Shown: piece by piece, positions 1-64,000 of the stretch | Position numbering within the stretch: the first letter of the stretch is position 1 | How the letters are laid out: each line of letters begins with the position of its first letter | The notes under the pieces: model-generated | Told to the model about the DNA's origin: nothing | The model's database searches: none | What the model saw: the letters and a program-made list of their open reading frames with translations, nothing else | Translations under genes and position numbers: made by a program | NCBI RefSeq assembly: GCF_054482525.1 | Contig: NZ_CM137006.1 | Direction: 5' to 3' (one strand) | Length of the DNA stretch: 64,000 bases

Positions 1-1325
<1,325 letters not shown>

Positions 1326-1349
1326 TAAACTGTAGCAGGAAGGAACAGC

Positions 1350-4022
1350 ATGACAGATGTAACGATTAAAACGCTGGCCGCAGAGCGACAGACCTCCGTG
1401 GAACGCCTGGTACAGCAATTTGCTGATGCAGGTATCCGGAAGTCTGCTGACGACTCTGTGTCCGCACAAGAGAAACAGACTTTGATTGACCACCTGAATC
1501 AGAAAAATTCAGGCCCGGACAAATTGACGCTGCAACGTAAAACACGCAGCACCCTTAACATTCCTGGTACCGGTGGAAAAAGCAAATCGGTACAAATCGA
1601 AGTCCGCAAGAAACGCACCTTTGTGAAACGCGATCCGCAAGAGGCTGAACGCCTTGCTGCGGAAGAGCAAGCGCAGCGTGAAGCGGAAGAGCAAGCCCGT
1701 CGTGAGGCAGAAGAATCGGCTAAACGCGAGGCGCAACAAAAAGCTGAACGTGAGGCCGCAGAACAAGCTAAGCGTGAAGCTGCTGAACAAGCGAAACGTG
1801 AAGCTGCGGAAAAAGACAAAGTGAGCAATCAACAAGACGATATGACTAAAAACGCCCAGGCTGAAAAAGCCCGCCGTGAGCAGGAAGCTGCAGAGCTCAA
1901 GCGTAAAGCCGAAGAAGAAGCGCGTCGTAAACTCGAAGAAGAAGCACGTCGCGTTGCTGAAGAAGCACGTCGTATGGCGGAAGAAAACAAATGGACTGAT
2001 AACGCGGAACCGACTGAAGATTCCAGCGATTATCACGTCACTACTTCTCAACATGCTCGCCAGGCAGAAGACGAAAGCGATCGTGAAGTCGAAGGCGGCC
2101 GTGGCCGTGGTCGTAACGCGAAAGCTGCGCGTCCGAAGAAAGGCAACAAACACGCTGAATCAAAAGCTGATCGTGAAGAAGCACGCGCAGCAGTACGTGG
2201 CGGTAAGGGCGGAAAACGTAAAGGTTCTTCGCTGCAGCAAGGCTTCCAGAAGCCTGCTCAGGCCGTTAACCGTGACGTTGTGATCGGCGAAACCATCACC
2301 GTTGGCGAACTGGCGAACAAGATGGCGGTTAAAGGCTCTCAGGTCATCAAAGCGATGATGAAACTGGGCGCAATGGCAACCATCAACCAGGTTATCGATC
2401 AGGAAACCGCACAGCTGGTTGCTGAAGAGATGGGCCACAAAGTTATCCTGCGTCGTGAAAACGAGCTGGAAGAAGCGGTAATGAGCGACCGTGACACGGG
2501 TGCAGCGGCTGAACCGCGTGCGCCGGTTGTGACCATCATGGGTCACGTTGACCACGGTAAAACCTCTCTGCTGGACTACATTCGTTCAACGAAAGTGGCC
2601 TCTGGCGAAGCGGGCGGCATTACCCAGCACATTGGTGCATACCACGTTGAAACTGAAAACGGCATGATCACCTTCCTGGACACCCCGGGGCACGCCGCGT
2701 TTACTTCAATGCGTGCTCGTGGTGCGCAGGCAACGGACATCGTAGTCCTGGTTGTTGCTGCCGACGACGGCGTAATGCCGCAGACCATCGAAGCAATCCA
2801 GCACGCGAAAGCGGCGCAGGTTCCGGTGGTGGTTGCAGTGAACAAGATCGATAAACCAGAAGCCGATCCGGATCGCGTTAAGAACGAACTCTCCCAGTAC
2901 GGCATCCTGCCGGAAGAGTGGGGCGGTGAAAGCCAGTTCGTACATGTGTCTGCGAAAGCGGGTACTGGTATCGATGAGCTGCTGGACGCTATCCTGCTGC
3001 AGGCGGAAGTTCTGGAACTGAAAGCGGTACGTAAAGGTATGGCGAGCGGTGCGGTTATCGAATCCTTCCTCGATAAAGGTCGTGGTCCGGTTGCTACCGT
3101 TCTGGTACGTGAAGGTACTCTGCACAAGGGCGATATCGTTCTGTGTGGCTTCGAATACGGTCGTGTTCGTGCGATGCGTAACGAACTGGGTCAGGAAGTG
3201 CTGGAAGCGGGTCCGTCCATTCCGGTGGAAATCCTCGGCCTGTCCGGCGTTCCGGCTGCGGGTGATGAAGTTACCGTTGTACGTGACGAGAAGAAAGCGC
3301 GTGAAGTTGCACTCTATCGTCAGGGTAAATTCCGCGAAGTTAAACTGGCACGTCAGCAGAAATCTAAACTCGAGAACATGTTCGCCAATATGACCGAAGG
3401 CGAAGTTCACGAAGTGAACATCGTCCTGAAGGCAGACGTACAGGGTTCCGTGGAAGCTATCTCCGACTCCTTGCTGAAACTGTCTACTGACGAAGTTAAA
3501 GTGAAGATCATCGGTTCTGGCGTAGGTGGTATCACCGAAACCGACGCTACCCTGGCTGCGGCGTCCAACGCCATCCTGGTTGGCTTCAACGTACGTGCTG
3601 ATGCCTCTGCACGTAAAGTGATTGAAGCGGAAAGCCTGGATCTGCGTTACTACTCCGTCATCTATAACCTGATCGACGAAGTGAAAGCGGCAATGAGCGG
3701 TATGCTGTCTCCGGAACTGAAACAACAGATTATCGGTCTGGCGGAAGTTCGTGACGTATTCAAATCACCGAAATTTGGTGCCATCGCAGGTTGTATGGTT
3801 ACCGAAGGTGTGGTTAAACGTCACAACCCGATCCGCGTTCTGCGCGACAACGTGGTTATCTACGAAGGCGAGCTGGAGTCCCTGCGCCGCTTCAAAGATG
3901 ACGTTAACGAAGTCCGTAACGGTATGGAATGTGGTATCGGCGTTAAGAACTACAACGACGTCCGCACTGGCGATGTGATCGAAGTGTTCGAAATCATCGA
4001 AATCCAACGTACCATCGCTTAA
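1350..4022 (+). CDS. infB: Translation initiation factor IF-2
   Basis: 890-aa ORF; GTP-binding motifs ([17 protein letters not shown]); charged repetitive N-terminal region; position after nusA. Confidence 0.97.
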
Positions 4023-4035
4023 GGTTGTCTGGGTT

Positions 4036-4113
4036 GTAGGCCGGATAAGGCTTTTACGCCGTATCCGGCAGCCGTTGCCTGATGCGACGCTCGCGCGTCT
4101 TATCAGGCCTACA
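4036..4113. repeat. REP/BIME palindromic elements (two inverted REP units)
   Basis: gtaggccggataagg...gccgtatccggca and gcctgatgcgacgc...cttatcaggcctac palindromes in the infB-rbfA spacer. Confidence 0.8.
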
Positions 4114-4142
4114 CAGCCCTTTCCACCTGAGATTAATTTTAA

Positions 4143-4172
4143 AAGGGGCTATGGCCCCTTTTTTGTCAGGAG
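4143..4172 (+). terminator. GC hairpin plus T-run (attenuating terminator-like structure) just upstream of rbfA
   Basis: ggggctatggcccc followed by ttttttg; overlaps rbfA ribosome-binding region. Confidence 0.45.
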
Positions 4173-4180
4173 AATTTATT

Positions 4181-4582
4181 ATGGCGAAAGAATTTGGTCG
4201 CCCGCAGCGCGTAGCGCAGGAAATGCAAAAAGAGATCGCTCTCATCCTGCAGCGTGAAATTAAAGATCCTCGTCTGGGCATGATGACCACCGTTTCCGGT
4301 GTCGAAATGTCTCGCGACCTGGCGTATGCCAAAGTATATGTAACGTTCCTCAACGACAAAGATGAAGACGCGGTTAAAGCGGGCATCAAAGCGTTGCAGG
4401 AAGCTTCTGGTTTCATCCGCAGCCTGCTGGGGAAAGCGATGCGCCTGCGTATCGTGCCGGAACTGACCTTCTTCTACGACAACTCGCTGGTTGAAGGGAT
4501 GCGCATGTCAAACCTGGTGACCAGCGTGGTCAAACATGACGAAGAACGTCGTGTTAACCCGGACGACAGCAAGGAGGACTAA
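4181..4582 (+). CDS. rbfA: Ribosome-binding factor A (30S maturation)
   Basis: [20 protein letters not shown]... 133 aa; start chosen at ATG 4181 preceded by AGGAG rather than the longer track ORF from 4082. Confidence 0.93.
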
Positions 4583-5526
4583 TGAGTCGTCCTCGTCGTC
4601 GCGGTCGCGACATTAACGGCGTTTTGTTGCTGGATAAACCGCAGGGTATGTCCAGCAATGATGCGCTGCAAAAAGTGAAACGGATTTATAACGCCAACCG
4701 TGCCGGGCATACCGGTGCGCTGGACCCGCTGGCAACTGGCATGTTGCCAATTTGCCTCGGGGAAGCGACGAAGTTTTCCCAGTATCTGCTGGACTCCGAC
4801 AAACGTTATCGGGTGATTGCGCGTCTTGGACAGCGTACCGATACGTCTGACGCCGATGGACAAATCGTTGAAGAACGTCCGGTAACCTTTAGCGCAGAGC
4901 AACTGGCGGCGGCACTGGATACTTTCCGTGGCGATATCGAACAGATCCCATCGATGTATTCAGCACTGAAATACCAAGGCAAAAAACTGTACGAATATGC
5001 GCGTCAGGGCATTGAAGTACCGCGTGAAGCGCGCCCGATTACCGTTTATGAATTGCTGTTTATTCGCCACGAAGGCAATGAGCTGGAGCTGGAAATTCAC
5101 TGCTCAAAAGGCACTTATATCCGCACCATCATTGATGACCTGGGTGAAAAACTCGGTTGTGGCGCGCATGTTATTTACCTGCGTCGTCTGGCGGTAAGTA
5201 AATATCCGGTTGAACGGATGGTGACCCTGGAACATCTGCGTGAACTGGTTGAACAAGCCGAACAGCAGGATATTCCAGCCGCGGAGTTACTTGATCCATT
5301 ACTGATGCCAATGGACAGTCCAGCTTCGGACTACCCGGTGGTGAATCTTCCGTTAACGTCTTCTGTTTACTTCAAAAATGGTAACCCGGTTCGTACATCC
5401 GGTGCGCCGCTGGAAGGACTGGTTCGCGTTACAGAAGGTGAGAACGGCAAGTTTATCGGTATGGGCGAAATTGACGATGAAGGCCGCGTCGCGCCTCGTC
5501 GCCTGGTGGTTGAATACCCGGCGTAA
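4582..5526 (+). CDS. truB: tRNA pseudouridine(55) synthase
   Basis: 314-aa ORF, TruB family motifs ([12 protein letters not shown]); 1-nt overlap with rbfA stop. Confidence 0.96.
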
Positions 5527-5578
5527 TGTTAACCGTCTTGCGATAACAGGTCGCTACGAGTAGAATACTGCCGCTTAA

Positions 5579-5944
<366 letters not shown>

Positions 5945-5960
5945 TTCTTGCGAGTTTCAG

Positions 5961-5990
5961 AAAAGGGGGCCTGAGTGGCCCCTTTTTTCA
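5961..5990 (+). terminator. Rho-independent terminator after rpsO
   Basis: aaaagggggcctgagtggcccc followed by tttttt. Confidence 0.85.
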
Positions 5991-6190
5991 AGCTGACGGC
6001 AGCAATTCACTGGAAACTAATGTATTGTTGCTATGAATGATCTTCCGTTGCAGAGGTTCGCGCGGCTAATGAGAGGCTTTACCCACATTGGGCTGGGTTA
6101 GGGTTGTCATTAGTCGCGAGGATGCGCAGAAGATCGGGTATTAACACCAGTGCCGTAAGGTACTGTCTAAGAAAGAGAAAGGATATTACA

Positions 6191-8326
6191 TTGCTTAATC
6201 CGATCGTTCGTAAATTCCAGTACGGCCAACACACCGTGACTCTGGAAACCGGCATGATGGCTCGTCAGGCTACTGCCGCTGTTATGGTTAGCATGGATGA
6301 CACCGCGGTATTCGTTACCGTTGTTGGCCAGAAAAAAGCCAAACCAGGTCAGGACTTCTTCCCACTGACCGTTAACTATCAGGAGCGTACCTACGCTGCT
6401 GGTCGTATCCCGGGTAGCTTCTTCCGTCGTGAAGGCCGCCCAAGCGAAGGCGAAACCCTGATCGCGCGTCTGATTGACCGCCCAATTCGCCCGCTGTTCC
6501 CGGAAGGCTTCGTCAACGAAGTTCAGGTTATCGCCACCGTGGTTTCTGTTAACCCGCAAGTTAACCCGGATATCGTCGCGATGATTGGTGCTTCCGCAGC
6601 ACTGTCTCTGTCTGGTATTCCGTTCAATGGTCCGATTGGTGCTGCCCGCGTAGGTTACATCAATGACCAGTACGTACTGAACCCGACTCAGGACGAGCTG
6701 AAAGAGAGCAAACTGGATCTGGTTGTTGCCGGTACTGAAGCCGCTGTACTGATGGTTGAATCTGAAGCTGAACTGCTGAGCGAAGACCAGATGTTGGGCG
6801 CAGTAGTGTTCGGTCATGAACAACAGCAGGTTGTCATTCAGAACATCAATGAACTGGTGAAAGAAGCCGGTAAACCGCGTTGGGACTGGCAGCCGGAGCC
6901 GGTAAACGAAGCGCTGAACGCGCGCGTTGCTGCACTGGCTGAAGCTCGTCTGAGCGATGCTTACCGCATCACCGACAAACAAGAGCGTTATGCGCAGGTT
7001 GATGTCATCAAATCTGAAACCATCGCGACGCTGCTTGCTGAAGATGAAACCCTGGACGAAAACGAACTGGGTGAAATTCTGCACGCTATCGAGAAAAACG
7101 TTGTTCGTAGCCGCGTACTGGCAGGCGAACCGCGTATCGACGGTCGTGAAAAAGATATGATTCGTGGTCTGGATGTGCGTACTGGCGTGCTGCCGCGTAC
7201 TCACGGTTCTGCGCTGTTCACCCGTGGTGAAACTCAGGCGCTGGTTACCGCAACGCTGGGTACTGCACGTGACGCGCAAGTTCTTGATGAACTAATGGGC
7301 GAACGTACTGACACCTTCCTGTTCCACTACAACTTCCCTCCGTACTCAGTAGGCGAAACCGGCATGGTCGGTTCTCCGAAGCGTCGTGAAATTGGTCACG
7401 GTCGTCTGGCGAAGCGCGGTGTGCTGGCAGTCATGCCGGATATGGACAAATTCCCGTACACCGTACGTGTTGTGTCTGAAATCACTGAATCCAACGGTTC
7501 CTCTTCTATGGCTTCCGTGTGCGGCGCGTCTCTGGCGCTGATGGACGCAGGTGTGCCAATCAAAGCTGCTGTTGCGGGTATCGCAATGGGTCTGGTGAAA
7601 GAAGGCGACAACTACGTTGTACTGTCTGACATTTTGGGCGACGAAGATCACCTGGGCGATATGGACTTCAAAGTTGCGGGTTCCCGCGACGGTATCTCTG
7701 CATTGCAGATGGATATCAAAATTGAAGGTATCACCAAAGAGATCATGCAGGTTGCGCTGAACCAGGCTAAAGGTGCGCGTCTGCATATCCTGGGCGTAAT
7801 GGAACAGGCGATCAACGCGCCGCGCGGCGATATCTCTGAGTTCGCTCCGCGTATCCATACCATCAAGATCAACCCGGACAAGATCAAAGACGTTATCGGT
7901 AAAGGCGGTTCTGTTATCCGTGCTCTGACCGAAGAAACTGGCACCACCATCGAAATCGAAGATGACGGTACTGTGAAGATCGCAGCGACCGACGGCGAGA
8001 AAGCGAAACATGCTATTCGTCGTATCGAAGAGATCACTGCAGAAATCGAAGTGGGCCGCGTCTACAATGGTAAAGTGACCCGTATCGTTGACTTTGGCGC
8101 ATTTGTTGCCATCGGCGGCGGTAAAGAAGGTCTGGTACACATCTCTCAGATCGCTGACAAACGCGTAGAGAAAGTGACCGATTACCTGCAGATGGGTCAG
8201 GAAGTACCGGTGAAAGTTCTGGAAGTTGATCGCCAGGGCCGTATCCGTCTGAGCATTAAAGAAGCGACTGAGCAGTCTCAACCTGCTGCAGCACCGGAAG
8301 CTCCGGCTGCTGAACAGGGCGAGTAA
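6191..8326 (+). CDS. pnp: Polynucleotide phosphorylase (PNPase), UUG start
   Basis: 711 aa from TTG at 6191 ([15 protein letters not shown]...); RNase PH, KH and S1 domains; track ORF from 6104 is an upstream in-frame extension. Confidence 0.95.
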
Positions 8327-8335
8327 GGTTGCCAT

Positions 8336-8365
8336 TTGCCCTCCGCTGCGGCGGGGGGCTTTTAA
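8336..8365 (+). terminator. Rho-independent terminator after pnp
   Basis: gccctccgctgcggcggggggc hairpin followed by tttt. Confidence 0.7.
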
Positions 8366-8434
8366 CCGGGCAGGACGCCTTGTTAGCAACCGGGAACAGG
8401 ACGTTCATTCAACCGTGGTCTTCGGGAGTGGGAA

Positions 8435-9319
8435 ATGAAGCCTTTTTTGCGCTGGTGTTTCGTTGCGACAGCACTTACGCTTGCAGGATGCAGTAATACT
8501 TCCTGGCGTAAAAGTGAAGTCCTCGCGGTACCATTGCAACCGACTTTACAGCAGGAAGTGATTCTGGCACGTATGGAACAAATCCTTGCCAGTCGGGCTT
8601 TAACCGATGACGAACGCGCACAGCTTTTATATGAGCGCGGAGTGTTGTATGATAGTCTCGGTCTGAGGGCATTAGCGCGTAACGATTTTTCGCAAGCGCT
8701 GGCAATCCGACCGGATATGCCTGAAGTATTCAATTACTTAGGCATATATTTAACGCAGGCAGGCAATTTTGATGCTGCCTATGAAGCGTTTGATTCTGTA
8801 CTTGAGCTTGATCCAACTTACAACTACGCGCACTTGAATCGCGGGATCGCATTATATTACGGCGGTCGTGATAAGTTAGCGCAAGATGATCTGCTGGCGT
8901 TTTATCAAGACGATCCCAATGATCCTTTCCGTAGTCTGTGGCTTTATCTCGCCGAGCAGAAGCTCGATGAGAAGCAGGCTAAAGAAGTGTTGAAACAGCA
9001 CTTCGAAAAATCGGATAAGGAACAGTGGGGATGGAACATTGTCGAGTTCTACCTGGGCAACATTAGCGAACAAACGTTAATGGAAAGGCTCAAGGCGGAC
9101 GCAACGGATAACACCTCGCTCGCTGAGCATCTCAGTGAAACCAACTTCTATTTAGGTAAGTACTACCTAAGTCTGGGGGATTTGGACAGCGCCACGGCAC
9201 TGTTCAAACTGGCGGTTGCCAACAACGTTCATAACTTTGTTGAGCACCGATACGCATTGTTGGAATTATCGCTCCTGGGCCAGGACCAAGATGACCTGGC
9301 AGAATCGGACCAGCAATAG
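8435..9319 (+). CDS. nlpI: Lipoprotein NlpI (TPR repeats)
   Basis: 294 aa; lipobox LTLAGC in signal peptide; TPR-like repeats. Confidence 0.95.
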
Positions 9320-9425
9320 CTGACGTACACATCAGCCCGTAATCTTTTTTGATTGCCATCACCTTAACGGGTGAGGGCGTTGTTGTTCGTTAATACACCT
9401 ACTTTGAGCCGGTTCACACTTTTCA

Positions 9426-9506
9426 ATGAAAATTGCTGATCAATTTCATGATGAGTTATGTAGACTGGCCGCCATTAATTTTGAGGCACACGTACTACAT
9501 GGCTGA
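9426..9506 (+). CDS. yrbN: Small protein YrbN (26 aa)
   Basis: atg aaa att gct gat caa ttt... translates [26 protein letters not shown]; stop overlaps deaD start. Confidence 0.5.
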
Positions 9507-11400
9507 ATTCGAAACCACTTTTGCAGATCTGGGCCTGAAGGCTCCTATCCTTGAAGCCCTTAACGATCTGGGTTACGAAAAACCATCTCCAATTCAGGCA
9601 GAGTGTATTCCACATCTGCTGAATGGCCGCGACGTTCTGGGTATGGCCCAGACGGGGAGCGGAAAAACTGCAGCATTCTCTTTACCTCTGCTGCAGAATC
9701 TTGATCCTGAGCTGAAAGCACCACAGATTCTGGTGTTGGCACCGACCCGCGAACTGGCGGTACAGGTTGCTGAGGCAATGACGGATTTCTCTAAACACAT
9801 GCGCGGCGTAAACGTGGTTGCCCTGTACGGCGGCCAGCGTTATGACGTGCAATTACGCGCCCTGCGTCAGGGGCCGCAGATCGTTGTCGGTACTCCGGGC
9901 CGTCTGCTGGATCACCTGAAACGTGGCACTCTGGACCTTTCTAAACTGAGCGGTCTGGTTCTGGATGAAGCTGACGAAATGCTGCGCATGGGCTTCATCG
10001 AAGACGTTGAAACCATTATGGCGCAGATCCCGGAAGGTCATCAGACCGCTCTGTTCTCTGCAACCATGCCGGAAGCGATTCGTCGCATTACCCGCCGCTT
10101 TATGAAAGAGCCGCAGGAAGTGCGCATTCAGTCCAGCGTGACTACCCGTCCTGACATCAGCCAGAGCTACTGGACCGTCTGGGGTATGCGTAAAAACGAA
10201 GCACTGGTACGTTTCCTGGAAGCGGAAGATTTTGATGCGGCGATTATCTTCGTTCGTACCAAAAACGCGACTCTGGAAGTGGCAGAAGCTCTTGAGCGTA
10301 ACGGCTACAATAGCGCCGCGCTGAACGGTGACATGAACCAGGCGCTGCGTGAGCAGACACTGGAACGACTGAAAGATGGTCGTCTGGACATCCTGATTGC
10401 GACCGACGTTGCGGCCCGTGGCCTGGACGTTGAGCGTATCAGCCTGGTAGTTAACTACGATATCCCGATGGATTCTGAGTCTTACGTTCACCGTATCGGT
10501 CGTACCGGTCGTGCGGGCCGTGCTGGCCGTGCGCTGCTGTTCGTTGAGAACCGTGAGCGTCGTCTGCTGCGTAACATTGAACGCACCATGAAGCTGACCA
10601 TTCCGGAAGTTGAACTGCCGAACGCAGAACTGCTGGGCAAACGTCGTCTGGAAAAATTCGCCGCTAAAGTACAGCAGCAGCTGGAAAGCAGCGATCTGGA
10701 TCAATACCGTGCACTGCTGAGCAAAATTCAGCCGACTGCCGAAGGCGAAGAGCTGGATCTCGAAACTCTGGCCGCCGCACTGCTGAAAATGGCACAGGGT
10801 GAACGTACTCTGATTGTTCCGCCAGATGCGCCGATGCGTCCGAAACGTGAATTCCGTGACCGTGATGACCGTGGTCCGCGCGATCGTAACGACCGTGGCC
10901 CGCGTGGTGACCGTGAAGATCGTCCGCGTCGTGAACGTCGTGATGTTGGCGATATGCAGCTGTACCGCATTGAAGTGGGCCGCGATGATGGTGTTGAAGT
11001 TCGTCATATCGTTGGCGCGATTGCTAACGAAGGCGACATCAGCAGCCGTTACATCGGTAACATCAAGCTGTTTGCTTCTCACTCCACCATCGAACTGCCG
11101 AAAGGTATGCCGGGTGAAGTGCTGCAACACTTTACGCGTACTCGCATTCTCAACAAGCCGATGAACATGCAGTTACTGGGCGATGCACAGCCGCATACTG
11201 GCGGTGAGCGTCGTGGCGGTGGTCGTGGTTTCGGTGGCGAACGTCGTGAAGGTGGTCGTGAAGGCGGTCGTAACTTCAGCGGTGAACGCCGTGAAGGTGG
11301 TCGTGGTGATGGTCGTCGTTTTAGCGGCGAACGTCGTGAAGGCCGCGCTCCGCGTCGTGATGACTCTACCGGTCGTCGTCGTTTCGGTGGTGATGCGTAA
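9499..11400 (+). CDS. deaD: ATP-dependent DEAD-box RNA helicase DeaD/CsdA
   Basis: [13 protein letters not shown]...; motifs [25 protein letters not shown]; Arg/Gly-rich repetitive C-terminus; start at ATG 9499. Confidence 0.95.
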
Positions 11401-11425
11401 TCATCGCTGAACAGCGAACACAATC

Positions 11426-11502
11426 TGTAAAATAATATATACAGCCCCGATTTGTACCATCGGGGCTTTTTTTCTGTCTTTTGTACTCGTGTACTGGTAC
11501 AG
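11426..11502 (+). promoter_or_regulatory. mtr promoter region with TyrR-box-like and TrpR-operator-like palindromes
   Basis: tgtaaaataatatataca (TGTAAA-N6-TATACA) and tgtactcgtgtactggtacag upstream of mtr. Confidence 0.55.
11444..11473 (+). terminator. Rho-independent terminator after deaD
   Basis: gccccgatttgtaccatcggggc followed by tttttttc. Confidence 0.75.
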
Positions 11503-11553
11503 TGCAATGCATAACAACGCAGTCGCACTATTTTTCACTGGAGAGAAGCCCTC

Positions 11554-12798
11554 ATGGCAACACTAACCACCACCCAAACGTCACCGTCGCTGCTTGGCGG
11601 CGTGGTGATTATCGGCGGCACCATTATTGGCGCAGGGATGTTTTCTCTGCCTGTGGTCATGTCCGGGGCGTGGTTCTTCTGGTCAATGGCGGCGCTGATC
11701 TTTACCTGGTTCTGTATGCTGCATTCCGGCTTGATGATTCTGGAAGCTAACCTGAATTATCGAATCGGTTCTAGTTTTGACACCATCACCAAAGATTTGC
11801 TGGGCAAAGGCTGGAATGTAGTCAACGGCATTTCCATTGCCTTTGTGCTCTATATCCTGACTTACGCCTATATTTCTGCCAGCGGTTCGATTCTGCATCA
11901 CACCTTCGCGGAGATGTCGCTAAACGTCCCTGCACGGGCAGCTGGATTTGGTTTTGCACTGCTGGTAGCGTTCGTGGTGTGGTTGAGTACGAAAGCTGTC
12001 AGCCGGATGACAGCAATTGTGCTGGGGGCGAAAGTCATTACTTTCTTCCTCACCTTCGGCAGCCTGCTGGGGCATGTACAGCCTGCGACATTGTTCAACG
12101 TCGCCGAAAGCAATGCGTCTTATGCGCCGTATCTGCTGATGACACTGCCATTCTGTCTGGCATCGTTTGGTTATCACGGTAACGTGCCGAGCCTGATGAA
12201 GTATTACGGCAAAGATCCGAAAACCATCGTGAAATGCCTGGTGTACGGTACGCTGATGGCGCTGGCGCTGTATACCATCTGGTTGCTGGCGACGATGGGC
12301 AACATCCCTCGTCCGGAGTTTATCGGCATCGCCGAGAAGGGCGGTAACATTGATGTGCTGGTACAGGCATTAAGCGGCGTGCTGAACAGCCGTAGCCTGG
12401 ATCTGCTGCTGGTCGTGTTCTCAAACTTTGCGGTAGCAAGTTCGTTCCTTGGCGTAACGCTGGGTTTGTTTGACTATCTGGCAGATCTGTTTGGTTTCGA
12501 TGACTCGGCTATGGGCCGCTTGAAAACAGCATTGTTGACCTTTGCACCGCCTGTTGTGGGTGGTCTGCTGTTCCCGAATGGATTCCTGTACGCCATTGGC
12601 TATGCTGGCTTAGCAGCTACCATCTGGGCGGCAATTGTACCGGCGCTGTTGGCCCGCGCATCGCGTAAACGCTTTGGCAGCCCGAAATTCCGCGTCTGGG
12701 GCGGTAAGCCGATGATTGCGCTGATTCTGGTGTTTGGCGTCGGCAACGCACTGGTGCATATTTTATCGAGCTTTAATTTGCTGCCGGTGTATCAGTAA
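11554..12798 (+). CDS. mtr: Tryptophan-specific permease Mtr
   Basis: 414-aa polytopic membrane protein, aromatic amino acid permease family. Confidence 0.95.
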
Positions 12799-12858
12799 TT
12801 GAACGAGCCGGATGAGCAGTTTTCATCCGGCAATAATTCACAAGTACACGAGATGGTA

Positions 12859-13389
12859 TCAAATAAACCCCTGTTTATTATAAAGTTCTTCAGCGAGAGT
12901 TTCCCCGTGCTCATCGAAAAAAGCATCGGCGATAGTTAAATTTTCTGCCTTAGGATTTGCCGTTATTTTGCTACCATTGGCATCAAATTCGAGCGCGATA
13001 GCGGTCTCCGAACCCCACCAGTAATAATAAATTAGCGCAAAATTATTTTCCCCTGGCGTAATAAACTTCTCGATTCTCCGCACACAGGCCATGAGTGGCA
13101 TGAAGATTTCATAGCTCTCTGAGAGAAATATGTGATCCATCGTGACTATCTGTGTTTCTTTATTAAAGTTGATATGTTCGGCATAAATATTCTTTTCACT
13201 TTCACCAGAATTACAAGCTGCAAGATTGTTAAGCATTTTTGCAGGATCGCCGTACAACCGCTGCTTCTCGATAAACCATGGTAACCAGTCGTCATAGTCT
13301 TTGATATTTGTTGCTGGTGAATGGAAAAACTTCTCGAGGTTACTCTCGGTAATATGTGCATGAAGAAAAAAGGAAGCCGGTTCACTCAT
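12859..13389 (-). CDS. Hypothetical protein, 176 aa, no recognisable motif (orphan ORF in AT-rich islet)
   Basis: Clean ATG-start ORF with plausible RBS; AT-rich codon usage unlike flanking genes; no signal peptide; not part of the K-12 gene order as I know it. Confidence 0.6.
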   Translation of the reverse strand: MSEPASFFLHAHITESNLEKFFHSPATNIKDYDDWLPWFIEKQRLYGDPAKMLNNLAACNSGESEKNIYAEHINFNKETQIVTMDHIFLSESYEIFMPLMACVRRIEKFITPGENNFALIYYYWWGSETAIALEFDANGSKITANPKAENLTIADAFFDEHGETLAEELYNKQGFI

Positions 13390-13547
13390 GATGATTTTCT
13401 CTGGTAATAAGTCGATTTGTTCATTTCTCTGTTTGGTGATGATAAAACGATGACTATTTTATAAAAGTACAGAACTGGACCTTTCATCTATTTCATATCA
13501 TAAGAAAATATATACAAGAACTGGCTCAGAATAAGCGGAATACGAAA

Positions 13548-14267
13548 ATGGGGCGTAAAGGACTACTTGCTATTGTATTGTTGAGCCTGTTTATCGCCAT
13601 GATTTTTCAATTTTTCTGGCCTGCCCCACACGATGAGCACGTTTTCCTGCTGGTTGAAAAACCTGTCGTACCGTCTTTAAAAATCATTCACGCCGGCGAC
13701 CAGTTATTTATCCGCATTCTGAAAGCGGAAGATAAGCTGGAACTGTGGGCAAGCACCAACAACAAGCCTTACGAACTCTATAAAACCTGGACTATATGCG
13801 CGTGGTCTGGTGGCTTAGGGCCAAAGCACAAACAGGGGGATGGTAAAAGCCCGGAAGGTTTTTATGCCACCAACAAAGGGTTACTTAACCCAAACAGTCG
13901 CTATCATCTGGCATTTAATATTGGTTACCCGAATGCTTACGATCGGGCAAACGGCTACACCGGTGATTTCATTATGGTTCACGGAAACTGCCTTTCGGCG
14001 GGCTGCTATGCCATGACCGATGCTGGTATTGAAGAGATTTATCAACTGGTGGCGCAGGCGCTGAATAGCGGGCAGAAGAGCGTGCCGGTGCATATCTTCC
14101 CGTTTGCGATGAACGAAGAAAATATGCGCCAGGCGCAGGTATGGCCGGAATATAATTTCTGGCGTATGTTGAAGCCCGGCTATGATTACTTTGAAAAAAA
14201 TCGCCGATTGCCAACCATCACCATTGAAAACCGGCGTTATAAAATCAGCCCAACAACTCATCCTTAG
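13548..14267 (+). CDS. YafK/DpaA-like L,D-transpeptidase-fold protein (YkuD domain) with N-terminal signal/anchor
   Basis: 239 aa; hydrophobic N-terminus; YkuD catalytic motif HGNCLSAGC; long-range similarity to E. coli YafK (…SGGLGPK…[10 protein letters not shown]…[11 protein letters not shown]…GCYAM…PGYDYFE…). Confidence 0.75.
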
Positions 14268-15252
14268 CATCCATCGCCAGTTCAAACGAATGCAGGCGCG
14301 CCTGGTGATCGAAAATCTGCCCGTTAACCATAATCTCATCGGCGTCGGTTTCGCGCAGGATCGACTGCAAGCCGTGACGCACTTTCGCTTTATCGCCCAC
14401 CAGCGACATACTCAGCGCCTGCTGCACGCCATACTGCTCGGACGGTGACCAGAACTGATCCATATTTTGAATCGGCGGCGGTAGTTGCCCGGTTTCGCCA
14501 CGGCGTAGTTTCACAAAGGCTTGCTGCATTGAGGTAAAGAGAAATTCAGCGTCGCGGTTGCTGTCGGCGGCGATAATATTGATGCACACCATCGCATACG
14601 GTTTTTCCAGCCGAGCCGACGGTTTGAAGTTACTGCGATAAAGATGCAGCGCCTGGAACAACATATCCGGCGCGAAGTGTGAGGCAAACGCAAACGGCAG
14701 ACCAAGCTGCGCCGCCAGTTGCGCACTGTAAAGGCTGGAGCCTAACAACCATACGGGGATTTTTTCGCCATAGCCTGGTACCGGGCGCACATGTGGATTG
14801 GGATCGCGGGCGTCAAACCAGTCCACCAGCTCCGCGACATCGCGGGGGAAATTATCAATATCGCCGCTCATATGACGACGTAGAGCCATCATGGTTCGCT
14901 GGTCACTACCCGGAGCACGACCCAGCCCCAAATCGATTCGCCCCGGATAGAGCGTATTAAGCGTGCCGAACTGTTCGGCGATCACCAATGGTGAGTGATT
15001 AGGCAACATCACGCCGCCAGACCCCAGATGCAGCGTAGTGGTATTCGCCGCCAGATAGCCAATCAAAACTGATGTTGCAGCACTGGCAATGCCAGTCATA
15101 TTGTGGTGTTCTGCCAGCCAGTAGCGATGATAGCCGCGCTTTTCAGCCAGACGGGCGAGATCGAGAGAGTGGGAGAATGCTTCTCGCGCTGAAGAACCTT
15201 CGGGAATGGGGGCCAGATCGAGTAGCGAAAACGGAATGGTTTTATCAGTCAT
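14245..15252 (-). CDS. yhbW: Luciferase-like monooxygenase YhbW
   Basis: 335-aa [22 protein letters not shown]...; bacterial luciferase-like family. Confidence 0.93.
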
Positions 15253-15332
15253 AACAGCTCACTTTGTTACCGATTAATCTTTAATACTGCATTAAAGAGT
15301 AGTTAAAGTTGTTAACAAAGTGAGCTATATAC

Positions 15333-16211
15333 TTACGCTTGCAGCTCCAGCCCGGCCAGCCGCCGCCAGTAGCCGTTACAATCGCTGTTTGCCGTCAACG
15401 GCAGTGGTGCAGCGCCATTTTCATTGGCGCGGAAGGCGTCGAGCATTGCGAAAGTGTCAGTACCCTGCGGTGACAGGCGGACCACATCGACCAGCCCCTG
15501 CATGGATGTCAGCTCGTTACCGAGGTTGTAAACGTAGCCGCTCATGGTCTGAATGCCATTGAGTACAAACACTTGTTGGTTTTCCTGCGATAGCACGTTG
15601 CGCCCGTTCGGATACTTAATGCAGCAGGTTTCACACTCATCTTTCGGGCGGTCTTCCGAACGCGCGGTAAAGCAGCGGGCGGAGTAGGCCAGCGGCAGAT
15701 GACCGTAGCTCAGGACTTCCACTTCAAACTGGTTGCGAATGCCCAGCTCATCGCACTGATTAAGCAGATTCACCAGCCAGTCGCGGGATAGCTCCACCGG
15801 CATACACCAGCGCATCATGCCCTGTTTAAGCAATATTTTCAGCGTCACCGCGTTGTAGCAGTTCAGCGCATGTCCGGCGACGAACGGCAGTTTGCGTTCA
15901 GCGCACATATTCACCACGCCGAGATCGCTGGCTTCAATCAGAAACTCACCGTTCTCAACATAGCGTTTCAGTTCGCCCAGTTCAGAGGATGCCTGCACCA
16001 GCGCCAGCGTGGAGAGCACAATCTGCTTACCACTTCCGGCGAGTGATTTTGCCATCTCCAGCCAGTCGCCAACTTTGGTTGCCCGGCGCTTGCTGCATAC
16101 CGCTTCACCAAGATAAATCACGTCGGCGCTGCTGGCGGCGGCCTGCTGATAAAATTCTTCCAGCGTCTCTTTTGGCCAGTACCACAGCACTGGCCCTAAG
16201 GAATATTTCAT
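15333..16211 (-). CDS. ubiV: U32-family protein UbiV (O2-independent ubiquinone biosynthesis)
   Basis: MKYSLGPVLWYWPKETLEEFYQQ...; 292 aa from internal ATG of track ORF. Confidence 0.9.
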   Translation of the reverse strand: MKYSLGPVLWYWPKETLEEFYQQAAASSADVIYLGEAVCSKRRATKVGDWLEMAKSLAGSGKQIVLSTLALVQASSELGELKRYVENGEFLIEASDLGVVNMCAERKLPFVAGHALNCYNAVTLKILLKQGMMRWCMPVELSRDWLVNLLNQCDELGIRNQFEVEVLSYGHLPLAYSARCFTARSEDRPKDECETCCIKYPNGRNVLSQENQQVFVLNGIQTMSGYVYNLGNELTSMQGLVDVVRLSPQGTDTFAMLDAFRANENGAAPLPLTANSDCNGYWRRLAGLELQA

Positions 16212-16219
16212 TGCTTTTC

Positions 16220-17215
16220 TCACTGCCATTTACGGTGATACGCGCCAAGGGTGGTCTGCGTGCCTTCGGACATCGACCCGAGCGTCTCCATCCACGCGCT
16301 TTGCGGTACGAAGTTTTGCGGATCGGCCTTACAACGGTCGATAGCCTGACGCCAGACTTTCGCCACCTGGCTGACATACGCCGGGCTACGCTGGCGGCCT
16401 TCAATTTTCACCGAAGCAATATTCGCTGCCATTAACTCCGGCAGCAGTTCCAGGGTATTGAGACTGGTGGGTTCTTCCAGCGCGTGATAGCGCTCGCCGT
16501 CCACCAGATAACGCCCTTTACACAGCGTCGGATAACCTGCGTTTTCGCCGTCCTGATAACGGTCGATCAGCACTTCGTTCAGGCGGGATTCCAGCCCCTG
16601 CGGCGTTTGCTGCCAGCGCACGAAGCGAGCCGGAGAACATGCACCGACGGTGTTGGGCGATTCACCCGTCAGATATGACGACAGATAGCAACGGCCTTCC
16701 GACATAATGCACAGGCTGCCGAAAGCAAAGACTTCCAGTGGTACAGGCGTGACCCGCGCCAGTTGTTTCACCTGATGAATCGACAACACGCGCGGCAGCA
16801 CCACGCGGGCAACGTCAAAATGGCGATGATAAAAGTTAATCGCCTCTTCATTGGTCGCCGAAGCCTGCACTGACACATGACGCTCAATATGCGGGTAACG
16901 CTCGGCGGCGTACTCCAGCATGGCGAGGTCGGCGAGGATCAGCGCGTCGGCACCCAGCTGCGCCGCCATATCCACGGCGCGCTGCCAGCGGGCGTAACCG
17001 TCCGGGTGCGCAAAAGTGTTAATCGCGATGTGAAGTTTGCGGCGATGTTGATGGACAAAACTCACCGCTTCCTGCAATTTTTTCTCGGTAAAGTTAAGGC
17101 CGGCGAAGTGACGGGCATTGGTATCATCTTTTAGCCCGATATAAACAGCATCTGCGCCGTTTTCGATGGCCGCCTTAAGCGCCGGGAGATTTCCGGCAGG
17201 GCAGAGCAGCTCCAT
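16220..17215 (-). CDS. ubiU: U32-family protein UbiU
   Basis: MELLCPAGNLPALKAAIENGADAVYIG...; 331 aa; 8-bp spacing to ubiV. Confidence 0.9.
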   Translation of the reverse strand: MELLCPAGNLPALKAAIENGADAVYIGLKDDTNARHFAGLNFTEKKLQEAVSFVHQHRRKLHIAINTFAHPDGYARWQRAVDMAAQLGADALILADLAMLEYAAERYPHIERHVSVQASATNEEAINFYHRHFDVARVVLPRVLSIHQVKQLARVTPVPLEVFAFGSLCIMSEGRCYLSSYLTGESPNTVGACSPARFVRWQQTPQGLESRLNEVLIDRYQDGENAGYPTLCKGRYLVDGERYHALEEPTSLNTLELLPELMAANIASVKIEGRQRSPAYVSQVAKVWRQAIDRCKADPQNFVPQSAWMETLGSMSEGTQTTLGAYHRKWQ

Positions 17216-17423
17216 AATTTTTCCTGAAGGTTGCGCTATCAAAGCGCAAAAATGTTAACGAACTGGGATTTTAGTTAACCTTGCTGCGACAATTTTTGAT
17301 TTAAGGCAGTTAAAGTTGTATTGGTGGTAGCAGCAATTTCATATGGAATTGTTGATTTATACCGCTATGTTATTTTTCTGATATGGCAAAATAGGATGAT
17401 TGTTGAAACAGGGAGTAAAACTC

Positions 17424-17948
17424 GTGTTGGATAAACTGCGTTCCCGTATTGTGCATTTGGGGCCATCTCTGTTGAGTGTACCGGTAAAACTGACGCCATT
17501 TGCGCTAAAACGCCAGGTTCTTGAGCAGGTCTTAAGCTGGCAATTCCGTCAGGCGCTGGATGATGGCGAGCTGGAGTTTCTTGAAGGCCGCTGGTTAAGT
17601 ATTCATGTGCGTGATATTGACCTGCAATGGTTTACCTCGGTGGTGAATGGCAAACTGGTCGTTAGCCAGAACGCGCAAGCTGATGTGAGTTTTAGTGCCG
17701 ACGCCAGCGATCTGCTGATGATTGCGGCGCGTAAACAAGATCCGGATACGCTCTTCTTCCAGCGTCGGCTGGCGATTGAAGGCGATACGGAGCTGGGGCT
17801 GTATGTGAAAAACCTGATGGACGCCATTGAACTGGAGCAAATGCCGAAAGCCTTACGCATGATGCTGCTGCAACTGGCGGATTTTGTTGAGGCGGGAATG
17901 AAAACCGCGCCTGAAACCAAACAGACATCGGTAGGTGAACCATGCTAA
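17424..17948 (+). CDS. ubiT: SCP2-domain protein UbiT (YhbT)
   Basis: …LDKLRSRIVHLGPSLLSVPVKLTPFALKR…; likely GTG start at 17424 (track ORF begins 17400); divergent from ubiU. Confidence 0.8.
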   Translation: MLDKLRSRIVHLGPSLLSVPVKLTPFALKRQVLEQVLSWQFRQALDDGELEFLEGRWLSIHVRDIDLQWFTSVVNGKLVVSQNAQADVSFSADASDLLMIAARKQDPDTLFFQRRLAIEGDTELGLYVKNLMDAIELEQMPKALRMMLLQLADFVEAGMKTAPETKQTSVGEPC

Positions 17949-18445
17949 TTCGAGTAGAAATTCCCATTGATGCGCCGGGTATTGATGCCCTGCTGCGTCG
18001 TTCATTCGAAAGTGATGCGGAAGCGAAGCTGGTTCACGATCTGCGTGAAGATGGCTTTCTGACGTTGGGGCTGGTGGCGACAGATGACGAAGGTCAGGTC
18101 ATTGGCTATGTGGCATTTAGTCCGGTTGATGTGCAGGGCGAAGACCTGCAATGGGTCGGCATGGCACCGTTGGCGGTTGATGAAAAATACCGTGGACAGG
18201 GGCTGGCACGCCAACTGGTCTATGAAGGACTCGATTCGCTTAATGAGTTCGGCTATGCCGCAGTGGTGACGCTGGGCGATCCGGCGCTGTACAGTCGTTT
18301 CGGCTTTGAGCTGGCGGCGCATCACGATCTGCGTTGTCGCTGGCCGGGCACTGAAAGCGCCTTCCAGGTACATCGTTTAGCGGATGACGCGCTGAACGGC
18401 GTAACCGGTCTGGTTGAGTATCACGAGCACTTCAATCGCTTTTAA
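17942..18445 (+). CDS. yhbS: GNAT-family N-acetyltransferase YhbS
   Basis: 167-aa ORF, acetyl-CoA binding motif region ([10 protein letters not shown]). Confidence 0.9.
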
Positions 18446-18734
18446 TCTTTGGGGTTTGCAGGCTGCTCAACAGTTCTGCAAACCCTGCGCCTTTCGCTAC
18501 CAGACGTTCTTTTTGCCGTTTGGTCAGTTGCTTAACGCGATATTCTGCCCGTAACGCCAGCGAACGATCGCCCACTGGCGCGGAAAACGCCAGCGTTAGT
18601 TCTCCTTTCCCGCGCAGTGCTTTCGCCCCTTTGCCGCTTTGGTGCTCCTTATAGCGGCGTTCGACATCCGTGGTGATCCCGGTATAAAGCTTATTATCGG
18701 CGGTACGGATCAAGTAAAGAAACCAGGGTGTCAT
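18432..18734 (-). CDS. yhbQ: GIY-YIG domain protein YhbQ
   Basis: 100-aa ORF with GIY-YIG-type motif ([15 protein letters not shown]…). Confidence 0.9.
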
Positions 18735-18784
18735 CGTCTGTGTCGCATGTTAAGGTCAGGCCCACAGTATAAAAGAGAACAGTT

Positions 18785-19207
18785 ATGGAAACACTCACCG
18801 CCATCAGCCGTTGGATGGCAAAACAACATGTTGTCACCTGGTGTGTGCAGCAGGAAGGGGAATTGTGGTGCGCCAATGCCTTTTATCTTTTTGATGCGCA
18901 GAAAGTTGCCTTCTACATTTTGACGGAAGAAAAAACGCGCCACGCGCAGATGAGTGGGCCGCAGGCGGTAGTTGCCGGAACGGTAAACGGTCAGCCGAAA
19001 ACGGTAGCGTTAATTCGCGGCGTGCAATTTAAAGGCGAGATCCGCAGACTGGAAGGTGAGGAAAGCGACCTCGCACGCCAGGCGTACAATCGACGCTTTC
19101 CGGTTGCCAGAATGCTGTCGGCCCCGGTGTGGGAAATCCGGCTCGATGAAATCAAATTCACCGACAACACGCTGGGCTTTGGTAAAAAAATGATCTGGCT
19201 ACGTAAC

Positions 19208-19228
<21 letters not shown>
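18785..19228 (+). CDS. yhbP: UPF0306 protein YhbP
   Basis: 147-aa [22 protein letters not shown]... Confidence 0.88.
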
Positions 19229-20489
<1,261 letters not shown>

Positions 20490-20561
20490 TTATTCCCAAG
20501 AATTGATAGTGAGCGTAATATTCACGCGCTCAATTATCATAACTTATTCCTGGGGAATGCT

Positions 20562-21602
20562 ATGACTGGTCAGTCTTCATCTCAGGCGGCAACGCCCATT
20601 CAGTGGTGGAAACCCGCGCTTTTCTTTCTCGTTGTCATTGCTGGTCTCTGGTATGTGAAATGGCAACCTTACTACGGCAAAGCGTTTACTGCTGCCGAAA
20701 CCCACAGTATCGGTAAATCTATCCTTGCGCAGGCGGATGCTAATCCGTGGCAGGCGGCGTTGGATTACGCGATGATCTATTTCCTCGCGGTATGGAAAGC
20801 GGCGGTGCTGGGGGTGATCCTCGGTTCGTTGATTCAGGTGCTGATCCCGCGTGACTGGTTGCTGCGTACGCTTGGGCAATCGCGCTTTCGCGGCACGCTG
20901 CTGGGAACGCTGTTTTCGCTGCCGGGCATGATGTGTACCTGCTGTGCGGCTCCGGTCGCGGCGGGAATGCGTCGCCAACAGGTATCGATGGGCGGGGCGC
21001 TGGCATTCTGGATGGGGAATCCGTTGTTAAACCCGGCGACGCTGGTGTTTATGGGGTTTGTCCTCGGTTGGCAATTTGCCGCGATTCGTCTGGTTGCAGG
21101 CCTTGCGATGGTGTTGCTGATTGCGACGCTGGTGCAAAAATGGGTGCGTGAAACACCGCAAACGCAGGCTCCGGTCGAAATTGACATACCGGAAGCGCAG
21201 GGCGGATTTTTTAGCCGCTGGGGCAGGGCGCTATGGACGCTTTTCTGGAGTACGATCCCGGTTTACATCCTTGCAGTACTGGTGTTGGGTGCCGCTCGCG
21301 TCTGGTTATTCCCCCATGCCGATGGTGCTGTCGATAACAGCCTGATGTGGGTGGTGGCGATGGCGGTAGCGGGATGCTTGTTTGTCATTCCCACGGCGGC
21401 AGAAATTCCAATTGTACAAACGATGATGCTGGCAGGCATGGGAACCGCTCCGGCGCTGGCATTGTTGATGACGCTCCCGGCGGTGAGTTTGCCGTCACTG
21501 ATTATGTTGCGTAAAGCGTTCCCGGCGAAAGCCTTATGGCTGACGGGGGCGATGGTGGCAGTGTCTGGTGTGATTGTCGGCGGGCTGGCGCTGTTGGTTT
21601 GA
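20562..21602 (+). CDS. yraQ: Predicted permease YraQ
   Basis: 346-aa polytopic membrane protein. Confidence 0.9.
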   Translation: MTGQSSSQAATPIQWWKPALFFLVVIAGLWYVKWQPYYGKAFTAAETHSIGKSILAQADANPWQAALDYAMIYFLAVWKAAVLGVILGSLIQVLIPRDWLLRTLGQSRFRGTLLGTLFSLPGMMCTCCAAPVAAGMRRQQVSMGGALAFWMGNPLLNPATLVFMGFVLGWQFAAIRLVAGLAMVLLIATLVQKWVRETPQTQAPVEIDIPEAQGGFFSRWGRALWTLFWSTIPVYILAVLVLGAARVWLFPHADGAVDNSLMWVVAMAVAGCLFVIPTAAEIPIVQTMMLAGMGTAPALALLMTLPAVSLPSLIMLRKAFPAKALWLTGAMVAVSGVIVGGLALLV

Positions 21603-21616
21603 TTTGAGGGAAAACA

Positions 21617-21700
21617 TGTCGGATGCGTCGTAAACGCCTTATCCGACCTACGGTTTGCATCGTTGTAGGCCTGATAAGACGCGGCAAGCGTCGCATCAGG
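21617..21700. repeat. REP/BIME palindromic elements
   Basis: cggatgcgtcgtaaacgccttatccgacctac … gtaggcctgataagacgcggcaagcgtcgcatcaggc. Confidence 0.8.
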
Positions 21701-21714
21701 CATTACAAGGGCTG

Positions 21715-22290
21715 CTATTTAATAAACGTAAACGCCGTGGTTACCCGCTTCACGCCGCTTACCCGGCTGGCAATATCTGCCGCCGCTTTCGCTTCACGTT
21801 CAGTCACTAGCCCCATCAGGAACACTTCACCGTTTTCGGTGGTCACTTTCACGTTGGACGATTTCACCAGGTCGCTGGTTAACAGCTGCGAACGCACTTT
21901 GGTGGTGATCCACGTATCGTTAGACGCTTCGCCCAGACCAATCGGCTGGCCCTGACGAATCTCGTTATACACTTCGTTGGCACCGTCGACGCCCATCGCA
22001 ATTTGTTTAGCGCGAGCCGAAAGTTCAGCGTTTGGTGACTGCCCAACCAGCAGCACTTTGCCCTGATACGCCGTGACATTAATACGGGTTTCTTTCTTTA
22101 TCTGTTCGTCTTTCGACAATGCGCTGTTTACGCGCACTTCCAGGGTACCATCGTCTACCTGGGTGCCGACACTGCGTGGGTCAGTTGCGGCTTTGGTACC
22201 CACAGCAGCGGTACCCACTACGGCAGCGGCAACACAACCTTGCAACAGCAGCGCGGAAAGAAGGACTGCGATTGGCGATAATGCCTTCAT
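21715..22290 (-). CDS. dolP: Outer-membrane lipoprotein DolP (YraP), dual BON domains
   Basis: 191 aa, lipobox LLQGC, two BON-like repeats. Confidence 0.93.
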   Translation of the reverse strand: MKALSPIAVLLSALLLQGCVAAAVVGTAAVGTKAATDPRSVGTQVDDGTLEVRVNSALSKDEQIKKETRINVTAYQGKVLLVGQSPNAELSARAKQIAMGVDGANEVYNEIRQGQPIGLGEASNDTWITTKVRSQLLTSDLVKSSNVKVTTENGEVFLMGLVTEREAKAAADIASRVSGVKRVTTAFTFIK

Positions 22291-22299
22291 GTATTCTCC

Positions 22300-22890
22300 T
22301 TAAACATCCTGGTGAGGGAAAAGCGTGTTATCGATCAGATCGCACAGGCAATTTACCGTCAGCATATGCATCTCCTGAATGCGAGCACTACGATGCGAAG
22401 GAATGCGGATCTCCACATCCTGTGGCCCTAACAAACCTGCAAGTTCACCGCCGTCATAGCCGGTTAATGCCACAATGGTCATATCACGCGTAACGGCAGC
22501 TTCTACCGCTTTTACAATATCGCGGCTGTTGCCACGGGTGGAAATGGCTAACAATACATCTCCCGCATGACCCAGCGCCCGCACCTGTTTTGCATACACT
22601 TCATCATGTAAGCGATCGTTGGCAATCGCCGTTAAGACAACATTATCAGTATTTAGTGCAATGGCAGGTAAGCTGGGCCGCTCCGTTTCGAAACGGTTGA
22701 TCATGCTGGCAGCAAAATGCTGTGCATTGGCAGCGGAAGTTCCATTACCACAACAGAGGATTTTGTTGCCATTGAGCAGAGACTGAACCAGCGTCATGGC
22801 TGCACGGGAGATGGCATCCGGAAGCGCCTCTGCCGCCGCAATTTGAGTTTGAATGCTTTCAGTGAAGCAAGCTTTAATTCTTTCTTGCAC
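22300..22890 (-). CDS. diaA: DnaA initiator-associating protein DiaA (SIS domain)
   Basis: 196-aa [26 protein letters not shown]... Confidence 0.93.
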
Positions 22891-22909
22891 GCTAATCCTT
22901 AAACCTTAA

Positions 22910-23305
22910 TTATGAGTGGTCATTAAAGGCATCCTTAATCCACTCAACCTCATTCCCGGTGAAGGCTACCACATCGAACCGGCAATCCACAGTATCAAAA
23001 CTCCCATTATGACGCGCGAGCCACAAGCGGGCAGTCTGTAATAATTTGTGTTGTTTGCTGCGGGTCACACTGGCTGCCGCGCCGCCATAAAGCGCAGAGC
23101 GGCGGTAACGCACCTCAACAAAAACGGTGGTCCGGCCTTCACGCATTATCAGATCGATCTCGCCGCCACGCTCGTTCACGTTAGCGGCGATAAACCGCAG
23201 TCCTTTGCCTTCCAGCCAGCGACGCGCTTGTGCTTCCCACGCATCGCCGGTCTGTTTGGTGGTTAACTGGCGGGGACTACCTGACCTTGTTGGTACTGTA
23301 GCCAT
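22910..23305 (-). CDS. yraN: UPF0102 protein YraN
   Basis: 131-aa ORF; conserved position between diaA and lpoA. Confidence 0.88.
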
Positions 23306-25299
23306 GATAACTTCCTGTTAATCACGCAATCCGGGTTAGCCGTCAGACTTCCGGTATTACCGTTGATTTCAAAACCCTGAACCTGGCGCATTTGTGAGAA
23401 ATGATTTGTCAACGACCAGGCATCGACGCCCATCGCATACATGCGAGCCAGCGAATAATCGTTGTTCACCGCGCTGAGCGCCTGCTGCATTAACGGCAGA
23501 TTACCGCCTGCCAGCATCGGGATTTCGCTGTACTGCAAGCCTTCCATCTCCAGACGGAAATCCGGGCCTGCGGTGCCTTGTGCGCTGCGGGAACTGGCGT
23601 ACAGCGTTGCACCGCTCTGGCTACCGTTACGCATGGCGATCATCGGTTTGATAAAAGCGATTTCACCCGGCGTTGCCACAATGTAGACCGCATCGACACG
23701 ACCGCCATTATTGGTGAACTGGTCATCGGTTGGCGTGGTTTGCAGCGTTGGATTGTTGGTCGTCATGCCGGAGTCGGTTGTCGCTCTGGGAGTAATCGGG
23801 CTACCCGTTAAAGCAATACCAGAACCGCCGTTAACACCCGCGCGTAATTCGCTGGTGGAACCAAATTTTTGTTGCAGAACGGTGCCGCCACCCAGTTTCT
23901 GCCACTCTTGCGCAAACGCATTGGCTACGCGATCGCCCAATGAACTACGTGGGATCAGCACCAGCGGCGCTTGTTTACCCTGGTCACGAATATGACGCGC
24001 AGCATCGCGCGCTTCGTCTTCTGGTGAAAGCGCGAAGTAACAAATATTGACGCGGTTTTCGATATTCTCCGGCTGGTTCAGTGCCAGCACGTTCAGCGGG
24101 GTGTTGCTCTTCAGCAACTCTTCAACGTTATTTTTCAGCAACGGGCCGACCACAATACTCGCGCCATCCTGTTGAACCTGGTTGAGGATCTGGCTAAGTG
24201 GTTGTGATGATGTATCGTAGATTTTCAGCTCTGCGGATGGATTCGCAGGTGCGCTTACCGCTGCGGTGGTTGCCGCCGGGGCGTTTACAGGCACCGGCTG
24301 GGCCGCAGGTTGTTCACCGGTCAGATCGCTAACCGAGGCTTGTGCCGGGCTGGCAACGCCATCCACGGTTTGCGGCTGAGGTTGTTCTGCTACGTCTGCG
24401 GCAGGTGCGGCAGCTACCTGAGTCGCCACTGGCTGAGTGCCGATATTTTTCGCCGCTTCAAAGCCTTGCTGAATAGTGCGACCAAATACCGCTGCCTGGC
24501 CATTCAGTGGCAAAAGCAGGGCGATTTTGTTGGTCGATGCGGGTTTAAACGCTTTTACGTTAACCAACTGCGTTGGCAGCATTTTCGCGCCCGGGTTGTT
24601 CGGATAACGTTTCTGCCAGTCGGCGATCCCGGCTTTCATCATGTCGGGATCGTTACGGTTATCAAACCAGATGCGCTGCAGATCCAGCCAGCCTTGCAGA
24701 ATATTTTCGTCGGCATTGATCACCAGCGTATTCGCCTGTTCCTGAGTCATGGAGGAGAGCGCCTGCCAGGTTGCGTCAATATTCTGCTGCTTTTCTTTCG
24801 CGCCGAGCAGCGGTTCCTGAGCAATTAACGCGCGCAGTAAATCAATGGAAGGACGCCCCTGGCTGGCATCGATTTTTACCTGCCAGTAACGCGCTTGCTG
24901 GTTTTGTTCTAAATCTGCAGGTGTGATTTTCGCCAGCAAGTTTTGCGCGCCAGCAAAATCTTTCTGCGCCAGTTTAATCTCTGCCGCCAGCAGTGTTTTC
25001 TCGCGACGCTGAGAATCGTTCAGTTCTTGCGGTAGTTGGTTAAACAACTCCACCGCCTGTCCGGTTTTACCTTCTTTCACCAGTGCACGAATGGCGAGTA
25101 ATTGCCAGTTGATCCTGGTATCATCAGAGCTTTGCTGCATCTGTTGCAGGTAAAAGGCAGAATCAGCCTGCGCCGTGCCCTGCATATAAGCAGTGGACTG
25201 ATCGGGAGTATGGGTGCCACAACCGGCGAAAATCAGGGCTGCCAGAACAACAGGCAGACAACGCGCGGCTTTCAAACGAGAAAATGTTGAGGGTACCAT
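23263..25299 (-). CDS. lpoA: Penicillin-binding protein activator LpoA (lipoprotein)
   Basis: [28 protein letters not shown]…; 678 aa from internal ATG; lipobox. Confidence 0.92.
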
Positions 25300-25363
25300 A
25301 ATGTATCCAGTGATATTTTTTTTACGCAATGCTCAATATTAAATCGGCAAAACGGACGACACA

Positions 25364-26227
25364 ATGAAACAACACCAATCGGCGGATAATTCTCAGGGCC
25401 AGCTTTACATTGTACCGACGCCAATCGGCAATCTGGCGGATATCACCCAGCGTGCGTTGGAGGTATTACAGGCCGTTGATCTGATTGCCGCCGAGGATAC
25501 GCGTCACACCGGTTTATTGCTGCAACATTTTGGGATTAATGCTCGGTTGTTTGCGCTGCACGACCATAACGAACAACAAAAAGCCGAAACGCTGCTGGCG
25601 AAGCTGCAAGAGGGGCAAAACATTGCGCTGGTTTCCGATGCCGGAACGCCGCTAATTAACGATCCTGGCTACCATCTGGTGCGTACCTGCCGTGAAGCGG
25701 GGATTCGCGTGGTGCCGCTACCCGGGCCGTGTGCTGCTATCACTGCGTTAAGCGCCGCGGGTTTACCATCCGATCGTTTTTGTTATGAAGGCTTTTTACC
25801 TGCCAAATCAAAAGGCCGCCGTGATGCGCTAAAAGCCATTGAAGCGGAGCCGCGCACGCTGATTTTTTATGAATCTACCCACCGTCTGTTAGATAGCCTG
25901 GAAGATATCGTTGCGGTATTAGGCGAATCCCGCTACGTCGTTCTGGCGCGTGAGCTGACCAAAACCTGGGAAACCATTCACGGCGCGCCCGTTGGCGAGC
26001 TGCTGGCGTGGGTCAAAGAAGATGAAAACCGTCGCAAAGGCGAAATGGTACTGATTGTCGAAGGCCATAAAGCACAGGAAGAAGACTTACCCGCCGATGC
26101 CCTGCGCACGCTGGCGCTGCTACAGGCAGAACTGCCACTGAAAAAAGCGGCGGCGCTGGCAGCAGAAATTCACGGCGTGAAGAAAAATGCGCTGTATAAG
26201 TATGCACTGGAGCAGCAGGGAGAGTGA
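25364..26227 (+). CDS. rsmI: 16S rRNA (cytidine1402-2'-O)-methyltransferase RsmI
   Basis: 287-aa ORF, tetrapyrrole-methylase fold motifs ([15 protein letters not shown]). Confidence 0.93.
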
Positions 26228-26276
26228 TTACAGGCGTCGCAGCAGGAATAGCGTTGCAACGCCTGTAGCAGGCGAG

Positions 26277-27044
26277 TTAACGACGACACATCTCATCAAT
26301 CATGCATGTGAAATAGTTATGCAGCCATAAAAATGAAGCCGGGATAGCGGTAGAGACTTTAGCCGTGAGAAAACGTTCTGTCGCATCCTGCTTTCCTTCG
26401 CCAGTCACCAGTAACAAAACTTCGTGGGCATTGAGAATATCCTTCAGGCCTAAGGTGATCCCACGAGTCACGGGACGGCCCGCGGTTTTTAACATCTCAT
26501 GTTGCTGTGTTCTGGCATCAAGTTGACTGATATGGCAGGCCGGTTGCAGGCTTTCTCCCGGTTCGTTCAGCCCAAGATGACCGTTTTTCCCCAACCCGAG
26601 AACGCATAAATCCAGACCGCCTTTGCGCGCAATCAGGTGCGTTACCCGTTCGCACTCTGTCTCATTTATCTCTTCGGAGCGAAAGCTGATGAGCTGGTCT
26701 TCACGCAGCCCCAGCGGCTGCACGATATGCTGTTGCAGGAAAGTTTCGCAGGTACCAGGCATAGTTAATGGCAGATCCACCCATTCGTCGAGCTTCACGA
26801 AGGTGAGCTGGCTGACATCAACCTGCTGCTGGTGGATTTTTTCTACCAGATAATGATACGTCAGTAATGGCGTGGCTCCGGTCGCCAGGCAAATCACTGC
26901 ATCCGGTTTGCTACGGATCACTGCCAATAAATATTCGCTGGCACGTTCACTTAACGCCATATAGTTTTCAACTTGCTGAAGGGTTTGCACAGGATGAAAT
27001 TCCTTAAGTAAAGAGGCACCACCAGACGCAGTGCCTCGTTCCAT
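26277..27044 (-). CDS. agaI: Putative galactosamine-6-phosphate deaminase/isomerase AgaI
   Basis: 255-aa ORF, NagB/GlcN6P-deaminase-like; last gene of aga cluster. Confidence 0.88.
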   Translation of the reverse strand: MERGTASGGASLLKEFHPVQTLQQVENYMALSERASEYLLAVIRSKPDAVICLATGATPLLTYHYLVEKIHQQQVDVSQLTFVKLDEWVDLPLTMPGTCETFLQQHIVQPLGLREDQLISFRSEEINETECERVTHLIARKGGLDLCVLGLGKNGHLGLNEPGESLQPACHISQLDARTQQHEMLKTAGRPVTRGITLGLKDILNAHEVLLLVTGEGKQDATERFLTAKVSTAIPASFLWLHNYFTCMIDEMCRR

Positions 27045-27836
27045 TTACAAAATGCCGAATGCGGAACAAACAATAGAGAGCACAAAAGTCACGCCGATTA
27101 ACAGCACCGGATGCGCTTTTTTCACCCGCAGGAAGTAATACATCAGCAGGGTGTAGGCCATCGGTAAAATATTCGGGAAGACTTTATCGAAGAAATCCTG
27201 CTGCAGCGCGACGCTGTGGGTACTGTCGATGGCAAACGATGTCACCACGTTAATATGCACATACGAAGCGATCAGCCCGCCGATTACTGTGATCCCGAGG
27301 ATGGTTGCCGAACGGGCAATCATCTGCGAGTTCTCTCGCACTTTATCGATCGCCTTCACGCCGACTGAATAACCGACGTGGGTCCAGCCGACGCGCAGGA
27401 AAAAGATAAGCAGGTAAACGGCGAAAAATAGAATCGGCCCCAGCAGGTTTCCCTGGCTGGCAAATGATGAGCAAATCCCCGCCATAATCGGCAACAAAGT
27501 GAACCAGAAAATCGCATCGCCAATCCCGGCGATTGGGCCAAACAGTGCCACTTTGAGGCCTTTAATGGTGTCGCGGTTTTCTCCTTTTTCTTCCATCGAA
27601 ATTAATAACCCCATCAGGAATCCGACCAGATTCGGGTGGGTATTAATAAATTCGAGGTTATCTTTCATCGCCGCGCTTAGGCCCGGTTTGTCGTCCTTAT
27701 AAATCTTTTTCAGGATCGGCAACATCGCCCAGGTAAAACCGCCCGCCTGCATCCTTTCGTAGTTAAAGCTTGCTTGTAGCAGTGACGAACGAAAGCCCAG
27801 ACGGGTGATATCTTTTTTACTGATTTCAGATCCCAT
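27045..27836 (-). CDS. agaD: PTS galactosamine-specific EIID
   Basis: MGSEISKKDITRLGFRSSLLQASFNYERMQ… 263 aa from internal ATG; mannose-family IID. Confidence 0.9.
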   Translation of the reverse strand: MGSEISKKDITRLGFRSSLLQASFNYERMQAGGFTWAMLPILKKIYKDDKPGLSAAMKDNLEFINTHPNLVGFLMGLLISMEEKGENRDTIKGLKVALFGPIAGIGDAIFWFTLLPIMAGICSSFASQGNLLGPILFFAVYLLIFFLRVGWTHVGYSVGVKAIDKVRENSQMIARSATILGITVIGGLIASYVHINVVTSFAIDSTHSVALQQDFFDKVFPNILPMAYTLLMYYFLRVKKAHPVLLIGVTFVLSIVCSAFGIL

Positions 27837-28629
27837 TGCTGTAGTCCTCTTCTTCATTTTTACTGGCAACGGGCTGCGGTTGCGCTTGCTGCCGGGATTT
27901 CGCATTGAAAAACTCATACACCGCAAAGCCTGCACCCAGTACGGCAACCGGCAACAGGTTGCTGACCTGGATGTAGCAAACAAACAGGAAGCCAGCGATC
28001 AGGTAAGGGATATATTGCGCTTTGAACATCACGCGCAGCAGCAAGCCAAAACCAACGGCAGGCAGAATACCACCAGCCACTTCAAAGCCGTGGGTCAGCC
28101 AGGCGGGCATCGCTTTCACCAGCGCCTGCATCGCCCCTTGTGCCAGGTAAGTACAGAGGAACGCAATCACCGCATACGCTGAAGCGACGATGAGCATCGT
28201 TGTCCAGTTAAGTCGGGAAAACGCTGCCGTATCCGCCTCTTTCGCGCATTTATCGGCTTTGGTCATAAATAATGAGAAAGCGGAATAGAAGAACAGAATG
28301 ACGTACTGCATTAACAAACTAAACGGCAGGCCAAGACCAATTGCCGTTTTGGCATCAACGCCCGTAGACCATGCAATGACGGTGGTCATCAGACCCGCCA
28401 TAATCGGGTTGGGCGGCTGAACACCACCTGCAGGGGTTAATCCGGCGAAAGCCAACTCTGTCAGACCACCGGTAATTAAGCCAGTCTGAATATCACCGAG
28501 AATAGCGCCAGTTAGGGTACAAACGATTATCGGGCGGAATAAAAATAAGGCTTCCAGCCAAAAATCAATCCCCAGAAAGAAAACTAACGCCGCCAGGGAT
28601 AATCCCTGGAGTAGGGTTATTTCATGCAT
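27826..28629 (-). CDS. agaC: PTS galactosamine-specific EIIC
   Basis: 267-aa membrane ORF, mannose-family IIC; 11-bp overlap with agaD. Confidence 0.9.
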   Translation of the reverse strand: MHEITLLQGLSLAALVFFLGIDFWLEALFLFRPIIVCTLTGAILGDIQTGLITGGLTELAFAGLTPAGGVQPPNPIMAGLMTTVIAWSTGVDAKTAIGLGLPFSLLMQYVILFFYSAFSLFMTKADKCAKEADTAAFSRLNWTTMLIVASAYAVIAFLCTYLAQGAMQALVKAMPAWLTHGFEVAGGILPAVGFGLLLRVMFKAQYIPYLIAGFLFVCYIQVSNLLPVAVLGAGFAVYEFFNAKSRQQAQPQPVASKNEEEDYSNGI

Positions 28630-28667
28630 TTTTATTACCTCAAACCAATATTAAGGCGATTTTAGAT

Positions 28668-29144
28668 TTAGTCAGGGATTTGTTCTTTTTGATCGCCAGG
28701 GACGTCCTGAATGAAAACATTCACGCCACGTTGTTTAATAAAACGTAAGTCCGTGAGATCCTGGTCATCGACATAAACTTTACTGCTGATTTGCTTTTTC
28801 CCTTCCGAGAAATGCATATTGCCGACGTTGACATCTTTCAGGTCAATGCCACCTTCTACCAATTTACGTACCGTTTGTGGCGTACGGCAAATCAGGAAGA
28901 TCTTTTGATGCGGTGCAGCTTTGCCGATGACATTAATGGTTTTTTCGATAGTAAAGAAACGAATGCCAAAGCCGTAGGTTTCCGCGGTAATACCCATTAA
29001 TTTCTGTTGAATATCATCGTTAGCGACAACATCATCCACGACTACCAGCAGATTTGCACCGATGGTAGATGTCCAGGTCACACCAACCTGGCCATGAACC
29101 AGACGGTTATCAATACGGGTTAAGAGAATATTTGGACTGCTCAT
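28668..29144 (-). CDS. agaB: PTS galactosamine-specific EIIB
   Basis: 158 aa, mannose-family IIB (LTRIDNRLVHGQV). Confidence 0.9.
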   Translation of the reverse strand: MSSPNILLTRIDNRLVHGQVGVTWTSTIGANLLVVVDDVVANDDIQQKLMGITAETYGFGIRFFTIEKTINVIGKAAPHQKIFLICRTPQTVRKLVEGGIDLKDVNVGNMHFSEGKKQISSKVYVDDQDLTDLRFIKQRGVNVFIQDVPGDQKEQIPD

Positions 29145-29310
29145 TGTGTAATCCTCACCATAAAGTTGAATAATATAATCTTTTTAAATATATTATTGTT
29201 GCGGTATTGTACTGATGTATTTATTAAGGTTTAGTTATCTCCTTTACCATTAAGGCACTCCCCGATATTAATCGGGAAGTACATTGGGATAAATCATAAA
29301 AAACTAATGA

Positions 29311-30183
<873 letters not shown>

Positions 30184-31338
30184 TTATGCCTGCCACGGAT
30201 GAATGATTACGCCTTGCACCACGCGGTTAACGGTGCCACTGGCTGATGGGGTATCCGGCGTATTGCCCATGTGCAGCGACTGCATCAGTGCAAACGTCTG
30301 GGCGTACATCAGGAAGCAAAATGCCTGCTCAACGTCGATAAAGTGACGGGACGGCGGCAGGATGATATGTGGACCGGCGGTAATAACGTCGTTGCTTTCC
30401 GCGGCGATAGCGATTACGCGCATCGCCTGGTTATCGCGGCGAAGTTCAGCCAGCAGATCAAGATCATACTGACGGGTGTAAGGGTGGCTGGAGACAAATA
30501 CCACCACCAGCGTTTCGTTATCGACCAGCGATTTCGGGCCATGACGGAATCCGGTCGGGGAATCATAAAAGGCCGCCAGTTTACCCGCCGTCAGTTCCAG
30601 TACTTTCAGCGCCGACTCGCGTGCTGCGCCCTGTAAGCCACCGCTGCCGAGATAAACGATCCGTTTCCACGGTGCGTAACCAAACACACCTTCGCTGAAA
30701 TCGCCCAGTGAGGTCAGGATCGCCTGGCAACGATCCGCCACGTCGCGGAAGCTCTGGCTATTGATCGTCTCAGGTGCGAAAACCGCGAGGCAGCTGGCCA
30801 TCATGGTGGTAATGCTGCTGGTCATCGCAAAGCCGCGATCGTGCGTTTCTGCGGGCATCAGCAGGGCAAACGCGTTGTCGCTGTTGATCGCGTTTTGGTA
30901 AAGAGCGCCCGCTTCGTTGCAGGTGATCGGCAGGTGATAGCATTCTGGTACAAATTGATTTGCCAGTTCCACGGCGGCGACGCTTTCCGGGCTGTTGCCG
31001 GATCGACCGAAGGAGATCAACAGTAGCGGATGAGCTGGATTCAGGTAGTCCATCGGATTAGTGACCAGATCGGTGGTCGGTACGGCGCTGAAGTTTTTAC
31101 CGGTATGGCTGGCGAGCCACGGCGCGATGATGTCACCGATAAATGCCGAGGTTCCGGCTCCGGTCAGGATTACCCGCAGATTCTCTTTGAGCAGTAACGG
31201 TTCAAGGAAGTTATTGAGCGCGGAACGTAGCGCGTCGATGTTGGTGAGTGAACGGATCCATGCGCGAGGCTGATGGCGGATCTCTTCTTCAGTCCATGTA
31301 CCGGTTGCGGCAGCAGCAGGGGTGTAATTTTCTGGCAT
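30184..31338 (-). CDS. agaS: Putative sugar isomerase/deaminase AgaS (SIS domains)
   Basis: 384-aa ORF with tandem SIS domains. Confidence 0.92.
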   Translation of the reverse strand: MPENYTPAAAATGTWTEEEIRHQPRAWIRSLTNIDALRSALNNFLEPLLLKENLRVILTGAGTSAFIGDIIAPWLASHTGKNFSAVPTTDLVTNPMDYLNPAHPLLLISFGRSGNSPESVAAVELANQFVPECYHLPITCNEAGALYQNAINSDNAFALLMPAETHDRGFAMTSSITTMMASCLAVFAPETINSQSFRDVADRCQAILTSLGDFSEGVFGYAPWKRIVYLGSGGLQGAARESALKVLELTAGKLAAFYDSPTGFRHGPKSLVDNETLVVVFVSSHPYTRQYDLDLLAELRRDNQAMRVIAIAAESNDVITAGPHIILPPSRHFIDVEQAFCFLMYAQTFALMQSLHMGNTPDTPSASGTVNRVVQGVIIHPWQA

Positions 31339-31391
31339 AACTCAATCCTTAGTCTGATGAACTTGACGTCGGGCGTTGTCGCTTTCGCTTA

Positions 31392-31520
31392 CCTTTCGTT
31401 TCATTTCACTTGGTGATGTCTTTCGTTGATTAAAATCTATAGAAAAGAAACTGAAAGTTCAATGGAGAAAAAAGAAATAAAACGAAATTTGTGATCATTG
31501 AAAGAAAAGACAAGGGAAGA
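31392..31520. promoter_or_regulatory. agaS promoter with AgaR-operator-like repeats
   Basis: cctttcgtttcatttcacttgg fits the AgaR operator pattern; further ctttcgtt/aaacgaaa copies nearby. Confidence 0.6.
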
Positions 31521-31557
31521 TTAAAGGATTGCGTAATGACGTCGCTATGTTCACCGA

Positions 31558-31615
31558 TTGCCGGATGCGGCGTACCGTAGGTCGGATCAGACGCGTTAGC
31601 GTCGCATCCGACACC
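31558..31615. repeat. REP palindromic element pair
   Basis: gccggatgcggcgtaccgtaggtcggatcagacgcgttagcgtcgcatccgacac. Confidence 0.75.
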
Positions 31616-31688
31616 GCTGCACAGATCAAAAAGAAAGAAAAAGAAAGGCCTTACGGGGGAAGTGAAGGCCCAATAATGGAGCAAACCA

Positions 31689-32822
31689 TCAAAACGAAGC
31701 TAATTGACCCTGAATCCAGATTTGTTGCACATGCAGCCCGCTATCCAGCGCAACGACGCTGGCGCGTTTGCCCGGTTTAAGCGATCCCAGAACACCATCA
31801 ACACCCAGCATTCGCGCCGGATGCAGCGACGCCATATGGATGGCTTCCGCAGGCGTTACGCCCGTTAACTCGACCATGTTGCGCACTGCTGCATCGACAG
31901 ATAGCGTACTGCCCGCCAGCCCACCGGACGCGGTACGGACAACGCCACCGTGCATCTGCACTTCTTCGCCACATAACGTATAGCGACCATCCGGCATCCC
32001 AGCTGCCTGCATCGCGTCGGTGATCAGTACGATTCTCTCTTTCGCACAGCAACAACACAGCGACATCGCCGCCGGATGCACATGATGACCATCGGCTATC
32101 AGTTCCAGCCAGGCGCGCTTGTCCGTTAATCCCGCGCCAACCATTCCCGGTTCGCGGTGATGTAAACCTGTCATCCCGTTATAGCAATGCACCAGGCCGT
32201 CGGCACCAGCATCAAATGCGGCGCGGGTTTGTTGCCAGGTCGCCGCGCTATGCCCCAGCATCACCCTTACGTTTTGCTGTTTAAGATGGCGGATGGCCTG
32301 CAATGCCCCTTCTTTTTCCGGTGCCAGCGCTACCACGCGCAAGGTGTGCTGAGAAACGGCAATCAATTGATCCAGCTCGGCAATTTCAAGCTCGCGAAAC
32401 AACTCCGGCGGATGCGCGCCTTTATTCTGCGGCGTGAAGTACGGTCCTTCGAGATAACTCCCCAGCACTTGCGCACCAGGTCCGCCGCGTTGGCAACGTT
32501 GAGCAATACGTTTCAGCGCCGCATGAATGGTATTAAGCGGCGCGGTTACGGTGGTCGGTAACCAACTGCCGACACCTTCGCGTGCCTTGTGCATTGCCAG
32601 CTTGTCGAGTACATCCGGCGCGTCATCCATTACATCAACGCCCGCACCACCATGTACATGGGTGTCGATGTAAGCGGGGCAGAGCAGTTCCGCATCGCGT
32701 TCAGTCACGCCCACTGGAATCGGTTCGATTGCTGCGATTACACCGTCAGCAATACGCAACTGATGGTCATCGAGCCATCCCTCTTCAGTCAGCAGCCTTC
32801 TGGCGCGCAGAACGTGTGTCAT
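31689..32822 (-). CDS. agaA: N-acetylgalactosamine-6-phosphate deacetylase AgaA (full length)
   Basis: MTHVLRARRLLTEEGWL…; about 377 aa; NagA-like metal-binding motifs; intact here. Confidence 0.9.
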   Translation of the reverse strand: MTHVLRARRLLTEEGWLDDHQLRIADGVIAAIEPIPVGVTERDAELLCPAYIDTHVHGGAGVDVMDDAPDVLDKLAMHKAREGVGSWLPTTVTAPLNTIHAALKRIAQRCQRGGPGAQVLGSYLEGPYFTPQNKGAHPPELFRELEIAELDQLIAVSQHTLRVVALAPEKEGALQAIRHLKQQNVRVMLGHSAATWQQTRAAFDAGADGLVHCYNGMTGLHHREPGMVGAGLTDKRAWLELIADGHHVHPAAMSLCCCCAKERIVLITDAMQAAGMPDGRYTLCGEEVQMHGGVVRTASGGLAGSTLSVDAAVRNMVELTGVTPAEAIHMASLHPARMLGVDGVLGSLKPGKRASVVALDSGLHVQQIWIQGQLASF

Positions 32823-33253
32823 ATTCCTTCCTCGACCGGACATTCTTCATGGCAGCGGCCTAACTCGTCTACCAGACTGGTCAGCCCACGGTGTCCACAC
32901 TCCAGCGCCTGCACACGGAACTCTTCACCGCTTAACCCTTCGCGCTCCAGCACCATCTCCAGTAGCAGTTGCAAATTGGTGCCGGTGATCACTTCACAGC
33001 CCGGTTTTTGCATCGCCAGCGTTGAAGCTACGCGAAACGGCGTGCCGCCCAGCAAATCTGTCAGAAAAACAATGCCGTCTTCACAATCCAGTTGGGCGAT
33101 GGCCTCTTCAAGCTGCGATGTAAGCAGCGCGGTGCTTGAGGTTTCGGGAAAATCGATGGCAATAAACTGCGATTGATCGCCGAGGATTTGCTTCATTGCT
33201 TTTTCCATGCCACTGGCAAACCCGCCATGCCCTGTCAAAATAATACTTAACAT
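32819..33253 (-). CDS. agaF: PTS N-acetylgalactosamine-specific EIIA
   Basis: 144 aa, mannose-family IIA (MLSIILTGHGGFASG). Confidence 0.88.
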   Translation of the reverse strand: MLSIILTGHGGFASGMEKAMKQILGDQSQFIAIDFPETSSTALLTSQLEEAIAQLDCEDGIVFLTDLLGGTPFRVASTLAMQKPGCEVITGTNLQLLLEMVLEREGLSGEEFRVQALECGHRGLTSLVDELGRCHEECPVEEGI

Positions 33254-33270
33254 CTAATACCTCATTGTAT

Positions 33271-34155
33271 TTAAAGGAAATGGCAGAATTTACCGACGAT
33301 ACCGAGAACCACGGTAACTGCAATCAGGCGCAGCGGACTCCAGCCGCGGCGTACCAGCCAGAACATGGTCAGGGTGTAGACCAGCGGTAAGAAGGCAGGC
33401 ATCAGTTTGTCGATAACATCAGCCTGTAACTTAACCACTGCGTCGCCCGCTGTGATTTCCAGCGTGGTGCTTAAACGAACATAGGTTGCCACCAGCGCGC
33501 CGATTACCGTCATCCCAACGATAGACGCAGCATGGCCGACTTTTTTGGTATTCGCTTTAATGAGTGGAATCGCCGCCACGCCCATGCGGTAAGCATAATG
33601 CGCCAGACCAAAACGCAGCCCCAGGTGTACCACGTTGAACAGCACAATAAAGACGACTGCGCCAAGAATAGAGCCTTGTAGCGCGAGGCTTGCGCCTATC
33701 CCGCCACAAATCGGCAGTAGCGTCAGCCAGAACATCGCATCGCCAATCCCGCCAAGTGGCGCACCGACGGCAATTTTGGTGCTCTGAATACTGTTAACGT
33801 CCTGCTTAGAACGCTCCATAGCAAGGATAATGCCGATAACAAACGTCACCAGAAACGGATGGGTATTGAAGAAACCCATATGCCCCTTCATGGCGCGCGC
33901 CAGGTCGCGTTTATTAGTGTGGATCTTTTTCAGAGCAGGCAGCAGACCGTACAACCAGCCGGAAGCCTGCATACGTTCGTAGTTAAAAGACGCTTGTAAC
34001 AGCATGGAACGCCAGGCGACGCGGTTGATATCTTTTTTCGTCAGCTCCGCGCCAATGCTCTGATCTTCATACACGTTTTCATTGACGCCAGTCAGCAATG
34101 TTTCTTCGTTTTCACTGACGTTCGGCAGGGTGGTTTGATTAGATGCCATCTTCAA
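33271..34155 (-). CDS. agaE: PTS N-acetylgalactosamine-specific EIID
   Basis: 294-aa membrane ORF paralogous to agaD. Confidence 0.88.
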   Translation of the reverse strand: MKMASNQTTLPNVSENEETLLTGVNENVYEDQSIGAELTKKDINRVAWRSMLLQASFNYERMQASGWLYGLLPALKKIHTNKRDLARAMKGHMGFFNTHPFLVTFVIGIILAMERSKQDVNSIQSTKIAVGAPLGGIGDAMFWLTLLPICGGIGASLALQGSILGAVVFIVLFNVVHLGLRFGLAHYAYRMGVAAIPLIKANTKKVGHAASIVGMTVIGALVATYVRLSTTLEITAGDAVVKLQADVIDKLMPAFLPLVYTLTMFWLVRRGWSPLRLIAVTVVLGIVGKFCHFL

Positions 34156-34918
34156 ATTCCTCTTTCTGTGCCGCAGGTTGAGTCGGTTCAGGAGATTTAC
34201 GCAGCAGGTCGATCAGCGCCATCGCCAGCGCGGCGGCAGCAATAGCCAGCACCGGTAACTTGAGCCAGGCTGCGGCAACAAAGCCCAGGATGAAGTAGGG
34301 GATGTAGACGTTTTTCATCATGATTTTCAGCAGTACGGCAAAACCGATCGCTGGCATGATGCCGCCCGCGACGCCGAGGCCGTCGATTAATCGTTGCGGC
34401 AGGACATCAATGATGGTTTTGGCATGTTCTGCGCCGAAGTAGATAGGCAGGAAAGCGCAGAGAAAATAGAAAGTGCCGAGTGCCAGCAGTGCCAGATAGT
34501 TCACGCGTTCAATGCCGCGAGTATCGGCGTTCTCTGCCATCCGGTCACAGCGGGACATTACGCCAGACATCACCGAGAACAGGAAGGTAATCCCCATCTG
34601 TACTGCGACAGCGAAAGGTACGGCGACACCGACTGCGACATCGGGTTTCACGCCAGTAGTAATGGCAAACGCCGTGCCGACGATAGTACCGATAATCACG
34701 TTAGGCGGCTGTGCGCCCGCCAGCGGGGCCAGCCCCATCCACACCAGTTCCAGCGTACCGCCGGTTAAAATACCGGTATGCAGATCGCCAAGTACCAGCC
34801 CGACTAACGGGCCGAGGACCACCGGGCGGTGCATATGGGTTAGGCCGTTAAACATATCCAGGCCAGCGATAAAGGCGATAATGCCCAACGCGAATGCCTG
34901 CAACAGACTGATTTCCAT
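34139..34918 (-). CDS. agaW: PTS N-acetylgalactosamine-specific EIIC (full length)
   Basis: 259-aa membrane ORF paralogous to agaC. Confidence 0.88.
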   Translation of the reverse strand: MEISLLQAFALGIIAFIAGLDMFNGLTHMHRPVVLGPLVGLVLGDLHTGILTGGTLELVWMGLAPLAGAQPPNVIIGTIVGTAFAITTGVKPDVAVGVAVPFAVAVQMGITFLFSVMSGVMSRCDRMAENADTRGIERVNYLALLALGTFYFLCAFLPIYFGAEHAKTIIDVLPQRLIDGLGVAGGIMPAIGFAVLLKIMMKNVYIPYFILGFVAAAWLKLPVLAIAAAALAMALIDLLRKSPEPTQPAAQKEEFEDGI

Positions 34919-34928
34919 GATGAATCCC

Positions 34929-35402
34929 TCAAAGTAATTTAAAGAGGTCCACTGCAGGCTCTGTCGGGACGCCCTGAACGAAGCATTCCACCCCAGCGGC
35001 TTTCAGGTCGTTAAATGCTGCAATATCGCCCGCATCTACAGAAACCGTTTTGGCGATTTGTTGCTTGCCATTGGCGTAGTGCATATTGCCAACGTTAATG
35101 CGATTCACCGGAACGCCACCTTTCACCAGCGTCAGGAAATCGGCAGGTGTTTTACAAACCAGCAGGATTTTCTGTCGATCGGCGGCGCGATGAATGTTGT
35201 CGATGACTTTTTGCAGCGTCCAGAAACGTACGGCGATCCCTTCTGCCAGTACCATTTCCATCAGGTTTTGTTGTACCGGATCTTCGGCAACCTCATCGTT
35301 GGCTACCAGCACCAGATTTGCCCCCGCAAATCCGACCCACTGAACGCCGACCTGACCGTGAATCAAGCGTTCATCAATCCGGCTTAAAACAATATTTGGC
35401 AT
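34929..35402 (-). CDS. agaV: PTS N-acetylgalactosamine-specific EIIB
   Basis: MPNIVLSRIDERLIHGQVG… 157 aa from internal ATG. Confidence 0.9.
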   Translation of the reverse strand: MPNIVLSRIDERLIHGQVGVQWVGFAGANLVLVANDEVAEDPVQQNLMEMVLAEGIAVRFWTLQKVIDNIHRAADRQKILLVCKTPADFLTLVKGGVPVNRINVGNMHYANGKQQIAKTVSVDAGDIAAFNDLKAAGVECFVQGVPTEPAVDLFKLL

Positions 35403-35424
35403 AGCGTGTTCCTCTTTGTTTTGC

Positions 35425-36705
35425 TTATTGGCCTTCACAGGCTGTGTGGTACTGCGCCAGGATGTCCTGAATATGGTTGATAATGAGTTCCCGTGGCGTT
35501 GGCTGCAGCTCGCCGGAGCGAACTTTCACGTATTGCAGCGGCAAATACTGGCTGATGAGCGGTAGCGGAATTGGTGAATCCGCCAGATTACGAACCAGAT
35601 GAGCGAAAGCGTCATCAATCTGGCTGTCCGGCCAGTAATAGCGCACGCGATCCGAGTAGCTATAACCACGTGCCAGACGACGCGCGTTGCCGTCACCGTG
35701 GTAGTGGCTTTGCCAGTATTCCGGGCGGTCGAGCATCACGTTTTCCAGTACCTGACGCAGACCGGAACAGGCTTTCGCTGGCACCAGTTCTTCTTCAATC
35801 GCCGCCAGAGAGAACAGAGCTTCACGCAGGGCGAAGGTCAGCGCCGGGCCAACTTTCAGAATGGCAAAGTGGTCAATCACCAGCTGGCGCAGCGATTGCG
35901 GCGTTTGATAATCGGTAGAGTGCGCTTCGAAAATCAGCGTTTCGTAGTTTTCGACCATCTGGCTTAAGGCGCTCGCTTTGGCGGGCTGATAATCAATAAC
36001 GTTGGTGTGATCGAATTCGACGCCGGGTTGTACCACCAGAGCAATGATGCGTGGCCAGATGGCACTCAGACCTTGCTTTTCAAAGGCGTGACGATGGGCT
36101 TCCAGCGTGGCGCGGGCGGCATCCGGCGTGGTGACCGCCAGCTCGCTTAAGGTTTCATGCGCGCCGCCAGGTACCGGCACTTCGGTACCAATGACATACT
36201 CCAAATCGGCTTCGCCAAAGTGTTCACGACAGGTTTCTTCCGCCACTTTCGCCAGACGTGCGGCGCGTTCAGCCACGATGTCATCAGTTAAGGGAACCGG
36301 ATCATCCTGACAGGACATGCTGCAATCAAGGTGAATTTTTTTGAATCCTGCCGCCACGTAGCTTTTAATCAAATCATCGGCATTGGCCATTGCCTGAGCG
36401 GCAGGCAGGTTTTGCCAGCGGTTTGGACCCAGATGGTCGCCACCCAGAATCAACGCATCCTGTGGGAAATTCAATGAGTCGGCGAGCTGACAAACAAAGC
36501 CGCGAAAATCGGCGGGCGTCATTCCGGTATAGCCGCCGAACTGGTCTACCTGATTGGAGGTTGCTTCAATCAGTAACGGCGTTTGGTTTGCACTGGCGTA
36601 GCGGATTGCAGCCTCCAGCACCAGCGGATGTGCGGAACAAACGGCATAAATTCCATTTGTTTTGCCCGCTTTGTGCTGTCTCACCATTTCTGTCAGATGT
36701 TTCAC
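35425..36705 (-). CDS. kbaZ: Tagatose-bisphosphate aldolase non-catalytic subunit KbaZ
   Basis: 426-aa ORF, GatZ/KbaZ family. Confidence 0.92.
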
Positions 36706-36953
36706 TTTCCTCTCCAGTTCAGATTACTGCGATATTAATCTTTCGTTTTGTTTCAGTTGATACTGCGCCATGGTGAGATAAAAATAAAACGAAAGATAAT
36801 GGTTTTCTGATCTGATTCACAAAAGAAACATAATGAAAGCCACTGAAACGAGAGTAGCTTGCGCCAATGGGTAAGGTGGGCTTGCATTTGCTTAATAGAA
36901 AGGCGTTAATAGGCAAAACGAAATGAAACGAAAGTTTTACGAAAGGACTTACT
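36706..36953. promoter_or_regulatory. Divergent kbaZ/agaR promoter region with multiple AgaR-operator-like repeats
   Basis: ctttcgttttgtttcagttga plus inverted copies aaaacgaaag and aaacgaaatgaaacgaaagtttt. Confidence 0.6.
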
Positions 36954-37763
36954 ATGAGTAATACCGACGCTTCAGGTGAGAAGCGAATGACAGGCACCAG
37001 CGAGCGACGAGAACAGATCATTCAGCGTCTGCGACAGCAAGGGAGTGTGCAGGTTAACGATCTGTCGGCATTGTATGGCGTATCTACTGTGACGATCCGC
37101 AACGATCTGGCGTTTCTGGAAAAGCAGGGGATCGCTGTGCGTGCCTATGGCGGCGCGTTGATCTGCGATAGCACGACGCCGTCAGTCGAGCCATCAGTGG
37201 AAGATAAAAGCGCGCTGAATACCGCAATGAAACGCAGCGTTGCGAAAGCTGCCGTTGAGTTGATTCAGCCAGGTCATCGGGTGATCCTCGATTCCGGGAC
37301 CACCACTTTTGAGATTGCTCGTCTGATGCGCAAGCACACTGACGTAATTGCGATGACCAACGGTATGAACGTAGCTAATGCGTTGCTGGAAGCGGAAGGC
37401 GTTGAGCTGCTGATGACCGGCGGGCATTTGCGCCGTCAGTCGCAATCTTTTTACGGCGATCAGGCTGAACAATCGCTGCAAAATTACCACTTCGATATGC
37501 TGTTTCTTGGCGTAGATGCGATCGATCTGGAGCGCGGCGTCAGCACGCATAATGAAGATGAAGCCCGTTTAAACCGCCGGATGTGCGAAGTTGCGGAACG
37601 GATCATCGTGGTCACCGATTCCAGTAAGTTCAATCGTTCCAGTTTACATAAGATCATTGATACTCAACGTATCGACATGATCATTGTTGATGAAGGCATT
37701 CCTGCGGATAGTCTGGAAGGACTGCGAAAGGCTGGGGTTGAAGTGATTCTGGTCGGGGAGTGA
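36954..37763 (+). CDS. agaR: DeoR-family repressor AgaR
   Basis: 269 aa, N-terminal HTH ([23 protein letters not shown]) and DeoR C-terminal domain. Confidence 0.93.
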
Positions 37764-37817
37764 GAAAGGGTGCCCGCTGGTCAACACGAATGCGTTCGGC
37801 GGGCATTGTGAACACCA

Positions 37818-38282
37818 TCAATGGGTTTCTTCTGTCTCTCGGGTGAGGGTTTCCCAGTCGGCAGGAGGATGTCCTCTTTTTAACATTTTGCTGAATACGG
37901 TATAGGCATCTGTTTTTTTACCGTAGGTGCGCAGAGTGTTTTCATCGTTCATCCATCCCAGAATGATGACTTTCTCTTTTTCACTATAACGAAAGAAGAG
38001 ACGATAACGACCAGCACCAAATTTTACCCGTGACCAGTCTTTATTTTTCCCAGAGCCTAACGACTTGCCATGACGGAATGCCGGTGATGATGGATTGACC
38101 GTGATATGCTCCTCAATCACTTTATGGACTACCGCCAATAACTTTGTGGCGGCTTTTCTCTGATAATTTTCAGGATCTTTTCCCTTTAATGTCTCGACTT
38201 CGGCAACTAAAGCGTCGTAGGTTTCCTGAAAACAGGGATGAGCATATAGCGCCCAACCATTAACCCTTTGTGGAAAATCCAT
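37818..38282 (-). CDS. yhaV: Toxin YhaV (ribosome-dependent mRNA interferase)
   Basis: 154-aa ORF; start overlaps prlF stop. Confidence 0.9.
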   Translation of the reverse strand: MDFPQRVNGWALYAHPCFQETYDALVAEVETLKGKDPENYQRKAATKLLAVVHKVIEEHITVNPSSPAFRHGKSLGSGKNKDWSRVKFGAGRYRLFFRYSEKEKVIILGWMNDENTLRTYGKKTDAYTVFSKMLKRGHPPADWETLTRETEETH

Positions 38283-38617
38283 TATTCGTCGTCGCCAATC
38301 TCATCATCAATGTTGACGTCCATGCCAGCGACAAGTTTCTTTCCTTGTTGAATGTTGAATGGACGAGTTTTTTGCGGGTTGTTCTGGATATCTGCATCCA
38401 GAAAACGCAAAAATGCATTCATAGTATGATCCTCCTGTTCATCTCCCAGTCGGCACATAAATACTTGCCCACCAGGCAGAATTTCGTAATGAATGCTGTC
38501 CTGGCCTGGCTTCAGTTTTAAGGCCTCACGCACTGGCGCGGGGATAGTTGTTTGTCCGCGTATCGTGACCTTTGATTCAGTGGTCAGTACAGCGTGAGAG
38601 CGAGCATTAGCGGGCAT
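38282..38617 (-). CDS. prlF: Antitoxin PrlF (SohA), AbrB/SpoVT-type
   Basis: 111-aa ORF MPANARSHAVLTTESKVTIRGQTTIPAPVREAL…, acidic C-terminus. Confidence 0.9.
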   Translation of the reverse strand: MPANARSHAVLTTESKVTIRGQTTIPAPVREALKLKPGQDSIHYEILPGGQVFMCRLGDEQEDHTMNAFLRFLDADIQNNPQKTRPFNIQQGKKLVAGMDVNIDDEIGDDE

Positions 38618-38765
38618 GATTCACTGTCCTTTTACAGCCTGTTTTCTGCTCAAATTATAAGCTTGAACTAAGGTAATGCAAATGCATTATTAATGGACGT
38701 GGGGGCTTTAAACAATAAAAACATGGCACTAAGGCCATGTTTTGCGAGGGACGTTCCAAAAGAAA

Positions 38766-40337
38766 TCAGGTCACCGGTGCCGGGTTAAACACCGCCAGCT
38801 GGTTATGCAGTCCCCATTGATCTGAGAAGGTTTTCTTCTTCCCGCTGGCGACGTCGAGAATAAAGTGGAACAACTTCCAGCCCACCTCTTCAATAGTTTC
38901 TTCGCCGGTAGCGATGGTGCCCGCATTAATATCCATTAAATCAAACCAGCGGTTCGCCAGCTCGGTGCGGGTCGCCATTTTAATGACGGGTACCGCCATC
39001 AGGCCGTATGGCGTACCACGACCGGTCGTAAACACTTGCACGGTGATACCCGAAGCCACCTGTTGCGTGCCACAGACAAAATCGCTGGCTGGCGTCGCGG
39101 CGTAAATTAATCCGCGTTTAGTCGGGCGTTGACCGGGCGACAGCACTTCAACAATTGCACTTTTACCCGATTTAGCAATGGAGCCGAGCGCTTTCTCCAC
39201 CACGTTTGCCAGACCGCCTTTCTTGTTGCCCGGCGAAGGGTTGGCGCTGCGGTCGGTTTTTCCCATATTGAGATAGTTATCGTACCACTCCATCTCCTCC
39301 AGCAGCCGTTTGCCGACCTCTTCGTTCACTGCGCGTGGTGTCAGCAGATGGATCGCGTCACGCACTTCCGTGACTTCTGAAAACATCACCGTTGCGCCGC
39401 AGCGCACCAGTAGATCAGACGCATAGCCAACCGCCGGGTTTGCCGTTACGCCAGAAAACGCATCGCTACCGCCGCACTGCATGCCGACAACCAGTTCTGA
39501 AGCCGGACAGGTTTCTCGCTGCCGTTGATTCAGTTTGTGCAAATGGCGTTCGGCGACCTGCAAAATATCCTAGACCATGGACTGAAAACCGACATGCTTT
39601 TCATCCTGCAAACTGACAATGCTGGCGCTTTCTACTGGAATAGCTTGCACATCATCCGTTCCAGTCAGCAGGCGCTCAGGCTGCAACTTTTCACAACCCA
39701 GACCAATCACCATTACTTCGCCGCCAAAGTTAGGGTTCAGCGAAATATTGTGGATGGTACGAATAGGCACAACTGCCGCCGGTGCGTTAATCGCCACGCC
39801 ACAACCGTACAAATGATTCAGCCCCACCACGCCATCGACGTTCGGGTATTTCGGTAGCAGATCGCGTTCAATGATTTTTACTACATAGTCCACCACGCCT
39901 GCCACACAGTGGACGCTGGTGGTGATGCCGAGCAGGTTTTTGGTGCCCACGCTGCCATCGGCATTGCGATAGCCCTCAAAGGTGTAACCTTCAAGCGGCG
40001 GTAAGGGTTCCGGGACTTTGGTTGCAAGTGGCAGCGTGTGTAACGGCGGCGCTTCCGGTAGTACAACCATTGATTCGTCGATCCAGCTTCCGCGTGGGAT
40101 TGCGCGCACGGCGTAACCAATCACTTCGCCATAACGAATAATTTCACCATTAGCCGGAATGTCCAGCAATGCGACTTTATGCCCCTGGGGAATATGTTCA
40201 ATTAATTCCAGCCCATCCGGAAAACGCGTTCCTGCTTTCAGGCCATTATCATTAACAATAATTGCCACATTATCTGTGTCGTGAACTTTTATATAAAACG
40301 CAGTTGGCGTTTCTTGTCTGATTTCGATGTTGGCCAT
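38766..40337 (-). pseudogene. garD: Galactarate dehydratase GarD interrupted by an in-frame amber codon
   Basis: Two collinear ORFs in the same frame; minus-strand reading …[16 protein letters not shown]… with TAG at 39570..39572; no frameshift. Confidence 0.8.
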
Positions 40338-40711
40338 TGTGCAATATTCTCCAGCCAGGGGTTATTAAAATGAGGACCTGGTCTCATTTAAAAATAAATG
40401 ACTTCATTGGGTGAAATAAGAATGTCAGGAGTTTAAAGGCAGAAATGTGATCAATGTCAATCATTTCAGGGATTGCAGTGCCGCGCGGTAAGGTAAAGCG
40501 CAAATCTGTGCTTTAGCGCGCAACCTTATGTGCATATGCTCAAAATAATATTTAAATAGTACTGATTAAATTAGCATTTGCACAATGATTATTATTCTCC
40601 CGCTGCTTATACTAATTCCCGAGTTCATTGTCGTAACGGCATAAATAAAACTCATAAATAACACCTTCCCCATAATAATAAAAATCAGCATAAGTACCCG
40701 AGGTAAATAAA

Positions 40712-42046
40712 ATGATTCTGGACACCGTTGACGTAAAAAAGAAAGGCGTGCATACCCGCTATTTAATATTACTGATTATTTTTATTGTTACCGCCGTTAA
40801 CTACGCCGATCGTGCAACGCTGTCTATTGCTGGTACCGAAGTGGCAAAAGAGTTGCAGTTAAGTGCGGTTTCGATGGGTTACATCTTCTCTGCTTTTGGC
40901 TGGGCCTACTTGCTGATGCAAATCCCCGGCGGCTGGCTGCTTGATAAGTTTGGTTCGAAAAAAGTTTACACCTACAGCCTCTTTTTCTGGTCGCTATTCA
41001 CCTTCCTGCAAGGCTTTGTTGATATGTTCCCGCTGGCCTGGGCAGGGATCTCCATGTTCTTTATGCGCTTTATGCTGGGGTTCTCGGAAGCGCCATCATT
41101 CCCGGCGAACGCCCGTATTGTCGCCGCCTGGTTCCCAACGAAAGAACGTGGTACTGCCTCCGCCATCTTTAACTCGGCGCAATATTTCTCGCTGGCGCTC
41201 TTTTCGCCGCTGCTTGGCTGGCTGACTTTCGCCTGGGGCTGGGAGCACGTCTTTACCGTTATGGGGGTAATTGGTTTTGTGCTGACGGCGCTGTGGATCA
41301 AGTTGATTCATAACCCGACAGATCACCCACGTATGTCTGCGGAAGAGCTGAAGTTTATCTCAGAAAATGGCGCGGTGGTCGATATGGACCACAAAAAGCC
41401 GGGCAGTGTGGCAGCAAGCGGTCCCAAACTGCATTACATCAAGCAATTGCTCTCTAACCGCATGATGCTGGGCGTATTTTTCGGACAATATTTTATCAAC
41501 ACCATCACCTGGTTCTTCCTCACCTGGTTCCCAATTTATCTGGTGCAGGAAAAAGGCATGTCGATTCTGAAAGTGGGTCTGGTCGCCTCGATTCCGGCAC
41601 TGTGTGGCTTTGCGGGCGGCGTGCTGGGAGGTGTCTTCTCGGATTATCTGATCAAACGCGGTTTGTCCCTGACCCTGGCACGTAAGCTACCGATTGTGCT
41701 GGGAATGTTGCTGGCTTCCACCATCATCTTATGTAACTACACCAACAACACCACGCTGGTGGTCATGCTGATGGCGCTGGCTTTCTTTGGCAAAGGATTT
41801 GGTGCGCTGGGCTGGCCAGTGATTTCTGACACCGCGCCGAAAGAGATTGTTGGTCTCTGCGGCGGCGTCTTTAACGTCTTTGGCAATGTTGCCTCCATTG
41901 TCACTCCACTGGTGATTGGCTATCTGGTAAGTGAACTGCACTCCTTCAATGCAGCACTGGTTTTCGTGGGATGTTCAGCGCTGATGGCGATGGTCTGCTA
42001 CCTCTTCGTAGTTGGCGACATTAAACGTATGGAATTGCAGAAATAA
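40712..42046 (+). CDS. garP: Galactarate/glucarate MFS transporter GarP
   Basis: 444-aa 12-TM MFS ORF. Confidence 0.93.
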   Translation: MILDTVDVKKKGVHTRYLILLIIFIVTAVNYADRATLSIAGTEVAKELQLSAVSMGYIFSAFGWAYLLMQIPGGWLLDKFGSKKVYTYSLFFWSLFTFLQGFVDMFPLAWAGISMFFMRFMLGFSEAPSFPANARIVAAWFPTKERGTASAIFNSAQYFSLALFSPLLGWLTFAWGWEHVFTVMGVIGFVLTALWIKLIHNPTDHPRMSAEELKFISENGAVVDMDHKKPGSVAASGPKLHYIKQLLSNRMMLGVFFGQYFINTITWFFLTWFPIYLVQEKGMSILKVGLVASIPALCGFAGGVLGGVFSDYLIKRGLSLTLARKLPIVLGMLLASTIILCNYTNNTTLVVMLMALAFFGKGFGALGWPVISDTAPKEIVGLCGGVFNVFGNVASIVTPLVIGYLVSELHSFNAALVFVGCSALMAMVCYLFVVGDIKRMELQK

Positions 42047-42061
42047 GCAAAGGTATAAGCG

Positions 42062-42832
42062 ATGAATAACGATGTTTTCCCGAATAAATTCAAAGCCGCA
42101 CTGGCTGCGAAACAGGTACAAATTGGTTGCTGGTCAGCACTCTCTAACCCGATTAGCACTGAAGTTCTTGGTTTGGCTGGGTTTGACTGGCTGGTGCTGG
42201 ATGGCGAACATGCGCCAAACGATATCTCCACGTTTATTCCGCAGTTAATGGCCCTGAAAGGCAGCGCCAGCGCGCCAGTAGTGCGAGTGCCGACCAACGA
42301 GCCGGTAATTATTAAGCGTCTTCTGGATATCGGTTTCTATAACTTCCTGATTCCTTTTGTAGAAACAAAAGAGGAAGCAGAGCAGGCGGTGGCATCAACC
42401 CGTTACCCACCGGAAGGCATTCGCGGCGTCTCCGTTTCTCACCGCGCCAATATGTTTGGCACCGTGGCGGATTATTTCGCTCAGTCGAACAAGAACATCA
42501 CCATTCTGGTCCAGATAGAAAGTCAGCAGGGCGTAGATAACGTCGATGCCATTGCCGCTACCGAAGGTGTAGACGGTATCTTCGTCGGCCCCAGCGATCT
42601 GGCTGCGGCATTAGGCCATCTCGGCAATGCCTCGCACCCGGATGTACAAAAAGCAATTCAGCATATTTTTAACCGTGCCAGTGCGCACGGCAAACCCAGC
42701 GGTATCCTCGCACCGGTCGAAGCCGATGCGCGTCGTTATCTGGAATGGGGTGCGACGTTTGTGGCTGTCGGTAGCGATCTCGGCGTCTTCCGCTCTGCCA
42801 CTCAGAAACTGGCTGATACCTTTAAAAAATAA
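42062..42832 (+). CDS. garL: 5-keto-4-deoxy-D-glucarate aldolase GarL
   Basis: 256-aa ORF, HpcH/HpaI aldolase family. Confidence 0.93.
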
Positions 42833-42867
42833 CCACCACCGCAACAAGAGAGATGATTGATATGACT

Positions 42868-43752
42868 ATGAAAGTTGGTTTTATTGGCCTGGGGATTATG
42901 GGTAAACCAATGAGTAAAAACCTTCTGAAAGCAGGTTACTCGCTGGTGGTTGCTGACCGTAACCCAGAAGCTATTGCTGACGTGATTGCTGCAGGTGCAG
43001 AAACAGCCTCTACGGCTAAAGCGATCGCTGAACAGTGCGACGTCATCATAACCATGCTGCCAAACTCCCCTCATGTGAAAGAGGTGGCGCTGGGTGAGAA
43101 TGGCATTATTGAAGGCGCGAAGCCAGGTACGGTATTGATCGATATGAGTTCTATCGCACCGCTGGCAAGCCGTGAAATCAGCGAAGCGCTGAAAGCGAAA
43201 GGCATTGATATGCTGGATGCTCCGGTGAGCGGCGGTGAACCGAAAGCTATCGACGGTACGCTGTCAGTGATGGTGGGTGGCGACAAGGCTATTTTCGACA
43301 AATACTATGATTTGATGAAAGCGATGGCGGGTTCCGTGGTGCATACCGGGGAAATTGGTGCAGGTAACGTTACCAAACTGGCGAATCAGGTCATTGTGGC
43401 GCTGAATATTGCCGCGATGTCAGAAGCGTTAACGCTGGCAACCAAAGCGGGCGTTAACCCGGATCTGGTGTATCAGGCAATTCGCGGTGGACTGGCGGGC
43501 AGTACCGTGCTGGATGCCAAAGCGCCGATGGTGATGGACCGCAACTTCAAGCCAGGCTTCCGTATTGATCTGCATATTAAGGATCTGGCGAATGCACTGG
43601 ATACTTCCCACGGCGTCGGCGCGCAACTGCCGCTCACAGCTGCGGTTATGGAGATGATGCAGGCACTGCGAGCAGATGGTTTAGGAACGGCGGATCATAG
43701 CGCTCTGGCGTGCTACTACGAAAAACTGGCGAAAGTCGAAGTTACTCGTTAA
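42868..43752 (+). CDS. garR: Tartronate semialdehyde (2-hydroxy-3-oxopropionate) reductase GarR
   Basis: MKVGFIGLGIMGKPM… NAD-binding GxGxxG; internal ATG of track ORF. Confidence 0.92.
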   Translation: MKVGFIGLGIMGKPMSKNLLKAGYSLVVADRNPEAIADVIAAGAETASTAKAIAEQCDVIITMLPNSPHVKEVALGENGIIEGAKPGTVLIDMSSIAPLASREISEALKAKGIDMLDAPVSGGEPKAIDGTLSVMVGGDKAIFDKYYDLMKAMAGSVVHTGEIGAGNVTKLANQVIVALNIAAMSEALTLATKAGVNPDLVYQAIRGGLAGSTVLDAKAPMVMDRNFKPGFRIDLHIKDLANALDTSHGVGAQLPLTAAVMEMMQALRADGLGTADHSALACYYEKLAKVEVTR

Positions 43753-43848
43753 TGACGTCGTGCCCGGATGGCGTATTGCAATCCGGGCCTGGAATCCAGG
43801 CCGAATAAGAGAAACGCCCTCCGGCGTCATGTGGTAACAGGCATAGGT

Positions 43849-44994
43849 ATGAAAATCGTAATCGCCCCAGACTCTTATAAAGAAAGTTTATCTGCCAGCG
43901 AGGTTGCGCAGGCGATAGAAAAAGGATTTCGGGAAATTTTTCCTGATGCACAGTACGTTTCTGTTCCGGTTGCCGATGGTGGCGAAGGAACGGTGGAAGC
44001 GATGATTGCAGCTACCCAGGGTTCTGAACGTCACGCCTGGGTTACAGGGCCGCTGGGCGAGAAAGTGAATGCCAGTTGGGGGATCTCCGGCGATGGCAAA
44101 ACCGCGTTTATTGAAATGGCGGCGGCCAGTGGACTGGAACTGGTACCTGCGGAAAAACGTGATCCACTCGTGACCACTTCACGCGGCACAGGCGAGTTAA
44201 TCCTACAGGCGCTGGAGAGCGGCGCGACAAACATTATTATCGGCATTGGCGGCAGCGCCACAAATGATGGCGGCGCAGGCATGGTACAGGCGCTGGGGGC
44301 GAAATTATGCGACGCCAACGGCAATGAAATTGGTTTTGGCGGTGGTAGCCTTAATACTCTGAATGATATTGATATTTCCGGCCTCGATCCGCGCTTAAAA
44401 GATTGCGCCATTCGTGTCGCTTGTGATGTCACCAATCCGCTGGTGGGCGATAACGGCGCATCGCGCATCTTTGGCCCACAAAAGGGAGCCAGTGAAGCGA
44501 TGATTGTCGAGCTGGACAATAACCTCTCTCACTATGCCGATGTCATTAAAAAAGCGCTGCATGTTGATGTGAAAGATGTCCCCGGCGCAGGAGCTGCGGG
44601 CGGTATGGGCGCGGCGCTGATGGCGTTTCTTGGTGCGGAACTGAAAAGTGGTATTGAAATCGTCACGACGGCGCTGAATCTGGAGGAACATATTCACGAT
44701 TGTACGCTGGTGATCACCGGTGAAGGGCGTATTGACAGCCAGAGTATTCACGGCAAGGTTCCGATTGGCGTTGCAAACATGGCAAAAAAGTACCATAAAC
44801 CGGTGATTGGCATTGCGGGTAGCCTGACCAATGATGTTGGCGTTGTACATCAGCATGGCATTGATGCGGTCTTCAGCGTATTGACCAGCATTGGTACGTT
44901 GGACGAAGCATTCCGCGGGGCTTATGACAATATTTACCGTGCTTCACGTAATATCGCCGCGACACTGGCGATTGGAATGCGCAACGCGGGGTGA
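43849..44994 (+). CDS. garK: Glycerate 2-kinase GarK
   Basis: MKIVIAPDSYKESLSASEVAQAIEKGF… 381 aa from internal ATG. Confidence 0.92.
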   Translation: MKIVIAPDSYKESLSASEVAQAIEKGFREIFPDAQYVSVPVADGGEGTVEAMIAATQGSERHAWVTGPLGEKVNASWGISGDGKTAFIEMAAASGLELVPAEKRDPLVTTSRGTGELILQALESGATNIIIGIGGSATNDGGAGMVQALGAKLCDANGNEIGFGGGSLNTLNDIDISGLDPRLKDCAIRVACDVTNPLVGDNGASRIFGPQKGASEAMIVELDNNLSHYADVIKKALHVDVKDVPGAGAAGGMGAALMAFLGAELKSGIEIVTTALNLEEHIHDCTLVITGEGRIDSQSIHGKVPIGVANMAKKYHKPVIGIAGSLTNDVGVVHQHGIDAVFSVLTSIGTLDEAFRGAYDNIYRASRNIAATLAIGMRNAG

Positions 44995-45026
44995 CAAGGG
45001 CGCGCAAACCCTCTATACTGCGCGCC

Positions 45027-45403
<377 letters not shown>

Positions 45404-45412
45404 GATTTACGT

Positions 45413-45436
45413 AAAAACCCGCTTCGGCGGGTTTTT
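45413..45436 (+). terminator. Rho-independent terminator after rnpB
   Basis: aaaaacccgcttcggcgggttttt. Confidence 0.85.
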
Positions 45437-45508
45437 GCTTTTGGAGGGGCGGAAAGATGAATAAATATCAACGGTATTAATAATAGATTTTGTAAGAAGT
45501 TATTAAGT

Positions 45509-46696
45509 CTATATTGCATTTAAAAGGTCGTAATCATACGTATAGTCCTCTCTGGTATAATATTGCTTCTCTGAGTTATAAGCTTCATATGTATTATATT
45601 TTACGACTTCAAAGCAATTGTCTGGAGAATTTTCGTCTTTCTCGAGTGTATTATCTGGAAGGAATTCCTCTGAGCTAGAGTCCTCTATGTTTAAATCTGT
45701 ATTGTAATTAATTTTTGGATCGATTAGATAAGCATTTCCTTTGACGCTTTCATAATCTTTAATGATTATATCGATGTAATAATCTATTTTTTCTGATGAG
45801 AATGCTTTCATCTCTGGTAATCTAATTCTGTTCAAGTAATTGTTAATTTTCGATGAGCTTTTATATATTTCTTTTGTTAATTCATTTTCTAATTCATCTG
45901 TTAGAGTTGCTCTTGGTATAGATTCTATAATTGCAAGTCTCATAATTTTTAATTGTTCTTCGGTAATATCTCCAAGCGCATTTAAACAACTTTCGACAAG
46001 CTTAATTTTTTCTTCAGAATACATATCGTTAATGCTTGTTATAACAGGCGTTATTTTTAGTAAATAATCCCATGAGATTGTGGCGTTTTGTTTTGAACTA
46101 ACGAAATTTACCTGAAACATGTTGGCATTAGTAAAATCTGTGTCATCCAATTTAAAAGGGTTTAAAATTGTATTGGCCATATGTTTATCTGTAAAATCAT
46201 AAAGTTCTAAATCGACATTCCGTAAGTCCAGAGAGGATAGATCAACTATACCTCCAGTCCCACAACTAAAGATTACGTTCAACCTCCTGATTTCATTGTA
46301 AATGTCTTTCAATGGGCAATTAACATTGATATTGCCTGTGGATATTTCCTGGTTTTTTAACGGTTCATTAATTGTAAGTTCACAGGTATTGTCTGATCGT
46401 TGAATAATTCGGGCGTTATAACCAAAAAAATCCAGACGAAGAGACGAATCATTATAAAGAATTACATTTTGTAAGTACGCTAATTCTTTTTGAAAATCAC
46501 CAGTGATAATGCATTTCCCACCTGGTTGTAACGCGTTAAGTAAAGTGACCATTTGAACAGAGGTCTGTTTTAGTTTTTCTATGCCTGGTGCTAGTGCTTC
46601 GAGGTTATTTCCTATGGGGCTTTCAGGAAGATCATTCATTTTTCGACGGGCTAAATCACAACTAATATCATTACCAATTGATGAAACAGGGGACAT
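45509..46696 (-). CDS. yhaC: Uncharacterised protein YhaC
   Basis: 395-aa ORF in strongly AT-rich DNA, Asn/Ile/Lys-rich. Confidence 0.85.
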   Translation of the reverse strand: MSPVSSIGNDISCDLARRKMNDLPESPIGNNLEALAPGIEKLKQTSVQMVTLLNALQPGGKCIITGDFQKELAYLQNVILYNDSSLRLDFFGYNARIIQRSDNTCELTINEPLKNQEISTGNINVNCPLKDIYNEIRRLNVIFSCGTGGIVDLSSLDLRNVDLELYDFTDKHMANTILNPFKLDDTDFTNANMFQVNFVSSKQNATISWDYLLKITPVITSINDMYSEEKIKLVESCLNALGDITEEQLKIMRLAIIESIPRATLTDELENELTKEIYKSSSKINNYLNRIRLPEMKAFSSEKIDYYIDIIIKDYESVKGNAYLIDPKINYNTDLNIEDSSSEEFLPDNTLEKDENSPDNCFEVVKYNTYEAYNSEKQYYTREDYTYDYDLLNAI

Positions 46697-46717
46697 TATT
46701 TTATCCTTTATAAATAA

Positions 46718-47278
46718 TCAATAAAAATCATTATTAAAATGATCGGGTGAAAAAAAGAGAATTTGCCAACAATCTGTAGGAATGGAGGTTTTATTAAAGT
46801 ACGTAGGGGGGGTTAAGATGGCTTCTTTTCGGGTGAATTTTGCACAATACTTAGAAATCGTCTCCTTAATACACTCCAGCTCTTTTTTATTGACGGCTGA
46901 GCAAGTACATTGTTCGCCAAAAGGTGCAAAAGTGCCTACATCTAATGTTTGTATGATATAATCGTCATGTTCTCCTGTAGAAATATCTATGATGAATGGA
47001 CTCATATTTTCCGGTTGGATTCGGATCATGACAGAAGGAACATCGCCTTGATAGAAATTCAATGCAGTAATTGCAGATAATACTCTCCGCAGTTCATTAC
47101 TTATACTGTATATTTTATTAACGTCATTGGTGGAGACAATTTCTGCAAACTTTCTTTTTACCGTCCAATAATCAATATTTCTGTTGTGATTGTTAACCAC
47201 TGCGTGCATTGGTGGGATTGAAGGGTGAAAAATATGTGCAATTGGGAAGCCTTTCATTGATGCCAGCCTTGTCATCAT
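46718..47278 (-). CDS. yhaB: Uncharacterised protein YhaB
   Basis: MMTRLASMKGFPIAHIFHPS…; start uncertain (track ORF extends to 47317). Confidence 0.75.
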   Translation of the reverse strand: MMTRLASMKGFPIAHIFHPSIPPMHAVVNNHNRNIDYWTVKRKFAEIVSTNDVNKIYSISNELRRVLSAITALNFYQGDVPSVMIRIQPENMSPFIIDISTGEHDDYIIQTLDVGTFAPFGEQCTCSAVNKKELECIKETISKYCAKFTRKEAILTPPTYFNKTSIPTDCWQILFFSPDHFNNDFY

Positions 47279-47512
47279 GACAAACAATAATAGATGCTTA
47301 TTTTCCTCGCACGGCACTTTCGCACTATCAAAAAACGCTCATTTACCCGGCATTACAGTAAACGAAGCAACATTCTGTGGCCTACGCCGATCAAAAGCTC
47401 TGTGAAAATTCCCCTTGTTGTCTTTGGCAGACCTTATCGCGGCGACCAGCAATTATTCGTTTTGTGATCCTCAACACAAAATGCTATTCGTCGCCTATGA
47501 GGGGAGAGGAAT

Positions 47513-47731
47513 TTATGGAAAACGATTGCATTCACAAAATGACGTCCTGTCAGAAGAGAAAAAGTTGACGTTAATCAATTGTTCGAGATGATCAATACCT
47601 GTATTCGAAATTTTAAAATATTGATAAAATAAATGTTTGTTCTCCAACAAATAACGTGAAAAAATGTGACGTGCCGCATTATTTATCGCTGAAAATGGTT
47701 TATTTATAATAAAATTTGAGAACTTGCTCAT
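47513..47731 (-). CDS. tdcR: tdc operon activator TdcR (short form)
   Basis: MSKFSNFIINKPFSAINNAARHIF…; the open frame extends upstream to 47869. Confidence 0.7.
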   Translation of the reverse strand: MSKFSNFIINKPFSAINNAARHIFSRYLLENKHLFYQYFKISNTGIDHLEQLINVNFFSSDRTSFCECNRFP

Positions 47732-48045
47732 TAAATTTAACTCAAATTTTGCCTGGTAATTATCCGGTAATTGCTTGAAATATGGTCTCAGCCCCTTTTT
47801 TGTATTAACCACATAACGAATGATGTTATCGCCATAAAATATGGTTATCCCCGTCATTTTTTTTGACAAAAATCAGGGTTTATGCTGATTTTTATACTTT
47901 AACTTATTGATATATAAAGATATTTAATTGAAATAACGATGCCCTGGAAAGTATTGAAAGTTAATTTGTGAGTGGTCGCACATATCCTGTTCATTTCATT
48001 TTGATACACTTCATGCCGTCAATGAGGTAATTAACGTAGGTCGTT

Positions 48046-48984
48046 ATGAGCACTATTCTTCTTCCGAAAACGCAGCACCTGGTAGTCTTTCAGGAAGTCA
48101 TTAGAAGTGGCTCTATCGGCTCGGCTGCAAAAGAATTAGGGTTAACTCAACCGGCCGTCAGTAAAATCATTAACGATATTGAAGATTATTTTGGCGTGGA
48201 ATTAGTGGTGCGGAAAAATACCGGTGTAACATTAACACCTGCCGGTCAATTGTTACTCTCCCGTTCCGAATCCATTACCCGTGAAATGAAAAATATGGTT
48301 AATGAGATAAGCGGTATGTCTTCTGAGGCGGTGGTGGAAGTCTCATTTGGTTTTCCTTCATTGATTGGTTTTACTTTTATGTCCGGGATGATCAACAAGT
48401 TCAAAGAGGTGTTCCCGAAAGCGCAGGTTTCTATGTATGAAGCGCAACTGTCTTCGTTCTTACCGGCAATCCGCGACGGTCGACTGGATTTTGCGATTGG
48501 TACGTTAAGCGCAGAAATGAAGCTTCAGGATTTACATGTTGAGCCGCTGTTCGAGTCCGAGTTTGTGCTGGTAGCCAGTAAGTCCCGAACATGCACCGGC
48601 ACCACCACGCTGGAGTCGTTGAAGAACGAACAGTGGGTGTTGCCACAAACCAATATGGGGTACTACAGCGAGCTACTTACTACGTTACAAAGAAATGGCA
48701 TCAGTATTGAAAACATCGTTAAAACCGACTCAGTCGTGACAATTTATAATCTTGTTCTCAATGCTGATTTCTTAACTGTAATTCCTTGTGATATGACATC
48801 ACCTTTTGGTTCAAATCAATTTATTACTATTCCGGTTGAAGAAACATTACCTGTGGCACAATATGCCGCGGTATGGTCGAAAAATTATCGTATTAAAAAA
48901 GCAGCATCGGTTTTGGTGGAATTAGCCAAAGAGTATTCATCTTATAATGGGTGTAGACGAAGGCAATTAATTGAAGTTGGTTAG
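48046..48984 (+). CDS. tdcA: LysR-family activator TdcA
   Basis: 312 aa, N-terminal HTH (GSIGSAAKELGLTQPAVSKIINDIE). Confidence 0.93.
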   Translation: MSTILLPKTQHLVVFQEVIRSGSIGSAAKELGLTQPAVSKIINDIEDYFGVELVVRKNTGVTLTPAGQLLLSRSESITREMKNMVNEISGMSSEAVVEVSFGFPSLIGFTFMSGMINKFKEVFPKAQVSMYEAQLSSFLPAIRDGRLDFAIGTLSAEMKLQDLHVEPLFESEFVLVASKSRTCTGTTTLESLKNEQWVLPQTNMGYYSELLTTLQRNGISIENIVKTDSVVTIYNLVLNADFLTVIPCDMTSPFGSNQFITIPVEETLPVAQYAAVWSKNYRIKKAASVLVELAKEYSSYNGCRRRQLIEVG

Positions 48985-49082
48985 TTATTTGTTTTTATTT
49001 AAACATAAATAATCCACCTGTCTGTTTTGCAGGTGTCGGTTACGGTTACCTACATATTTAATTCAGGCTAAGAGGTTTTATA

Positions 49083-50072
49083 ATGCATATTACATACGAT
49101 CTCCCGGTTGCTATTGATGACATCATTGAAGCAAAACAACGACTGGCTGGGCGAATTTATAAAACAGGCATGCCTCGCTCCAACTATTTTAGTGAACGTT
49201 GCAAAGGTGAAATATTCCTCAAATTCGAAAACATGCAGCGTACCGGTTCATTTAAAATTCGTGGCGCATTTAATAAATTAAGTTCACTGACCGATGCGGA
49301 AAAACGTAAAGGTGTAGTGGCCTGCTCTGCGGGCAACCATGCGCAAGGGGTTTCGCTCTCCTGCGCGATGCTGGGTATCGACGGTAAAGTGGTGATGCCA
49401 AAAGGCGCGCCGAAATCCAAAGTAGCGGCAACGTGCGACTACTCTGCAGAAGTCGTTCTGCATGGTGATAACTTCAACGACACTATCGCTAAAGTGAGCG
49501 AAATTGTCGAAATGGAAGGCCGTATTTTTATCCCACCTTATGATGATCCGAAAGTGATTGCTGGCCAGGGAACGATTGGTCTGGAAATTATGGAAGATCT
49601 CTATGATGTCGATAATGTGATTGTGCCAATTGGTGGTGGCGGTTTAATTGCTGGTATTGCGGTGGCAATAAAATCTATTAACCCGACCATTCGTGTTATT
49701 GGCGTACAGTCAGAAAACGTTCACGGCATGGCGGCTTCTTTCCACTCCGGAGAAATAACCACGCACCGAACTACCGGCACCCTGGCGGATGGTTGTGATG
49801 TCTCCCGCCCGGGTAATTTAACTTACGAAATCGTTCGTGAATTAGTCGATGACATCGTGCTGGTCAGCGAAGACGAAATCAGAAACAGTATGATTGCCTT
49901 AATTCAGCGCAATAAAGTCGTCACCGAAGGCGCAGGCGCTCTGGCATGTGCTGCATTATTAAGCGGTAAATTAGACCAATATATTCAAAACAGAAAAACC
50001 GTCAGTATTATTTCCGGCGGCAATATCGATCTTTCTCGCGTCTCTCAAATCACCGGTTTCGTTGACGCTTAA
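49083..50072 (+). CDS. tdcB: Catabolic threonine dehydratase TdcB
   Basis: 329 aa, PLP-binding motif (SFKIRGA). Confidence 0.95.
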
Positions 50073-50090
50073 TTAATTCGTTGAGGATAG

Positions 50091-51425
<1,335 letters not shown>

Positions 51426-51450
51426 TCCGTAACTCAGGATGAGAAAAGAG

Positions 51451-52659
51451 ATGAATGAATTTCCGGTTGTTTTGGTTATTAACTGTGGTTCGTCTTCGAT
51501 TAAGTTTTCCGTGCTCGATGCCAGCGACTGTGAAGTATTAATGTCAGGTATTGCCGACGGTATTAACTCGGAAAATGCATTCTTATCCGTAAATGGGGGA
51601 GAGCCAGCACCGCTGGCTCACCACAGCTACGAAGGTGCATTGAAGGCAATTGCATTTGAACTGGAAAAACGGAATTTAAATGACAGCGTGGCCTTAATTG
51701 GCCACCGCATCGCTCACGGCGGCAGTATTTTTACCGAGTCCGCCATTATTACCGATGAAGTCATTGATAATATCCGTCGCGTTTCTCCACTGGCACCCCT
51801 GCATAATTACGCCAATTTAAGTGGTATTGAATCGGCGCAGCAATTATTTCCTGGCGTAACTCAGGTGGCGGTATTTGATACCAGTTTCCACCAGACGATG
51901 GCTCCGGAAGCTTATTTATACGGCCTGCCGTGGAAATATTATGAAGAGTTAGGTGTACGCCGTTATGGTTTCCACGGCACGTCGCACCGCTATGTTTCCC
52001 AGCGCGCACATTCTTTGCTGAATCTGGCGGAAGATGACTCCGGCCTGGTTGTGGCGCATCTTGGCAATGGCGCGTCAATCTGCGCAGTTCGCAACGGTCA
52101 GAGTGTTGACACTTCAATGGGAATGACGCCGCTGGAAGGCTTGATGATGGGTACCCGCAGTGGTGATGTCGACTTTGGTGCGATGTCCTGGGTCGCCAGC
52201 CAAACCAACCAGAGCCTGGGTGACCTGGAACGCGTAGTGAATAAAGAGTCGGGATTATTAGGTATTTCCGGTCTTTCTTCGGATTTACGTGTTCTGGAAA
52301 AAGCCTGGCATGAAGGTCACGAACGCGCGCAGCTGGCAATTAAAACCTTTGTTCACCGAATTGCCCGTCATATTGCCGGACACGCAGCCTCATTACGTCG
52401 CCTGGATGGAATTATATTCACCGGCGGAATAGGAGAGAATTCAAGTTTAATTCGTCGTCTGGTCATGGAACATTTGGCTGTATTAGGCGTAGTGATTGAT
52501 ACAGAAATGAATAATCGATCTAACTCTTTTGGAGAGCGAATTGTTTCCAGTGAAAATGCGCGTGTCATTTGCGCCGTTATTCCGACTAACGAAGAAAAAA
52601 TGATTGCTTTGGATGCCATTCATTTAGGCAAAGTTAACGCGCCCGCAGAATTTGCATAA
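51451..52659 (+). CDS. tdcD: Propionate/acetate kinase TdcD
   Basis: [23 protein letters not shown]… acetate kinase family. Confidence 0.93.
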
Positions 52660-52692
52660 TTTAGTTGAAGTATTGTAGAGAGATTATTTTTC

Positions 52693-54987
52693 ATGAAGGT
52701 AGATATTGATACCAGCGATAAGCTGTACGCCGACGCATGGCTTGGCTTTAAAGGTACGGACTGGAAAAACGAAATTAATGTCCGCGATTTTATTCAACAT
52801 AACTATACACCGTATGAAGGCGATGAATCTTTCCTCGCTGAAGCGACGCCAGCCACCACGGAATTGTGGGAAAAAGTGATGGAAGGCATTCGTATCGAAA
52901 ACGCAACCCACGCGCCGGTTGATTTCGATACTAATATTGCTACCACCATTACCGCTCATGATGCGGGATATATTAACCAGCCGCTGGAAAAAATAGTGGG
53001 CCTGCAAACGGATGCGCCATTAAAGCGTGCGCTGCATCCGTTCGGTGGCATTAATATGATTAAAAGTTCATTCCACGCCTATGGCCGTGAAATGGACAGT
53101 GAATTTGAATATTTGTTTACCGATCTGCGTAAAACCCATAATCAGGGCGTATTTGATGTTTACTCACCGGATATGCTGCGCTGCCGTAAATCTGGCGTAC
53201 TGACCGGTTTGCCAGATGGTTATGGTCGTGGGCGCATCATCGGTGACTACCGCCGCGTGGCGCTGTATGGCATTCGTTATCTGGTGCGTGAACGCGAACT
53301 GCAATTTGCCGATCTCCAGTCCCGTCTGGAAAAAGGCGAAGATCTCGAAGCCACTATCCGTCTGCGTGAGGAGCTGGCAGAGCATCGTCATGCGCTGTTG
53401 CAGATTCAGGAAATGGCGGCGAAATATGGCTTTGATATCTCTCGCCCGGCGCAGAATGCGCAGGAAGCGGTGCAGTGGCTCTACTTCGCTTACCTGGCGG
53501 CAGTGAAATCGCAAAATGGCGGCGCGATGTCGCTGGGTCGCACGGCATCGTTCCTCGATATCTACATTGAGCGCGACTTTAAAGCTGGCGTACTCAATGA
53601 GCAGCAGGCACAGGAACTGATCGACCACTTCATTATGAAAATCCGTATGGTGCGCTTCCTGCGTACGCCGGAATTTGATTCGCTGTTCTCCGGCGACCCA
53701 ATCTGGGCGACGGAAGTGATCGGCGGGATGGGGCTTGACGGTCGTACGCTGGTGACCAAAAACTCCTTCCGCTATTTGCACACCCTGCACACTATGGGGC
53801 CTGCACCGGAACCTAACCTGACCATTCTTTGGTCGGAAGAATTACCGATTGCCTTCAAAAAATATGCCGCGCAGGTGTCGATCGTCACCTCTTCCTTGCA
53901 GTATGAAAACGACGATCTGATGCGTACTGACTTCAACAGCGACGATTACGCGATTGCCTGCTGCGTCAGCCCAATGGTGATTGGTAAGCAAATGCAGTTC
54001 TTTGGTGCACGCGCTAACCTGGCGAAAACACTGCTGTACGCAATTAACGGCGGGGTAGACGAGAAGCTGAAGATTCAGGTCGGGCCGAAAACGGCACCGT
54101 TGATGGACGATGTGCTGGATTACGACAAAGTGATGGACAGCCTCGATCACTTCATGGACTGGCTGGCGGTGCAGTACATCAGCGCGCTGAATATCATTCA
54201 CTACATGCACGACAAGTACAGCTACGAAGCTTCGCTGATGGCGCTGCACGATCGTGATGTCTATCGCACCATGGCGTGCGGCATCGCGGGCCTGTCGGTG
54301 GCAACGGACTCCCTGTCTGCGATCAAATATGCCCGCGTGAAACCAATCCGTGACGAAAACGGCCTGGCGGTGGACTTTGAAATCGACGGTGAATATCCGC
54401 AGTACGGCAACAACGACGAGCGCGTAGACAGTATTGCCTGCGACCTGGTTGAACGCTTTATGAAGAAAATTAAAGCGCTGCCAACCTATCGCAACGCCGT
54501 CCCTACCCAGTCGATTCTGACTATCACTTCTAACGTGGTGTACGGCCAGAAAACCGGTAACACGCCAGACGGTCGTCGCGCGGGTACACCGTTCGCACCG
54601 GGCGCTAACCCGATGCACGGTCGTGACCGCAAAGGTGCGGTAGCCTCGCTGACGTCGGTGGCGAAACTGCCGTTCACCTACGCCAAAGACGGGATCTCGT
54701 ACACCTTCTCGATCGTGCCTGCGGCGCTGGGCAAAGAAGATCCAGTACGTAAAACCAACCTTGTCGGCCTGCTGGATGGGTATTTCCACCACGAAGCGGA
54801 TGTCGAAGGAGGTCAACACCTCAACGTCAACGTAATGAATCGGGAAATGCTGCTGGATGCCATCGAGCACCCGGAAAAATATCCTAACCTGACAATCCGT
54901 GTCTCTGGCTACGCCGTGCGCTTCAACGCACTGACCCGTGAACAGCAACAGGATGTTATTTCACGTACTTTTACCCAGGCGCTCTGA
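52693..54987 (+). CDS. tdcE: 2-ketobutyrate/pyruvate formate-lyase TdcE (glycyl radical enzyme)
   Basis: 764 aa; C-terminal glycyl-radical motif RVSGYAV. Confidence 0.95.
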
Positions 54988-55000
54988 CGCCGGAGGATGT

Positions 55001-55390
55001 ATGAAAAAGATTATCGAAACGCAACGTGCCCCAGGCGCAATCGGCCCTTATGTTCAGGGCGTTGATTTAGGCAGCATGGTCTTCACCTCCGGGCAAATTC
55101 CGGTTTGCCCACAAACCGGTGAGATCCCGGCTGATGTGCAAGATCAGGCGCGTTTAAGCCTCGAAAACGTCAAAGCGATCGTGGTTGCTGCCGGGCTGAG
55201 CGTGGGCGATATCATCAAGATGACCGTGTTCATCACCGATCTGAATGATTTTGCCACCATCAACGAAGTCTATAAGCAGTTCTTCGATGAGCATCAGGCG
55301 ACCTACCCGACCCGGAGCTGTGTGCAGGTTGCGCGTTTGCCGAAAGATGTGAAGCTGGAAATTGAAGCCATCGCAGTACGTAGTGCGTAA
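55001..55390 (+). CDS. tdcF: RidA-family enamine/imine deaminase TdcF
   Basis: MKKIIETQRAPGAIGPYVQGV… 129 aa from internal ATG. Confidence 0.93.
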   Translation: MKKIIETQRAPGAIGPYVQGVDLGSMVFTSGQIPVCPQTGEIPADVQDQARLSLENVKAIVVAAGLSVGDIIKMTVFITDLNDFATINEVYKQFFDEHQATYPTRSCVQVARLPKDVKLEIEAIAVRSA

Positions 55391-55461
55391 AGCCTCGTGA
55401 GCGGGACGGTCGCAAGGTCGTTCCGCTCCACTTCACTGAACGGCAATCCGAGGGTGTGGAT

Positions 55462-56826
55462 ATGATTAGTGCATTCGATATTTTCAAAATTGGGATTGGT
55501 CCCTCCAGTTCGCATACCGTGGGGCCAATGAATGCCGGAAAAAGTTTTATTGATCGGCTGGAAAGTAGCGGCTTATTAACCGCGACGAGCCATATTGTGG
55601 TCGATCTGTACGGGTCGTTGTCACTGACGGGCAAAGGCCATGCCACGGATGTCGCCATTATCATGGGACTGGCAGGAAACAGTCCGCAGGATGTTGTCAT
55701 TGATGAGATCCCTGCATTTATAGAGTTAGTAACGCGCAGCGGGCGGCTGCCAGTGGCATCTGGTGCGCATATTGTTGATTTTCCTGTAGCAAAGAACATT
55801 ATCTTCCATCCCGAAATGTTGCCTCGCCATGAGAACGGAATGCGGATCACTGCCTGGAAGGGACAGGAAGCGCTATTAAGTAAAACCTATTACTCTGTCG
55901 GCGGCGGGTTTATTGTCGAAGAAGAACACTTCGGCCTGTCGCACGATGTCGAAACGTCCGTACCTTACGATTTCCACTCAGCAGGTGAACTGCTGAAAAT
56001 GTGTGATTACAACGGCCTGTCTATATCTGGTCTGATGATGCACAACGAGCTGGCGCTGCGCAGCAAAGCGGAAATTGACGCAGGGTTTGCCCGTATCTGG
56101 CAAGTGATGCATGACGGTATTGAACGCGGGATGAACACTGAAGGCGTGCTGCCTGGTCCGCTCAATGTGCCGCGTCGTGCCGTAGCGCTGCGTCGTCAGC
56201 TGGTTTCCAGCGATAACATCTCTAACGATCCGATGAATGTCATCGACTGGATCAATATGTACGCGCTGGCGGTTAGTGAAGAAAACGCAGCTGGCGGGCG
56301 CGTGGTGACGGCACCGACTAACGGTGCGTGCGGCATTATTCCGGCAGTGCTGGCTTATTACGATAAGTTCCGTCGTCCGGTAAACGAGCGGTCAATTGCC
56401 CGCTATTTTCTGGCAGCGGGGGCTATTGGCGCGCTGTATAAAATGAACGCCTCCATCTCTGGCGCGGAAGTCGGCTGTCAGGGGGAGATTGGCGTGGCCT
56501 GTTCAATGGCGGCGGCAGGGTTAACTGAACTCCTGGGCGGCAGTCCGGCGCAGGTGTGCAATGCGGCGGAAATCGCGATGGAGCATAACCTTGGGCTGAC
56601 CTGCGATCCGGTTGCCGGACAGGTACAAATCCCGTGCATTGAACGTAATGCCATTAATGCCGTGAAAGCAGTAAACGCCGCGCGGATGGCGATGCGCCGC
56701 ACCTCGGCACCGCGTGTTTCACTCGATAAAGTGATCGAGACGATGTATGAAACCGGCAAAGATATGAACGATAAATACCGCGAAACATCACGCGGAGGAC
56801 TGGCCATTAAAGTGGTCTGCGGCTGA
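55462..56826 (+). CDS. tdcG: L-serine dehydratase TdcG
   Basis: [23 protein letters not shown]… Fe-S serine dehydratase family. Confidence 0.93.
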
Positions 56827-57100
56827 CATTGCTGTCAGCTTTCATCCTTGGGTGCACAAATGTGCACCTTTTTTTTGTGATCTGCCGCAAATAGAGAATG
56901 AATATTCTCTTGCGATTAATTTAGTAGAAAATTCTTATCCATCTCCGTTATTTCAAAGTCTTGATTGTGAAGATTTTCTCTGACCTCGCGCGTATCATTT
57001 CTTTATTCTAATAACTCGCCTGCAAAAACGTAGACCGCATATCGCCTTGATGCGGCTCGGAAAAAAATAATAAGCCCTACAAAATATTGAGCGAGAAATT

Positions 57101-58432
57101 ATGGAAATTGCATCGAATAAAGGCGTCATTGCAGACGCTTCGACCCCGGCGGGTCGTGTTGGAATGAGTGAGAGCGAGTGGCGAGAAGCGATCAAATTCG
57201 ACAGTACTGACACCGGCTGGGTGATTATGAGTATCGGGATGGCGATTGGCGCGGGGATTGTTTTTCTCCCGGTGCAGGTCGGTTTGATGGGATTGTGGGT
57301 ATTTTTGCTCTCATCGGTGATTGGTTACCCGGCAATGTATCTGTTTCAGCGGTTGTTTATTAATACGCTGGCAGAATCACCAGAATGTAAAGATTACCCG
57401 AGTGTCATTAGCGGTTATTTAGGTAAAAACTGGGGCATCCTGTTAGGTGCGCTCTATTTCGTAATGCTGGTGATTTGGATGTTCGTCTATTCCACCGCCA
57501 TCACCAACGATAGTGCTTCCTACCTGCATACCTTCGGCGTGACGGAAGGGTTGCTGTCAGACAGTCCCTTTTATGGTCTGGTACTGATTTGCATTCTGGT
57601 GGCGATCTCCTCACGCGGCGAGAAATTGTTATTCAAAATTTCGACGGGGATGGTGCTGACCAAGCTGCTGGTGGTCGCGGCGCTGGGCGTGTCGATGGTG
57701 GGAATGTGGCATCTGTATAACGTCGGTTCGCTACCGCCGCTGGGGCTGCTGGTGAAAAACGCCATTATTACGCTGCCGTTTACCCTGACGTCGATTCTGT
57801 TTATCCAGACGTTAAGCCCGATGGTGATCTCTTATCGCTCGCGGGAAAAATCAATTGAAGTGGCGCGGCATAAAGCATTGCGGGCAATGAATATCGCGTT
57901 TGGTATTTTGTTTGTCACCGTCTTTTTCTACGCCGTGTCGTTCACGCTGGCGATGGGACATGACGAAGCGGTAAAAGCCTACGAGCAGAATATTTCCGCG
58001 CTGGCAATTGCGGCGCAGTTTATTAGCGGTGACGGCGCAGCGTGGGTGAAAGTGGTCAGCGTCATTCTCAATATCTTTGCTGTAATGACTGCATTCTTTG
58101 GCGTCTATTTAGGCTTTCGCGAAGCAACGCAAGGGATCGTAATGAACATCCTGCGTCGCAAGATACCTGCCGAGAAGATTAACGAAAATCTCGTTCAGCG
58201 CGGCATCATGATTTTCGCCATTTTGCTGGCCTGGAGCGCCATCGTACTGAACGCCCCGGTGTTGAGCTTCACCTCTATCTGTAGCCCGATTTTCGGCATG
58301 GTAGGGTGCCTGATCCCGGCGTGGCTGGTTTACAAAGTACCGGCATTGCACAAATACAAAGGGATGTCTTTGTACCTGATTATCGTCACTGGTTTGTTGC
58401 TTTGTGTTTCTCCGTTCCTGGCATTTTCTTGA
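57101..58432 (+). CDS. cyuP: Putative cysteine/serine transporter CyuP (YhaO)
   Basis: 443-aa HAAAP-family membrane ORF paralogous to tdcC. Confidence 0.9.
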   Translation: MEIASNKGVIADASTPAGRVGMSESEWREAIKFDSTDTGWVIMSIGMAIGAGIVFLPVQVGLMGLWVFLLSSVIGYPAMYLFQRLFINTLAESPECKDYPSVISGYLGKNWGILLGALYFVMLVIWMFVYSTAITNDSASYLHTFGVTEGLLSDSPFYGLVLICILVAISSRGEKLLFKISTGMVLTKLLVVAALGVSMVGMWHLYNVGSLPPLGLLVKNAIITLPFTLTSILFIQTLSPMVISYRSREKSIEVARHKALRAMNIAFGILFVTVFFYAVSFTLAMGHDEAVKAYEQNISALAIAAQFISGDGAAWVKVVSVILNIFAVMTAFFGVYLGFREATQGIVMNILRRKIPAEKINENLVQRGIMIFAILLAWSAIVLNAPVLSFTSICSPIFGMVGCLIPAWLVYKVPALHKYKGMSLYLIIVTGLLLCVSPFLAFS

Positions 58433-58459
58433 TTTACCTGAAATTTTAAGGTTTTTAAT

Positions 58460-59770
58460 ATGTTTGATTCGACTTTAAATCCGTTATGGCAGCGTTACAT
58501 CCTCGCCGTTCAGGAGGAGGTAAAACCGGCGCTGGGGTGTACTGAACCGATTTCACTGGCGCTGGCGGCGGCGGTTGCTGCGGCAGAACTGGAAGGTCCG
58601 GTTGAACGTGTAGAAGCCTGGGTTTCGCCAAATCTGATGAAGAACGGTCTGGGCGTCACCGTTCCCGGCACGGGAATGGTGGGGCTGCCGATTGCGGCGG
58701 CGCTTGGGGCGTTAGGTGGAAATGCTAACGCCGGGCTGGAAGTGCTGAAAGACGCAACTGCGCAGGCAATTGCCGATGCCAAAGCACTGCTGGCGGCGGG
58801 GAAAGTCTCAGTTAAGATCCAGGAACCTTGCGATGAAATCCTCTTCTCACGCGCCAAAGTCTGGAACGGTGAGAAGTGGGCGTGTGTCACCATCGTCGGC
58901 GGGCATACCAACATTGTGCATATTGAGACGCACAATGGCGTGGTGTTTACCCAGCAGGCGTGTGTGACAGAGGGCGAGCAAGAGTCGCCGCTGACGGTGC
59001 TTTCCAGGACGACGCTGGCTGAGATCCTGAAGTTCGTCAATGAAGTCCCGTTTGCGGCGATCCGCTTTATTCTCGATTCTGCGAAGTTAAATTGCGCGTT
59101 ATCGCAGGAAGGTTTGAGTGGTAACTGGGGGCTGCATATTGGCGCGACGCTGGAGAAACAGTGTGCACGCGGTTTGCTGGCGAAAGATCTCTCTTCATCC
59201 ATTGTGATTCGTACCAGCGCGGCATCCGATGCGCGTATGGGCGGCGCTACGCTTCCGGCGATGAGTAATTCAGGCTCGGGTAACCAGGGGATCACTGCAA
59301 CAATGCCTGTGGTGGTGGTAGCAGAACACTTCGGGGCCGATGATGAACGGCTGGCGCGAGCGCTGATGCTTTCGCATTTGAGCGCGATTTACATCCATAA
59401 CCAGTTACCGCGTTTGTCTGCGCTTTGTGCCGCAACGACCGCAGCAATGGGGGCCGCCGCCGGGATGGCATGGCTGGTGGATGGGCGTTATGAAACCATC
59501 TCGATGGCGATCAGCAGTATGATCGGCGATGTCAGCGGCATGATTTGCGATGGTGCGTCGAACAGCTGCGCGATGAAGGTTTCGACCAGTGCTTCGGCTG
59601 CGTGGAAAGCGGTGTTAATGGCGCTGGATGATACCGCCGTGACCGGCAATGAAGGGATTGTGGCTCATGATGTTGAGCAGTCGATTGCCAACCTGTGTGC
59701 GTTAGCAAGCCATTCGATGCAGCAAACGGATCGGCAGATTATCGAGATTATGGCGAGCAAGGCCAGATAA
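58460..59770 (+). CDS. cyuA: L-cysteine desulfidase CyuA (YhaM)
   Basis: 436-aa [41 protein letters not shown]…. Confidence 0.9.
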
Positions 59771-59791
59771 ACGCCAGGTTTTGGGTATCGT

Positions 59792-59880
59792 GCCGGATGC
59801 GATGCTGGCGCATCTTATCCGGCCTACGAATTGCACAATTTGTTGATGTTGTTGGGTTTTGTAGGCCGGATAAGGCGTTT
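59792..59880. repeat. REP elements; the distal REP is interrupted by the IS element and resumes at 61314
   Basis: gccggatgcgatgctggcgcatcttatccggcctac … gtaggccggataaggcgttt | IS | gtttacgccgcatccggc. Confidence 0.8.
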
Positions 59881-60635
<755 letters not shown>

Positions 60636-60739
60636 ATCAGCATACTTGTCCTTAGCCTTCTGCAGTGACAGCTGGTAGTACAGCGTGCTTCTGGCCAGCC
60701 CTGCAGCCTTTAACAGGTCAGACTGGCAGTGTCCGCACC

Positions 60740-61261
60740 TCAGGCTCCGGATGACTTTCGTTTTTTCTCCAGCTCCTGGCGCTTTTTTTCCAGGAGATGC
60801 TCCTGCATGGCTTTCAGATATGCATTTTCTGCGCGAAGATAACGCAGCTCATTCTTCATCTCTTCCGGCGTCATGTTTGCCTCGTTTTCATGGGTATCAT
60901 CAGAACGGGTCATGCTTTTCTCCTTCCTGCGCCTGATAAAGGCCTCATTACCAGATTTGCGGTAGCCTTTTATCCAGTTTTTAACCGTGTTGTGGCTGGG
61001 AATGTTAAACCGGGCAGCTACCCGGGGTAGAGACTCAGAATGCCCGAGAGCATAAAGAACCACGCAAAGTTTATCTTCAGGAGAATAGCTACGCTTGTGT
61101 CTGCAATCCAGTGCCCGAGGACCGTGAAGAAGAAAAAGATTAATCCAGTGTGAGAGGCTGGTGTGAGAAAGTTGAAAGAGTTTTGCCGTAGAAATGATGC
61201 CTGCATGACCAGCCAGGTAGTGATTTACAGCGGCAAGTTTTACTTCAAATGAATGTTTCAT
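60740..61261 (-). CDS. insJ: IS3-family transposase OrfA (HTH), IS150 InsJ-like
   Basis: MKHSFEVKLAAVNHYLAGHAGIISTAKLFQLSHTSLSHWINLF… 173 aa. Confidence 0.88.
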   Translation of the reverse strand: MKHSFEVKLAAVNHYLAGHAGIISTAKLFQLSHTSLSHWINLFLLHGPRALDCRHKRSYSPEDKLCVVLYALGHSESLPRVAARFNIPSHNTVKNWIKGYRKSGNEAFIRRRKEKSMTRSDDTHENEANMTPEEMKNELRYLRAENAYLKAMQEHLLEKKRQELEKKRKSSGA

Positions 61262-61338
61262 AAACTGCACCTTCAGATGTCAGATTATGTCCAACATTTG
61301 GGGTGCAGTTCAGTTTACGCCGCATCCGGCACCTGTCT

Positions 61339-61503
61339 TTACGCGGTAGCTTCATCCTCGGCTAAACGCGTTTCAGCATCCGCGACGATGGCTTCCAGCT
61401 CGCTCAACATCTCTTCATAGCCAAAACTATTGGCGGTGCGAGCAGGTTCTTTCGCCACCACGGGCTTCACTGGCTGACGCTTTTTGGCCGATTTTTTACT
61501 CAT
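61339..61503 (-). CDS. yhaL: Small protein YhaL (54 aa)
   Basis: Manual translation of minus strand: MSKKSAKKRQPVKPVVAKEPARTANSFGYEEMLSELEAIVADAETRLAEDEATA; below track size cut-off. Confidence 0.6.
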   Translation of the reverse strand: MSKKSAKKRQPVKPVVAKEPARTANSFGYEEMLSELEAIVADAETRLAEDEATA

Positions 61504-61525
61504 CATCATCTCCCTGTAAAAACAA

Positions 61526-62227
61526 CTAGACAGGCAAATCTATCAGCAAAGCGCGCAGTGGGGAATCGGCAACCAGCGTAATGTTAGCCTCGTCACGAAT
61601 AAACGCCCCATCACCGCAGGTCAGCGCTGCTTTCTCTTCATAATGCGTAAGCGCATGAAATTTCCCGTGAATCGATTGCAAATACGCGCGTGGCCCATGC
61701 AACTGGAAATTCGCACTTTCGCCTTTGTCGAGCACAATATGATGCAGCCATACTTGCTGGCGCAATTGCAGGCTTCCCATCGCACCCTCTGGCGAGGCAA
61801 TTAATTGCTGCTTGCCCATATTAAGCGCCAGCTTTTGAATCAGCGGATTCTCTCGCTGCGGGCAGGCATCCAGCCAAAGCTGCATTCGCGTTAACGGTTT
61901 GTCTTTGCTGAGATTGTGTTCGCTATAGCTGACACCCGGCTGGGTAGAGAGCAGCAACACCTCACCAGCGCTGGCCTGAACATGATTGCCTTCGCTGTCG
62001 CGATACTCAGCTTCTCCATCCAGAATCACATTTAAAATATCGACTTTGGGATAGGTTCGCGGCTGAAAGGCGGCACCTGGGGCCAGCACTTCCTGGTTAA
62101 GCACGCGCAGGGAGGCATAGCCTAACAATTTCGGGTCGAAGTAGTGTCCAAAGGAAAAAGTATACCGGGCCTGCAACCATCCGTAGTCTGCTTGTCCACA
62201 CTGCCTGGCAGTTCGGGTAGTAATCAT
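61526..62227 (-). CDS. yhaK: Pirin-like cupin protein YhaK
   Basis: 233-aa ORF, bicupin/pirin family. Confidence 0.9.
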   Translation of the reverse strand: MITTRTARQCGQADYGWLQARYTFSFGHYFDPKLLGYASLRVLNQEVLAPGAAFQPRTYPKVDILNVILDGEAEYRDSEGNHVQASAGEVLLLSTQPGVSYSEHNLSKDKPLTRMQLWLDACPQRENPLIQKLALNMGKQQLIASPEGAMGSLQLRQQVWLHHIVLDKGESANFQLHGPRAYLQSIHGKFHALTHYEEKAALTCGDGAFIRDEANITLVADSPLRALLIDLPV

Positions 62228-62331
62228 AATTCTTGACCTCTCTTTACTTCCTTTTATGGTAAGGGGCTGGACGCTACATTGTTAGCCAGATATTCTGCCC
62301 GGTATGTTCAAATTTCCTGAATGAGAACGAA

Positions 62332-63228
62332 ATGGCCAAAGAAAGGGCATTAACGCTGGAAGCACTACGGGTTATGGACGCGATCGATCGCCGGGGCAGT
62401 TTTGCGGCGGCGGCGGATGAGCTGGGACGCGTGCCTTCCGCACTTAGCTACACCATGCAAAAACTGGAAGAAGAGCTGGATGTGGTGCTGTTTGACCGCT
62501 CGGGCCATCGCACCAAATTCACCAATGTCGGGAGGATGTTGCTGGAGCGAGGGCGCGTTTTGCTGGAAGCCGCAGATAAACTGACTACCGATGCGGAAGC
62601 CCTCGCGCGCGGTTGGGAAACGCATCTCACCATTGTGACCGAGGCGCTGGTACCGACACCTGCCTTTTTCCCGTTAATCGACAAACTGGCGGCAAAAGCC
62701 AATACCCAACTGGCAATTATCACCGAAGTGCTGGCGGGGGCGTGGGAACGGCTGGAGCAGGGGCGGGCGGATATTGTTATCGCGCCGGATATGCATTTTC
62801 GTTCCTCGTCGGAGATCAACTCGCGCAAGCTCTATACGTTAATGAACGTCTACGTTGCCGCGCCTGATCACCCGATTCATCAGGAGCCGGAACCGTTATC
62901 TGAAGTGACGCGCGTGAAATATCGTGGAATTGCGGTGGCGGATACCGCTCGTGAGCGCCCGGTGTTGACCGTACAGCTGCTGGACAAACAGCCGCGCTTA
63001 ACGGTGAGCACGATTGAAGATAAACGTCAGGCATTACTGGCGGGGCTTGGCGTGGCGACGATGCCGTATCCGATGGTTGAAAAAGATATTGCGGAAGGGC
63101 GGTTGCGTGTCGTCAGCCCGGAATCGACCAGCGAGATCGATATTATTATGGCCTGGCGTCGTGACAGTATGGGGGAAGCGAAATCCTGGTGTCTGCGGGA
63201 AATTCCCAAACTTTTTAGCGGAAAATAA
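62332..63228 (+). CDS. yhaJ: LysR-family transcriptional regulator YhaJ
   Basis: 298 aa, N-terminal HTH (GSFAAAADELGRVPSALSYTMQKLE). Confidence 0.92.
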   Translation: MAKERALTLEALRVMDAIDRRGSFAAAADELGRVPSALSYTMQKLEEELDVVLFDRSGHRTKFTNVGRMLLERGRVLLEAADKLTTDAEALARGWETHLTIVTEALVPTPAFFPLIDKLAAKANTQLAIITEVLAGAWERLEQGRADIVIAPDMHFRSSSEINSRKLYTLMNVYVAAPDHPIHQEPEPLSEVTRVKYRGIAVADTARERPVLTVQLLDKQPRLTVSTIEDKRQALLAGLGVATMPYPMVEKDIAEGRLRVVSPESTSEIDIIMAWRRDSMGEAKSWCLREIPKLFSGK

Positions 63229-63261
63229 TCGATTAAGCACCTTTTACAAGGTGCTTAATTA

Positions 63262-63630
63262 TTATTCTTGTTCCAGTTTCGGATCTGGTCCAAAGCGGTT
63301 TTCGCCTGGCGTACCCGCCTGGCAGTTAAAGACGATGATAATAAGCCAGCCGATAAACGGGATTAAGAATAGCAGTGCCCACCACGCCGAGCGGTCGGTG
63401 TCGTGCAGGCGGCGGAACTGAACCGCCCACCACGGTAAAAACACCAGAATACCGTAGATTGTCGTCAGGATGCCTTCGCCACCAGCGCGTTGCCAGCCTA
63501 ACATTTTATCCAGCAGCCCCAGCACGAACGTAAAGATGATGTTGACCAGAATAAACATCCAGTACTCTTTGCGCCGCGCACGACCCCGGAAACCGACATA
63601 ATTTTTTAGTACTTTCAGATACCAGTCCAT
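63262..63630 (-). CDS. yhaI: DUF805 inner-membrane protein YhaI
   Basis: …MDWYLKVLKNYVGFRGRARRKEYWMF… DUF805 signature; start uncertain (ATG at 63630 or 63651). Confidence 0.7.
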   Translation of the reverse strand: MDWYLKVLKNYVGFRGRARRKEYWMFILVNIIFTFVLGLLDKMLGWQRAGGEGILTTIYGILVFLPWWAVQFRRLHDTDRSAWWALLFLIPFIGWLIIIVFNCQAGTPGENRFGPDPKLEQE

Positions 63631-63761
63631 TTTTGCCTCAATTTTGCTCAATCACTTGTTTTTAAAGCAGCAAATTAAGAATAGACGTGAATGAAATGGC
63701 AGTAAATATTCGTTCAAGGAATTAATAAAGTGCCGTGAAGGCGCGCTAAGACTGATGACAA

Positions 63762-63869
63762 GCGCAAAATCGCCAGATGCGCTACGCTTATCTGGCCTAC
63801 GCGGCATTGTAACATATTGAATATAAACGTTTTGTAGGTTGGAAAAGACGTTCACGCCGCATCCGACAT
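63762..63869. repeat. REP-like palindromic elements
   Basis: gccagatgcgctacgcttatctggcctac … gtaggttggaaaagacgttcacgccgcatccgacat. Confidence 0.65.
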
Positions 63870-63896
63870 AAATAACACGCACTTAGCTAATAATCA

Positions 63897-63923
63897 GAGG
63901 CACCTCGTAAGGTGCCTTTTTTT
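63897..63923 (+). terminator. Hairpin plus T-run (Rho-independent terminator-like)
   Basis: gaggcacctcgtaaggtgcc followed by ttttttt. Confidence 0.5.
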
Positions 63924-64000
63924 AACCGAAGCGAACATCTCGTCCATGCGGTTCATCGAGATCCTGCCACGGACCAATTGAAATAATCCCCGTAGGGTTG

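Follow-up and report, generated by a model that had tools for sequence, protein, structure and literature searches.

An AgaR operator-like array of T-rich boxes at the agaS promoter of Escherichia coli

The DNA directly upstream of agaS carries repeated T-rich motifs on both strands (31392-31520), which raises the question of whether they are operators for the AgaR repressor and, if so, which of the copies matter. We examined this array within the window, a 64-kb stretch of DNA from contig NZ_CM137006.1 that contains the complete aga/gam cluster of E. coli on its minus strand, as judged from the list of open reading frames and the annotation of strain N3. Gene names follow the RefSeq annotation of N3, whose agaA-agaS intergenic region is 100% identical to that of the window. 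The array lies inside this 350-bp region (31339-31688), with its boxes 54-153 bp upstream of the start codon of agaS, the first gene of the regulated operon agaS-kbaY-agaBCDI. The agaR gene is found about 5.5 kb from the array in the same window, and its product has HTH_DeoR (1.9e-21) and DeoRC (3.3e-55) domains. A separate feature of this strain is that agaW, agaE, agaF and agaA are all intact (32819-34918, minus strand), which gives it the full GalNAc transport and deacetylase gene set, whereas a deletion in K-12 leaves agaW and agaA as pseudogenes. The features that are discussed below are collected in Table 1.

Table 1. Genes, boxes and promoter elements of the aga locus, in window coordinates
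Feature	Coordinates	Strand	Remarks
agaI	26277-27044	-	followed by agaD, agaC, agaB
kbaY	29311-30171	-	
agaS	30184-31338	-	SIS-domain galactosamine-6-phosphate deaminase/isomerase (ORF, N3 annotation, Pfam SIS)
Partial box GCTTTCGCTT	31381-31390	+	Escherichia-specific; identity across genera 0.28; PWM 10.6
O_B, putative AgaR operator TACCTTTCGTTTCATTTCACTTGG	31390-31413	+	inverted relative to agaS; predicted transcribed leader, ~+14 to +37
Partial box TCTTTCGTTGA	31419-31429	+	over the predicted start site; Escherichia-specific; exact CTTTCGTT at 31420; identity 0.44
Core promoter Ps, predicted	31434-31462	-	-35 TTGAAC (31462-31457), 17-nt spacer, -10 TAGATT (31439-31434)
Spacer box AACTTTCAGTTTCTTTTCT, AgaR-type	31442-31460	-	fills the -35/-10 spacer; conserved block in the 17-species alignment
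O_A, putative AgaR operator CAAATTTCGTTTTATTTCTTTTTT	31468-31491	-	same orientation as agaS; ~-42 to -65; abuts the CRP half-site
Candidate CRP site	31487-31508		good half-site TGTGA 31490-31494 (+), TCACA on the minus strand; distal half poor
T/C-rich stretch CTTCCCTTGTCTTTTCTTTCAA	31498-31519	-	upstream of the CRP half-site; degenerate motif copy with one CTTTC core; identity 0.31
Distal matrix match GGCCTTTCTTTTTCTTTCTTTTTG	31627-31650	-	3 consensus mismatches; 21.8 bits; outside 31392-31520
Hairpin GGGCCTT...AAGGCCC	31646-31671	-	18 nt past the agaA stop codon; minimum-free-energy fold
agaA	31689-32822	-	followed by agaF, agaE, agaW, agaV
kbaZ	35425-36705	-	
Sister operator array, agaR-kbaZ intergenic	36737-36948		36737-36760 (+), 36775-36798 (-), 36819-36842 (-), 36914-36937 (-), 36925-36948 (-); from consensus and PWM
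agaR	36954-37763	+	divergent; intact gene for the cognate DeoR-family repressor, 269 aa (domains and annotation)

The motif is concentrated in the aga control regions far beyond chance. The string CTTTCGTT has 10 matches in the window where 2.7 are expected (none of 100 shuffles reaches 10), and the two aga control regions, which account for less than 1% of the window, contain five of the ten. CTTTC/GAAAG cores are nowhere denser in the 64 kb than at 31382-31531, where 150 bp hold 5 of them and the mean is 0.47. A 24-nt AgaR consensus that reportedly goes back to Ray and Larson (WRMMTTTCRTTTYRTTTYNYTTKK, a string for which a full-text literature search found no paper) has six matches with up to three mismatches where 0.15 are expected in the window. 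None of the six falls outside the agaA-agaS and agaR-kbaZ intergenic regions, and they include perfect matches at O_B and at 36914-36937 (-) and a match with a single mismatch at O_A.

A cross-trained matrix leads to the same sites. A position weight matrix (PWM) was derived solely from the agaR-kbaZ region, from its six CTTTC-anchored 24-mers, and applied to all 64 kb; with six sites it is crude, and the peak scores of simulated 64-kb sequences, which usually reach 10-17 bits, came to 23.6 bits in one of 20. The three best matches outside the training sites are O_B (23.5 bits), O_A (22.9 bits) and the distal match (21.8 bits), all within the agaA-agaS intergenic region. The best match outside the aga control regions is TGACTTTCGTTTTTTCTCCAGCTC at 60752-60775 (+), with 16.7 bits; because this score is within the range reached by simulated sequences, the match is probably due to chance. 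The first-pass annotation had read the interval as an AgaR operator-like array at the agaS promoter and had named a motif scan as one check. O_B and O_A pass that scan well above the best match elsewhere, and the reading is further supported by the position of the array upstream of agaS and by its near-identity to the K-12 locus.

The same annotation had described several motif copies in both orientations, and this description holds if degenerate copies are counted, whereas the interval has a single exact copy of the 9-mer CTTTCGTTT. The clearest copies are the 22-mer cctttcgtttcatttcacttgg (31392-31413, +), the two occurrences of CTTTCGTT at 31393 and 31420 (+), and AAACGAAA at 31480-31487 (+), which reads TTTCGTTT on the minus strand. 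Degenerate copies are found at 31381-31390 (+), 31442-31460 (-) and 31498-31519 (-). Three of the copies in the array are conserved across genera, namely O_A, the spacer box and O_B, and those at 31381-31390, 31419-31429 and 31498-31519 are specific to Escherichia and probably play an accessory part.

These boxes appear to cover a promoter, Ps, which we placed by eye and by conservation. Its hexamers match the consensus at only 8 of 12 positions, which is why a consensus sigma-70 promoter scan of 31300-31720 called none; such a weak promoter fits one that needs an activator. If transcription starts near 31426-31427, then the boxes span Ps from about -65 to +37. With the same predicted start, the center of the candidate CRP site (31497.5) would fall at about -71.5, which is a class I position. 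Ps is said to depend on CRP, in the work of Ray and Larson. Read along the sense strand, the elements follow in the order agaA stop codon, hairpin with its T/C-rich tail, REP-type palindrome (about 31600-31540), CRP half-site, O_A, -35, spacer box, -10, predicted start, O_B, Shine-Dalgarno sequence and the ATG at 31338.

The REP-type palindromic element between the probable agaA terminator and the agaS promoter (31540-31600) differs from the K-12 version. In 1,388 E. coli genomes, the full intergenic region is matched at only 80-90% identity, and this REP difference is probably the explanation. An Rfam search of 31250-31750 gave only sub-threshold matches at chance level, among them one to naRNA4 (24.8 bits against a gathering score of 59.5) that reflects the REP palindrome.

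The corresponding promoter of K-12 MG1655 has the same locus, gene order and boxes. The segment 31330-31511 differs from it at three positions, none of them in O_A or O_B, while the REP-containing part further upstream diverges more; the agaR-kbaZ region is 99% identical. Of the other differences from K-12 (the agaW-agaA segment, the REP element and a T for G in the distal tail), none touches O_A, the spacer box or O_B. For K-12, AgaR binding and repression at the agaS promoter have been reported (Ray & Larson 2004, Mol Microbiol 51:813, as cited in passages of PMC3668189, PMC5018945 and PMC8667592). PMC3668189 covers the nearly identical sequences of both K-12 and E. coli C, with relief of repression by GalNAc/GalN, and states that a Ps-lacZ fusion is induced about 20-fold by GalNAc. 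A passage of PMC5018945, citing Leyn et al. 2012, describes AgaR as binding in tandem to repeats of these intergenic regions. A published AgaR binding sequence taken from PkbaZ, CTTTCGTTTCATTT(T)CGTTT (PMC8667592, Table S3), maps to 36916-36934, and its first 15 bases are shared with 31393-31407. The agaS array is thus already known: it comprises the AgaR operators of Ps, an ordinary control region that was described experimentally in 2004.

We assign a probability of roughly 0.93 to the reading that the array is the operator region of Ps, driving agaS-kbaY-agaBCDI, and that AgaR binds its T-rich boxes. AgaR would recognize boxes of the type cTTTCGTTTyaTTTc, and the three conserved ones would cover Ps: O_A upstream of the -35 element where it touches the CRP site, the spacer box between -35 and -10, and O_B in the early transcribed region. 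AgaR is reported to form tetramers (PMC10991401). With about 31 and 62 bp between their starts, or three and six helical turns, all three boxes could be held by an AgaR oligomer on one face of the DNA, and this spacing makes cooperative binding there the most likely mechanism. The bound oligomer would deny RNA polymerase access and interfere with CRP. An inducer produced in the course of GalNAc or GalN catabolism would then release AgaR and permit CRP-assisted transcription.

We scanned one genome per species (100,044 species) for the exact 19-mer core CTTTCGTTTCATTTCRYTT and obtained 93 loci, of which 61 lie beside aga genes as identified by tblastn with the Aga proteins of the window. The aga-linked loci are situated between agaR and kbaZ or upstream of agaS, and they come from about 20 genera of enterobacteria, among them Escherichia, Citrobacter, Salmonella, Klebsiella, Raoultella, Enterobacter, Lelliottia, Kluyvera and Buttiauxella, and further Trabulsiella, Cedecea, Pluralibacter, Pantoea, Izhakiella, Ewingella, Yersinia, Biostraticola and Morganella.

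The remaining 32 of the 93 matches were considered as signs of a wider regulon, and this idea was rejected, since they consist of unrelated T-rich DNA, a palindromic repeat in an Acidobacteria metagenome-assembled genome (MAG) and probable contamination of a Planctomycetota MAG. In the last case, positions 28-206 of locus L047, on a contig binned as Planctomycetota, are identical to the agaR-kbaZ intergenic DNA of E. coli K-12, and this DNA is probably E. coli contamination of the MAG. A palindromic repeat of about 95 nt (AGAGATAACGGAACAAACGAAA...TTTCGTTTGTTCCGTTATCTCT), present on three contigs of a single Acidobacteria MAG (L060 6602-6740, L061 1263-1401 and L062 3260-3398), happens to contain the 19-mer; it resembles a dispersed repeat element that has nothing to do with aga. 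One further locus, from an uncultured bacterium (L020, 6228-6406), has two CTTTCGTTT boxes just upstream of a promoter-like TTGACT...TATACT site. A DeoR-family gene whose product is 32% identical to AgaR adjoins these boxes and a kbaY-like aldolase gene is nearby; the arrangement may be distantly related to the AgaR operator system.

The main alternative is that another regulator, such as a paralogous DeoR-family repressor or a nucleoid protein, is the principal binder and that AgaR contributes little at Ps. Several DeoR-family paralogues exist in E. coli, the sequence by itself does not name the binding protein, and the distant DeoR-family gene of the uncultured bacterium also has CTTTCGTTT boxes upstream. 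Yet the boxes co-occur strictly with agaR-linked aga clusters, and deletion of agaR alone makes agaS constitutive, and in E. coli C the loss of agaR raised agaS 175-fold (PMC3668189). We regard a different principal regulator as highly improbable on these grounds.

Which of the copies are conserved was read from an alignment of 17 agaS upstream regions, from the window and 16 other species. Nine of these species form an unbiased sample, having been retrieved through a match at the other promoter. In these nine, identity to the window is high in a series of blocks: 1.00 in the CRP half-site TCACA, 0.82 in O_A, 0.91 in the -35 element TTGAAC, 0.81 in the spacer box, 0.94 in the -10 element TAGATT, 0.80 in O_B and 0.89 in the Shine-Dalgarno sequence with the start codon. 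Identity in the DNA between the conserved blocks drops to 0.28-0.48 in the same species. The intervening sequence is free to vary, yet the spacing is kept: O_A and the spacer box are 30-33 bp apart in the 17 promoters, and the distance between the spacer box and O_B is 62 bp in 11 of them, 61-63 bp in 15 and 54 bp in the other two. When the matrix trained on E. coli is applied to the 17 promoters, O_A and O_B are detected in every one of them at matching positions, against a background of 0.008 hits per 265 nt. The spacer box has the form CTTTCGTTTTCTTTTCT in most other genera and reaches 14 bits or more on the AgaR matrix in many orthologues, against less than 14 bits in the window itself. 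Sequence, position and spacing of O_A, the spacer box and O_B are therefore kept in the 16 other enterobacterial agaS promoters.

The alignment also bears on the idea that the boxes are a by-product of an AT-rich, T-rich promoter and leader with no specific protein partner. The sense strand is indeed T-rich, the degenerate copies at 31381-31390, 31419-31429 and 31498-31519 are not conserved, and T-rich 19-mers turn up in unrelated genomes as well (32 of the 93 loci). Against this, the boxes keep their C and G positions across about 15 genera while neighboring T-rich DNA drifts, and within the 64 kb such boxes are otherwise found only at the agaR-kbaZ promoters. AgaR binding at the agaS promoter is moreover recorded in a passage of PMC3668189, and we consider a compositional by-product even less probable than a different regulator. 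An RNA-level role for O_B as a leader element of the agaS mRNA rather than a DNA operator, which its place at about +14 to +37 would allow, is just as improbable, as the same sequence occurs in both orientations and at untranscribed positions at agaR-kbaZ, matches no Rfam family, and owes its leader placement to a predicted start.

With AgaR retained as the regulator of Ps, a final question concerns the distal matrix match, which was at first a candidate for a clear fourth operator and was downgraded on account of the hairpin directly upstream of it. The fold gives this hairpin followed by UUUCUUUUUCUUUCUUUUU, with a z-score of only -1.3. A terminator scan of 31300-31720 did not call it, probably because its 6-bp G+C-rich core stem encloses about 12 nt, which exceeds the 8-nt loop limit of the scanner. 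In other genera, hairpins of different sequence occupy the same place and are followed in most by a tail CCTTTCTTTTCCTTTC(GTTT). The hairpin and its T/C-rich tail are probably the intrinsic terminator of kbaZ-agaVWEFA, and a terminator tail is the simplest reading of 31627-31650.

The tail could in addition serve as a distal AgaR operator, because its C positions are fixed and the K-12 version has a full CTTTCGTTTT core, although we consider this unlikely. The K-12 tail reads CTTTCGTTTTG and that of the window CTTTCTTTTTG, with a T in place of the K-12 G. If the tail is bound, an AgaR oligomer that also holds the phased proximal boxes would loop or wrap about 250 bp of DNA. One sequence would then act as both terminator tail and operator, and the REP insertion of E. 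coli and the G-to-T change of this strain would tune the loop.

For the strain itself, the analysis confirms a complete GalNAc/GalN pathway under normal regulation and supplies precise coordinates for its annotation. What is new is modest and comparative: the boxes that selection maintains across genera are identified, along with the degree to which their spacing is fixed.

The AgaR of Streptococcus (PMC5018945, PMC4694137) shares the name and the pathway, but it is a GntR-family regulator and is no model for this site, because both the protein family and the operator are unrelated. Much closer are the agaR and kbaZ promoters (Pr and Pz) of the same cluster, which have the same type of box. 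There, the convergent pair 36737-36760 (+) and 36775-36798 (-) surrounds the kbaZ core promoter in the manner of the spacer box and O_B at Ps. The agaR-kbaZ region differs in having at least five boxes, more than Ps, and in the separation of its convergent pair, which is 53 bp compared with 62 bp at Ps. In its overall arrangement, with an oligomeric repressor and several operators over or beside the promoter, the agaS control region resembles those of DeoR at deo, GlpR at glp and UlaR at ula. The recognition sequence of AgaR nevertheless differs from those of these systems: AgaR boxes are T-rich near-direct repeats of TTTCR units, whereas the operators of DeoR and GlpR are described as palindromes.

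Follow-up and report, generated by a model that had tools for sequence, protein, structure and literature searches.

General organization of the aga/gam cluster

The analysed window, a stretch of 64,000 nucleotides, contains a region which we read, with a probability of roughly 0.92, as a wild-type and complete E. coli aga/gam regulon. It comprises 13 genes at positions 26277-37763 (Table 1), in the order agaR, kbaZ-agaV-agaW-agaE-agaF-agaA and agaS-kbaY-agaB-agaC-agaD-agaI, with agaR on the plus strand and divergent from the other 12, which are on the minus strand. This order and the coordinates were carried over to the window from the record of isolate SCU-102, which is 99.986% identical over 21 kb and whose PGAP annotation names every aga/gam gene; the order in ATCC 8739 agrees with it. 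Both transporters are complete, agaV/W/E for N-acetylgalactosamine and agaB/C/D for galactosamine, with agaF as the common IIA gene, and agaA, agaS, kbaY, kbaZ, agaI and agaR are likewise intact. The genes for EI, HPr and the tagatose-6-P kinase, as well as nagA, are located outside the window. No internal stop was found in any of the 13 genes, and a Shine-Dalgarno-like sequence was observed 5' of every start with the exception of that of agaI. The first-pass annotation had called the cluster complete, and the 13 genes in canonical order without internal stops bear this out. Such an intact cluster is already known and ordinary, and it is notable only beside that of K-12.

Table 1. Genes and other features of the aga/gam region, with their positions in the window
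Feature	Position	Strand	Description
agaI	26277..27044	-	Deaminase-like, 255 aa; dispensable for growth on either sugar
agaD	27045..27836	-	IID, galactosamine PTS, 263 aa
agaC	27826..28629	-	IIC, galactosamine PTS, 267 aa
agaB	28668..29144	-	IIB, galactosamine PTS, 158 aa
kbaY (agaY)	29311..30171	-	Tagatose-1,6-bisphosphate aldolase, 286 aa
agaS	30184..31338	-	Galactosamine-6-phosphate deaminase/isomerase, 384 aa; role from PMC3668189
agaA-agaS intergenic	31339..31688	-	350 nt; REP-like palindromic element, then T/C-rich repeats upstream of agaS
agaA	31689..32822	-	N-acetylgalactosamine-6-phosphate deacetylase, 377 aa; 5' half missing in K-12
Stretch deleted in K-12	32238..34552	-	Delimited by two imperfect direct repeats, one in agaW and one in agaA
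agaF	32819..33253	-	IIA common to N-acetylgalactosamine and galactosamine PTS, 144 aa; missing from K-12
agaE	33271..34149	-	IID, N-acetylgalactosamine PTS, 292 aa; missing from K-12
agaW	34139..34918	-	IIC, N-acetylgalactosamine PTS, 259 aa; truncated in K-12
agaV	34929..35402	-	IIB, N-acetylgalactosamine PTS, 157 aa
kbaZ (agaZ)	35425..36705	-	Tagatose-bisphosphate aldolase subunit, 426 aa, GTG start
agaR-kbaZ control region	36706..36953		Divergent; in K-12 it holds the promoters PR and PZ and the AgaR operators, as published
agaR	36954..37763	+	DeoR-family repressor of the cluster, 269 aa; annotated in SCU-102; no internal stop

No compositional signs of horizontal acquisition were found between 22 and 42 kb of the window. 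A search of Rfam at the gathering threshold gave no match inside the aga cluster; elsewhere in the window rnpB, SraG, the S15 leader and naRNA4 were matched. Four antisense or intergenic ORFs (32589-33176, 34512-34937 and 31529-31780 on the plus strand and 31430-31684 on the minus strand) gave no hit in Pfam and were dismissed as spurious rather than counted as genes.

The agaW-agaE-agaF-agaA segment and its PTS components

The first-pass annotation had described agaW, agaE, agaF and agaA as full-length and tightly packed, with products of 259, 294, 144 and about 377 aa. All four are minus-strand ORFs at the positions where they had been placed, without internal stops, and the sizes hold except for agaE, in which counting from an upstream TTG at 34155 gives 294 aa and counting from the annotated ATG gives 292. 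The AgaE of the window aligns over 1-292 of the NCBIfam AgaE model, whose length is 292 positions. As for agaA, its longest possible ORF extends to 32843, which gives 384 aa. The packing is indeed tight: agaW and agaE overlap by 11 nt, 17 nt separate agaE from agaF, and agaF and agaA overlap by 4 nt (ATGA). Base-level alignment with ATCC 8739, the check on which frameshifts or stops would have come to light, gave no frameshift, the same lengths and at most two substitutions per protein. In addition, a 5-kb stretch is 100% identical to the annotated agaA (nagA), agaF, agaE and agaW of SCU-102, 19KM1776 and PCN033, which are independent natural isolates of human, dog and pig-associated origin. 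Because of this identity in three genomes, and since equivalog cut-offs were exceeded, the four-gene pattern is not due to chance.

The four component types of a mannose-family PTS enzyme II (IIA, IIB, IIC and IID) are all present, with family profiles above cut-off. Using NCBIfam models, AgaF reached 217.7 bits (NF040761, cut-off 130), AgaV 319.9 bits (NF008508, cut-off 180), AgaW 410.8 bits (NF040757, cut-off 300) and AgaE 617.6 bits (NF040760, cut-off 500). In Pfam, AgaW corresponded to EII-Sor and AgaE to EIID-AGA, and EIIA-man and Amidohydro_1 were matched as well; the families matched by the PTS proteins were PF03610, PF03609 and PF03613. His9 of AgaF aligns with the histidine of GTHG in the IIA-Man structures 1PDO and 1VRC. 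AgaV has a conserved His15 within RIDERLIHGQ and AgaB an equivalent histidine, both of them in a RID-RL-HGQV motif. From established knowledge of IIA-Man and IIB-Man, we take these three residues to be the phosphorylation sites.

ManXYZ, the E. coli mannose PTS (IIAB-Man, IIC and IID), belongs to the same transporter family, with EIIA-man, sorbose-type IIB, EII-Sor and EIID-AGA domains, and its IIA histidine is conserved in the AgaF of the window. However, the system of the window has IIA and IIB on separate polypeptides, a single IIA for two IIB/IIC/IID sets and galactosamine derivatives as substrates, and its proteins score below the cut-offs of mannose-specific models.

Identity of agaA

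Despite being labelled nagA by PGAP, the gene at 31689-32822 is the paralogue agaA. Its product scored 289.1 bits with TIGR00221 (NagA/AgaA family, cut-off 225.65) and 224.5 bits with NF008371, the equivalog of true NagA, for which the cut-off is 483. The metal-binding and catalytic motifs are present (HVHGG at 55, LEGP at 124, LGHS at 189, VHCYN at 211 and ITDAM at 267), and the corresponding blocks are conserved when the protein is aligned with human 7NUT and B. subtilis 2VHL. At residues 55-57 the protein carries HxH, whereas E. coli NagA carries QxN. The assignment to agaA follows from this difference and from the score below the NF008371 cut-off.

That the gene is instead a second nagA, with a role in N-acetylglucosamine catabolism and not in the aga pathway, would fit the PGAP product name (N-acetylglucosamine-6-phosphate deacetylase), the TIGR00221 match above cut-off and the published complementation, in which AgaA and NagA each deacetylate both substrates (PMC3668189). 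We consider this highly improbable, given not only the NF008371 score and the HxH motif but also the overlap with agaF within the aga operon and the published qRT-PCR, where Aga but not GlcNAc induced agaA (PMC3668189). Published genetics further indicate that agaI is unneeded and that agaA is dispensable, nagA substituting for it (PMC3668189). As a consequence of the dispensability of agaA, the decisive genes in the gap of K-12 are agaW, agaE and agaF.

The K-12 deletion and the distribution of the intact segment

In K-12 MG1655 (b3131-b3141) the same locus and flanks are found, with prlF-yhaV on one side, and its agaR, kbaZ, agaV, agaS, kbaY and agaBCDI show 97.6-98.3% DNA identity to the window. 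However, alignment revealed that 2305 bp, corresponding to about 32248-34552 of the window, are missing from K-12, where agaW (a remnant of 402 nt) and agaA are annotated as pseudogenes, agaE and agaF are absent and the phenotype is Aga- Gam-. When the K-12 locus was compared with the window by BLAST, two blocks were obtained which overlapped by 10 nt at the junction. The missing stretch is bounded by imperfect direct repeats of 10 nt, CGCTGTGACC at 34552-34543 in agaW and CGCGGCGACC at 32247-32238 in agaA; the distance from one repeat start to the other is 2305 bp. In K-12 these 2305 bp were lost by a deletion between the two short repeats, and its state is the derived one. The same 2.3-kb deletion, together with the Aga- Gam- phenotype, has been described for K-12 (PMC3668189), and annotation, alignment and literature thus concur with the first-pass annotation, according to which K-12 has lost agaE and agaF and has truncated agaW and agaA.

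The opposite polarity, in which the segment was acquired here by insertion and the K-12 arrangement is ancestral, would account for no more than the fact that the window has the segment and K-12 lacks it, and its probability is practically nil. It is already refuted by the truncated ORFs of K-12, as the junction falls within two reading frames, each of which survives as an annotated pseudogene fragment. In addition, the junction is placed on a 10-nt direct repeat, as a deletion would give, the G+C content of the segment (0.52-0.57) is typical of its surroundings, and the literature terms the K-12 state a deletion (PMC3668189). The distribution among genomes also speaks for a deletion in K-12: the full segment was present in 4930 of the 5426 complete E. 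coli genomes (about 91%) and the K-12 junction in only 371, the best-matching 60 of which appear to be K-12 laboratory derivatives. With the intact segment in such a proportion of the complete genomes, the intact state is the E. coli norm and K-12 is the exception. Identity of at least 99% over the 5-kb stretch was restricted to 4 of the 5426 genomes.

Comparison with E. coli C and O157:H7

The aga/gam regulon of E. coli C was reportedly treated by Brinkkötter et al. in 2000. For comparison with this regulon (Hu et al. 2013, PMC3668189), the sequence of ATCC 8739 was used (NC_010468.1, 601335-612809). Its 13 genes are those of the window, with order and orientation unchanged, and their frames have the same length save AgaI (255 aa in the window and 251 aa in ATCC 8739). 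Leaving AgaI aside, the proteins of the window are 97.6-100% identical to those of ATCC 8739: AgaW, AgaV and AgaD are identical, and AgaE, AgaF, AgaA, AgaB, AgaC, KbaY and AgaR are one or two residues off. AgaE and AgaF have one substitution each (I224V and E26D, respectively), and AgaA is identical at 375 of 377 residues. The other changes include V18F in AgaC, V12M in AgaR (268/269 identical residues with respect to both K-12 and ATCC 8739), nine substitutions in AgaS (375/384 identical) and six in KbaZ (420/426 identical). All of the substitutions are conservative or are common to the natural isolates SCU-102 and PCN033, and the alleles of the cluster give no sign of decay. AgaI shares 241 identical residues with its ATCC 8739 counterpart, and its last nine or so residues are unlike those of K-12 and ATCC 8739, and it is four residues longer. 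Its C-terminus differs because the yraHIJK fimbrial operon is located downstream of agaI in ATCC 8739 and K-12, whereas the window runs directly into rsmI.

The O157:H7 strains EDL933 and Sakai have a full-length agaVWEFA, as in the window, and are Aga+ (PMC3668189). O157:H7 carries an amber codon at codon 8 of agaC, which results in a Gam- phenotype, and another at codon 72 of agaI, and in the spinach-outbreak O157:H7 the change G91S in AgaF gives an Aga- phenotype (PMC3668189). In the window, codon 91 of agaF is GGC (Gly), and codon 8 of agaC and codon 72 of agaI are both CAG. None of the known inactivating lesions, namely the K-12 2.3-kb deletion, AgaF G91S, agaC Q8amber and agaI Q72amber, is therefore found in the window.

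Control regions

The divergent agaR-kbaZ region is 98.4% identical to that of K-12 and 98.0% identical to that of ATCC 8739, without gaps. It is the densest 250-nt interval of the whole 64 kb for the pentamers CTTTC/GAAAG, and the agaA-agaS intergenic region is the third densest. In line with what Ray and Larson (2004) reportedly described, we take these pentamers to be putative AgaR operators. The published PS promoter of K-12 falls in the agaA-agaS region, and promoter and operators are here assigned to it putatively. This region is 96.8% identical to that of ATCC 8739, without gaps, and 89.5% identical to that of K-12, with 12 gap columns; two small ORFs in it had no Pfam match. A simple sigma-70 consensus scan matched no promoter on the minus strand of either control region, and in the agaR-kbaZ region it gave only plus-strand matches. 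Counts from the consensus promoter and terminator scan were at or below shuffle expectation and were uninformative.

Predicted pathway and phenotype

According to what has been established for E. coli C, O157:H7 and K-12 (PMC3668189, PMC4694137), AgaV (IIB), AgaW (IIC), AgaE (IID) and AgaF (IIA) would form a mannose-family PTS permease that imports and phosphorylates N-acetylgalactosamine, yielding Aga-6-P, and AgaB, AgaC and AgaD, using the same AgaF, would do likewise for galactosamine. Aga-6-P would be deacetylated to Gam-6-P by AgaA or by NagA, which is encoded elsewhere, and AgaS would deaminate and isomerise Gam-6-P to tagatose-6-P. The latter would be phosphorylated by a kinase from outside the cluster, and the KbaY/KbaZ aldolase would cleave the product. 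The agaR, kbaZ and agaS promoters would be under repression by AgaR. The proposal of the first-pass annotation that both the N-acetylgalactosamine and the galactosamine PTS are encoded holds at the level of sequence, all the parts being intact, and the strain is predicted to be Aga+ Gam+, with growth and expression deduced from the genes.

A cluster that is intact but silent, in which a PTS missense change or a control-region change blocks the uptake of one or both sugars, seems unlikely. It could be suspected from the single AgaF change that suffices for an Aga- phenotype in the spinach-outbreak O157:H7 (PMC3668189), from lineage-specific substitutions of the window such as AgaC V18F and AgaF E26D, from the divergence and gaps of the agaA-agaS control region with respect to K-12, and from the failure of the simple sigma-70 scan to detect a coding-strand consensus promoter. 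However, residue 91 of AgaF is Gly, three of the proteins are identical to those of ATCC 8739 and others have one or two mostly conservative differences, the same alleles are present without decay in three independent natural isolates, and the agaA-agaS spacer is gapless and closely similar to that of ATCC 8739. The reading of a wild-type, presumably functional locus is preferred, and at the aga/gam locus the source strain is a typical wild-type E. coli.

It was also considered whether the lineage of the window, a rare one with only 4 of the 5426 genomes at 99% identity or more over the 5-kb stretch, has aga alleles of altered regulation or specificity, or whether an intact aga/gam cluster plus a private garD knockout reflects a niche-specific shift in sugar-acid versus amino-sugar use. 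The candidates for altered aga alleles would be the changed C-terminus of AgaI, the substitutions in AgaS and KbaZ and the agaA-agaS spacer with its divergent sequence. Nothing among the observations points to either idea, and we regard them as very improbable.

The window adds no new biology to the aga/gam pathway. Annotation transfer based on K-12 would under-call four genes of this locus. Mucin-derived amino sugars are gut nutrients, which gives the pathway some applied relevance, and Aga utilisation is used to tell O157:H7 outbreak strains apart.

Apart from the finding on the cluster, the most unusual feature noted was in garD, where codon 256 reads as a stop (E256*; TAG, window position 39572), a change matched in 0 of the 5426 genomes.

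Organization of the agaA-agaF-agaE-agaW segment

Six-frame ORF listing placed agaA, agaF, agaE and agaW, all uninterrupted, on the minus strand exactly inside positions 31689-34918, where the first-pass annotation had reported four full-length ORFs. The lengths it had assigned to AgaW, AgaF and AgaA were also right, but that of AgaE was off by two codons, having been counted from a TTG rather than from the annotated ATG at 34149. The ATG is preferred because the NCBIfam AgaE model, of 292 positions, aligns from 1 to 292. The tight packing described for these genes was likewise found: agaW and agaE overlap by 11 nt, 17 nt separate agaE from agaF, and agaF and agaA overlap within an ATGA. All the starts of the four genes are preceded by a GAGG/AGGA-type ribosome-binding sequence. 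Internal stops, which the annotation had proposed to look for in these ORFs, were absent from them and from all 13 aga/gam genes. The gene content and integrity of the cluster were demonstrated.

Coordinates of features in the window
Feature	Position	Strand	Description	Source
agaA	31689-32822	minus	377 aa from annotated start; 384 aa from first ATG (31689-32843)	six-frame ORF listing
agaF	32819-33253	minus	144 aa	six-frame ORF listing
agaE	33271-34149	minus	292 aa from annotated ATG; 294 aa from TTG (33271-34155)	six-frame ORF listing
agaW	34139-34918	minus	259 aa	six-frame ORF listing
REP/BIME-like element	31540-31620	minus	palindromic
agaI-rsmI junction	26228-26276
rsmI	25364-26227	plus
garD	38766-40337	minus	galactarate dehydratase
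IS1397 transposase	~59913-61261	minus	IS3 family
yhbW-mtr interval, first gene	~12859-13389	minus
yhbW-mtr interval, second gene	~13548-14267	plus
rnpB	45027-45403			Rfam
SraG	5961-6132			Rfam
S15 leader	5617-5731			Rfam
naRNA4	4039-4109			Rfam

Family assignment of the proteins

AgaF, AgaE, AgaW and AgaV scored above the curated cut-offs of their NCBIfam equivalogs (217.7 against 130, 617.6 against 500, 410.8 against 300 and 319.9 against 180, respectively), and the Pfam matches were EIIA-man, EII-Sor, EIID-AGA and Amidohydro_1. His9 of AgaF aligned with the GTHG histidine of the IIA-Man structures, and His15 of AgaV lies within RIDERLIHGQ. AgaA exceeded the cut-off of the NagA/AgaA family model TIGR00221 (289.1 against 225.65) but fell far under that of the true-NagA equivalog NF008371 (224.5 against 483). 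The PGAP name 'nagA' therefore denotes the family, the gene itself being the paralogue agaA. The alternative that this gene is a second nagA is contradicted by these profile scores, by the operon context and by the published induction pattern. The HxH, E, H, H and D motifs are all in AgaA, and the matching blocks are conserved in structure alignments with human and B. subtilis NagA. The HxH occupies residues 55-57 (IDTHVHGG), as it does in B. subtilis NagA (IDIHIHGG), whereas E. coli and human NagA carry QxN there (IDVQLNG/IDVQINGG). The metal sites of AgaA and NagA within one cell may accordingly be of different types, which is a property of the family and not of this window.

Comparison with ATCC 8739 and close relatives

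ATCC 8739 also has all 13 aga/gam genes, with the same protein lengths except for AgaI. AgaW, AgaV and AgaD of the window are identical to those of ATCC 8739; AgaE (I224V), AgaF (E26D) and AgaA (I356V, S372G) show few substitutions, one or two residues differ in AgaB, AgaC, KbaY and AgaR, six in KbaZ and nine in AgaS. Three point lesions have been published (PMC3668189): Gly91Ser in AgaF, in spinach-outbreak O157:H7 that is Aga-; an amber replacing codon 8 of agaC, in EDL933 and Sakai, which are Gam-; and a further amber at codon 72 of agaI. None of them is in the window, where these codons are GGC, CAG and CAG, respectively.

When positions 31000-36000 were used as megablast query against 5426 complete E. 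coli genomes, 5318 were matched. Identity was 100% in three of them (SCU-102, 19KM1776 and PCN033), PGAP annotating kbaZ, agaV, agaW, agaE, agaF and 'nagA' (agaA) beneath the match, and did not exceed 99.5% over the aga region in any other genome. Close matches are so few that the source must come from a lineage with little sampling. It is unlikely that the cluster is silent through missense or regulatory change: nothing speaks positively for this, as several natural isolates share these alleles and the residue known to be critical is unaltered.

Against SCU-102, a human commensal, three bases differ in 21 kb and one base plus one 3-nt indel in the remaining 43 kb, giving 5 differences in 64 kb. 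One of the three, at agaI codon 29 (26958), is non-synonymous: residue 29 is Met in the window, SCU-102 has Ile, and both ATCC 8739 and K-12 have Thr. The kbaY difference at 29692 is synonymous.

The K-12 deletion

In K-12 MG1655, agaW and agaA are annotated as pseudogenes and agaE and agaF are missing. By BLAST, the K-12 locus aligned with the window as two collinear blocks, one ending at 34543 and the other restarting at 32247; on the K-12 side the two blocks share 10 nt. The junction coincides with a pair of imperfect direct repeats, CGCTGTGACC at 34552-34543 (agaW) and CGCGGCGACC at 32247-32238 (agaA), whose starts are 2305 bp apart, and reads CGCTGCGACC in K-12. A deletion between short repeats would be expected to have this form. 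The mapped gap agrees with the '2.3 kb deletion' that renders K-12 Aga- Gam- (PMC3668189). Annotation, alignment and literature therefore concur with the earlier statement that K-12 has lost agaE and agaF and has truncated agaW and agaA. Among the four genes, it is the loss of agaW, agaE and agaF that explains the K-12 phenotype, agaA being dispensable because nagA substitutes for it (PMC3668189).

The DNA missing in K-12 (32260-34530) was present in 4944 of the 5426 genomes and full-length in 4930, and a 400-nt probe over the K-12 junction was contiguous in only 371. The best 60 of these 371 were named K-12 strains, familiar laboratory derivatives of K-12 (MG1655, DH5alpha, C600, J53, DH1, NCM3722 and others) or laboratory strains whose coordinates are close to those of MG1655. 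The intact cluster, an already known feature shared by about 91% of the complete genomes of E. coli, is therefore the ordinary condition and K-12 the exception. Both these counts and the truncated reading frames of K-12 refute that the segment is an insertion into an ancestral K-12 arrangement.

Pathway and regulation

According to the literature (PMC3668189 and PMC4694137), AgaVWE with AgaF would take up and phosphorylate N-acetylgalactosamine, and AgaBCD with the same AgaF, galactosamine. Aga-6-P would be deacetylated by AgaA or NagA, Gam-6-P deaminated and isomerised to tagatose-6-P by AgaS and not by AgaI, and tagatose-1,6-bisphosphate cleaved by KbaY/KbaZ. The agaR, kbaZ and agaS promoters would be under AgaR, a DeoR-type repressor. 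At the level of gene content, the expectation that this strain encodes both PTS systems is supported, and the cluster would be expressed and allow growth on both sugars.

Both control regions are conserved, that of agaR-kbaZ being 98% identical to K-12. The agaA-agaS control region (350 nt) is 96.8% identical to ATCC 8739 and 89.5% to K-12 (12 gap columns), this spacer being the part of the cluster most divergent from K-12. For CTTTC/GAAAG density in the 64 kb, the agaR-kbaZ region ranks first and agaA-agaS third, an enrichment that would fit AgaR operators. A consensus sigma-70 scan of both regions gave no coding-strand match. The agaA-agaS spacer also holds, just downstream of agaA, a REP/BIME-like element (…GTCGGATGCGACGC…GCCGCATCCGGCA…).

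Other features of the window

The window lacks the four-gene fimbrial operon yraHIJK, which separates agaI from rsmI in K-12 and ATCC 8739; here rsmI directly follows agaI. This direct junction was contiguous in 1821 of the 5426 genomes and, therefore, yraHIJK is a common presence/absence polymorphism. Its absence accompanies an altered AgaI C-terminus (26277-26320): the last ~9 residues are unlike those of K-12 and ATCC 8739, and at 255 aa the protein exceeds their 251 aa by 4 residues. As K-12 homology stops at 26320, the yra-operon breakpoint is inside the agaI 3' end. AgaI has been reported as dispensable for growth on both sugars (PMC3668189).

The garD gene carries a premature amber, E256* (GAG to TAG, 39570-39572), due to a single base (39572, A in the window and C in SCU-102), which splits it into ORFs of 255 and 265 aa. 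No perfect match to the 401 nt around this stop was found in the 5426 complete E. coli genomes (the best three were 99.8% identical, with one mismatch), so E256* is a private mutation of the source strain or else an error of sequencing. Unless it is suppressed, galactarate use is predicted to be lost.

Between yhaL and cyuA the window, like SCU-102, carries an IS1397 transposase gene. The sole indel relative to SCU-102, three extra bases (GTT) at 61313, is about 50 nt past this gene and adjoins the REP-like sequence TACGCCGCATCCGGCA. Finally, the yhbW-mtr interval contains two genes, annotated in SCU-102 as an L,D-transpeptidase-family protein and a hypothetical protein, which ATCC 8739 lacks, yhbW and mtr being adjacent there.

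Follow-up and report, generated by a model that had tools for sequence, protein, structure and literature searches.

A conserved array of probable AgaR operators between the divergent kbaZ and agaR genes

Introduction

In a stretch of 64,000 nucleotides analysed here as a whole (hereafter the window), the divergently transcribed genes kbaZ and agaR are separated by exactly 248 bp, within which a CTTTCGTTT-type motif is repeated several times. Which protein reads these repeats, and which of the promoters on either side of them would it control? The original prediction, made from the nucleotide sequence, had noticed one such motif near each gene and found both consistent with operators through which AgaR represses its own gene as well as the kbaZ-agaVWEFA transcript; a 100-aa open reading frame of the same region was judged most likely spurious.

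The operators of Escherichia coli K-12 AgaR were reportedly described by Ray & Larson in 2004 (Mol Microbiol 51:813), together with autoregulation, repression of the kbaZ and agaS promoters and the promoter names PR, PZ and PS; a comparative-genomics extension of the aga/gam regulon is said to have been given by Leyn et al. in 2012 (J Biol Chem 287:28047).

Later papers, which refer to Ray & Larson 2004 and to Leyn et al. [quoted passage not shown] In the third, Aga is reported to induce lacZ fusions of Pz and Ps, and agaA and agaS, which are Aga-induced, to become constitutive in E. coli C upon deletion of agaR (PMC3668189); a further paper links loss-of-function agaR mutations to higher expression of the Aga PTS (PMC9628945).

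Results

The control region and its genes

The kbaZ/agaR intergenic region, whose G+C content is 37% as compared with 51% for the window, corresponds to positions 3278666..3278913 of E. coli K-12, with 244/248 bases identical to MG1655. Because none of the four substitutions (36768, 36840, 36864 and 36872) touches an operator core, the CRP site or a promoter hexamer as described below (Table 1), experiments performed in K-12 are directly applicable to the control region of the window. The 461 bp around it match E. coli strain N3 with 100% identity; among complete E. coli genomes, 5,318 carry the locus, almost all of them with 95-99% identity to this segment; on the identical DNA around the region, RefSeq annotates agaR and kbaZ alone.

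The assignment of the flanking genes agrees with the original prediction. AgaR is matched by its NCBIfam equivalog model, as well as, at lower scores, by several models of paralogues; KbaZ is likewise matched by its own equivalog model, and on the 3' side of kbaZ the genes agaV, agaW, agaE, agaF and agaA, the last encoding a deacetylase, form an intact run that is followed by agaS and kbaY. Unlike the K-12 aga/gam locus, which carries an agaW'-agaA' deletion, the window strain has a complete agaVWEFA block that is presumably functional; since this block is intact, the repressed transcript would comprise all of kbaZ-agaVWEFA, like that of E. coli C and O157:H7.

Some further observations concern the neighbourhood of agaR. 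In the 269-aa AgaR protein, the match to the NCBIfam AgaR equivalog model sets in at residue 12 and leaves out residues 1-11 (36954-36986, the first 11 codons); the upstream ATG (36954) and its AAGGA Shine-Dalgarno sequence are kept in all 20 aligned genera, and the long form of AgaR that starts at 36954 is probably the real one. Directly downstream of agaR, as in K-12, lies the prlF-yhaV antitoxin/toxin pair (37818-38617, − strand), which is unrelated to the operators. Beyond it, the galactarate dehydratase gene garD (38766-40337, − strand) is split by an in-frame stop codon at 39570-39572 into open reading frames of 255 aa and 265 aa; segment 39480-39660 of garD is identical in 0/5,362 complete E. 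coli genomes and its best match has one mismatch, so that the stop is either a nonsense mutation private to this strain or an error of sequencing.

Table 1 Features of the kbaZ/agaR control region, its flanking genes and the agaS-upstream region; operators are those predicted from motif matches
Feature	Coordinates	Strand	Sequence or type	Remarks
Predicted AgaR operator upstream of agaS	31389..31412	+	TTACCTTTCGTTTCATTTCACTTG	PWM 30.8 bits; zero mismatches to 24-bp consensus
Second predicted AgaR operator upstream of agaS	31469..31492	-	ACAAATTTCGTTTTATTTCTTTTT	PWM 24.7 bits; one mismatch to consensus
kbaZ (agaZ)	35425..36705	-		NCBIfam KbaZ equivalog, 898 bits; first gene of kbaZ-agaVWEFA
kbaZ/agaR control region	36706..36953			Between kbaZ GTG (36705, - strand) and agaR ATG (36954, + strand)
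100-aa open reading frame, spurious	36719..37021	-		Antisense to control region and agaR 5' end; without Pfam family; unannotated in RefSeq
Predicted AgaR operator S1	36737..36760	+	AATCTTTCGTTTTGTTTCAGTTGA	PWM 31.5 bits; 24-bp consensus with 3 mismatches; core 15-mer exact
Putative -10 hexamer of kbaZ promoter PZ	36760..36765	-	CAGTAT	C-A-n-n-A-T invariant in 79/79, positions 3-4 vary; outside S1
Predicted AgaR operator S2	36776..36799	-	TTATCTTTCGTTTTATTTTTATCT	PWM 30.3 bits; core 15-mer exact; quoted in part as aaaacgaaagata...
CRP-like site	36806..36821		TCTGA-TCTGAT-TCACA	One mismatch to TGTGA-N6-TCACA
Predicted AgaR operator S3	36820..36843	-	GTGGCTTTCATTATGTTTCTTTTG / aaaagaaacataatgaaag	PWM 25.8 bits; 2 mismatches to 24-bp consensus; core 15-mer exact
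Spacer, sequence free but length constrained	36843..36878			36 bp; between PZ-side sites and PR promoter; identity 0.30
Putative agaR promoter PR	36882..36911	+	TTGCAT-17-GTTAAT	-35 at 36882-36887; GTTAAT at 36905-36910
Half-site-like block	36894..36903	-	atagaaagg (CCTTTCT on - strand)	In spacer of putative agaR promoter
Predicted AgaR operator S4	36914..36938	-	AAAACTTTCGTTTCATTTCGTTTTG	PWM 33.0 bits, best in window; 24-bp consensus with zero mismatches (36914-36937)
Extra half-site	36941..36946	-	CTTTCG (cgaaag on + strand)	Overlaps agaR Shine-Dalgarno AAGGA; GAAAGG partly conserved
agaR	36954..37763	+		DeoR/GlpR-family repressor; Pfam HTH_DeoR and DeoRC; NCBIfam AgaR equivalog; RefSeq

Enrichment of the repeated motif

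When compared with 2000 shuffles of its own AT-rich sequence that preserve the dinucleotides, the intergenic DNA contains five copies of TTTCRTTT (0.13 expected), five matches with at most one mismatch to the 15-mer core CTTTCRTTWYRTTTY (0.01 expected) and six occurrences of CTTTC (1.0 expected), counts that were reached in 0/2000 shuffles. Across the whole window TTTCRTTT is found 12 times, which is not significant by itself (8.2 expected), and five of these copies belong to the kbaZ/agaR region and three to the agaA/agaS intergenic region. With at most one mismatch, the 15-mer core matches the 64 kb seven times (0.29 expected), and the 24-bp sequence WRMMTTTCRTTTYRTTTYNYTTKK, which we take to be the AgaR consensus of Ray & Larson 2004 and EcoCyc, is matched six times with up to three mismatches (0.15 expected); all of these matches, including the only two without any mismatch to the 24-bp consensus (36914-36937 and 31390-31413), are located in the two aga control regions.

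A position weight matrix (PWM) was built from 299 orthologous S1-S4 sites. Its near-invariant positions are C-T-T-T-C at 0-4, T-T at 6-7 and T-T-T-C/T at 11-14, so that the motif amounts to two direct copies of (C/A)TTTC in a 10-bp register, between which a weaker copy is placed (CTTTC-RTTWY-RTTTC, 5/10-bp register). Scanning the 64 kb with this matrix yields six sites at 24.7-33 bits, namely S1-S4, whose scores are not independent as the window's own copies are partly included in the training set, and two sites upstream of agaS, which are absent from the training set and therefore score independently. The next-best match (14.7 bits) also lies upstream of agaS, and nothing in the 64 kb exceeds 8 bits beyond the kbaZ/agaR and agaS-upstream regions. 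A motif scan, which the original prediction had proposed as a check, hence confines strong matches to two control regions, with four AgaR-type sites in the kbaZ/agaR region, two or three upstream of agaS and none elsewhere.

The weak third match upstream of agaS is a pyrimidine-rich run, GGCCTTTCTTTTTCTTTCTTTTTG (31627-31651, − strand), which directly follows the agaA stop codon, has three mismatches to the 24-bp consensus and is an uncertain candidate operator. Between agaA and the agaS promoter there is also a GC-rich, imperfectly palindromic stretch (…ggtgtcggatgcgacgctaacgcgtctgatccgacctacggtacgccgcatccggcaa…, ~31560-31625) with the appearance of a REP/BIME-like extragenic repeat.

Operator sites and half-sites

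The kbaZ/agaR region contains four full sites of 24 bp that follow the pattern wwAT-CTTTC-RTTWY-RTTTC-nTTT, of which S1 is inverted relative to S2, S3 and S4, and together with S2 forms an inverted repeat with 94% complementarity. S2 escapes the 24-bp consensus pattern (at most three mismatches) and was picked up by the 15-mer core and the PWM; its position 36785 varies between A and G, as is allowed by the R position of the motif. S3 abuts the CRP-like site on the upstream side of the latter. The two strings quoted in the original prediction are both present, ctttcgttttgtttcagttga on the + strand at 36740-36760, at a distance of 35 bp from the GTG of kbaZ (36705), and aaaacgaaatgaaacgaaagttttacgaaagg at 36915-36946, 8 bp ahead of the ATG of agaR (36954), but their number was too low a count, with S2, the full S3 site and the CRP-like site left out.

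S4 has two overlapping registers. Its sequence was adopted as AgaR site by a synthetic-promoter study, which reports AgaR-dependent repression measured with it and lists the site in Table S3 as 'CTTTCGTTTCATTTTCGTTT' from PkbaZ (PMC8667592). The sole match to this entry in the window, at 36915-36934, lies inside S4 and differs from it at 3/20 positions, apparently owing to a one-base slip in the table.

In addition to the full sites, the region contains less complete copies. Conservation of GAAAGG at the half-site next to agaR, with which the second quoted string ends, may simply reflect the ribosome-binding site. The half-site-like block within the putative agaR promoter scores below 8 bits, although the surrounding 36894-36913 is conserved at 0.88; as an operator it is uncertain. 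A degenerate half-site in the otherwise unconserved spacer, TGAAACGAGAGT (36844-36855), is 92% identical to the S4 core TGAAACGAAAGT; the string 'tgaaacgagagt' at these positions was rejected as an operator, scoring below 8 bits and not being conserved outside E. coli and E. albertii.

CRP-like site and promoters

The agaZ promoter was reportedly shown by Ray & Larson (2004) to depend on cAMP-CRP. The window contains five matches to TGTGA-N6-TCACA (1.7 expected), a number that alone is not above chance; the one found between S2 and S3, with one mismatch, has a core, GATCTGTTTCACA, that is nearly invariant in 79 orthologues, and a weak left half-site, which in E. coli is TCTGA but among its relatives mostly TCCGA.

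A generic sigma-70 promoter scan of the region found no promoter in the kbaZ direction and picked up neither of the elements proposed here, whose -10 hexamers, CAGTAT for kbaZ and GTTAAT for agaR, are weak matches. CAGTAT is read as a -10 element because an invariant C-A-n-n-A-T with free positions 3-4 is the pattern expected of one. It would set the kbaZ transcription start at ~36753 and, provided that CAnnAT (36765-36760) is the -10, the CRP-like site at ~-60.5/-61.5. Relative to such a start, S1 would extend from ~-7 to +17 and overlap it, the -35 region would lie under S2, and S3 would be situated just upstream of CRP. On the agaR side, TTGC(A/T)T (36882-36887) and TTAATA (36906-36911) are invariant in 79/79 orthologues, and the distance between the -35 and -10 anchors is fixed in 66 loci; transcription would start at ~36917 and thus under S4, with the register of the hexamer being uncertain.

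Other arrangements were considered and set aside. Two + strand candidates of the sigma-70 scan were rejected as main agaR promoter: TTGATA-17-AAAAAT (36757-36785), since the G of TTGATA is poorly conserved in contrast to the invariant TTGCAT/TTAATA nearer agaR, and GTGAGA-16-GATAAT (36773-36800), most of whose GTGAGA is poorly conserved. A class II CRP arrangement of PZ with TATTTT (36786-36781) as -10 is less likely, as its A2 is replaced by G in 15/79 orthologues, tracking the degeneracy of the AgaR motif and not a -10 requirement. A terminator-like hairpin (36860-36837) lies within the unconserved spacer and was taken as a chance occurrence. Separately, in a genomic SELEX study, the tables for heat-shock and extracytoplasmic sigma factors include the agaR/kbaZ spacer (K-12 coordinate 3276944 in the paper's numbering) as a place where RNA polymerase holoenzymes containing a minor sigma factor bind (PMC5493296).

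Conservation and spacing across Enterobacterales

A scan with the AgaR protein, restricted to one genome per species, collected 80 loci from Escherichia, Salmonella (arizonae, diarizonae), Citrobacter, Klebsiella, Enterobacter, Kluyvera, Yersinia, Serratia, Ewingella, Cedecea, Pantoea and Mixta; a kbaZ gene is divergently upstream of agaR in 79 of these loci. The 79 distinct intergenic sequences were aligned and scored by mean identity to the window base. The original prediction had named a lack of conservation in related genomes as what would speak against it; the sites instead form a classic phylogenetic footprint, with mean identities of 0.84 (S1), 0.94 (S2), 0.85 (S3) and 0.88 (S4), next to 0.84 for the CRP-like site, as compared with 0.30 for the spacer (36843-36878) and 0.45-0.50 for third codon positions of agaR and kbaZ, which served as neutral references in the same loci. 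The CTTTC cores are 98-99% invariant over the 299 orthologous sites, beside an adjoining spacer at random-level identity. The 15-mer core is found 3-5 times per region in 75/79 orthologous regions, which amounts to 319 matches in 19.7 kb of orthologous intergenic DNA versus 10 in 424 kb of flanking DNA.

From genus to genus, the distances between the elements are also maintained, with a tolerance of 1-2 bp. The intergenic region measures 245-251 bp in 77/79 loci, and anchor distances are 43 bp between S1 and S2 (64 loci), 27 bp between S2 and the CRP-like site (71 loci) and 16 bp between the latter and S3 (75 loci), while S3 is separated from S4 by 95-98 bp and from the agaR -35 element by 54-57 bp (~70 loci). 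In the window, the cores are spaced centre-to-centre by 41, 44 and 95-96 bp, near whole helical turns. Such constancy of spacer and intergenic length suggests a geometric constraint, for example cooperative binding or looping.

Alternative explanations

Could the repeats be a chance by-product of AT-rich, T-tract-rich DNA, as found in UP elements or curved DNA, without any sequence-specific role? The low G+C content of the region and the unremarkable total of TTTCRTTT in the window would be in line with this, but the explanation is hardly credible, being refuted both by the composition-preserving shuffles, none of which reproduced the counts, and by the near invariance of the CTTTC cores beside a spacer that drifts at random level. 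Nor are the conserved blocks likely to be parts of a coding or structured-RNA element, such as the 100-aa antisense open reading frame, a leader peptide or a cis-regulatory RNA in the kbaZ/agaR 5' UTR. Although the frame spans the region, it is open in Escherichia only, has at least two in-frame stops in 73/79 orthologues (with the frame anchored at the start) and begins with ATG in just 35/79, and the original prediction was right to call it spurious. Similarly, a scan of the region against Rfam returned only sub-threshold matches, to KatA_thermometer and Phe_leader, with E-values of 0.3-0.9 and 21-23 bits as opposed to gathering scores of 55-111. Conservation comes in separate stretches of 15-24 bp, in which a single motif recurs in either orientation, as is typical of operators, making a coding or RNA element extremely unlikely.

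Real and conserved motifs might still have another main binder, be it a DeoR-family paralogue (GatR or GlpR, for example) or a nucleoid protein that prefers T-tracts, with AgaR acting elsewhere. E. coli has many DeoR/GlpR paralogues, models of which match AgaR at lower scores, and the identity of a binding protein cannot be read from sequence alone. Yet within 64 kb the motif occurs only before agaR/kbaZ and agaS, and it accompanies agaR in 75/79 genomes; moreover, three papers ascribe binding at exactly these promoters to AgaR (PMC4694137, PMC3668189, PMC5018945), and the AgaR-dependent repression reported in the synthetic-promoter study was obtained with the S4 sequence (PMC8667592). We regard a different main regulator as very unlikely.

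Discussion

The repeats between kbaZ and agaR are very probably operators of the AgaR encoded alongside, and the region that contains them would control the aga/gam regulon of E. coli, because they recur only upstream of agaS within 64 kb, are kept beside agaR in 75/79 loci and belong to a region that is almost identical to that of K-12. The autoregulation and the repression of kbaZ-agaVWEFA put forward by the original prediction are supported by this distribution, conservation and K-12 identity, as well as by AgaR binding as published in the papers cited above.

A working model can be drawn from these elements. In the absence of inducer, AgaR would occupy S1-S4 and exclude or trap RNA polymerase at both divergent promoters, leading to repression of kbaZ-agaVWEFA and of agaR itself; as to which site blocks which step, we infer that AgaR at S1-S3 would block the CRP-dependent kbaZ promoter, and AgaR at S4 that of agaR. 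Through the same motif upstream of agaS, agaS-kbaY-agaBCDI would be repressed as well. During growth on N-acetylgalactosamine (GalNAc) or galactosamine (GalN), an inducer made from these sugars would release AgaR, after which cAMP-CRP would activate the kbaZ promoter.

The maintenance of intergenic length (245-251 bp) and S3-S4 distance (95-98 bp), despite random-level identity of the spacer, also invites a more speculative reading, whereby S1-S4 and the half-sites, as opposed to being occupied independently, might constitute a single nucleoprotein complex of fixed geometry, in which an AgaR oligomer would bridge S1-S3 and S4 over the spacer 36843-36878 and one loop would shut both divergent promoters. 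We consider this possible but doubtful; if true, it would extend known AgaR biology without introducing a new kind of system.

In terms of discovery, there is little value in a control region that essentially has the K-12 sequence and whose operators were published in 2004 and extended in 2012: the feature is an already characterised AgaR operator array, correctly recognised but ordinary. What the analysis yields is a clean control-region annotation for a strain with complete agaVWEFA, from which the spurious 100-aa open reading frame is removed, and a record of an Enterobacterales-wide architecture, made of four operators, a CRP site and promoter elements with spacing kept to within 1-2 bp, that hints at a geometry-dependent repression complex.

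Compared with known systems, the closest counterpart is the set of AgaR operators of the K-12 aga/gam locus, which is the same locus with the same motif and the same three target regions (agaR, kbaZ and agaS), and whose control region has no substantive difference from that of the window. The GlpR and DeoR systems of E. coli employ several operators per control region and an oligomeric repressor, with cooperative binding or looping; AgaR belongs to the same family (HTH_DeoR, DeoRC), and its operators are likewise spread at fixed spacing, over ~200 bp. In contrast to the palindromic DeoR operator, AgaR half-sites are direct repeats of (C/A)TTTC, and the length-constrained spacer may hint at looping by AgaR. 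Finally, the CRP-like site, 51 bp upstream of the centre of the CAnnAT hexamer, resembles that of class I CRP promoters of the lac type, where CRP binds near -61.5, a placement that would apply to PZ if its start is as proposed.

Follow-up and report, generated by a model that had tools for sequence, protein, structure and literature searches.

In Escherichia coli K-12, the toxin YhaV is reported in the literature to arrest growth and the antitoxin PrlF to rescue it. In one review (PMC7781912), PrlF is described as neutralizing YhaV, and the complex of the two proteins (PrlF2-YhaV4) as binding a promoter palindrome 5′ of prlF and repressing its own promoter. That review and a second one (PMC5408214) state that PrlF has an AbrB fold. 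The second review also describes highly conserved arginines in YhaV and notes that the toxin loses activity when two of them are replaced. Published work is divided on the need of YhaV for the ribosome. A further review classes the toxin as an A-site mRNA cleaver, and the table of a paper that mapped its cleavage sites enters the requirement as 'Yes (44), No (43)'.

Here we describe the prlF-yhaV pair carried by a 64,000-base stretch of DNA (hereafter, the window). The window is the reverse complement of positions 3,472,212–3,536,211 (approximately) of E. coli PCN033 (CP006632.1), from which it differs by five single-nucleotide polymorphisms (SNPs), none of them in the toxin-antitoxin (TA) genes. 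Both genes are on the minus strand, a detail left unstated in the original prediction, and follow the order antitoxin first, toxin second. The antitoxin gene prlF (sohA), which codes for a DNA-binding autorepressor, is a 111-aa open reading frame (ORF) with an ATG start at 38282–38617. The toxin gene yhaV, coding for an mRNA endoribonuclease of the RelE superfamily, is a 154-aa ORF, also with an ATG start, at 37818–38282. The list of ORFs therefore gives exact coordinates to the predicted succession of a 111-aa antitoxin and a 154-aa toxin at 37818–38617. The predicted one-nucleotide overlap was read directly in the sequence as TAATG (38284–38280, minus strand), where the TAA stop of prlF and the ATG start of yhaV have base 38282 in common. 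The pair is also next to agaR, as had been noted: this 269-aa ORF (36954–37763, plus strand) converges on yhaV, and 54 nt separate the two stop codons.

The alignment to K-12 that had been suggested as a check leaves little doubt about the identity of the module. PrlF (111/111 residues) and YhaV (154/154 residues) are identical over their full lengths to K-12 MG1655 SohA (b3129) and YhaV (b3130), the proteins for which growth arrest and rescue have been reported, and the genes occupy the same chromosomal site. PrlF matches the Pfam family PrlF_antitoxin (PF15937) with 142.2 bits (cut-off, 32) and the NCBIfam equivalog NF007429 with 170 bits (cut-off, 125). YhaV matches the Pfam family Toxin_YhaV (PF11663) with 181.9 bits (cut-off, 35) across residues 12–150; a search of NCBIfam with the toxin returned no model. 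Because the family models far exceed their cut-offs, prlF and yhaV are not a chance pair of ORFs. We are nearly certain that they are the known E. coli type II TA operon, intact and in its standard form. Since the pair is intact and both proteins are identical to those of K-12, this copy of an already known module is ordinary, and the locus itself, a textbook chromosomal TA pair, matters very little. Within the tests applied, it is also the sole TA locus in the window, as predicted. In PCN033, whose corresponding stretch is 99.99% identical, prlF and yhaV are the sole TA genes named by RefSeq, and an Rfam scan of the window at gathering thresholds matched nothing beyond naRNA4 and the expected RNase P RNA, SraG and S15 leader. 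The match to naRNA4 (nucleoid-associated ncRNA 4; 77 bits) is in the infB-rbfA spacer, at 4039–4109 of the plus strand.

The intergenic sequences carry candidate signals for the independent expression of the operon. An intrinsic terminator of garD, consisting of a 10-bp stem and a T run (38718–38743, minus strand), was recovered by the terminator scan, the search for inverted repeats and folding. Situated upstream of the prlF promoter, it shields the operon from transcription that reads through garD. The candidate sigma-70 promoter (38654–38682, minus strand) has a -35 hexamer TTTGCA (38682–38677), a 17-nt spacer and a -10 hexamer TATAAT (38659–38654). It scored 10/12 in a consensus scan and is identical in K-12, consistent with a putative role in transcribing prlF. 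The search for inverted repeats also identified a perfect palindrome, TAATGCA-tt-TGCATTA (7 + 7; 38674–38689), which is likewise identical in K-12. Its position over the -35 hexamer makes it the likely operator of the PrlF-YhaV complex. A Shine-Dalgarno sequence, AAGGA (38627–38631, minus strand), can be read 9 nt 5′ of the prlF ATG. At the other end of the operon, inverted-repeat and folding analyses identified a hairpin where the two convergent genes end, between the yhaV and agaR stop codons (37771–37805; stem TGCCCGC/GCGGGCA), with folding energies of -17.6 kcal/mol on the minus strand and -21.4 kcal/mol on the plus strand (z-scores of -1.15 and -2.0, respectively). The hairpin is without a strong T tract and was not called by the terminator scan; it is probably a terminator common to both genes. 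Hits within coding sequence, another promoter-like site (38310–38281) and two terminator-like sites, were treated as chance occurrences (3 versus 1.4–1.6 expected).

Together with the published biochemistry, these elements are consistent with the following mechanism. The sigma-70 promoter just 3′ of the garD terminator would produce a single bicistronic prlF-yhaV mRNA. PrlF would be made first and, because yhaV has no clear ribosome-binding site, translation of the toxin is likely coupled to that of the antitoxin through the TAATG overlap. As described in the papers, PrlF would then bind and neutralize YhaV, and PrlF2-YhaV4 would autorepress the promoter, presumably from the palindrome at the -35 hexamer. 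Were PrlF lost or degraded, free YhaV, with its predicted RelE fold, would cut mRNA on translating ribosomes and growth would stop. Gene structure, identity to K-12, family membership, the fold and conserved residues of YhaV and the promoter and palindrome sequences were computed in this study, and the stoichiometry, DNA binding, RNase activity and role in Lon proteolysis are taken from the papers.

A search of 1.84 billion representative proteins gave 980 relatives of YhaV with E-values no higher than 0.001. When 66 full-length relatives (34–56% identity) were aligned, seven columns were invariant (P64, R85, R94, F96, W110, N112, and R118), all of which are present in the window protein, and K87 is conserved in at least 90% of the sequences. 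R85, R94, and R118 form with K87 a conserved basic active-site constellation that could map, in part tentatively, onto K52, K54, R61, and R81 of RelE. An AlphaFold2 model built from the same alignment (pLDDT, 96.4; pTM, 0.91) has beta strands, two long helices, a three-stranded antiparallel sheet and C-terminal helices, in the order of a RelE-type fold. When the model was compared to the Protein Data Bank (PDB) with Foldseek, the top 44 places were taken almost without exception by members of the RelE/ParE superfamily (RelE, HigB, YoeB, ParE, PfiT or related toxins), with TM-scores normalized by target length that were mostly 0.4–0.76. The best matches were PfiT (9w3a), E. coli RelE (4fxh, 4fxe, and the ribosome-bound 4v7k), HigB2, mycobacterial RelE, YoeB, and ParE. 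The E. coli RelE structures that were matched include free, RelB-bound and ribosome-bound forms. The designation of YhaV as an RNase toxin in the original prediction is borne out at this level. The predicted fold supports membership of YhaV in the RelE superfamily, in agreement with the literature.

Sequence comparisons reflect this relationship only faintly. An alignment of the YhaV family to RelE with hhalign was weak (E = 0.06 over 18 columns) and placed R94 on RelE R61; the targets in these comparisons were single RelE, AbrB, and MazE sequences, compared to the family alignments. The ParE_toxin family (PF05016) weakly matched 8 of the 66 YhaV relatives and a HigB-like model matched one of them. 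The window YhaV itself gave no match to RelE/ParE family models, and a PDB profile search with the protein returned no RelE match. These sequence-profile searches do not connect the proteins, and the link from YhaV to RelE structures comes from the fold comparison alone. Neither PrlF nor YhaV had a solved structure that sequence or profile searches of the PDB copy used could recover. Matches of the pair to ThreeFoil and Zuotin were compositional and do not identify true relatives. Furthermore, entry 2KHE, labeled as YhaV in a figure of a review (PMC7781912), is Thermus thermophilus RelE according to the PDB listing.

The original prediction described PrlF as an AbrB-fold antitoxin. PrlF residues 15–39 (SKVTIRGQTTIPAPVREALKLKPG) match the MazE_antitoxin family of SpoVT/AbrB type (PF04014) with 19.5 bits, under the cut-off of 24.7, and the AbrB domain model TIGR01439 with 27.1 bits, under the cut-off of 28.3. 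A weak PF04014 match is also seen in 12 of 14 PrlF relatives (best E-value, 8e-5). AbrB-family regulators are the three best, albeit weak, matches in a PDB profile search (E = 0.4–0.55), and hhalign weakly aligns PrlF 16–37 to AbrB 9–30. An additional hhalign match to MazE, in the acidic C-terminus of PrlF, is probably compositional and was set aside. The AlphaFold2 model of PrlF, which was built from a shallow alignment of 14 sequences, is poor (pLDDT, 49.1; pTM, 0.24), too poor to add structural support. The description is thus weakly supported: the sub-threshold matches agree with each other and with the fold stated in PMC7781912 and PMC5408214. An AbrB-type fold for PrlF, as stated in the literature, is not contradicted by our analysis.

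The prlF gene also contains a known hot spot for slippage, the site of the prlF1 mutation. A script located two copies of the heptamer TTCAACA (38346–38359) plus 2 nt in codons 87–91 (38346–38361, minus strand), which is the wild-type, in-frame state. In a large evolution experiment, a +7 bp TTCAACA duplication was present in every prlF-mutant line; it made the cells resistant to carbenicillin, aztreonam, and D-valine and, as a collateral effect, sensitive to peroxide (PMC7686311). The same duplication was fixed elsewhere as a compensatory mutation raising Lon activity (PMC12107188). The heptamer is thus a recurrent site of adaptive mutation, which evolution experiments tie to proteome stress and resistance to beta-lactams, and this gives it a modest value. 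Simulating other copy numbers yields three outcomes: a truncated product of 105 aa, a longer product whose translation passes the start of yhaV, or FNIQHST units added in frame. E. coli and Shigella sonnei records include PrlF proteins of 130, 137, 144, and 151 aa, equivalent to 7, 10, 13, and 16 heptamer copies, and copy numbers reach approximately 30 in Shigella sonnei protein records, the maximum being seen in one record. Most complete E. coli genomes with the tract (5,134 of 5,155) have two copies, 11 have three and about nine have 4–19.

Our searches found no open-access paper on natural variation in the copy number of this heptamer and nothing relevant on prlF as a VNTR/MLVA marker or on prlF in Shigella sonnei; the variation appears to be little described. 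Several frameshifted PrlF variants of Shigella sonnei are named 'deoxyribonuclease HsdR' in public records, in what looks like a propagated mis-annotation. A metagenome protein of 187 aa is an in-frame PrlF-YhaV fusion. The tract could conceivably operate in wild populations as a natural contingency switch, with slippage rewriting the C-terminus of PrlF and reversibly retuning toxin neutralization, Lon activity and antibiotic susceptibility, although we consider this doubtful. If true, the window would carry the two-copy ground state.

A comparison with the junction of the TA-less strain CU532-9 delimited a cassette of 1,006 bp (37760–38765) containing the promoter, prlF, yhaV and both hairpins. 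E. coli genomes carry or lack the cassette as a whole. Among 5,426 complete genomes of the species, 5,155 matched a 120-nt prlF segment, at sites annotated as prlF/yhaV. A query spanning the wider region matched about 5,360 complete genomes, 5,120 of them over its entire length, and about 200–240 (~4%) are TA-less. In the TA-less genomes, the gap between agaR and garD holds an unrelated sequence of 66 nt that forms a hairpin of its own, and AgaR has 274 aa and ends in VGDHASSL versus 269 aa and an end in VGE. The cassette has a GC content of 44–47%, compared to 51–57% in the flanks, where no repeats, mobile-element genes or target-site duplications were found. An initial figure of 634 genomes with the TA-less junction was an overcount; approximately 400 of them hold a second agaR (274 aa) beside a decayed garD-like gene. 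This second copy shares 90% identity with the TA-less junction and is part of an island that also has malX and a gene for an enterotoxin (for example, L007:5296–7352 of E. coli EC_J_9). The presence of the TA-less agaR and garD remnant on the islands of ~400 genomes suggests that the TA-less arrangement is old. The clean presence or absence of the cassette provides a natural comparison for the contribution of a chromosomal TA pair.

Additional features of the window were noted in passing. The garD gene for galactarate dehydratase (38766–40337, minus strand) has a TAG stop at codon 256 (39570–39572), which is GAG in both PCN033 and K-12, and is split into ORFs of 255 and 265 aa. The 401-bp stretch around this stop has no perfect match in any of the 5,426 complete E. 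coli genomes. Either garD is a genuine pseudogene specific to this strain, or the stop is an error of sequencing. A gene for an L,D-transpeptidase with a YkuD domain (13548–14267, plus strand) is uninterrupted in the window (ORF of 239 aa) but a pseudogene with an internal stop in the RefSeq annotation of PCN033; SNPs at 13983 and 14020 replace the stop with Gly146 and Val with Asp158. It adjoins a gene for a 176-aa hypothetical protein (12859–13389, minus strand) that has no match in Pfam. In K-12, the interval from yhbW to mtr presumably holds no pair of genes. The remaining SNPs relative to PCN033 are at 29692 and 31371, one within kbaY and the other in the intergenic region upstream of agaS. 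The aga cluster (about 22,000–36,700) contains the complete N-acetylgalactosamine/galactosamine set (agaW, agaE, agaF, and agaA/nagA), in which agaW and agaA are pseudogenes in K-12. The annotation of this stretch in PCN033 lacks the yraHIJK fimbrial genes, which we take to lie between agaI and rsmI in K-12. It also places the transposase of IS1397, an IS3-family element, between yhaL and cyuA (59913–61261, minus strand), with expression by programmed frameshift.

Natural variation in prlF raises the question of whether the window pair is a decayed copy that only looks intact, with dead catalytic residues in YhaV or an antitoxin frameshifted at the heptamer. Frameshifted and expanded prlF alleles exist in nature, with products of 130–151 aa or 3–19 copies in approximately 20 complete genomes, but the window tract has two copies and is in frame, and both proteins are 100% identical to their functional K-12 counterparts. 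Inactivating substitutions in the catalytic residues of YhaV, which would have spoken against the original prediction, were looked for; the search found zero amino-acid changes and all family-invariant residues in place. At the sequence level, decay is absent and the proteins match the experimentally studied K-12 copy, so this reading is already refuted there and its probability is close to nil. More credible, though still unlikely, is a role of the intact operon in PrlF-dependent modulation of Lon proteolysis and of envelope and proteotoxic stress (as in sohA/prlF1), with the heptamer as the mutational switch, rather than in growth arrest by the toxin. This role draws on the recurrence of the identical +7 bp duplication in independent evolution experiments, with effects on antibiotic susceptibility and proteome homeostasis (PMC7686311, PMC12107188), on the activation of Lon that a review reports for prlF1 and PrlF overproduction (PMC5408214), and on the varying copy number of the tract among natural isolates. 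However, the two-copy state of 5,134 of the 5,155 complete genomes indicates that switching is rare in nature, and every one of the three reading frames is represented among the expanded alleles, evidence against selection for a single state. Modulation of Lon would also be an added layer, compatible with the TA mechanism.

Within the TA mechanism, the mode of action of YhaV could differ from the one we propose: the toxin might be mainly a ribosome-independent RNase that attacks free mRNA and rRNA rather than an A-site, translation-dependent nuclease. [quoted passage not shown] Later work, according to PMC7781912, showed binding of YhaV to 50S and 70S particles and frame-dependent cleavage. 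Furthermore, transcriptome-wide mapping in vivo recovered ribosome-dependent signatures, with a preference for G, sub-codon bias and a 5′-end preference like that of RelE, and the predicted fold of YhaV matches ribosome-bound RelE (4v7k) with a TM-score of 0.74 normalized by target length. We therefore favor the ribosome-dependent mode and regard a mainly ribosome-independent one as rather improbable. The discrete nature of the 1,006-bp cassette, its absence from ~4% of complete genomes and its GC content below that of the flanks could also be explained if it persisted for reasons apart from host stress physiology, either as an insertion that is selfish and addictive or as a module for abortive infection against phages. 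Its borders, however, are without mobile-element genes, repeats or target-site duplications, and we know of no defence phenotype for prlF-yhaV. Selfish maintenance or phage defence would accordingly be a very unlikely reason for keeping what is, by sequence, a standard prlF-yhaV operon.

The operon was also compared with described systems. Among solved structures, the YhaV model is matched best by the toxin of the PfiAT complex (PDB 9w3a; E = 2e-4, probability of 1.00). With 15–16% identity and an rmsd above 5 Å over ~125 columns, it represents a separate family. The RelBE system of E. coli shares the toxin fold (RelE 4fxh, 4fxe, and 4v7j/4v7k; Foldseek probability of 1.00 and TM-scores up to 0.76 by RelE length) and has the antitoxin-first operon of prlF-yhaV. 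In a weak alignment (E = 0.06), the YhaV motif RYRLFF falls opposite GYRLVY in RelE. However, the two toxins share only ~14% identity, and YhaV is longer (154 aa versus 95 aa in RelE), with a longer loop (residues 61–83) and an extra C-terminal helix (residues 143–153) in the model. The antitoxins also differ, since RelB is a ribbon-helix-helix protein and PrlF, according to the literature, is AbrB/MazE-like. Consistent with such a likeness to the swapped-hairpin domains of MazE, AbrB, and SpoVT, four independent comparisons, all of them below curated cut-offs, place PrlF residues 15–39 on the AbrB/MazE motif. Unlike MazE, PrlF pairs with a RelE-type rather than a MazF-type toxin. The closest system is the SohA-YhaV pair of K-12 MG1655, in which the TAATG overlap, the promoter, the palindrome and the gene order garD-prlF-yhaV-agaR are all as in the window. 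Only two nucleotides differ across the 1,002-bp interval between garD and agaR: a synonymous GAG/GAA difference at yhaV codon 149 (37836) and a non-coding C/T difference at 37770, beside the downstream hairpin.

Follow-up and report, generated by a model that had tools for sequence, protein, structure and literature searches.

The stretch of DNA analysed here, which we refer to as the window, is 64 kb in length. On its minus strand, the 1572 nt from 38766 to 40337 match the annotated garD gene, encoding galactarate dehydratase, of 5,399 of 5,426 complete E. coli genomes. The gene order around this locus is canonical (agaR, yhaV-prlF, garD, the divergent garP-garL-garR-garK operon and rnpB), and the position of garD between prlF-yhaV and divergent garPLRK is orthologous to that in the genomes of PCN033, SCU-102, 19KM1776, A10 and AST215, with the same synteny. 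The garP-garL-garR-garK operon occupies 40712..44994 on the plus strand (40712-42046, 42062-42832, 42862-43752 and 43849-44994, respectively). Its four genes showed zero base differences from those of the three closest genomes, in which the pathway is intact, so that the suggestion in an initial annotation that garPLRK had been spared was borne out. Just past the garD stop codon, also on the minus strand, there is a hairpin resembling an intrinsic terminator (38718..38743), with a 10-bp stem and a T run, and this is followed by a promoter-like site for prlF. Because of this arrangement garD is a single-gene unit, and no polarity on prlF-yhaV would therefore be expected.

The garD reading frame is interrupted by an amber codon, TAG, at codon 256 (39570..39572, minus strand; T at 39572, A at 39571 and G at 39570). 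The minus strand from 39610 to 39551 reads tgcaggatgaaaagcatgtcggttttcagtccatggtcTAGgatattttgcaggtcgccg, and the codons around the stop are ...cag tcc atg gtc TAG gat att ttg cag gtc gcc... On the N-terminal side there is an open reading frame of 255 amino acids, starting with ATG (MANIEIRQ...), at 39573..40337 (39570..40337 including the stop). Downstream lies a remnant in the same frame, at 38766..39563, of 265 amino acids if it is taken to start at the TTG codon for Leu259; this hypothetical reinitiation codon (39561..39563, minus strand) is 6 nt past the stop and is preceded by a weak Shine-Dalgarno (SD)-like AGGA. Between the two open reading frames there is just TAG-GAT-ATT, confirming the earlier observation that they share a frame and are parted by a single TAG. 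A chance pattern of open reading frames was ruled out, since both match the NCBIfam equivalog TIGR03248 (at profile positions 2-239 and 243-507) and lie in the canonical locus context.

The three nearest complete genomes, all near-identical to the window, were those of PCN033 (a porcine ExPEC), SCU-102 (from a human rectal swab, USA) and 19KM1776 (from a dog, Switzerland). When the window was compared with them base by base (over positions 14100-63900 and 1-14300), it differed from all three at only two positions in ~64 kb, i.e., 29692 and 39572. There were no private indels in the 64-kb window relative to the three genomes, and no indels of any kind relative to PCN033 or 19KM1776. At position 39572 the plus strand carries C in the relatives, giving the coding triplet GAG (Glu), and A in the window, giving TAG. 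An alignment over all 1572 nt with the intact garD of PCN033 had as its sole difference a G>T change at nt 766, which converts codon 256 from GAG to TAG. With one base change and no indel, the lesion is a point nonsense mutation and not a frameshift, as had been supposed. Outside codon 256 there were no additional stops, frameshifts or substitutions compared with the intact allele. The orthologue is thus intact in the closest relatives, the stop arises from a single substitution and there is no further decay, which is the picture given by a recent nonsense pseudogene.

The other private substitution, at 29692, is a synonymous change (GCT>GCG) in codon 160 of kbaY (29311-30171, minus strand). 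The window carries the derived state, as A is found at this position in two more distant genomes as well, and the substitution provides a gauge of the density of private SNPs, which is 2 per 64 kb, i.e., ~3e-5 per base or some 150 in a whole genome. Of the possible substitutions in garD, 3.3% are nonsense changes, and at this density each genome would be expected to hold ~4 nonsense SNPs if there were no purifying selection, so that one nonsense hit in garD is unremarkable. That the window differs so little from three complete genomes, with two private substitutions and not one private indel in ~64 kb, indicates both that the assembly is clean and that the event is recent. The two substitutions are transversions, A>C in one case and C>A in the other (plus strand), and with n = 2 no firm statement on a spectrum of mutator activity or oxidative damage can be drawn from them.

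A few other features of the window and its relatives are recorded here for completeness. Between cyuA and yhaL there is an IS3-family IS1397 transposase with a programmed frameshift (59913-61261), which is common to the three closest genomes; beside it, a GTT at 61313-61315 is present in the window, PCN033 and 19KM1776 and absent from SCU-102. In an L,D-transpeptidase family gene (window ~13548-14267), PCN033 differs at 13983 and 14020. The annotation of PCN033 lists its copy as a pseudogene interrupted by an internal stop, whereas the gene is intact in SCU-102 and 19KM1776, to both of which the window is identical; the near-isogenic PCN033 therefore carries a private nonsense lesion of its own in the same 64 kb. 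In the more distant E. coli AST215, the annotation likewise gives tdcR (20514-20732 of its compared stretch) as a pseudogene containing an internal stop, which is a further sporadic single-gene nonsense lesion in this chromosomal neighbourhood. Matches at the Rfam gathering level were found for naRNA4 (4039-4109, plus strand), the S15 leader (5617-5731, plus strand), the SraG sRNA (5961-6132, minus strand) and RNase P RNA (rnpB; 45027-45403, plus strand), all in the expected K-12-like positions and with nothing unusual about them.

The intact GarD of the relatives (WP_001273756.1), a member of the UxaA/GarD dehydratase family, contains three Pfam domains, i.e., SAF (residues 22-92), GD_AH_second (122-270) and GD_AH_C (279-520). 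It scored 939.9 bits against TIGR03248, for which the cut-off is 730.85, and it matches over its full length the protein in PDB 6u7l, which is full-length GarD. In the window, neither of the two open reading frames reached this cut-off, the N-terminal one scoring 390.6 bits and the C-terminal one 526.9 bits. The amber codon falls inside GD_AH_second and not in a linker, ~15 residues short of the end of the domain, and it removes the whole of GD_AH_C. The predicted N-terminal fragment of ~255 residues, which is indeed present in the list of open reading frames, thus comprises SAF and most of GD_AH_second without GD_AH_C, while the 265-residue remnant comprises the last ~12 residues of the second domain and a complete GD_AH_C. 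The three domains are therefore no longer carried by one polypeptide: compared with intact E. coli GarD, whose DNA is the same except for one base and lies in the same context, the window copy is cut at codon 256, with its C-terminal domain detached from the N-terminal domains. By descent the locus is the garD gene, yet as read from its codons it encodes no complete GarD. The metal-binding site of GarD is reportedly in the C-terminal domain. Because none of that domain is left in the 255-residue product, the latter should be catalytically dead.

The distribution of the TAG allele was examined using 30-nt probes in which the variant base was central, so that each 28-nt megablast seed has to include that base. 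These T- and G-centred 30-mers replaced a 61-nt probe, which was dropped because wild-type genomes gave the same result as TAG carriers that had a second SNP. The T-centred probe, specific for TAG, found none of the 5,426 complete E. coli genomes, whereas the G-centred probe, specific for GAG and serving as a positive control, found 5,352 at ≥99% identity. A comparison of this codon with that of other E. coli had been proposed as a check in the initial annotation. An exact TAG 39-mer also had no matches in JGI metagenome contigs or in GTDB species-representative genomes.

Looking up the truncated products themselves proved to be less straightforward. An exact look-up of the 255-residue product returned ~35 blocks of short contigs (Logan and ENA), but these were rejected as independent TAG carriers, being a selection artefact. 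In all ten of the matches listed (10 of ~35 blocks) no more than 2 bases separated the end of the gene from that of the contig, and in the four listed contigs that ran 1-2 bases further these bases were G or GA, i.e., the wild-type Glu codon. Such a look-up favours contigs that happen to end at the codon in question, and product identity can thus mislead a search for other genomes with a given nonsense allele. The 265-residue downstream frame was found in 12 contigs; among the 10 that were listed, six were scaffolds with N gaps and four carried other lesions, and none had TAG at codon 256. The apparent split garD genes in one NCBI draft and five ENA metagenome scaffolds were runs of 10 or 100 N rather than mutations, and some had duplicated flanks around the gap. 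As a practical caution, apparent cases of split garD in public metagenome scaffolds were here mostly artefacts of N gaps or contig ends.

The other lesions were Q231* (CAA>TAA) in Logan SRR13993158, E236* (GAA>TAA) in two ENA metagenome assemblies (ERZ10620896 and ERZ19664719) and a +1 T frameshift at garD nt 709 in Logan ERR14205467. As read from the assemblies, these appear to be natural null alleles of garD that arose independently in other backgrounds of E. coli. They resemble the allele in the window in being single-event lesions upstream of codon 259 that yield the same 265-residue frame, with the rest of the gar cluster present. They differ from it in position and type of mutation and in garD background (16-23 nt differences), and none of them has TAG256. 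A search of the literature for garD nonsense alleles, or for a link between garD and a mucate-negative phenotype in E. coli, gave no report specific to this species. In Salmonella, garD pseudogenes are fixed in lineages that include S. Typhimurium clade 3 and S. Paratyphi A lineages A-E (Lys132fs) (PMC4810482; PMC10171690), and mucate use is a classical variable typing trait, with mucate-negative serovars (table in PMC7285187). The same gene has there been lost through point lesions, with the same predicted galactarate- or mucate-negative phenotype. However, the Salmonella pseudogenes are lineage-wide and form part of a broader genome degradation, whereas the lesion described here is private to one strain, and no other broken genes were seen in the neighbouring 64 kb of the window.

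We consider the best explanation, with a probability of about 0.8, to be a genuine, recent and strain-private loss-of-function mutation, i.e., G>T at garD nt 766 (Glu256>amber), by which garD has become a pseudogene. The change would have arisen in an E. coli of the lineage of PCN033, SCU-102 and 19KM1776. Translation would then end at codon 256, giving a product with SAF and most of the second domain, and the cell would be unable to dehydrate galactarate (mucate) to 5-keto-4-deoxy-glucarate. GarD and GudD each supply this intermediate to GarL, GarR and GarK (PMC11775122). Because the transporter, GarL, GarR and GarK are all kept and GudD is encoded elsewhere, use of glucarate and glycerate should persist, and the strain is probably galactarate (mucate)-negative but glucarate- and glycerate-positive. 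The domain content of the fragment is what points to the loss of enzyme activity and, with it, to this growth phenotype. Natural readthrough of UAG at a low level, or a suppressor tRNA encoded elsewhere, could nevertheless leave some full-length enzyme.

The alternative that survives best is an error of sequencing or consensus calling, in which case the strain would really have GAG at codon 256 and an intact garD. This would account for an allele that, among the collections searched, is confined to the window, and also for a lesion consisting of a single substitution. We nevertheless regard it as unlikely. The assembly is otherwise very clean, since against three independent complete genomes its 64 kb show no indels and a single private substitution besides this one, and the site is outside any homopolymer and does not overlap a GATC (Dam) or CCWGG (Dcm) methylation motif; for these reasons a real mutation is favoured over an error. 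In addition, strains as close as these are expected to differ by real private SNPs at ~3e-5 per base, and substitution-error rates in polished assemblies are typically lower than this figure.

A second alternative accepts the mutation as real, but supposes that an amber-suppressor tRNA encoded elsewhere, or natural readthrough of UAG, provides enough full-length GarD. In its favour, some E. coli are known to carry amber suppressors, and UAG allows a low level of leakiness. Natural readthrough of this codon is, however, typically well under 1-2%, and a tRNA scan found no tRNA genes in the 64-kb window. The nearest relatives carry GAG, so that there is also no sign of a lineage adapted to reading TAG256. 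Taken together, these points make suppression quite improbable.

Less probable again, in our estimation, is reinitiation, in which ribosomes would stop at UAG256 and restart at UUG259, the two pieces (residues 1-255 and 259-523) then forming an active split enzyme. Reinitiation at the downstream TTG had been raised in the initial annotation. The codon is indeed present in frame, 6 nt past the stop and with AGGA directly upstream, and a restart there would limit the loss to three residues. In lacI and T4 rIIB, translation is known to restart after early nonsense codons, and the window likewise has a start-type codon a few bases past the premature stop. In contrast with those systems, the SD sequence of TTG259 is weak and badly spaced, and both its use and complementation between the fragments are hypothetical. 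The pairing predicted for this sequence, across a spacer of 3 nt, comes to -4.0 kcal/mol; 27% of positions in garD do as well, which places it at background level, compared with -6.4 at the genuine garD start. The G>T change itself weakened the pairing, from -5.9 to -4.0 kcal/mol, and TTG is a poor start codon. Thus, of the earlier suggestion, the presence of an in-frame TTG stands, while the accompanying SD match is no better than background and was lowered by the mutation.

The position of the break also argues against a functional split enzyme. It lies within GD_AH_second (122-270), so that the two pieces would have to reassemble across an intra-domain break. A single-sequence AlphaFold model of GarD was too poor to use (mean pLDDT 33.4), and the fact that this low-confidence model puts the break in a helix (residues 251-273, pLDDT ~41) may be taken as a hint at most. 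We saw no natural GarD that is split at codon 256, the listed contigs with a 265-residue frame being independent lesions or N-gap artefacts. With an intra-domain break, a background-level SD sequence combined with a TTG start, and a split that is not conserved, the locus does not resemble a natural two-gene dehydratase of the UxaA/GarD type. If a two-piece GarD did work, it would represent a natural split dehydratase of the UxaA/GarD family made in one mutational step. Whether by reinitiation at UUG259 or by a suppressor tRNA encoded elsewhere, there seems to be little prospect that the amber codon is tolerated and that the strain still uses galactarate.

Finally, the idea that TAG256 is a conserved, functional site of readthrough or programmed recoding can be excluded by the complete lack of conservation of the stop, which occurs in 0 of the 5,426 complete genomes against GAG in 5,352, with GAG also present in the three near-identical relatives.

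A genuine nonsense mutation in garD, which we continue to prefer, matters little beyond the annotation of the strain: the allele is newly found and would be a strain-private null allele of a well-known gene, and is otherwise ordinary. The proper annotation of the locus would be a garD pseudogene with an internal stop, and not two genes. Use of galactarate has been tied to fitness in the gut after antibiotics and during inflammation (PMC11775122 and works cited there). As a natural garD null, the strain could be compared with the near-isogenic SCU-102, PCN033 and 19KM1776.

Follow-up and report, generated by a model that had tools for sequence, protein, structure and literature searches.

Between the RNase P RNA gene rnpB and the tdc operon of E. 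coli lies an AT-rich stretch that carries yhaC, yhaB and tdcR, and it raises the question of whether this stretch is a single block of horizontally acquired, H-NS-silenced DNA, as a preliminary description had proposed. We examined it within a 64-kb window (the whole stretch of DNA that was analysed), in which genes were identified by RefSeq annotation and NCBIfam, and rnpB by Rfam. That description had taken K-12 as its frame of reference, which does not suit this DNA: the window matches E. coli PCN033 with 100% identity, and its yhaC-yhaB segment shares 93.5% identity with DH5alpha and MC1061 of the K-12 lineage (~6% divergence). Sequence comparison indicates that the AT-rich block is composite, consisting of an Escherichia-specific insert and an ancestral tdcR/tdc control region.

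The composition of the block is as extreme as had been claimed. Positions 45440-47900 have a GC content of 0.340, vs 0.510 over the window as a whole, and no stretch of equal size has less; 0.18% of all 2,461-bp windows are as low, and every one of them overlaps the block. Windows of this size outside the block have a mean GC of 0.518 (sd 0.023) and never fall below 0.440. By feature, the GC content is 0.326 for yhaC, 0.363 for yhaB, 0.297 for tdcR and 0.318 for the tdcR-tdcA spacer, vs 0.618 for rnpB and 0.532 for garK. Low GC extends a little beyond these coordinates, starting at the rnpB terminator (about 45404) and reaching tdcA (about 48100), with a GC bump (0.447) in the yhaB-tdcR spacer. 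The bias extends to codons and proteins: GC3 is 0.27-0.33 in the yhaC, yhaB and tdcR genes, all on the minus strand, vs 0.43-0.52 in those of GarK, TdcA and TdcB, and the products, described beforehand as rich in Asn, Ile, Lys and Tyr, indeed have a combined N, I, K, Y and F content of 35-46%, vs 21-25% in the same three neighbours. AT tracts are enriched 5-fold in the block; 10-mers resembling the H-NS motif are enriched 2.2-2.7-fold, which equals the expectation from AT content alone.

The two parts of the block were separated by comparison with syntenic loci. At the corresponding site in Salmonella and Citrobacter, yhaC and yhaB are missing and the arrangement is garK-rnpB-(about 0.8 kb)-tdcA. 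Homology across genera (Salmonella, Citrobacter, E. albertii) stops just past the rnpB terminator, at 45444-45473, and in Salmonella and Citrobacter it resumes exactly at a conserved CRP site, with the short spacer alignable to 47452/47520-48095 of the window and holding no yhaBC remnants. In E. albertii, the sole trace of the intervening DNA is a 5' fragment of yhaB with 75% identity. Blastn and tblastn searches against these loci, together with identity profiles against K-12 and strain R32_14_1F, delimit a hypervariable, Escherichia-specific insert of ~2 kb (45447-47450) that comprises yhaC, yhaB and their flanks. The insert begins ~45 nt past rnpB, at the same point as the integrase-island junction in two compared loci. 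The proposal of one horizontally acquired block is thus plausible for yhaC-yhaB, which are absent from this site in Salmonella and Citrobacter, and fails for the tdcR third, which is ancestral by homology.

The right-hand part, 47452-48045, aligns with Salmonella and Citrobacter, two CRP-type sites included. Because of this homology with their spacer, it is ancestral DNA and not an acquisition by E. coli, and its AT-richness would reflect its regulatory nature. At its left end, marking the insert's right edge, is the palindromic CRP site TGTGTTGAGGATCACA (47463-47478), which the alignment shows to be shared by Salmonella, Citrobacter and E. albertii and which is an exact match to a K-12 site where Footprint-seq recorded in vitro CRP binding (PMC12871828). 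The annotated tdcR gene encodes 72 aa (47513-47731, minus strand; NCBIfam NF008507, 174 bits; RefSeq), and the longest ORF, from a TTG, encodes 118 aa and reaches 47869. Within tdcR, on the same strand, we read the sequence AACAATTGATTAACGTCAACTTTT (47560-47583), an FNR ChIP-associated sequence listed as an FNR target under the label yhaB (PMC1802558). The divergent tdcR-tdcA control region (47732-48045, GC 0.318) contains the block ATATGTGCGACCACTCACAAAT, with its core at 47967-47982, conserved in the cross-genus alignment. Outside E. coli, the DNA blocks around tdcR are conserved but the ORF is not: its ATG start is ATA in E. albertii, and Salmonella and Citrobacter have no ATG at the aligned position and are put out of frame by a 1-nt gap. 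Within E. coli, its dN/dS is 0.6-1.0, based on few substitutions.

On the left, the insert adjoins a GC-rich boundary. The rnpB gene (45027-45403, plus strand) was found at full length by Rfam (RF00010, 318.6 bits) and is annotated in RefSeq. Its final 20 nt, CTTATCGGTCAGTTTCACCT (45384-45403, plus strand), are followed by the rnpB intrinsic terminator, a hairpin read directly from the sequence as AAAAACCCGC-TTCG-GCGGGTTTTT (45413-45436, plus strand), for which Rfam gives weak terminator-type matches only. In E. coli strains other than PCN033, CTTATCGGTCAGTTTCACCT serves as the attachment core of an integrase island, with one copy at either end, as at the two junctions of the ~7.8 kb integrase element of strain YZ22PE67; the integrase of the YZ22PE67-type rnpB island was found in 12 genomes. 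The 3' end of rnpB is thus a live attachment site in E. coli. In K-12, the rnpB 3' end and terminator are repeated in tandem, as 3.5 copies of 113 bp. In the window, CTTATCGGTCAGTTTCACCT occurs once in the 64 kb; a search at the yhaB side of the insert found no second attachment copy. Neither end of the insert shows an integrase, a transposase, an attachment repeat or any other mobility scar, and the AT-rich block contains no integrase ORF. Rfam at a relaxed threshold returned terminator look-alikes only, and a tRNA search found none.

The preliminary description had called the products of the insert uncharacterised, and they remain orphans. The yhaC gene (45509-46696, minus strand; NCBIfam NF007262, 856 bits) encodes an acidic protein of 395 aa with relatives only in E. 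coli/Shigella, and yhaB (46718-47257, minus strand; RefSeq annotation), 21 nt upstream on the same strand, encodes an orphan of 179 aa; the pair is listed as a young operon (PMC12218254). Single-sequence and profile queries of 5.8 billion proteins found no relatives beyond E. coli/Shigella, and an exhaustive HMMER search with YhaB among 1.84 billion representatives returned YhaB itself, its own fragments and one spurious repeat protein; this match, to a 945-aa MBG-type repeat protein (E 5e-8, 8 stretches), was rejected as repeat-inflated. GTDB species genomes gave no relative outside E. coli, the matches in Collinsella and Bacteroides MAGs being two mis-binned E. coli contigs. Plasmids and phages likewise held none beyond E. 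coli/Shigella; PLSDB 'plasmid' matches were mislabelled chromosomes of 4.8-4.9 Mb, plus one 354 kb record. PHROGs gave no matches. PADLOC defence models matched neither YhaC nor YhaB, with a single chance-level match for TdcR (E 0.028), and a toxin-antitoxin or defence pair was dropped after zero model matches. Nevertheless, both genes are under relaxed purifying selection (dN/dS 0.28-0.36 for yhaC and about 0.25 for yhaB), and allele comparisons show zero stops among as many as 176 non-synonymous and 96 synonymous changes; since this constraint holds across large synonymous divergence, yhaB and yhaC do encode real proteins.

To call the pair conserved in K-12 is misleading, because it belongs to the most polymorphic part of the neighbourhood. 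Nucleotide identity is 72-95% in the insert vs 97-100% in the flanks, and amino-acid identity between the very divergent allele classes of YhaB and YhaC goes down to 63%. At least 80% of the pair is kept in 4,319 of the 5,426 complete E. coli genomes, and in about 1,085 of them (~20% deleted) a remnant of ~100 bp is all that is left. The region is also deleted, with no harm, in the genome-reduced strain DGF-298. Variation at the locus comprises three allele classes, mosaic alleles and a two-part deletion. Collectively, yhaB and yhaC are dispensable genes that have been lost or broken in many lineages and that exist as deeply divergent, recombining allele classes.

For H-NS occupancy, we turned to published K-12 data. 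The intragenic 'promoter island' of yhaC (PMC3661553, Table 1, entry 3266734_706 yhaC(+)) corresponds approximately to 45695-46401 of the window, after conversion from K-12 coordinates. In K-12, this island is H-NS-bound in all ChIP-chip studies compared (H = A), and the tdcA/tdcR island is bound in two data sets (Kahramanoglou and Oshima, marked 'K'); the GIST, Nakamura and Lawrence-Ochman predictors mark both islands as foreign (PMC3661553). The expected H-NS signal is thus there in K-12; because that allele is ~6% diverged, occupancy in PCN033 is an extrapolation. In the window, this locus has a surplus of promoter-like hexamer pairs, 17 vs 9.8 ± 3.0 in shuffles, the majority inside yhaC. 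With SELEX-derived RNA polymerase sites and a CRP site close by, yhaBC may be expressed under some conditions.

Of the profile comparison and structure prediction that the preliminary description had suggested, the former hinted at a beta-helix in YhaC, and in the latter both AlphaFold2 models were unusable (YhaC from a 20-allele alignment, pLDDT 41, with only residues 40-145 at 60-72; YhaB from 5 sequences, pLDDT 34.5). Fold searches gave no significant match, although EspG was a recurrent, non-significant entry in the Foldseek list, and sequence searches of solved structures gave chance-level matches only. YhaC appears to begin with a conserved domain, followed by a short pentapeptide-like beta-helix, a region of helices and an acidic tail, which is variable but ends, in the allele alignment, in a conserved YTYDYDLLNxI. 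The pentapeptide-repeat-like segment (residues about 137-205; 46082-46288, minus strand) resembles the SopA/NleL/YjbI beta-helix. In Pfam it stays below the gathering thresholds (PF13599, Pentapeptide_4, 14.9 vs 38 bits; PF00805, Pentapeptide, 12.9 vs 20.2), and residues 151-199 weakly match repeat models and solved pentapeptide-repeat proteins. In hhalign, the YhaC allele profile matched SopA/NleL/YjbI with 77-87% probability (E 4e-6 to 2e-5, residues 137-253) and a score of 43-48 vs 14.8 ± 2.1 for shuffled templates and 19.7 for a QnrB control, the template profile being built from three sequences and scores in repeat regions being inflated; against SopA alone, the probability was 9.5%. Past the helix there is a colinear motif, VITSINDMYSEEKIKLVESCLNAL vs TIDSLPDKYSQEKVQAMEDLVKSL (pairwise E 0.001). 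As a positive control, K-12 YjbI was clearly SopA/NleL-related, matching NleL/SopA structures at 4e-10. No Pfam match to the SopA central domain (PF13981) or the HECT-like C-lobe (PF13979) was found in YhaC at E up to 1-10; a SopA fragment used as a positive control matched PF13981 at 2.8e-18. These comparisons are suggestive of a beta-helix like that of the SopA/NleL type III effectors.

Taken together, these results are best explained by an acquired, H-NS-silenced yhaB-yhaC insert set beside an ancestral tdc control region, an explanation we consider probable on the basis of the composition, synteny, orphan status, polymorphism and selection described here and of H-NS occupancy from the K-12 literature. 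Horizontal transfer most likely brought the insert into an ancestor shared by E. coli and E. albertii, once Salmonella and Citrobacter had branched off, and any mobility functions would since have been lost. The insert lies directly 3' of rnpB, at a point where living integrase elements still attach. Its very low GC would make it a substrate for H-NS filaments, and these would keep yhaBC and the many spurious yhaC promoters quiet by xenogeneic silencing, as we infer for PCN033. YhaC is an acidic protein with a putative short SopA/NleL/EspX-like, pentapeptide-type beta-helix and no catalytic domain, its effector-like nature being likewise putative. The second part, 47452-48045, is the ancestral control region upstream of tdc, with its CRP-type sites and the small tdcR ORF inside. 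Because donor searches among proteins, GTDB genomes, plasmids and phages found no source lineage or homologue of yhaB/yhaC anywhere, transfer is not demonstrable, and the horizontal origin of the pair remains an inference.

That same lack of a donor, homologue or mobility scar would fit an origin in place, whereby yhaB-yhaC arose de novo or as fast-evolving lineage-specific genes, or were ancestral and lost in Salmonella and Citrobacter, with AT-richness due to mutational bias in weakly expressed DNA. The adjacent tdcR region is ancestral and equally AT-rich, so low GC here needs no transfer, and repeated independent deletions within E. coli and in E. albertii also agree with loss. However, a recent de novo origin is unlikely for ORFs of 395 and 179 aa kept at a dN/dS of about 0.3 over a dS of about 0.6, the Salmonella/Citrobacter spacer is clean and short with its homology back exactly at the CRP site, and the insert adjoins a proven attachment site; we therefore regard an origin in place as quite improbable. 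Somewhat better placed, though still doubtful, is the reading that the AT-rich zone as a whole serves mainly as an extended cis-regulatory platform for tdc, its ORFs being incidental, tdcR above all. The conserved, non-coding-style blocks and two CRP-type sites shared by four genera, the reported FNR and CRP binding, and the poor preservation of the tdcR ORF all suit it, but it accounts for the right-hand 0.6 kb only: yhaC-yhaB are constrained at the protein level, and the Salmonella tdc operon runs without them. Also against it, older genetics (Schweizer and Datta 1989) reportedly identified TdcR as a trans-acting activator.

A further reading concerns what the insert encodes. YhaC might be a functional or recently functional secreted beta-helix effector of the SopA/NleL/EspX type, with YhaB as its partner (e.g., a chaperone), the pair being a type III relic whose allele diversity stems from host arms races. 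The hhalign match well above shuffles and the QnrB control, the post-helix motif, the YjbI control and the EspG entries lean this way, as does a published screen for positive selection in which yhaC is one of the top 14 genes (PMC9110714). Yet the overall dN/dS is about 0.3 and dS is elevated to the same degree as dN, which argues against pervasive positive selection; at 395 aa, YhaC is too short for the catalytic HECT-like region and lacks the SopA central and C-terminal matches; the result with SopA alone, the three-sequence profile, the repeat-inflated scores and the unusable models weaken the likeness; nothing ties YhaB to chaperones; and 20% of strains have deleted the pair. We consider this reading unlikely. 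Slightly more speculative still is the idea that an ancient integrative element targeting rnpB left yhaB-yhaC behind as its stranded cargo and that YhaC is a truncated, catalytically dead SopA/NleL/EspX relative whose divergent, recombining alleles are kept through interaction with a host or phage factor.

With the composite explanation preferred, the locus is of an already known and ordinary xenogeneic-silencing type, to which some detail is added, and no new system. It is a textbook case of foreign-looking DNA in E. coli: an AT-rich orphan pair beside a stable-RNA gene, H-NS-coated and decaying in a lineage-dependent manner. The details added are the split between insert and ancestral DNA, the live rnpB attachment site, the deep yhaC/yhaB allele classes and the weak conservation of the tdcR ORF; they are useful for annotation, tdc regulation and the study of y-genes, and they leave current understanding unchanged.

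Comparison with known systems places the locus further. Like islands at the 3' ends of RNA genes (tRNA/tmRNA-type attachment), the insert lies directly past the rnpB terminator, where other E. coli carry tyrosine-integrase elements with the 20-nt rnpB repeat; unlike them, it is just 2 kb long and the window is devoid of an integrase, a second attachment copy or another mobility gene. Canonical pentapeptide repeat proteins (PF00805/PF13599; Qnr, Np275/276) share with YhaC the weak matches at 151-199, whereas YhaC would form only ~two to three helical turns, scores far under the cut-offs and has no meaningful profile match with the QnrB control. The SopA/NleL (EspX7)/YjbI family shows a possible likeness: residues about 137-205 score best against its helix, a similar motif follows, and both are AT-rich Escherichia backbone genes. 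YhaC differs in lacking a SopA central domain match, the HECT-like catalytic lobe and its cysteine, and in its 395 aa, which include an N-terminal domain unrelated to the family and an acidic tail, any homology being tentative. The nearest parallel is with the H-NS-silenced xenogeneic and promoter islands of K-12 (Panyukov and Ozoline 2013, PMC3661553; ChIP data of Grainger, Oshima and Kahramanoglou). Here the lineage-specific part is two-thirds of the block, the tdcR/promoter part being ancestral regulatory DNA, and the window allele is ~6% from that of K-12, with occupancy carried over from it. Nevertheless, the locus shares with those islands the extreme AT-richness, the surplus of intragenic promoter-like sites and the orphan genes of unknown function missing in sister genera, and the K-12 orthologue of the yhaC locus is itself listed among them with H-NS occupancy.

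The neighbourhood comprises garK (annotated at 43849-44994, + strand), rnpB (45027-45403, +; Rfam RF00010, 318.6 bits) with its terminator hairpin (45413-45436, +), yhaC (395 aa; 45509-46696, −), yhaB (179 aa; 46718-47257, −), tdcR (annotated 72 aa, maximal ORF 118 aa; 47513-47731, −), and tdcA (48046-48984, +). The preliminary description treated the DNA between rnpB and the tdc operon as a K-12 block; however, the sequence is that of E. coli PCN033, which matches the window at 100% identity over 45300-48050, whereas over yhaC-yhaB laboratory strains of the K-12 lineage share 93.5% identity with it. The strong AT-richness that it noticed is borne out: GC at 45440-47900 is 0.340, against 0.510 for the whole window, and is the minimum among all windows of equal length, those outside the block averaging 0.518 ± 0.023 with none below 0.440. 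The low-GC zone is in fact bounded by the rnpB terminator and the beginning of tdcA, with a GC bump (0.447) in the yhaB-tdcR spacer. Elsewhere, 500-bp windows also dip below 0.40 GC in shorter stretches at 12951-13800, 28851-29600, 40151-41000, and 48551-49350, the last being the tdcA-tdcB junction. GC3 of the block genes is 0.27-0.33, and their products are indeed rich in Asn, Ile, Lys, and Tyr, which together with Phe make up 35-46% of residues compared to 21-25% in neighbouring proteins. AT tracts are 5-fold enriched in the block, as are H-NS-motif-like 10-mers (2.2-2.7-fold), although base composition alone accounts for the latter excess.

Published data bear on the corresponding DNA of K-12. 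A 706-bp "promoter island" inside yhaC is H-NS-bound in all compared ChIP-chip data sets, and a 477-bp tdcA/tdcR island is bound according to the sets of Kahramanoglou and Oshima (PMC3661553, Table 1); both islands are foreign according to GIST, Nakamura et al., and Lawrence-Ochman (PMC3661553). In keeping with these data, sigma70-like hexamer pairs number 17 in the block versus 9.8 ± 3.0 in shuffles, the majority lying within yhaC and many being antisense, and RpoS and RpoH holoenzyme sites have been located inside yhaB by genomic SELEX. A terminator-like palindrome (10-bp stem followed by a T-run, + strand) lies at 46030-46053, inside and antisense to yhaC; the number of such sites is no higher than the shuffled expectation. 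The reading of the block as AT-rich, foreign-looking, H-NS-associated, and uncharacterised holds; its assignment to K-12 and the ideas of a single acquired unit and of conservation did not hold. Collectively, the original observation is confirmed and its interpretation is right in part. For K-12 the phenomenon has been published before, and its class is a familiar one. Our additions are small: where the insert begins and ends, the ancestral status of the tdcR part, how the alleles group and how often the pair is deleted, the attachment site at rnpB, and a possible SopA-like helix.

To compare the locus across species, neighbourhoods were retrieved via TdcA proteins and rnpB was located in them with Rfam. 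The order garK-rnpB-tdcA is shared by Salmonella enterica and Citrobacter freundii, in which rnpB and tdcA are separated by a spacer of ~0.8 kb without a called gene. By blastn, homology to the window ends in other species at 45444-45473, just past the rnpB terminator, and restarts at 47452 (Salmonella) or 47570 (Citrobacter), continuing to tdcA at 68-69% identity. The E. albertii spacer is 1.1 kb; it retains the tdcR region (79% identity) and a 127 bp piece of the yhaB 5' end (75% identity), and the same comparison found no yhaC in it. The yhaCB-less spacers of Salmonella and Citrobacter, together with the E. albertii remnant, indicate that yhaC-yhaB (~45447-47450) is an insert of the Escherichia lineage that predates the E. 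coli/E. albertii split. The tdcR/tdc-promoter third, homologous in Salmonella and Citrobacter, is ancestral to these Enterobacteriaceae, so the block was not acquired as one unit.

In a six-way alignment, conservation of the ancestral part is confined to discrete blocks, namely ATATGTGCGACCACTCACAAAT, GGGATAAC..TTTATGGCGATAAC, TCATTTTGTGAA, and the perfect palindrome TTTTGTGTT-N-ATCACAAAA (47463-47478), a pattern typical of regulatory DNA. The palindrome corresponds to the K-12 sequence to which CRP binds in vitro (PMC12871828), and the K-12 3,267,652 mutation, from a review of gallium-resistance experimental evolution, falls within it (PMC13160365). It sits exactly on the right-hand edge of the insert. 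Because it is kept in Salmonella and Citrobacter, both of which lack yhaBC, it is ancestral rather than a promoter element dedicated to yhaB. An FNR ChIP peak corresponds to sequence inside tdcR, 47560-47583 in the window (PMC1802558). The 72-aa tdcR ORF is intact in E. coli, where its dN/dS is 0.6-1.0 with very few changes; its start codon is ATA in E. albertii, and Salmonella and Citrobacter have no ATG at the aligned start and carry a frame-shifting 1-nt gap. The DNA blocks around tdcR are conserved across genera even though the ORF itself is preserved only in E. coli, and the region may serve more in cis regulation than in coding for a protein.

The two insert genes are confined to one species. 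No YhaC relatives beyond E. coli/Shigella were found among 5.8 billion clustered proteins, using either a single sequence or a 20-allele profile (E up to 10), and a pattern search across 100,044 species genomes brought up just two mis-binned E. coli contigs, short contaminants in "Collinsella" and "Bacteroides" MAGs. The E. coli representative genome in that GTDB set apparently lacks yhaC. YhaB, searched without a word filter against 1.84 billion representatives, matched only itself, its own fragments, and one spurious sequence, which was rejected as repeat-inflated. A phage search gave no match, and plasmid-collection matches were Escherichia records only, mostly mislabelled chromosomes (three PLSDB "plasmid" records with yhaC are 4.8-4.9 Mb). 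In comparisons of PCN033, K-12, and R32_14_1F, a divergent isolate from a goat, yhaC has a dN/dS of 0.28-0.36 and yhaB one of ~0.25; the differences, none of them a stop codon, number as many as 176 non-synonymous and 96 synonymous. The flanking garK and tdcA give 0.00-0.07. These values point to protein-level but relaxed constraint on both ORFs, which are species-restricted yet real genes.

No other part of the neighbourhood is as polymorphic or as dispensable as the insert, which is at odds with its earlier label as conserved. Inside yhaC, nucleotide identity is 85-95% to K-12 and 72-87% to R32_14_1F, compared to 97-100% in the flanks, and divergence at synonymous sites is as high as 0.6, or five to six times the flanking value. 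Among the alleles of YhaC there are classes at ~97%, ~88%, and ~63% amino-acid identity. At least one allele is a mosaic: P0028 joins ~240 N-terminal residues of the common class to ~150 C-terminal residues of the 63% class, which indicates that deeply divergent alleles have recombined within the gene. yhaC has been published as positively selected (PMC9110714), a call to be weighed against the joint rise of dS and dN; because dS climbs along with dN, the diversity looks less like simple positive selection than like long-standing allele lineages that recombination has reassorted. At least 80% of yhaC-yhaB is retained in 4,319 of 5,426 complete genomes, while ~1,085 keep nothing but a ~100 bp yhaB remnant, left by two deletions (45553-46364 and 46428-47154). 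The region is also deleted from the genome-reduced strain DGF-298.

As to the nature of the products, AlphaFold gave no usable fold (pLDDT 41 for YhaC and 34.5 for YhaB), fold searches returned nothing significant, and neither protein matched PADLOC or PHROGs. The allele alignment shows a strongly conserved YhaC N-terminal domain (residues 20-113) and a variable, acidic C-terminal tail ending in a nearly invariant YTYDYDLLNxI. Pentapeptide-repeat matches were sub-threshold in Pfam (residues 152-201) and weak in a PDB profile search (several proteins, residues 151-198). SopA-type effectors carry a pentapeptide-type helix, and YhaC shares with SopA (query fragment confirmed against PDB 2QZA) a colinear motif after the helix (pairwise BLASTP, E 0.001). 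With hhalign, YhaC against SopA alone reached 9.5% probability; residues 137-253 against a three-sequence SopA/NleL/YjbI profile reached 77-87% (score 43-48, versus 14.8 ± 2.1 for column-shuffled templates, 19.2 for a reversed template, and 19.7 for QnrB). The positive control, K-12 YjbI, was clearly NleL/SopA-related (E 4e-10). These scores are suggestive of a SopA-like beta-helix; membership of YhaC in the SopA family is unproven, and the protein, with no Pfam match to the SopA central and catalytic domains, is too short to hold them.

How the insert arrived may be gauged from rnpB. E. coli YZ22PE67 carries a ~7.8 kb element between rnpB and yhaC that encodes a tyrosine integrase, a primase-helicase, and a recombinase. 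Each end of this element is bordered by CTTATCGGTCAGTTTCACCT, the final 20 nt of rnpB (window 45384-45403; copies at 19981-20000 and about 27737-27756 in L015 and at 8085-8104 in L004, two E. coli loci with this island). Its integrase is present in 12 of 5,426 complete E. coli genomes. The rnpB 3' end with its terminator forms 3.5 tandem 113-bp copies in K-12 (4347-4739 of locus L005), a single copy in PCN033 (window 45354-45462), and a partial second copy in Salmonella (6229-6322 of locus L011; 78% identity); this copy number explains most length differences among E. coli matches. The flanking repeats and the copy variation mark the rnpB 3' end as an attachment site still in use, and it is therefore plausible that an ancient element targeting it brought in yhaBC. 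The window itself has neither a second att copy nor an integrase nor any other scar, so this route is an inference. In a few E. coli strains, rnpB thus behaves like the tRNA and tmRNA genes that serve as integration targets, with its 20-nt core duplicated around an integrase element.

What the first reader, a model, noticed from the sequence alone, without database searches (positions are those of the whole stretch)
60740..60770. orfA/orfB overlap with an A6 slippery run: programmed -1 frameshift site of the IS
On the minus strand the orfA C-terminus reads …ctg gag aaa aaa cga aag tca tcc gga gcc tga, while the orfB frame is open across the same region without an ATG (…KTKVIRSLRCGHCQSDLLKAAGLARSTLYYQL…). 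That is the IS3-family arrangement in which the transposase is an OrfAB fusion made by -1 slippage on an A-run (60761..60766). The element therefore looks intact and potentially active.
Basis: partly seen in the sequence, partly recalled or inferred. Interest (0 to 1): 0.3.

Follow-up and report, generated by a model that had tools for sequence, protein, structure and literature searches.

The report
IS1397 transposase frameshift site, mislocated

Summary
On the minus strand orfA (61261..60740) ends ...gag aaa aaa cga aag tca tcc gga gcc tga. The -1 frame is open from 60848 to 59913 with no start codon before 60635. An A6 run lies at 60766..60761.

The element is IS1397 (IS3 family, IS150 group), not IS150. 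It is 1432 bp (59881..61312) and 100% identical to RefSeq copies annotated "IS1397 family transposase, programmed frameshift". It sits in the loop of a REP palindromic unit between yhaL and cyuA, with an AAAC duplication. The inverted repeats and the DDE triad are intact.

The A6 run is not a canonical slippery heptamer in the orfA frame (G_AAA_AAA). The only in-frame canonical heptamer is A_AAA_AAG at 60788..60782. An AGGAG lies 11 nt upstream of it. A 38-48 nt hairpin follows it (z = -3.25), and the A6 run forms part of that hairpin's apical loop.

Sharma et al. 2014 (PMC4066793, Tables S4 and S8) list exactly this signal for IS1397. 123 of 124 public fusion proteins I could classify place the junction there.

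IS1397 has lost the IS150-type heptamer and stem that 60 of 63 relatives keep 24 nt further upstream.

Verdict: already known, low interest. A minor contribution from the A6 run cannot be excluded.

The parts
59881..61312 (-). IS1397, complete 1432-bp copy (IS3 family, IS150 group)
   Evidence: 100% identity over 1432 bp to many E. coli copies annotated 'IS3-like element IS1397 family transposase'. NCBIfam transpos_IS3 387 bits.
61288..61312 (-). Left terminal inverted repeat (TGAACTGCACCCCAAATGTTGGACA)
   Evidence: 21 of 25 positions match the reverse complement of the right end; termini are TG...CA.
59881..59905 (-). Right terminal inverted repeat
61313..61316 (-). Target-site duplication AAAC, left copy, inside the interrupted REP palindromic unit (left half 61330..61313)
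   Evidence: A reconstructed empty site with a single AAAC matches other E. coli genomes at 100% over 296 nt between yhaL and cyuA.
59877..59880 (-). Target-site duplication AAAC, right copy (right half of the palindromic unit 59880..59861)
60740..61261 (-). orfA (173 aa, HTH domains, Lys/Glu-rich C-terminus), stop TGA at 60742..60740
   Evidence: The exact protein is on at least 1000 public contigs.
59913..60848 (-). orfB reading frame (-1 relative to orfA), open without a start codon until GTG at 60635; encodes the DDE catalytic domain
   Evidence: Pfam rve, rve_2 and rve_3.
60782..60788 (-). Most likely -1 frameshift site: A_AAA_AAG in the orfA frame (GAA AAA AAG); A7 run is 60789..60783
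   Evidence: Only canonical in-frame heptamer in the overlap. Listed as cluster A_AAA_AAG_5 = IS1397 in PMC4066793 Tables S4 and S8. Junction of 123 of 124 classified public fusion proteins. Invariant in four IS1397 lineages.
60800..60804 (-). Shine-Dalgarno-like AGGAG, 11 nt upstream of the heptamer
   Evidence: SD scored present in 100% of IS1397 sequences in PMC4066793 Table S8.
60735..60782 (-). Predicted stimulatory hairpin (48 nt; 38-nt core 60778..60741 starting 3 nt after the heptamer)
   Evidence: dG -17.6 kcal/mol, z -3.25, 1 of 200 shuffles as stable. The 38-nt core with spacer 3 and a 4-bp first stem matches Table S8 of PMC4066793. Retained in 98% and 97.4% lineages.
60761..60766 (-).
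   Evidence: It is A5G in two IS1397 lineages. It aligns to non-run 'gacaaagcg' in most relatives.
60809..60815 (-). Position homologous to the IS150-type heptamer (here G AAA GCC, not slippery): the ancestral site has been lost
   Evidence: Gap-free, codon-for-codon alignment with 34 relatives and comparison with IS150.
60378..60380 (-). Catalytic D295 (WVTDIT)
60198..60200 (-). Catalytic D355 (HSDQG)
   Evidence: 60 residues after D295.
60090..60092 (-). Catalytic E391 (MENFF), with K398 (60071..60069) 7 residues later
   Evidence: 36 residues after D355, the IS3-family DD(35)E-K spacing.

Best explanation
The window carries an intact IS1397. Ribosomes translating orfA reach GAA AAA AAG (60790..60782). 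With the Lys tRNAs on AAA and AAG, a fraction slip back one base on A_AAA_AAG (60788..60782). They then continue in the orfB frame and make a 449-aa OrfAB transposase (...EHLLEKK-APGAGEKTKVIRSL...). Ribosomes that do not slip terminate at TGA 60742..60740 and make the 173-aa OrfA. Slippage is probably enhanced by an AGGAG 11 nt upstream pairing with 16S rRNA, as in dnaX, and by a hairpin starting 3 nt downstream (60778..60741, extendable to 60782..60735). The A-richness there is explained by dual coding of the Lys-rich OrfA tail (EKKRK) and the OrfB motif (EKTKVI). Shown here: the sequence anatomy, the homology, the conservation and the fold statistics. Inferred: that slippage occurs at this heptamer, and that the SD-like sequence and hairpin stimulate it.
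For: The only in-frame X_XXY_YYZ heptamer in the 109-nt overlap is A_AAA_AAG. A_AA.A_AA.G is among the three most efficient heptamers in E. coli, and A6G/A7 account for 72% of the heptamer-bearing IS1/IS3-family elements surveyed; the A_AA.A tetramer is the weakest of six active tetramers (PMC4066793). The same paper lists IS1397 as cluster A_AAA_AAG_5, with -1 frameshifting 'safely inferred', SD in 100% and hairpin in 100% of 59 sequences, hairpin 38 nt, spacer 3, first stem 4 bp. My independent scan found the same hairpin. Hairpin z is -3.25; it is -3.59 and -2.75 in two diverged lineages, whose four substitutions in the 48 nt are all compatible with it (U.G becomes U-A, one re-pairing, one in the loop, one in an internal loop). 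Site 1 and its flanks are identical in all four lineages read, while the A6 run is A5G in two of them. 123 of 124 classified public fusion proteins have the junction at the A7G; one has it at the A6. 60 of 63 relatives, and IS150, use an in-frame A_AAA_AAR heptamer followed by a stem-loop with covariation (96.3% paired, 5 of 11 pairs compensatory, 0 of 500 shuffles).
Against: No experiment on IS1397 frameshifting was available to me. The Clement 1999 and Wilde 2001/2003 papers are not held, and Sharma et al. call it inferred. The hairpin begins unusually close to the heptamer (spacer 3, or 0 for the extended form), so part of it would already be unwound when the slip occurs. One lineage (L090) has G574A, which breaks a pair in the extended lower stem. 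An in-frame A_AAA_AAR heptamer arises in 4-14% of codon shuffles. The A6 run (A_AAA, or A_AAG in two lineages) could still support some slippage by ribosomes that passed site 1. Public annotation junctions are placed by homology pipelines, not by experiment.
Confidence: 0.78

Rival explanations
1. One reading: the main -1 slip occurs on the A6 run 60766..60761 (GAG AAA AAA CGA), giving OrfAB with the junction ...QELEKK-TKVIRSL....
For: The run lies in the overlap, 19 nt before the orfA stop, and A-site re-pairing from AAA to AAA is cognate. One public protein (MCW7009108.1) is annotated with this junction. GGAG and AGGAG lie just upstream. Stable-looking structures can be drawn 4-9 nt downstream (-24 and -39 kcal/mol). 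In two lineages the run becomes A_AAG, the best tetramer (PMC4066793).
Against: It is not an X_XXY_YYZ heptamer in frame, because the P-site tRNA would have to re-pair on GAA. A_AA.A is the weakest active tetramer, only about four-fold above background even with the strong IS3 pseudoknot. The downstream structures are not better than shuffles (z -0.78 and -0.49), and they drop to z +1.23 and +0.12 in the 98% lineage. The run is not conserved as a run within IS1397 lineages or in most relatives. Ribosomes meet the far shiftier A_AAA_AAG first. A GGAG immediately adjacent to a slip site is expected, from established work on SD spacing (Larsen et al. 1994, recalled from memory), to disfavour -1 shifts.
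Confidence: 0.1
2. Both A runs are used in tandem. Most shifts occur at A_AAA_AAG and a smaller number at the A6 run, giving two OrfAB isoforms that differ in a 7-residue linker (APGAGEK versus RQELEKK).
For: Both runs lie in the overlap and both lead into the same orfB frame. Two A6-or-longer runs in such an overlap occur in only 2.3% of codon shuffles. Lys tRNA(UUU) is shifty even on imperfect motifs such as C_AA.G when a stimulator is present (PMC4066793).
Against: There is no significant stimulator downstream of the second run. The A-richness there is accounted for by conserved Lys-rich coding in both frames in relatives that have no run.
Confidence: 0.15
3. The frame change is made by RNA polymerase slippage on the A7 run (one extra A in a fraction of transcripts) rather than by the ribosome. 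The resulting protein would be identical to the site-1 product.
For: Some IS3-family members use transcriptional realignment on long A or T runs (PMC6211511 title; PMC4066793 notes that A7 runs are prone to it). Contiguous 448-aa variants with altered run lengths exist in assemblies.
Against: A7 is shorter than the runs of about 9 or more that are usually needed for efficient slippage by E. coli RNA polymerase (established knowledge). The motif is in exactly the phase required for tandem tRNA slippage, and it has ribosome-directed stimulators (an SD-like sequence and a hairpin).
Confidence: 0.05

Closest known systems
IS1397 (IS3 family, IS150 group; Bachellier 1997, Clement 1999; frameshift signal catalogued by Sharma et al. 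2014 as cluster A_AAA_AAG_5)
   Same: 100% identical over 1432 bp to annotated copies. It is inserted in the loop of a REP palindromic unit with a 4-bp duplication, the published target preference (PMC1525189). The heptamer, SD-like sequence and 38-nt hairpin with spacer 3 are as tabulated.
   Different: Nothing substantive. This is one more copy, at the yhaL/cyuA REP, a site that is empty in most complete E. coli genomes.
IS150
   Same: Same family and group, the same OrfA/OrfB -1 design, the same type of heptamer, and a DDE transposase.
   Different: Only 42.6% protein identity. The IS150 heptamer sits at the conserved '...YL-KK-L' codons, followed 6 nt later by the stem GCCTTAGCTC/GAGCTAAGGC, as in 60 of 63 relatives. 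In IS1397 those codons read ctg aaa gcc and the stem arms cannot pair. Its heptamer and a new, smaller hairpin lie 24 nt further downstream.
dnaX and IS911 -1 frameshift signals
   Same: A_AAA_AAG combined with both an upstream SD-like element and a downstream hairpin. The AGGAG spacing of 11 nt resembles the 10 nt of dnaX (established knowledge). IS911 is the only other IS cluster scored SD-positive and structure-positive in PMC4066793 Table S4.
   Different: The sequences are unrelated. The IS1397 hairpin is short, starts only 3 nt after the motif, and has not been tested experimentally.

Membership tests
IS3 family insertion sequence | Two consecutive ORFs, orfB in the -1 frame overlapping the end of orfA, with no start codon for orfB in the overlap | tested here: met
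   orfA is 61261..60740. The -1 frame is open 60848..59913, with its first start-type codon at 60635.
IS3 family insertion sequence | DDE catalytic domain with DD(35)E spacing and K/R 7 residues after E | tested here: met
   D295, D355, E391 and K398; spacings 60, 36 and 7. Pfam rve 75.7 bits. NCBIfam transpos_IS3 387 bits against cut-off 160.
IS3 family insertion sequence | Imperfect terminal inverted repeats ending 5'-TG...CA-3' and a 3-4 bp target duplication | tested here: met
   21 of 25 IR positions match, with TG/CA ends. AAAC is duplicated, and the empty site is found at 100% identity in other genomes.
IS3 family insertion sequence | In-frame slippery motif in the overlap | tested here: met
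   A_AAA_AAG at 60788..60782.
IS3 family insertion sequence | OrfAB actually produced by -1 frameshifting and required for transposition | not testable with these tools
   Needs a reporter assay, mass spectrometry or a transposition assay. Sharma et al. class it as 'safely inferred'.
IS1397 | Near-identity in nucleotide sequence and length to IS1397 | tested here: met
   1432 bp, 100% identical to RefSeq copies named IS1397 family. The original reference entry itself could not be fetched.
IS1397 | Insertion into the loop of a REP/BIME palindromic unit | tested here: met
   Flanks read gccggatgcggcgtAAAC | IS | AAACgccttatccggcctac. The target preference is described in PMC1525189.
IS150 (as the identity of this element) | Close sequence identity to IS150 | tested here: not met
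   42.6% protein identity to annotated IS150 copies.
IS150-type frameshift cassette | A_AAA_AAR at the conserved YL-KK codons, then a 6-nt spacer and the stem GCCTTAG.../...CTAAGGC | tested here: not met
   IS1397 reads ctg aaa gcc there, and the homologous arm positions cannot pair. The cassette is supported by covariation in relatives.

The most novel reading that the evidence does not exclude
IS1397 discarded the IS150-type recoding cassette kept by nearly all its relatives. It rebuilt a compact one 24 nt downstream: a new A_AAA_AAG, a new SD-like element and a new short hairpin that reuses the old 3'-arm region. This left two tandem slip-prone A runs that may yield two OrfAB isoforms and may tune transposase output differently from IS150.
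Probability: 0.2. Interest if true: 0.3.

Novelty: already known. Interest (0 to 1): 0.1.

Why it matters
It matters little beyond correct annotation. The element, its family, its REP-specific insertion and its A_AAA_AAG/SD/hairpin frameshift signal are all published or annotated. The useful outcome is a correction: the element is IS1397, not IS150, and the slip site is 60788..60782, not 60766..60761. There is also a small evolutionary note that IS1397 moved its recoding signal relative to the IS150 group. An intact, multi-copy IS1397 is relevant to strain typing and to REP/BIME dynamics in E. coli.

Tried and rejected
1. I looked for the primary IS1397 papers (PMC94167, PMC95333, PMC169884, PMID 9055066). 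None is held.

2. I suspected a G/C polymorphism at the last base of the heptamer, because most RefSeq fusions read KKPPGAG and not KKAPGAG. I rejected this. The DNA is identical, and the two proteins differ only in where the annotation join is placed, by 1 nt.

3. I looked for intermediate relatives (60-95% identity) to trace the relocation of the signal. None was found. Outside E. coli the best matches are about 57% identical. P0173 and P0203 are degenerate IS1397 fragments.

4. I tested the large structures downstream of the A6 run (103 nt and 64 nt). They are not better than shuffles and are not kept in a 98% lineage.

5. I searched for pseudoknot pairing between the hairpin loop and the next 135 nt. 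No complement of 5 bp or more exists.

6. The 171-nt region folded as a whole is not unusual (z -1.18). Only the local hairpin is.

Full report
**Observation.**
- orfA runs from ATG 61261 to TGA 60742..60740 (173 aa). It ends ...ctg gag aaa aaa cga aag tca tcc gga gcc tga.
- The A6 run is at 60766..60761.
- The orfB frame is the -1 frame. It reads ...GEKTKVIRSLRCGHCQSDLLKAAGLARSTLYYQL... and is open from 60848 to the stop at 59915..59913.
- The first ATG/GTG/TTG in that frame is the GTG at 60635.
No stop interrupts orfB, and the catalytic residues are present: D295 (60380..60378), D355 (60200..60198), E391 (60092..60090) and K398, with spacings 60, 36 and 7.

**Identity of the element.** The element is not IS150.
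- The 1432-bp stretch 59881..61312 is 100% identical to many chromosomal E. coli copies annotated [quoted passage not shown]. 3485 of 5426 complete genomes have a match and 1707 hold a near-full-length copy, with up to 40 matching places per genome.
- IS150 is only 42.6% identical in protein.
- Pfam finds HTH domains plus rve, rve_2 and rve_3. NCBIfam transpos_IS3 scores 387 bits against a cut-off of 160.
- The ends are 25-bp imperfect inverted repeats (21 of 25 matching, TG...CA).
- The flanks read gccggatgcggcgtAAAC | IS | AAACgccttatccggcctac. This is an insertion into the loop of a REP palindromic unit with a 4-bp duplication.
- A reconstructed empty site matches other genomes at 100% over 296 nt between yhaL and cyuA. 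REP targeting is the published hallmark of IS1397 (PMC1525189).
- The claim "intact and potentially active" is supported as far as sequence can show.

**Where the slip occurs.** The overlap contains two A runs.
This is not an X_XXY_YYZ heptamer, because the P-site tRNA would have to re-pair on GAA. It amounts to the A_AA.A tetramer.
- Sixteen bases upstream, GAA AAA AAG gives A_AAA_AAG (60788..60782). It is the only canonical in-frame heptamer in the overlap.
- Sharma et al. 2014 (PMC4066793) measured all motifs in E. coli. A_AA.A_AA.G is among the three best heptamers. A_AA.A is the weakest of six active tetramers. A6G or A7 heptamers account for 72% of the heptamer-bearing elements in their IS1/IS3-family survey.

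**Flanking signals of the upstream heptamer.**
- An AGGAG (60804..60800) lies 11 nt upstream of the heptamer, a dnaX-like spacing (established knowledge).
- Immediately downstream, the minimum-free-energy fold gives a hairpin: GCGCCAGG..CUGGAGA[loop]UC.UCCGG..CCU..GGUGC (60782..60735). Its dG is -17.6 kcal/mol with z = -3.25, and only 1 of 200 shuffles is as stable.
- Its 38-nt core starts 3 nt after the motif with a 4-bp first stem.
- No loop-to-downstream pseudoknot pairing of 5 bp or more exists.

**Structures downstream of the A6 run.** Larger structures can be drawn 4-9 nt after the A6 run: 64 nt at -24 kcal/mol and 103 nt at -39 kcal/mol. They are no better than shuffled sequence (z -0.49 and -0.78). 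In a 98%-identical IS1397 lineage they fall to z +0.12 and +1.23.

**Variation within IS1397.** I read four lineages: the window copy, L086/L087 (29 differences), L089 (36 differences) and L090.
- The A7G and its flanks are identical in all four.
- The A6 run is A5G in two of them.
- Four substitutions fall in the 48-nt hairpin of L086 and L089. All are compatible with it. G565A turns a U.G into a U-A pair. A536U re-pairs with A573. A552G is in the loop. G568A is in an internal loop. The fold is kept at -16.9 kcal/mol with z -3.59 and -2.75.
- G568A breaks a pair in the 103-nt alternative structure.
- L090 has G574A, which removes one pair of the extended lower stem but leaves the 38-nt core untouched.

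**Relatives.** I fetched 80 loci encoding relatives of 38-57% identity (best segment), from Bacillaceae, Pseudomonas, Halomonas and others.
- 63 loci show the orfA/orfB -1 layout, and 60 of these have an in-frame A_AAA_AAG or A_AAA_AAA.
- In 34 relatives with uniform spacing, the heptamer sits at the conserved OrfA codons ...ENAYL-KK-L. Six nt later comes an 11-bp stem (GCCTTAGTTCA / TGAACTAAGGC) enclosing 44 nt. The stem is 96.3% paired, 5 of 11 pairs show compensatory changes, and 0 of 500 shuffles reach the observed values.
- IS150 has the same cassette.
- IS1397 aligns with these relatives without gaps, codon for codon across this region. At the ancestral site it reads ctg aaa gcc (60817..60809), and the homologous arm positions cannot pair.
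- Its A_AAA_AAG aligns with the relatives' "gaa aaa gaa". Its A6 run aligns with "gac aaa gcg". The A-richness at the A6 run therefore reflects Lys-rich coding in both frames (OrfA ...K.KRK, OrfB ...DKAKVI) and not a conserved run.
- IS1397 has thus moved its recoding signal about 24 nt downstream and shrunk the stimulatory hairpin.

**What is already on record.**
- Sharma et al. 2014, Tables S4 and S8, list cluster A_AAA_AAG_5 as "Fam IS3/grpIS150/IS1397 [true]", with -1 frameshifting "safely inferred". SD is present in 100% and the hairpin in 100% of 59 sequences. The hairpin is 38 nt, the spacer 3 nt and the first stem 4 bp. This is the signal I derived independently.
- Among public proteins, the exact fusion at the A7G (...LLEKKAPGAGEK...) is on 71 contigs. 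The fusion at the A6 (...QELEKKTK...) is in one record.
- Of 124 fusion proteins classified, 123 have the junction at the A7G.
- The common "KKPPGAG" form is encoded by identical DNA. It differs only because the annotation join is placed one base later.

**Statistics.** Composition makes A runs likely here. An A6 or longer run arises in 37% of codon shuffles of the overlap, an in-frame A_AAA_AAR heptamer in 14%, and two runs in 2.3%. The argument therefore rests on motif phase, the stimulators, conservation and the published analysis, and not on run length.

**Mechanism.** The most likely mechanism (about 0.78) is tandem slippage of Lys tRNAs on A_AAA_AAG at 60788..60782. It would be helped by the upstream AGGAG and the downstream hairpin, and would yield the 449-aa OrfAB. 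OrfA comes from ribosomes that do not shift.
- A minor contribution from the A6 run cannot be excluded.
- Transcriptional slippage on the A7 run is unlikely, and it would give the same protein.
- None of this has been tested experimentally for IS1397, as far as I could access the literature.

**Verdict.** All of it is already known. Interest is low.

Noticed in passing
59861..59880 and 61313..61330 (interrupted REP unit); second REP unit 59790..59827: The IS splits a REP palindromic unit of a BIME between yhaL (61339..61509, minus strand) and cyuA/yhaM (58460..59770, plus strand). The site is empty in most complete E. coli genomes: 4974 of 5426 hold a place covering at least 80% of the reconstructed empty site.
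   Followed up: yes
L084 and L085 (same cysE-trmL site as L082); equivalent to window 60789..60783 and 60766..60761: Some assemblies carry IS1397 with A6 instead of A7 at the first run and A5 instead of A6 at the second, and are otherwise identical. This gives one continuous 448-aa OrfA-OrfB reading frame (proteins P0057, P0059, P0099, P0129; fragments P0173, P0203). It could be a naturally fused transposase or homopolymer assembly errors.
   Followed up: partly
window 60781..60784; L082/L083: RefSeq/PGAP fusion proteins for identical DNA come in two forms, ...EKKAPGAG... and the commoner ...EKKPPGAG.... The -1 join is placed one base apart, so the commoner form carries a Pro that canonical slippage on A_AAA_AAG would not produce.
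   Followed up: yes
window 60809..60817, compared with alignments A1/A2 and L088: IS1397 has lost the IS150-type heptamer and the long-range stem that are conserved (with covariation) in its relatives and in IS150. It carries a new heptamer and a shorter hairpin 24 nt downstream.
   Followed up: yes
L007-L016 and other loci: Outside E. coli, the closest relatives of the IS1397 transposase (about 57% identity) are in Bacillaceae and related Firmicutes and in Pseudomonas. No intermediate enterobacterial relatives were found, which hints at horizontal acquisition.
   Followed up: no
window 60745..60806, minus strand: Four GGAG/AGGAG motifs occur within about 60 nt (caGGAGcat, ccaGGAGct, ctGGAGaaa, ccGGAGcc), spanning both A runs. 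They form the arms of the predicted hairpins and may also act as internal SD-like pause sites.
   Followed up: partly
L086, L087, L089, L090 compared with window 60735..60782: Diverged IS1397 lineages (97.4-98% identity) concentrate 3-4 substitutions in the 48-nt hairpin region. G565A is shared by all the non-window lineages, so the window's U.G pair may be the derived state.
   Followed up: partly
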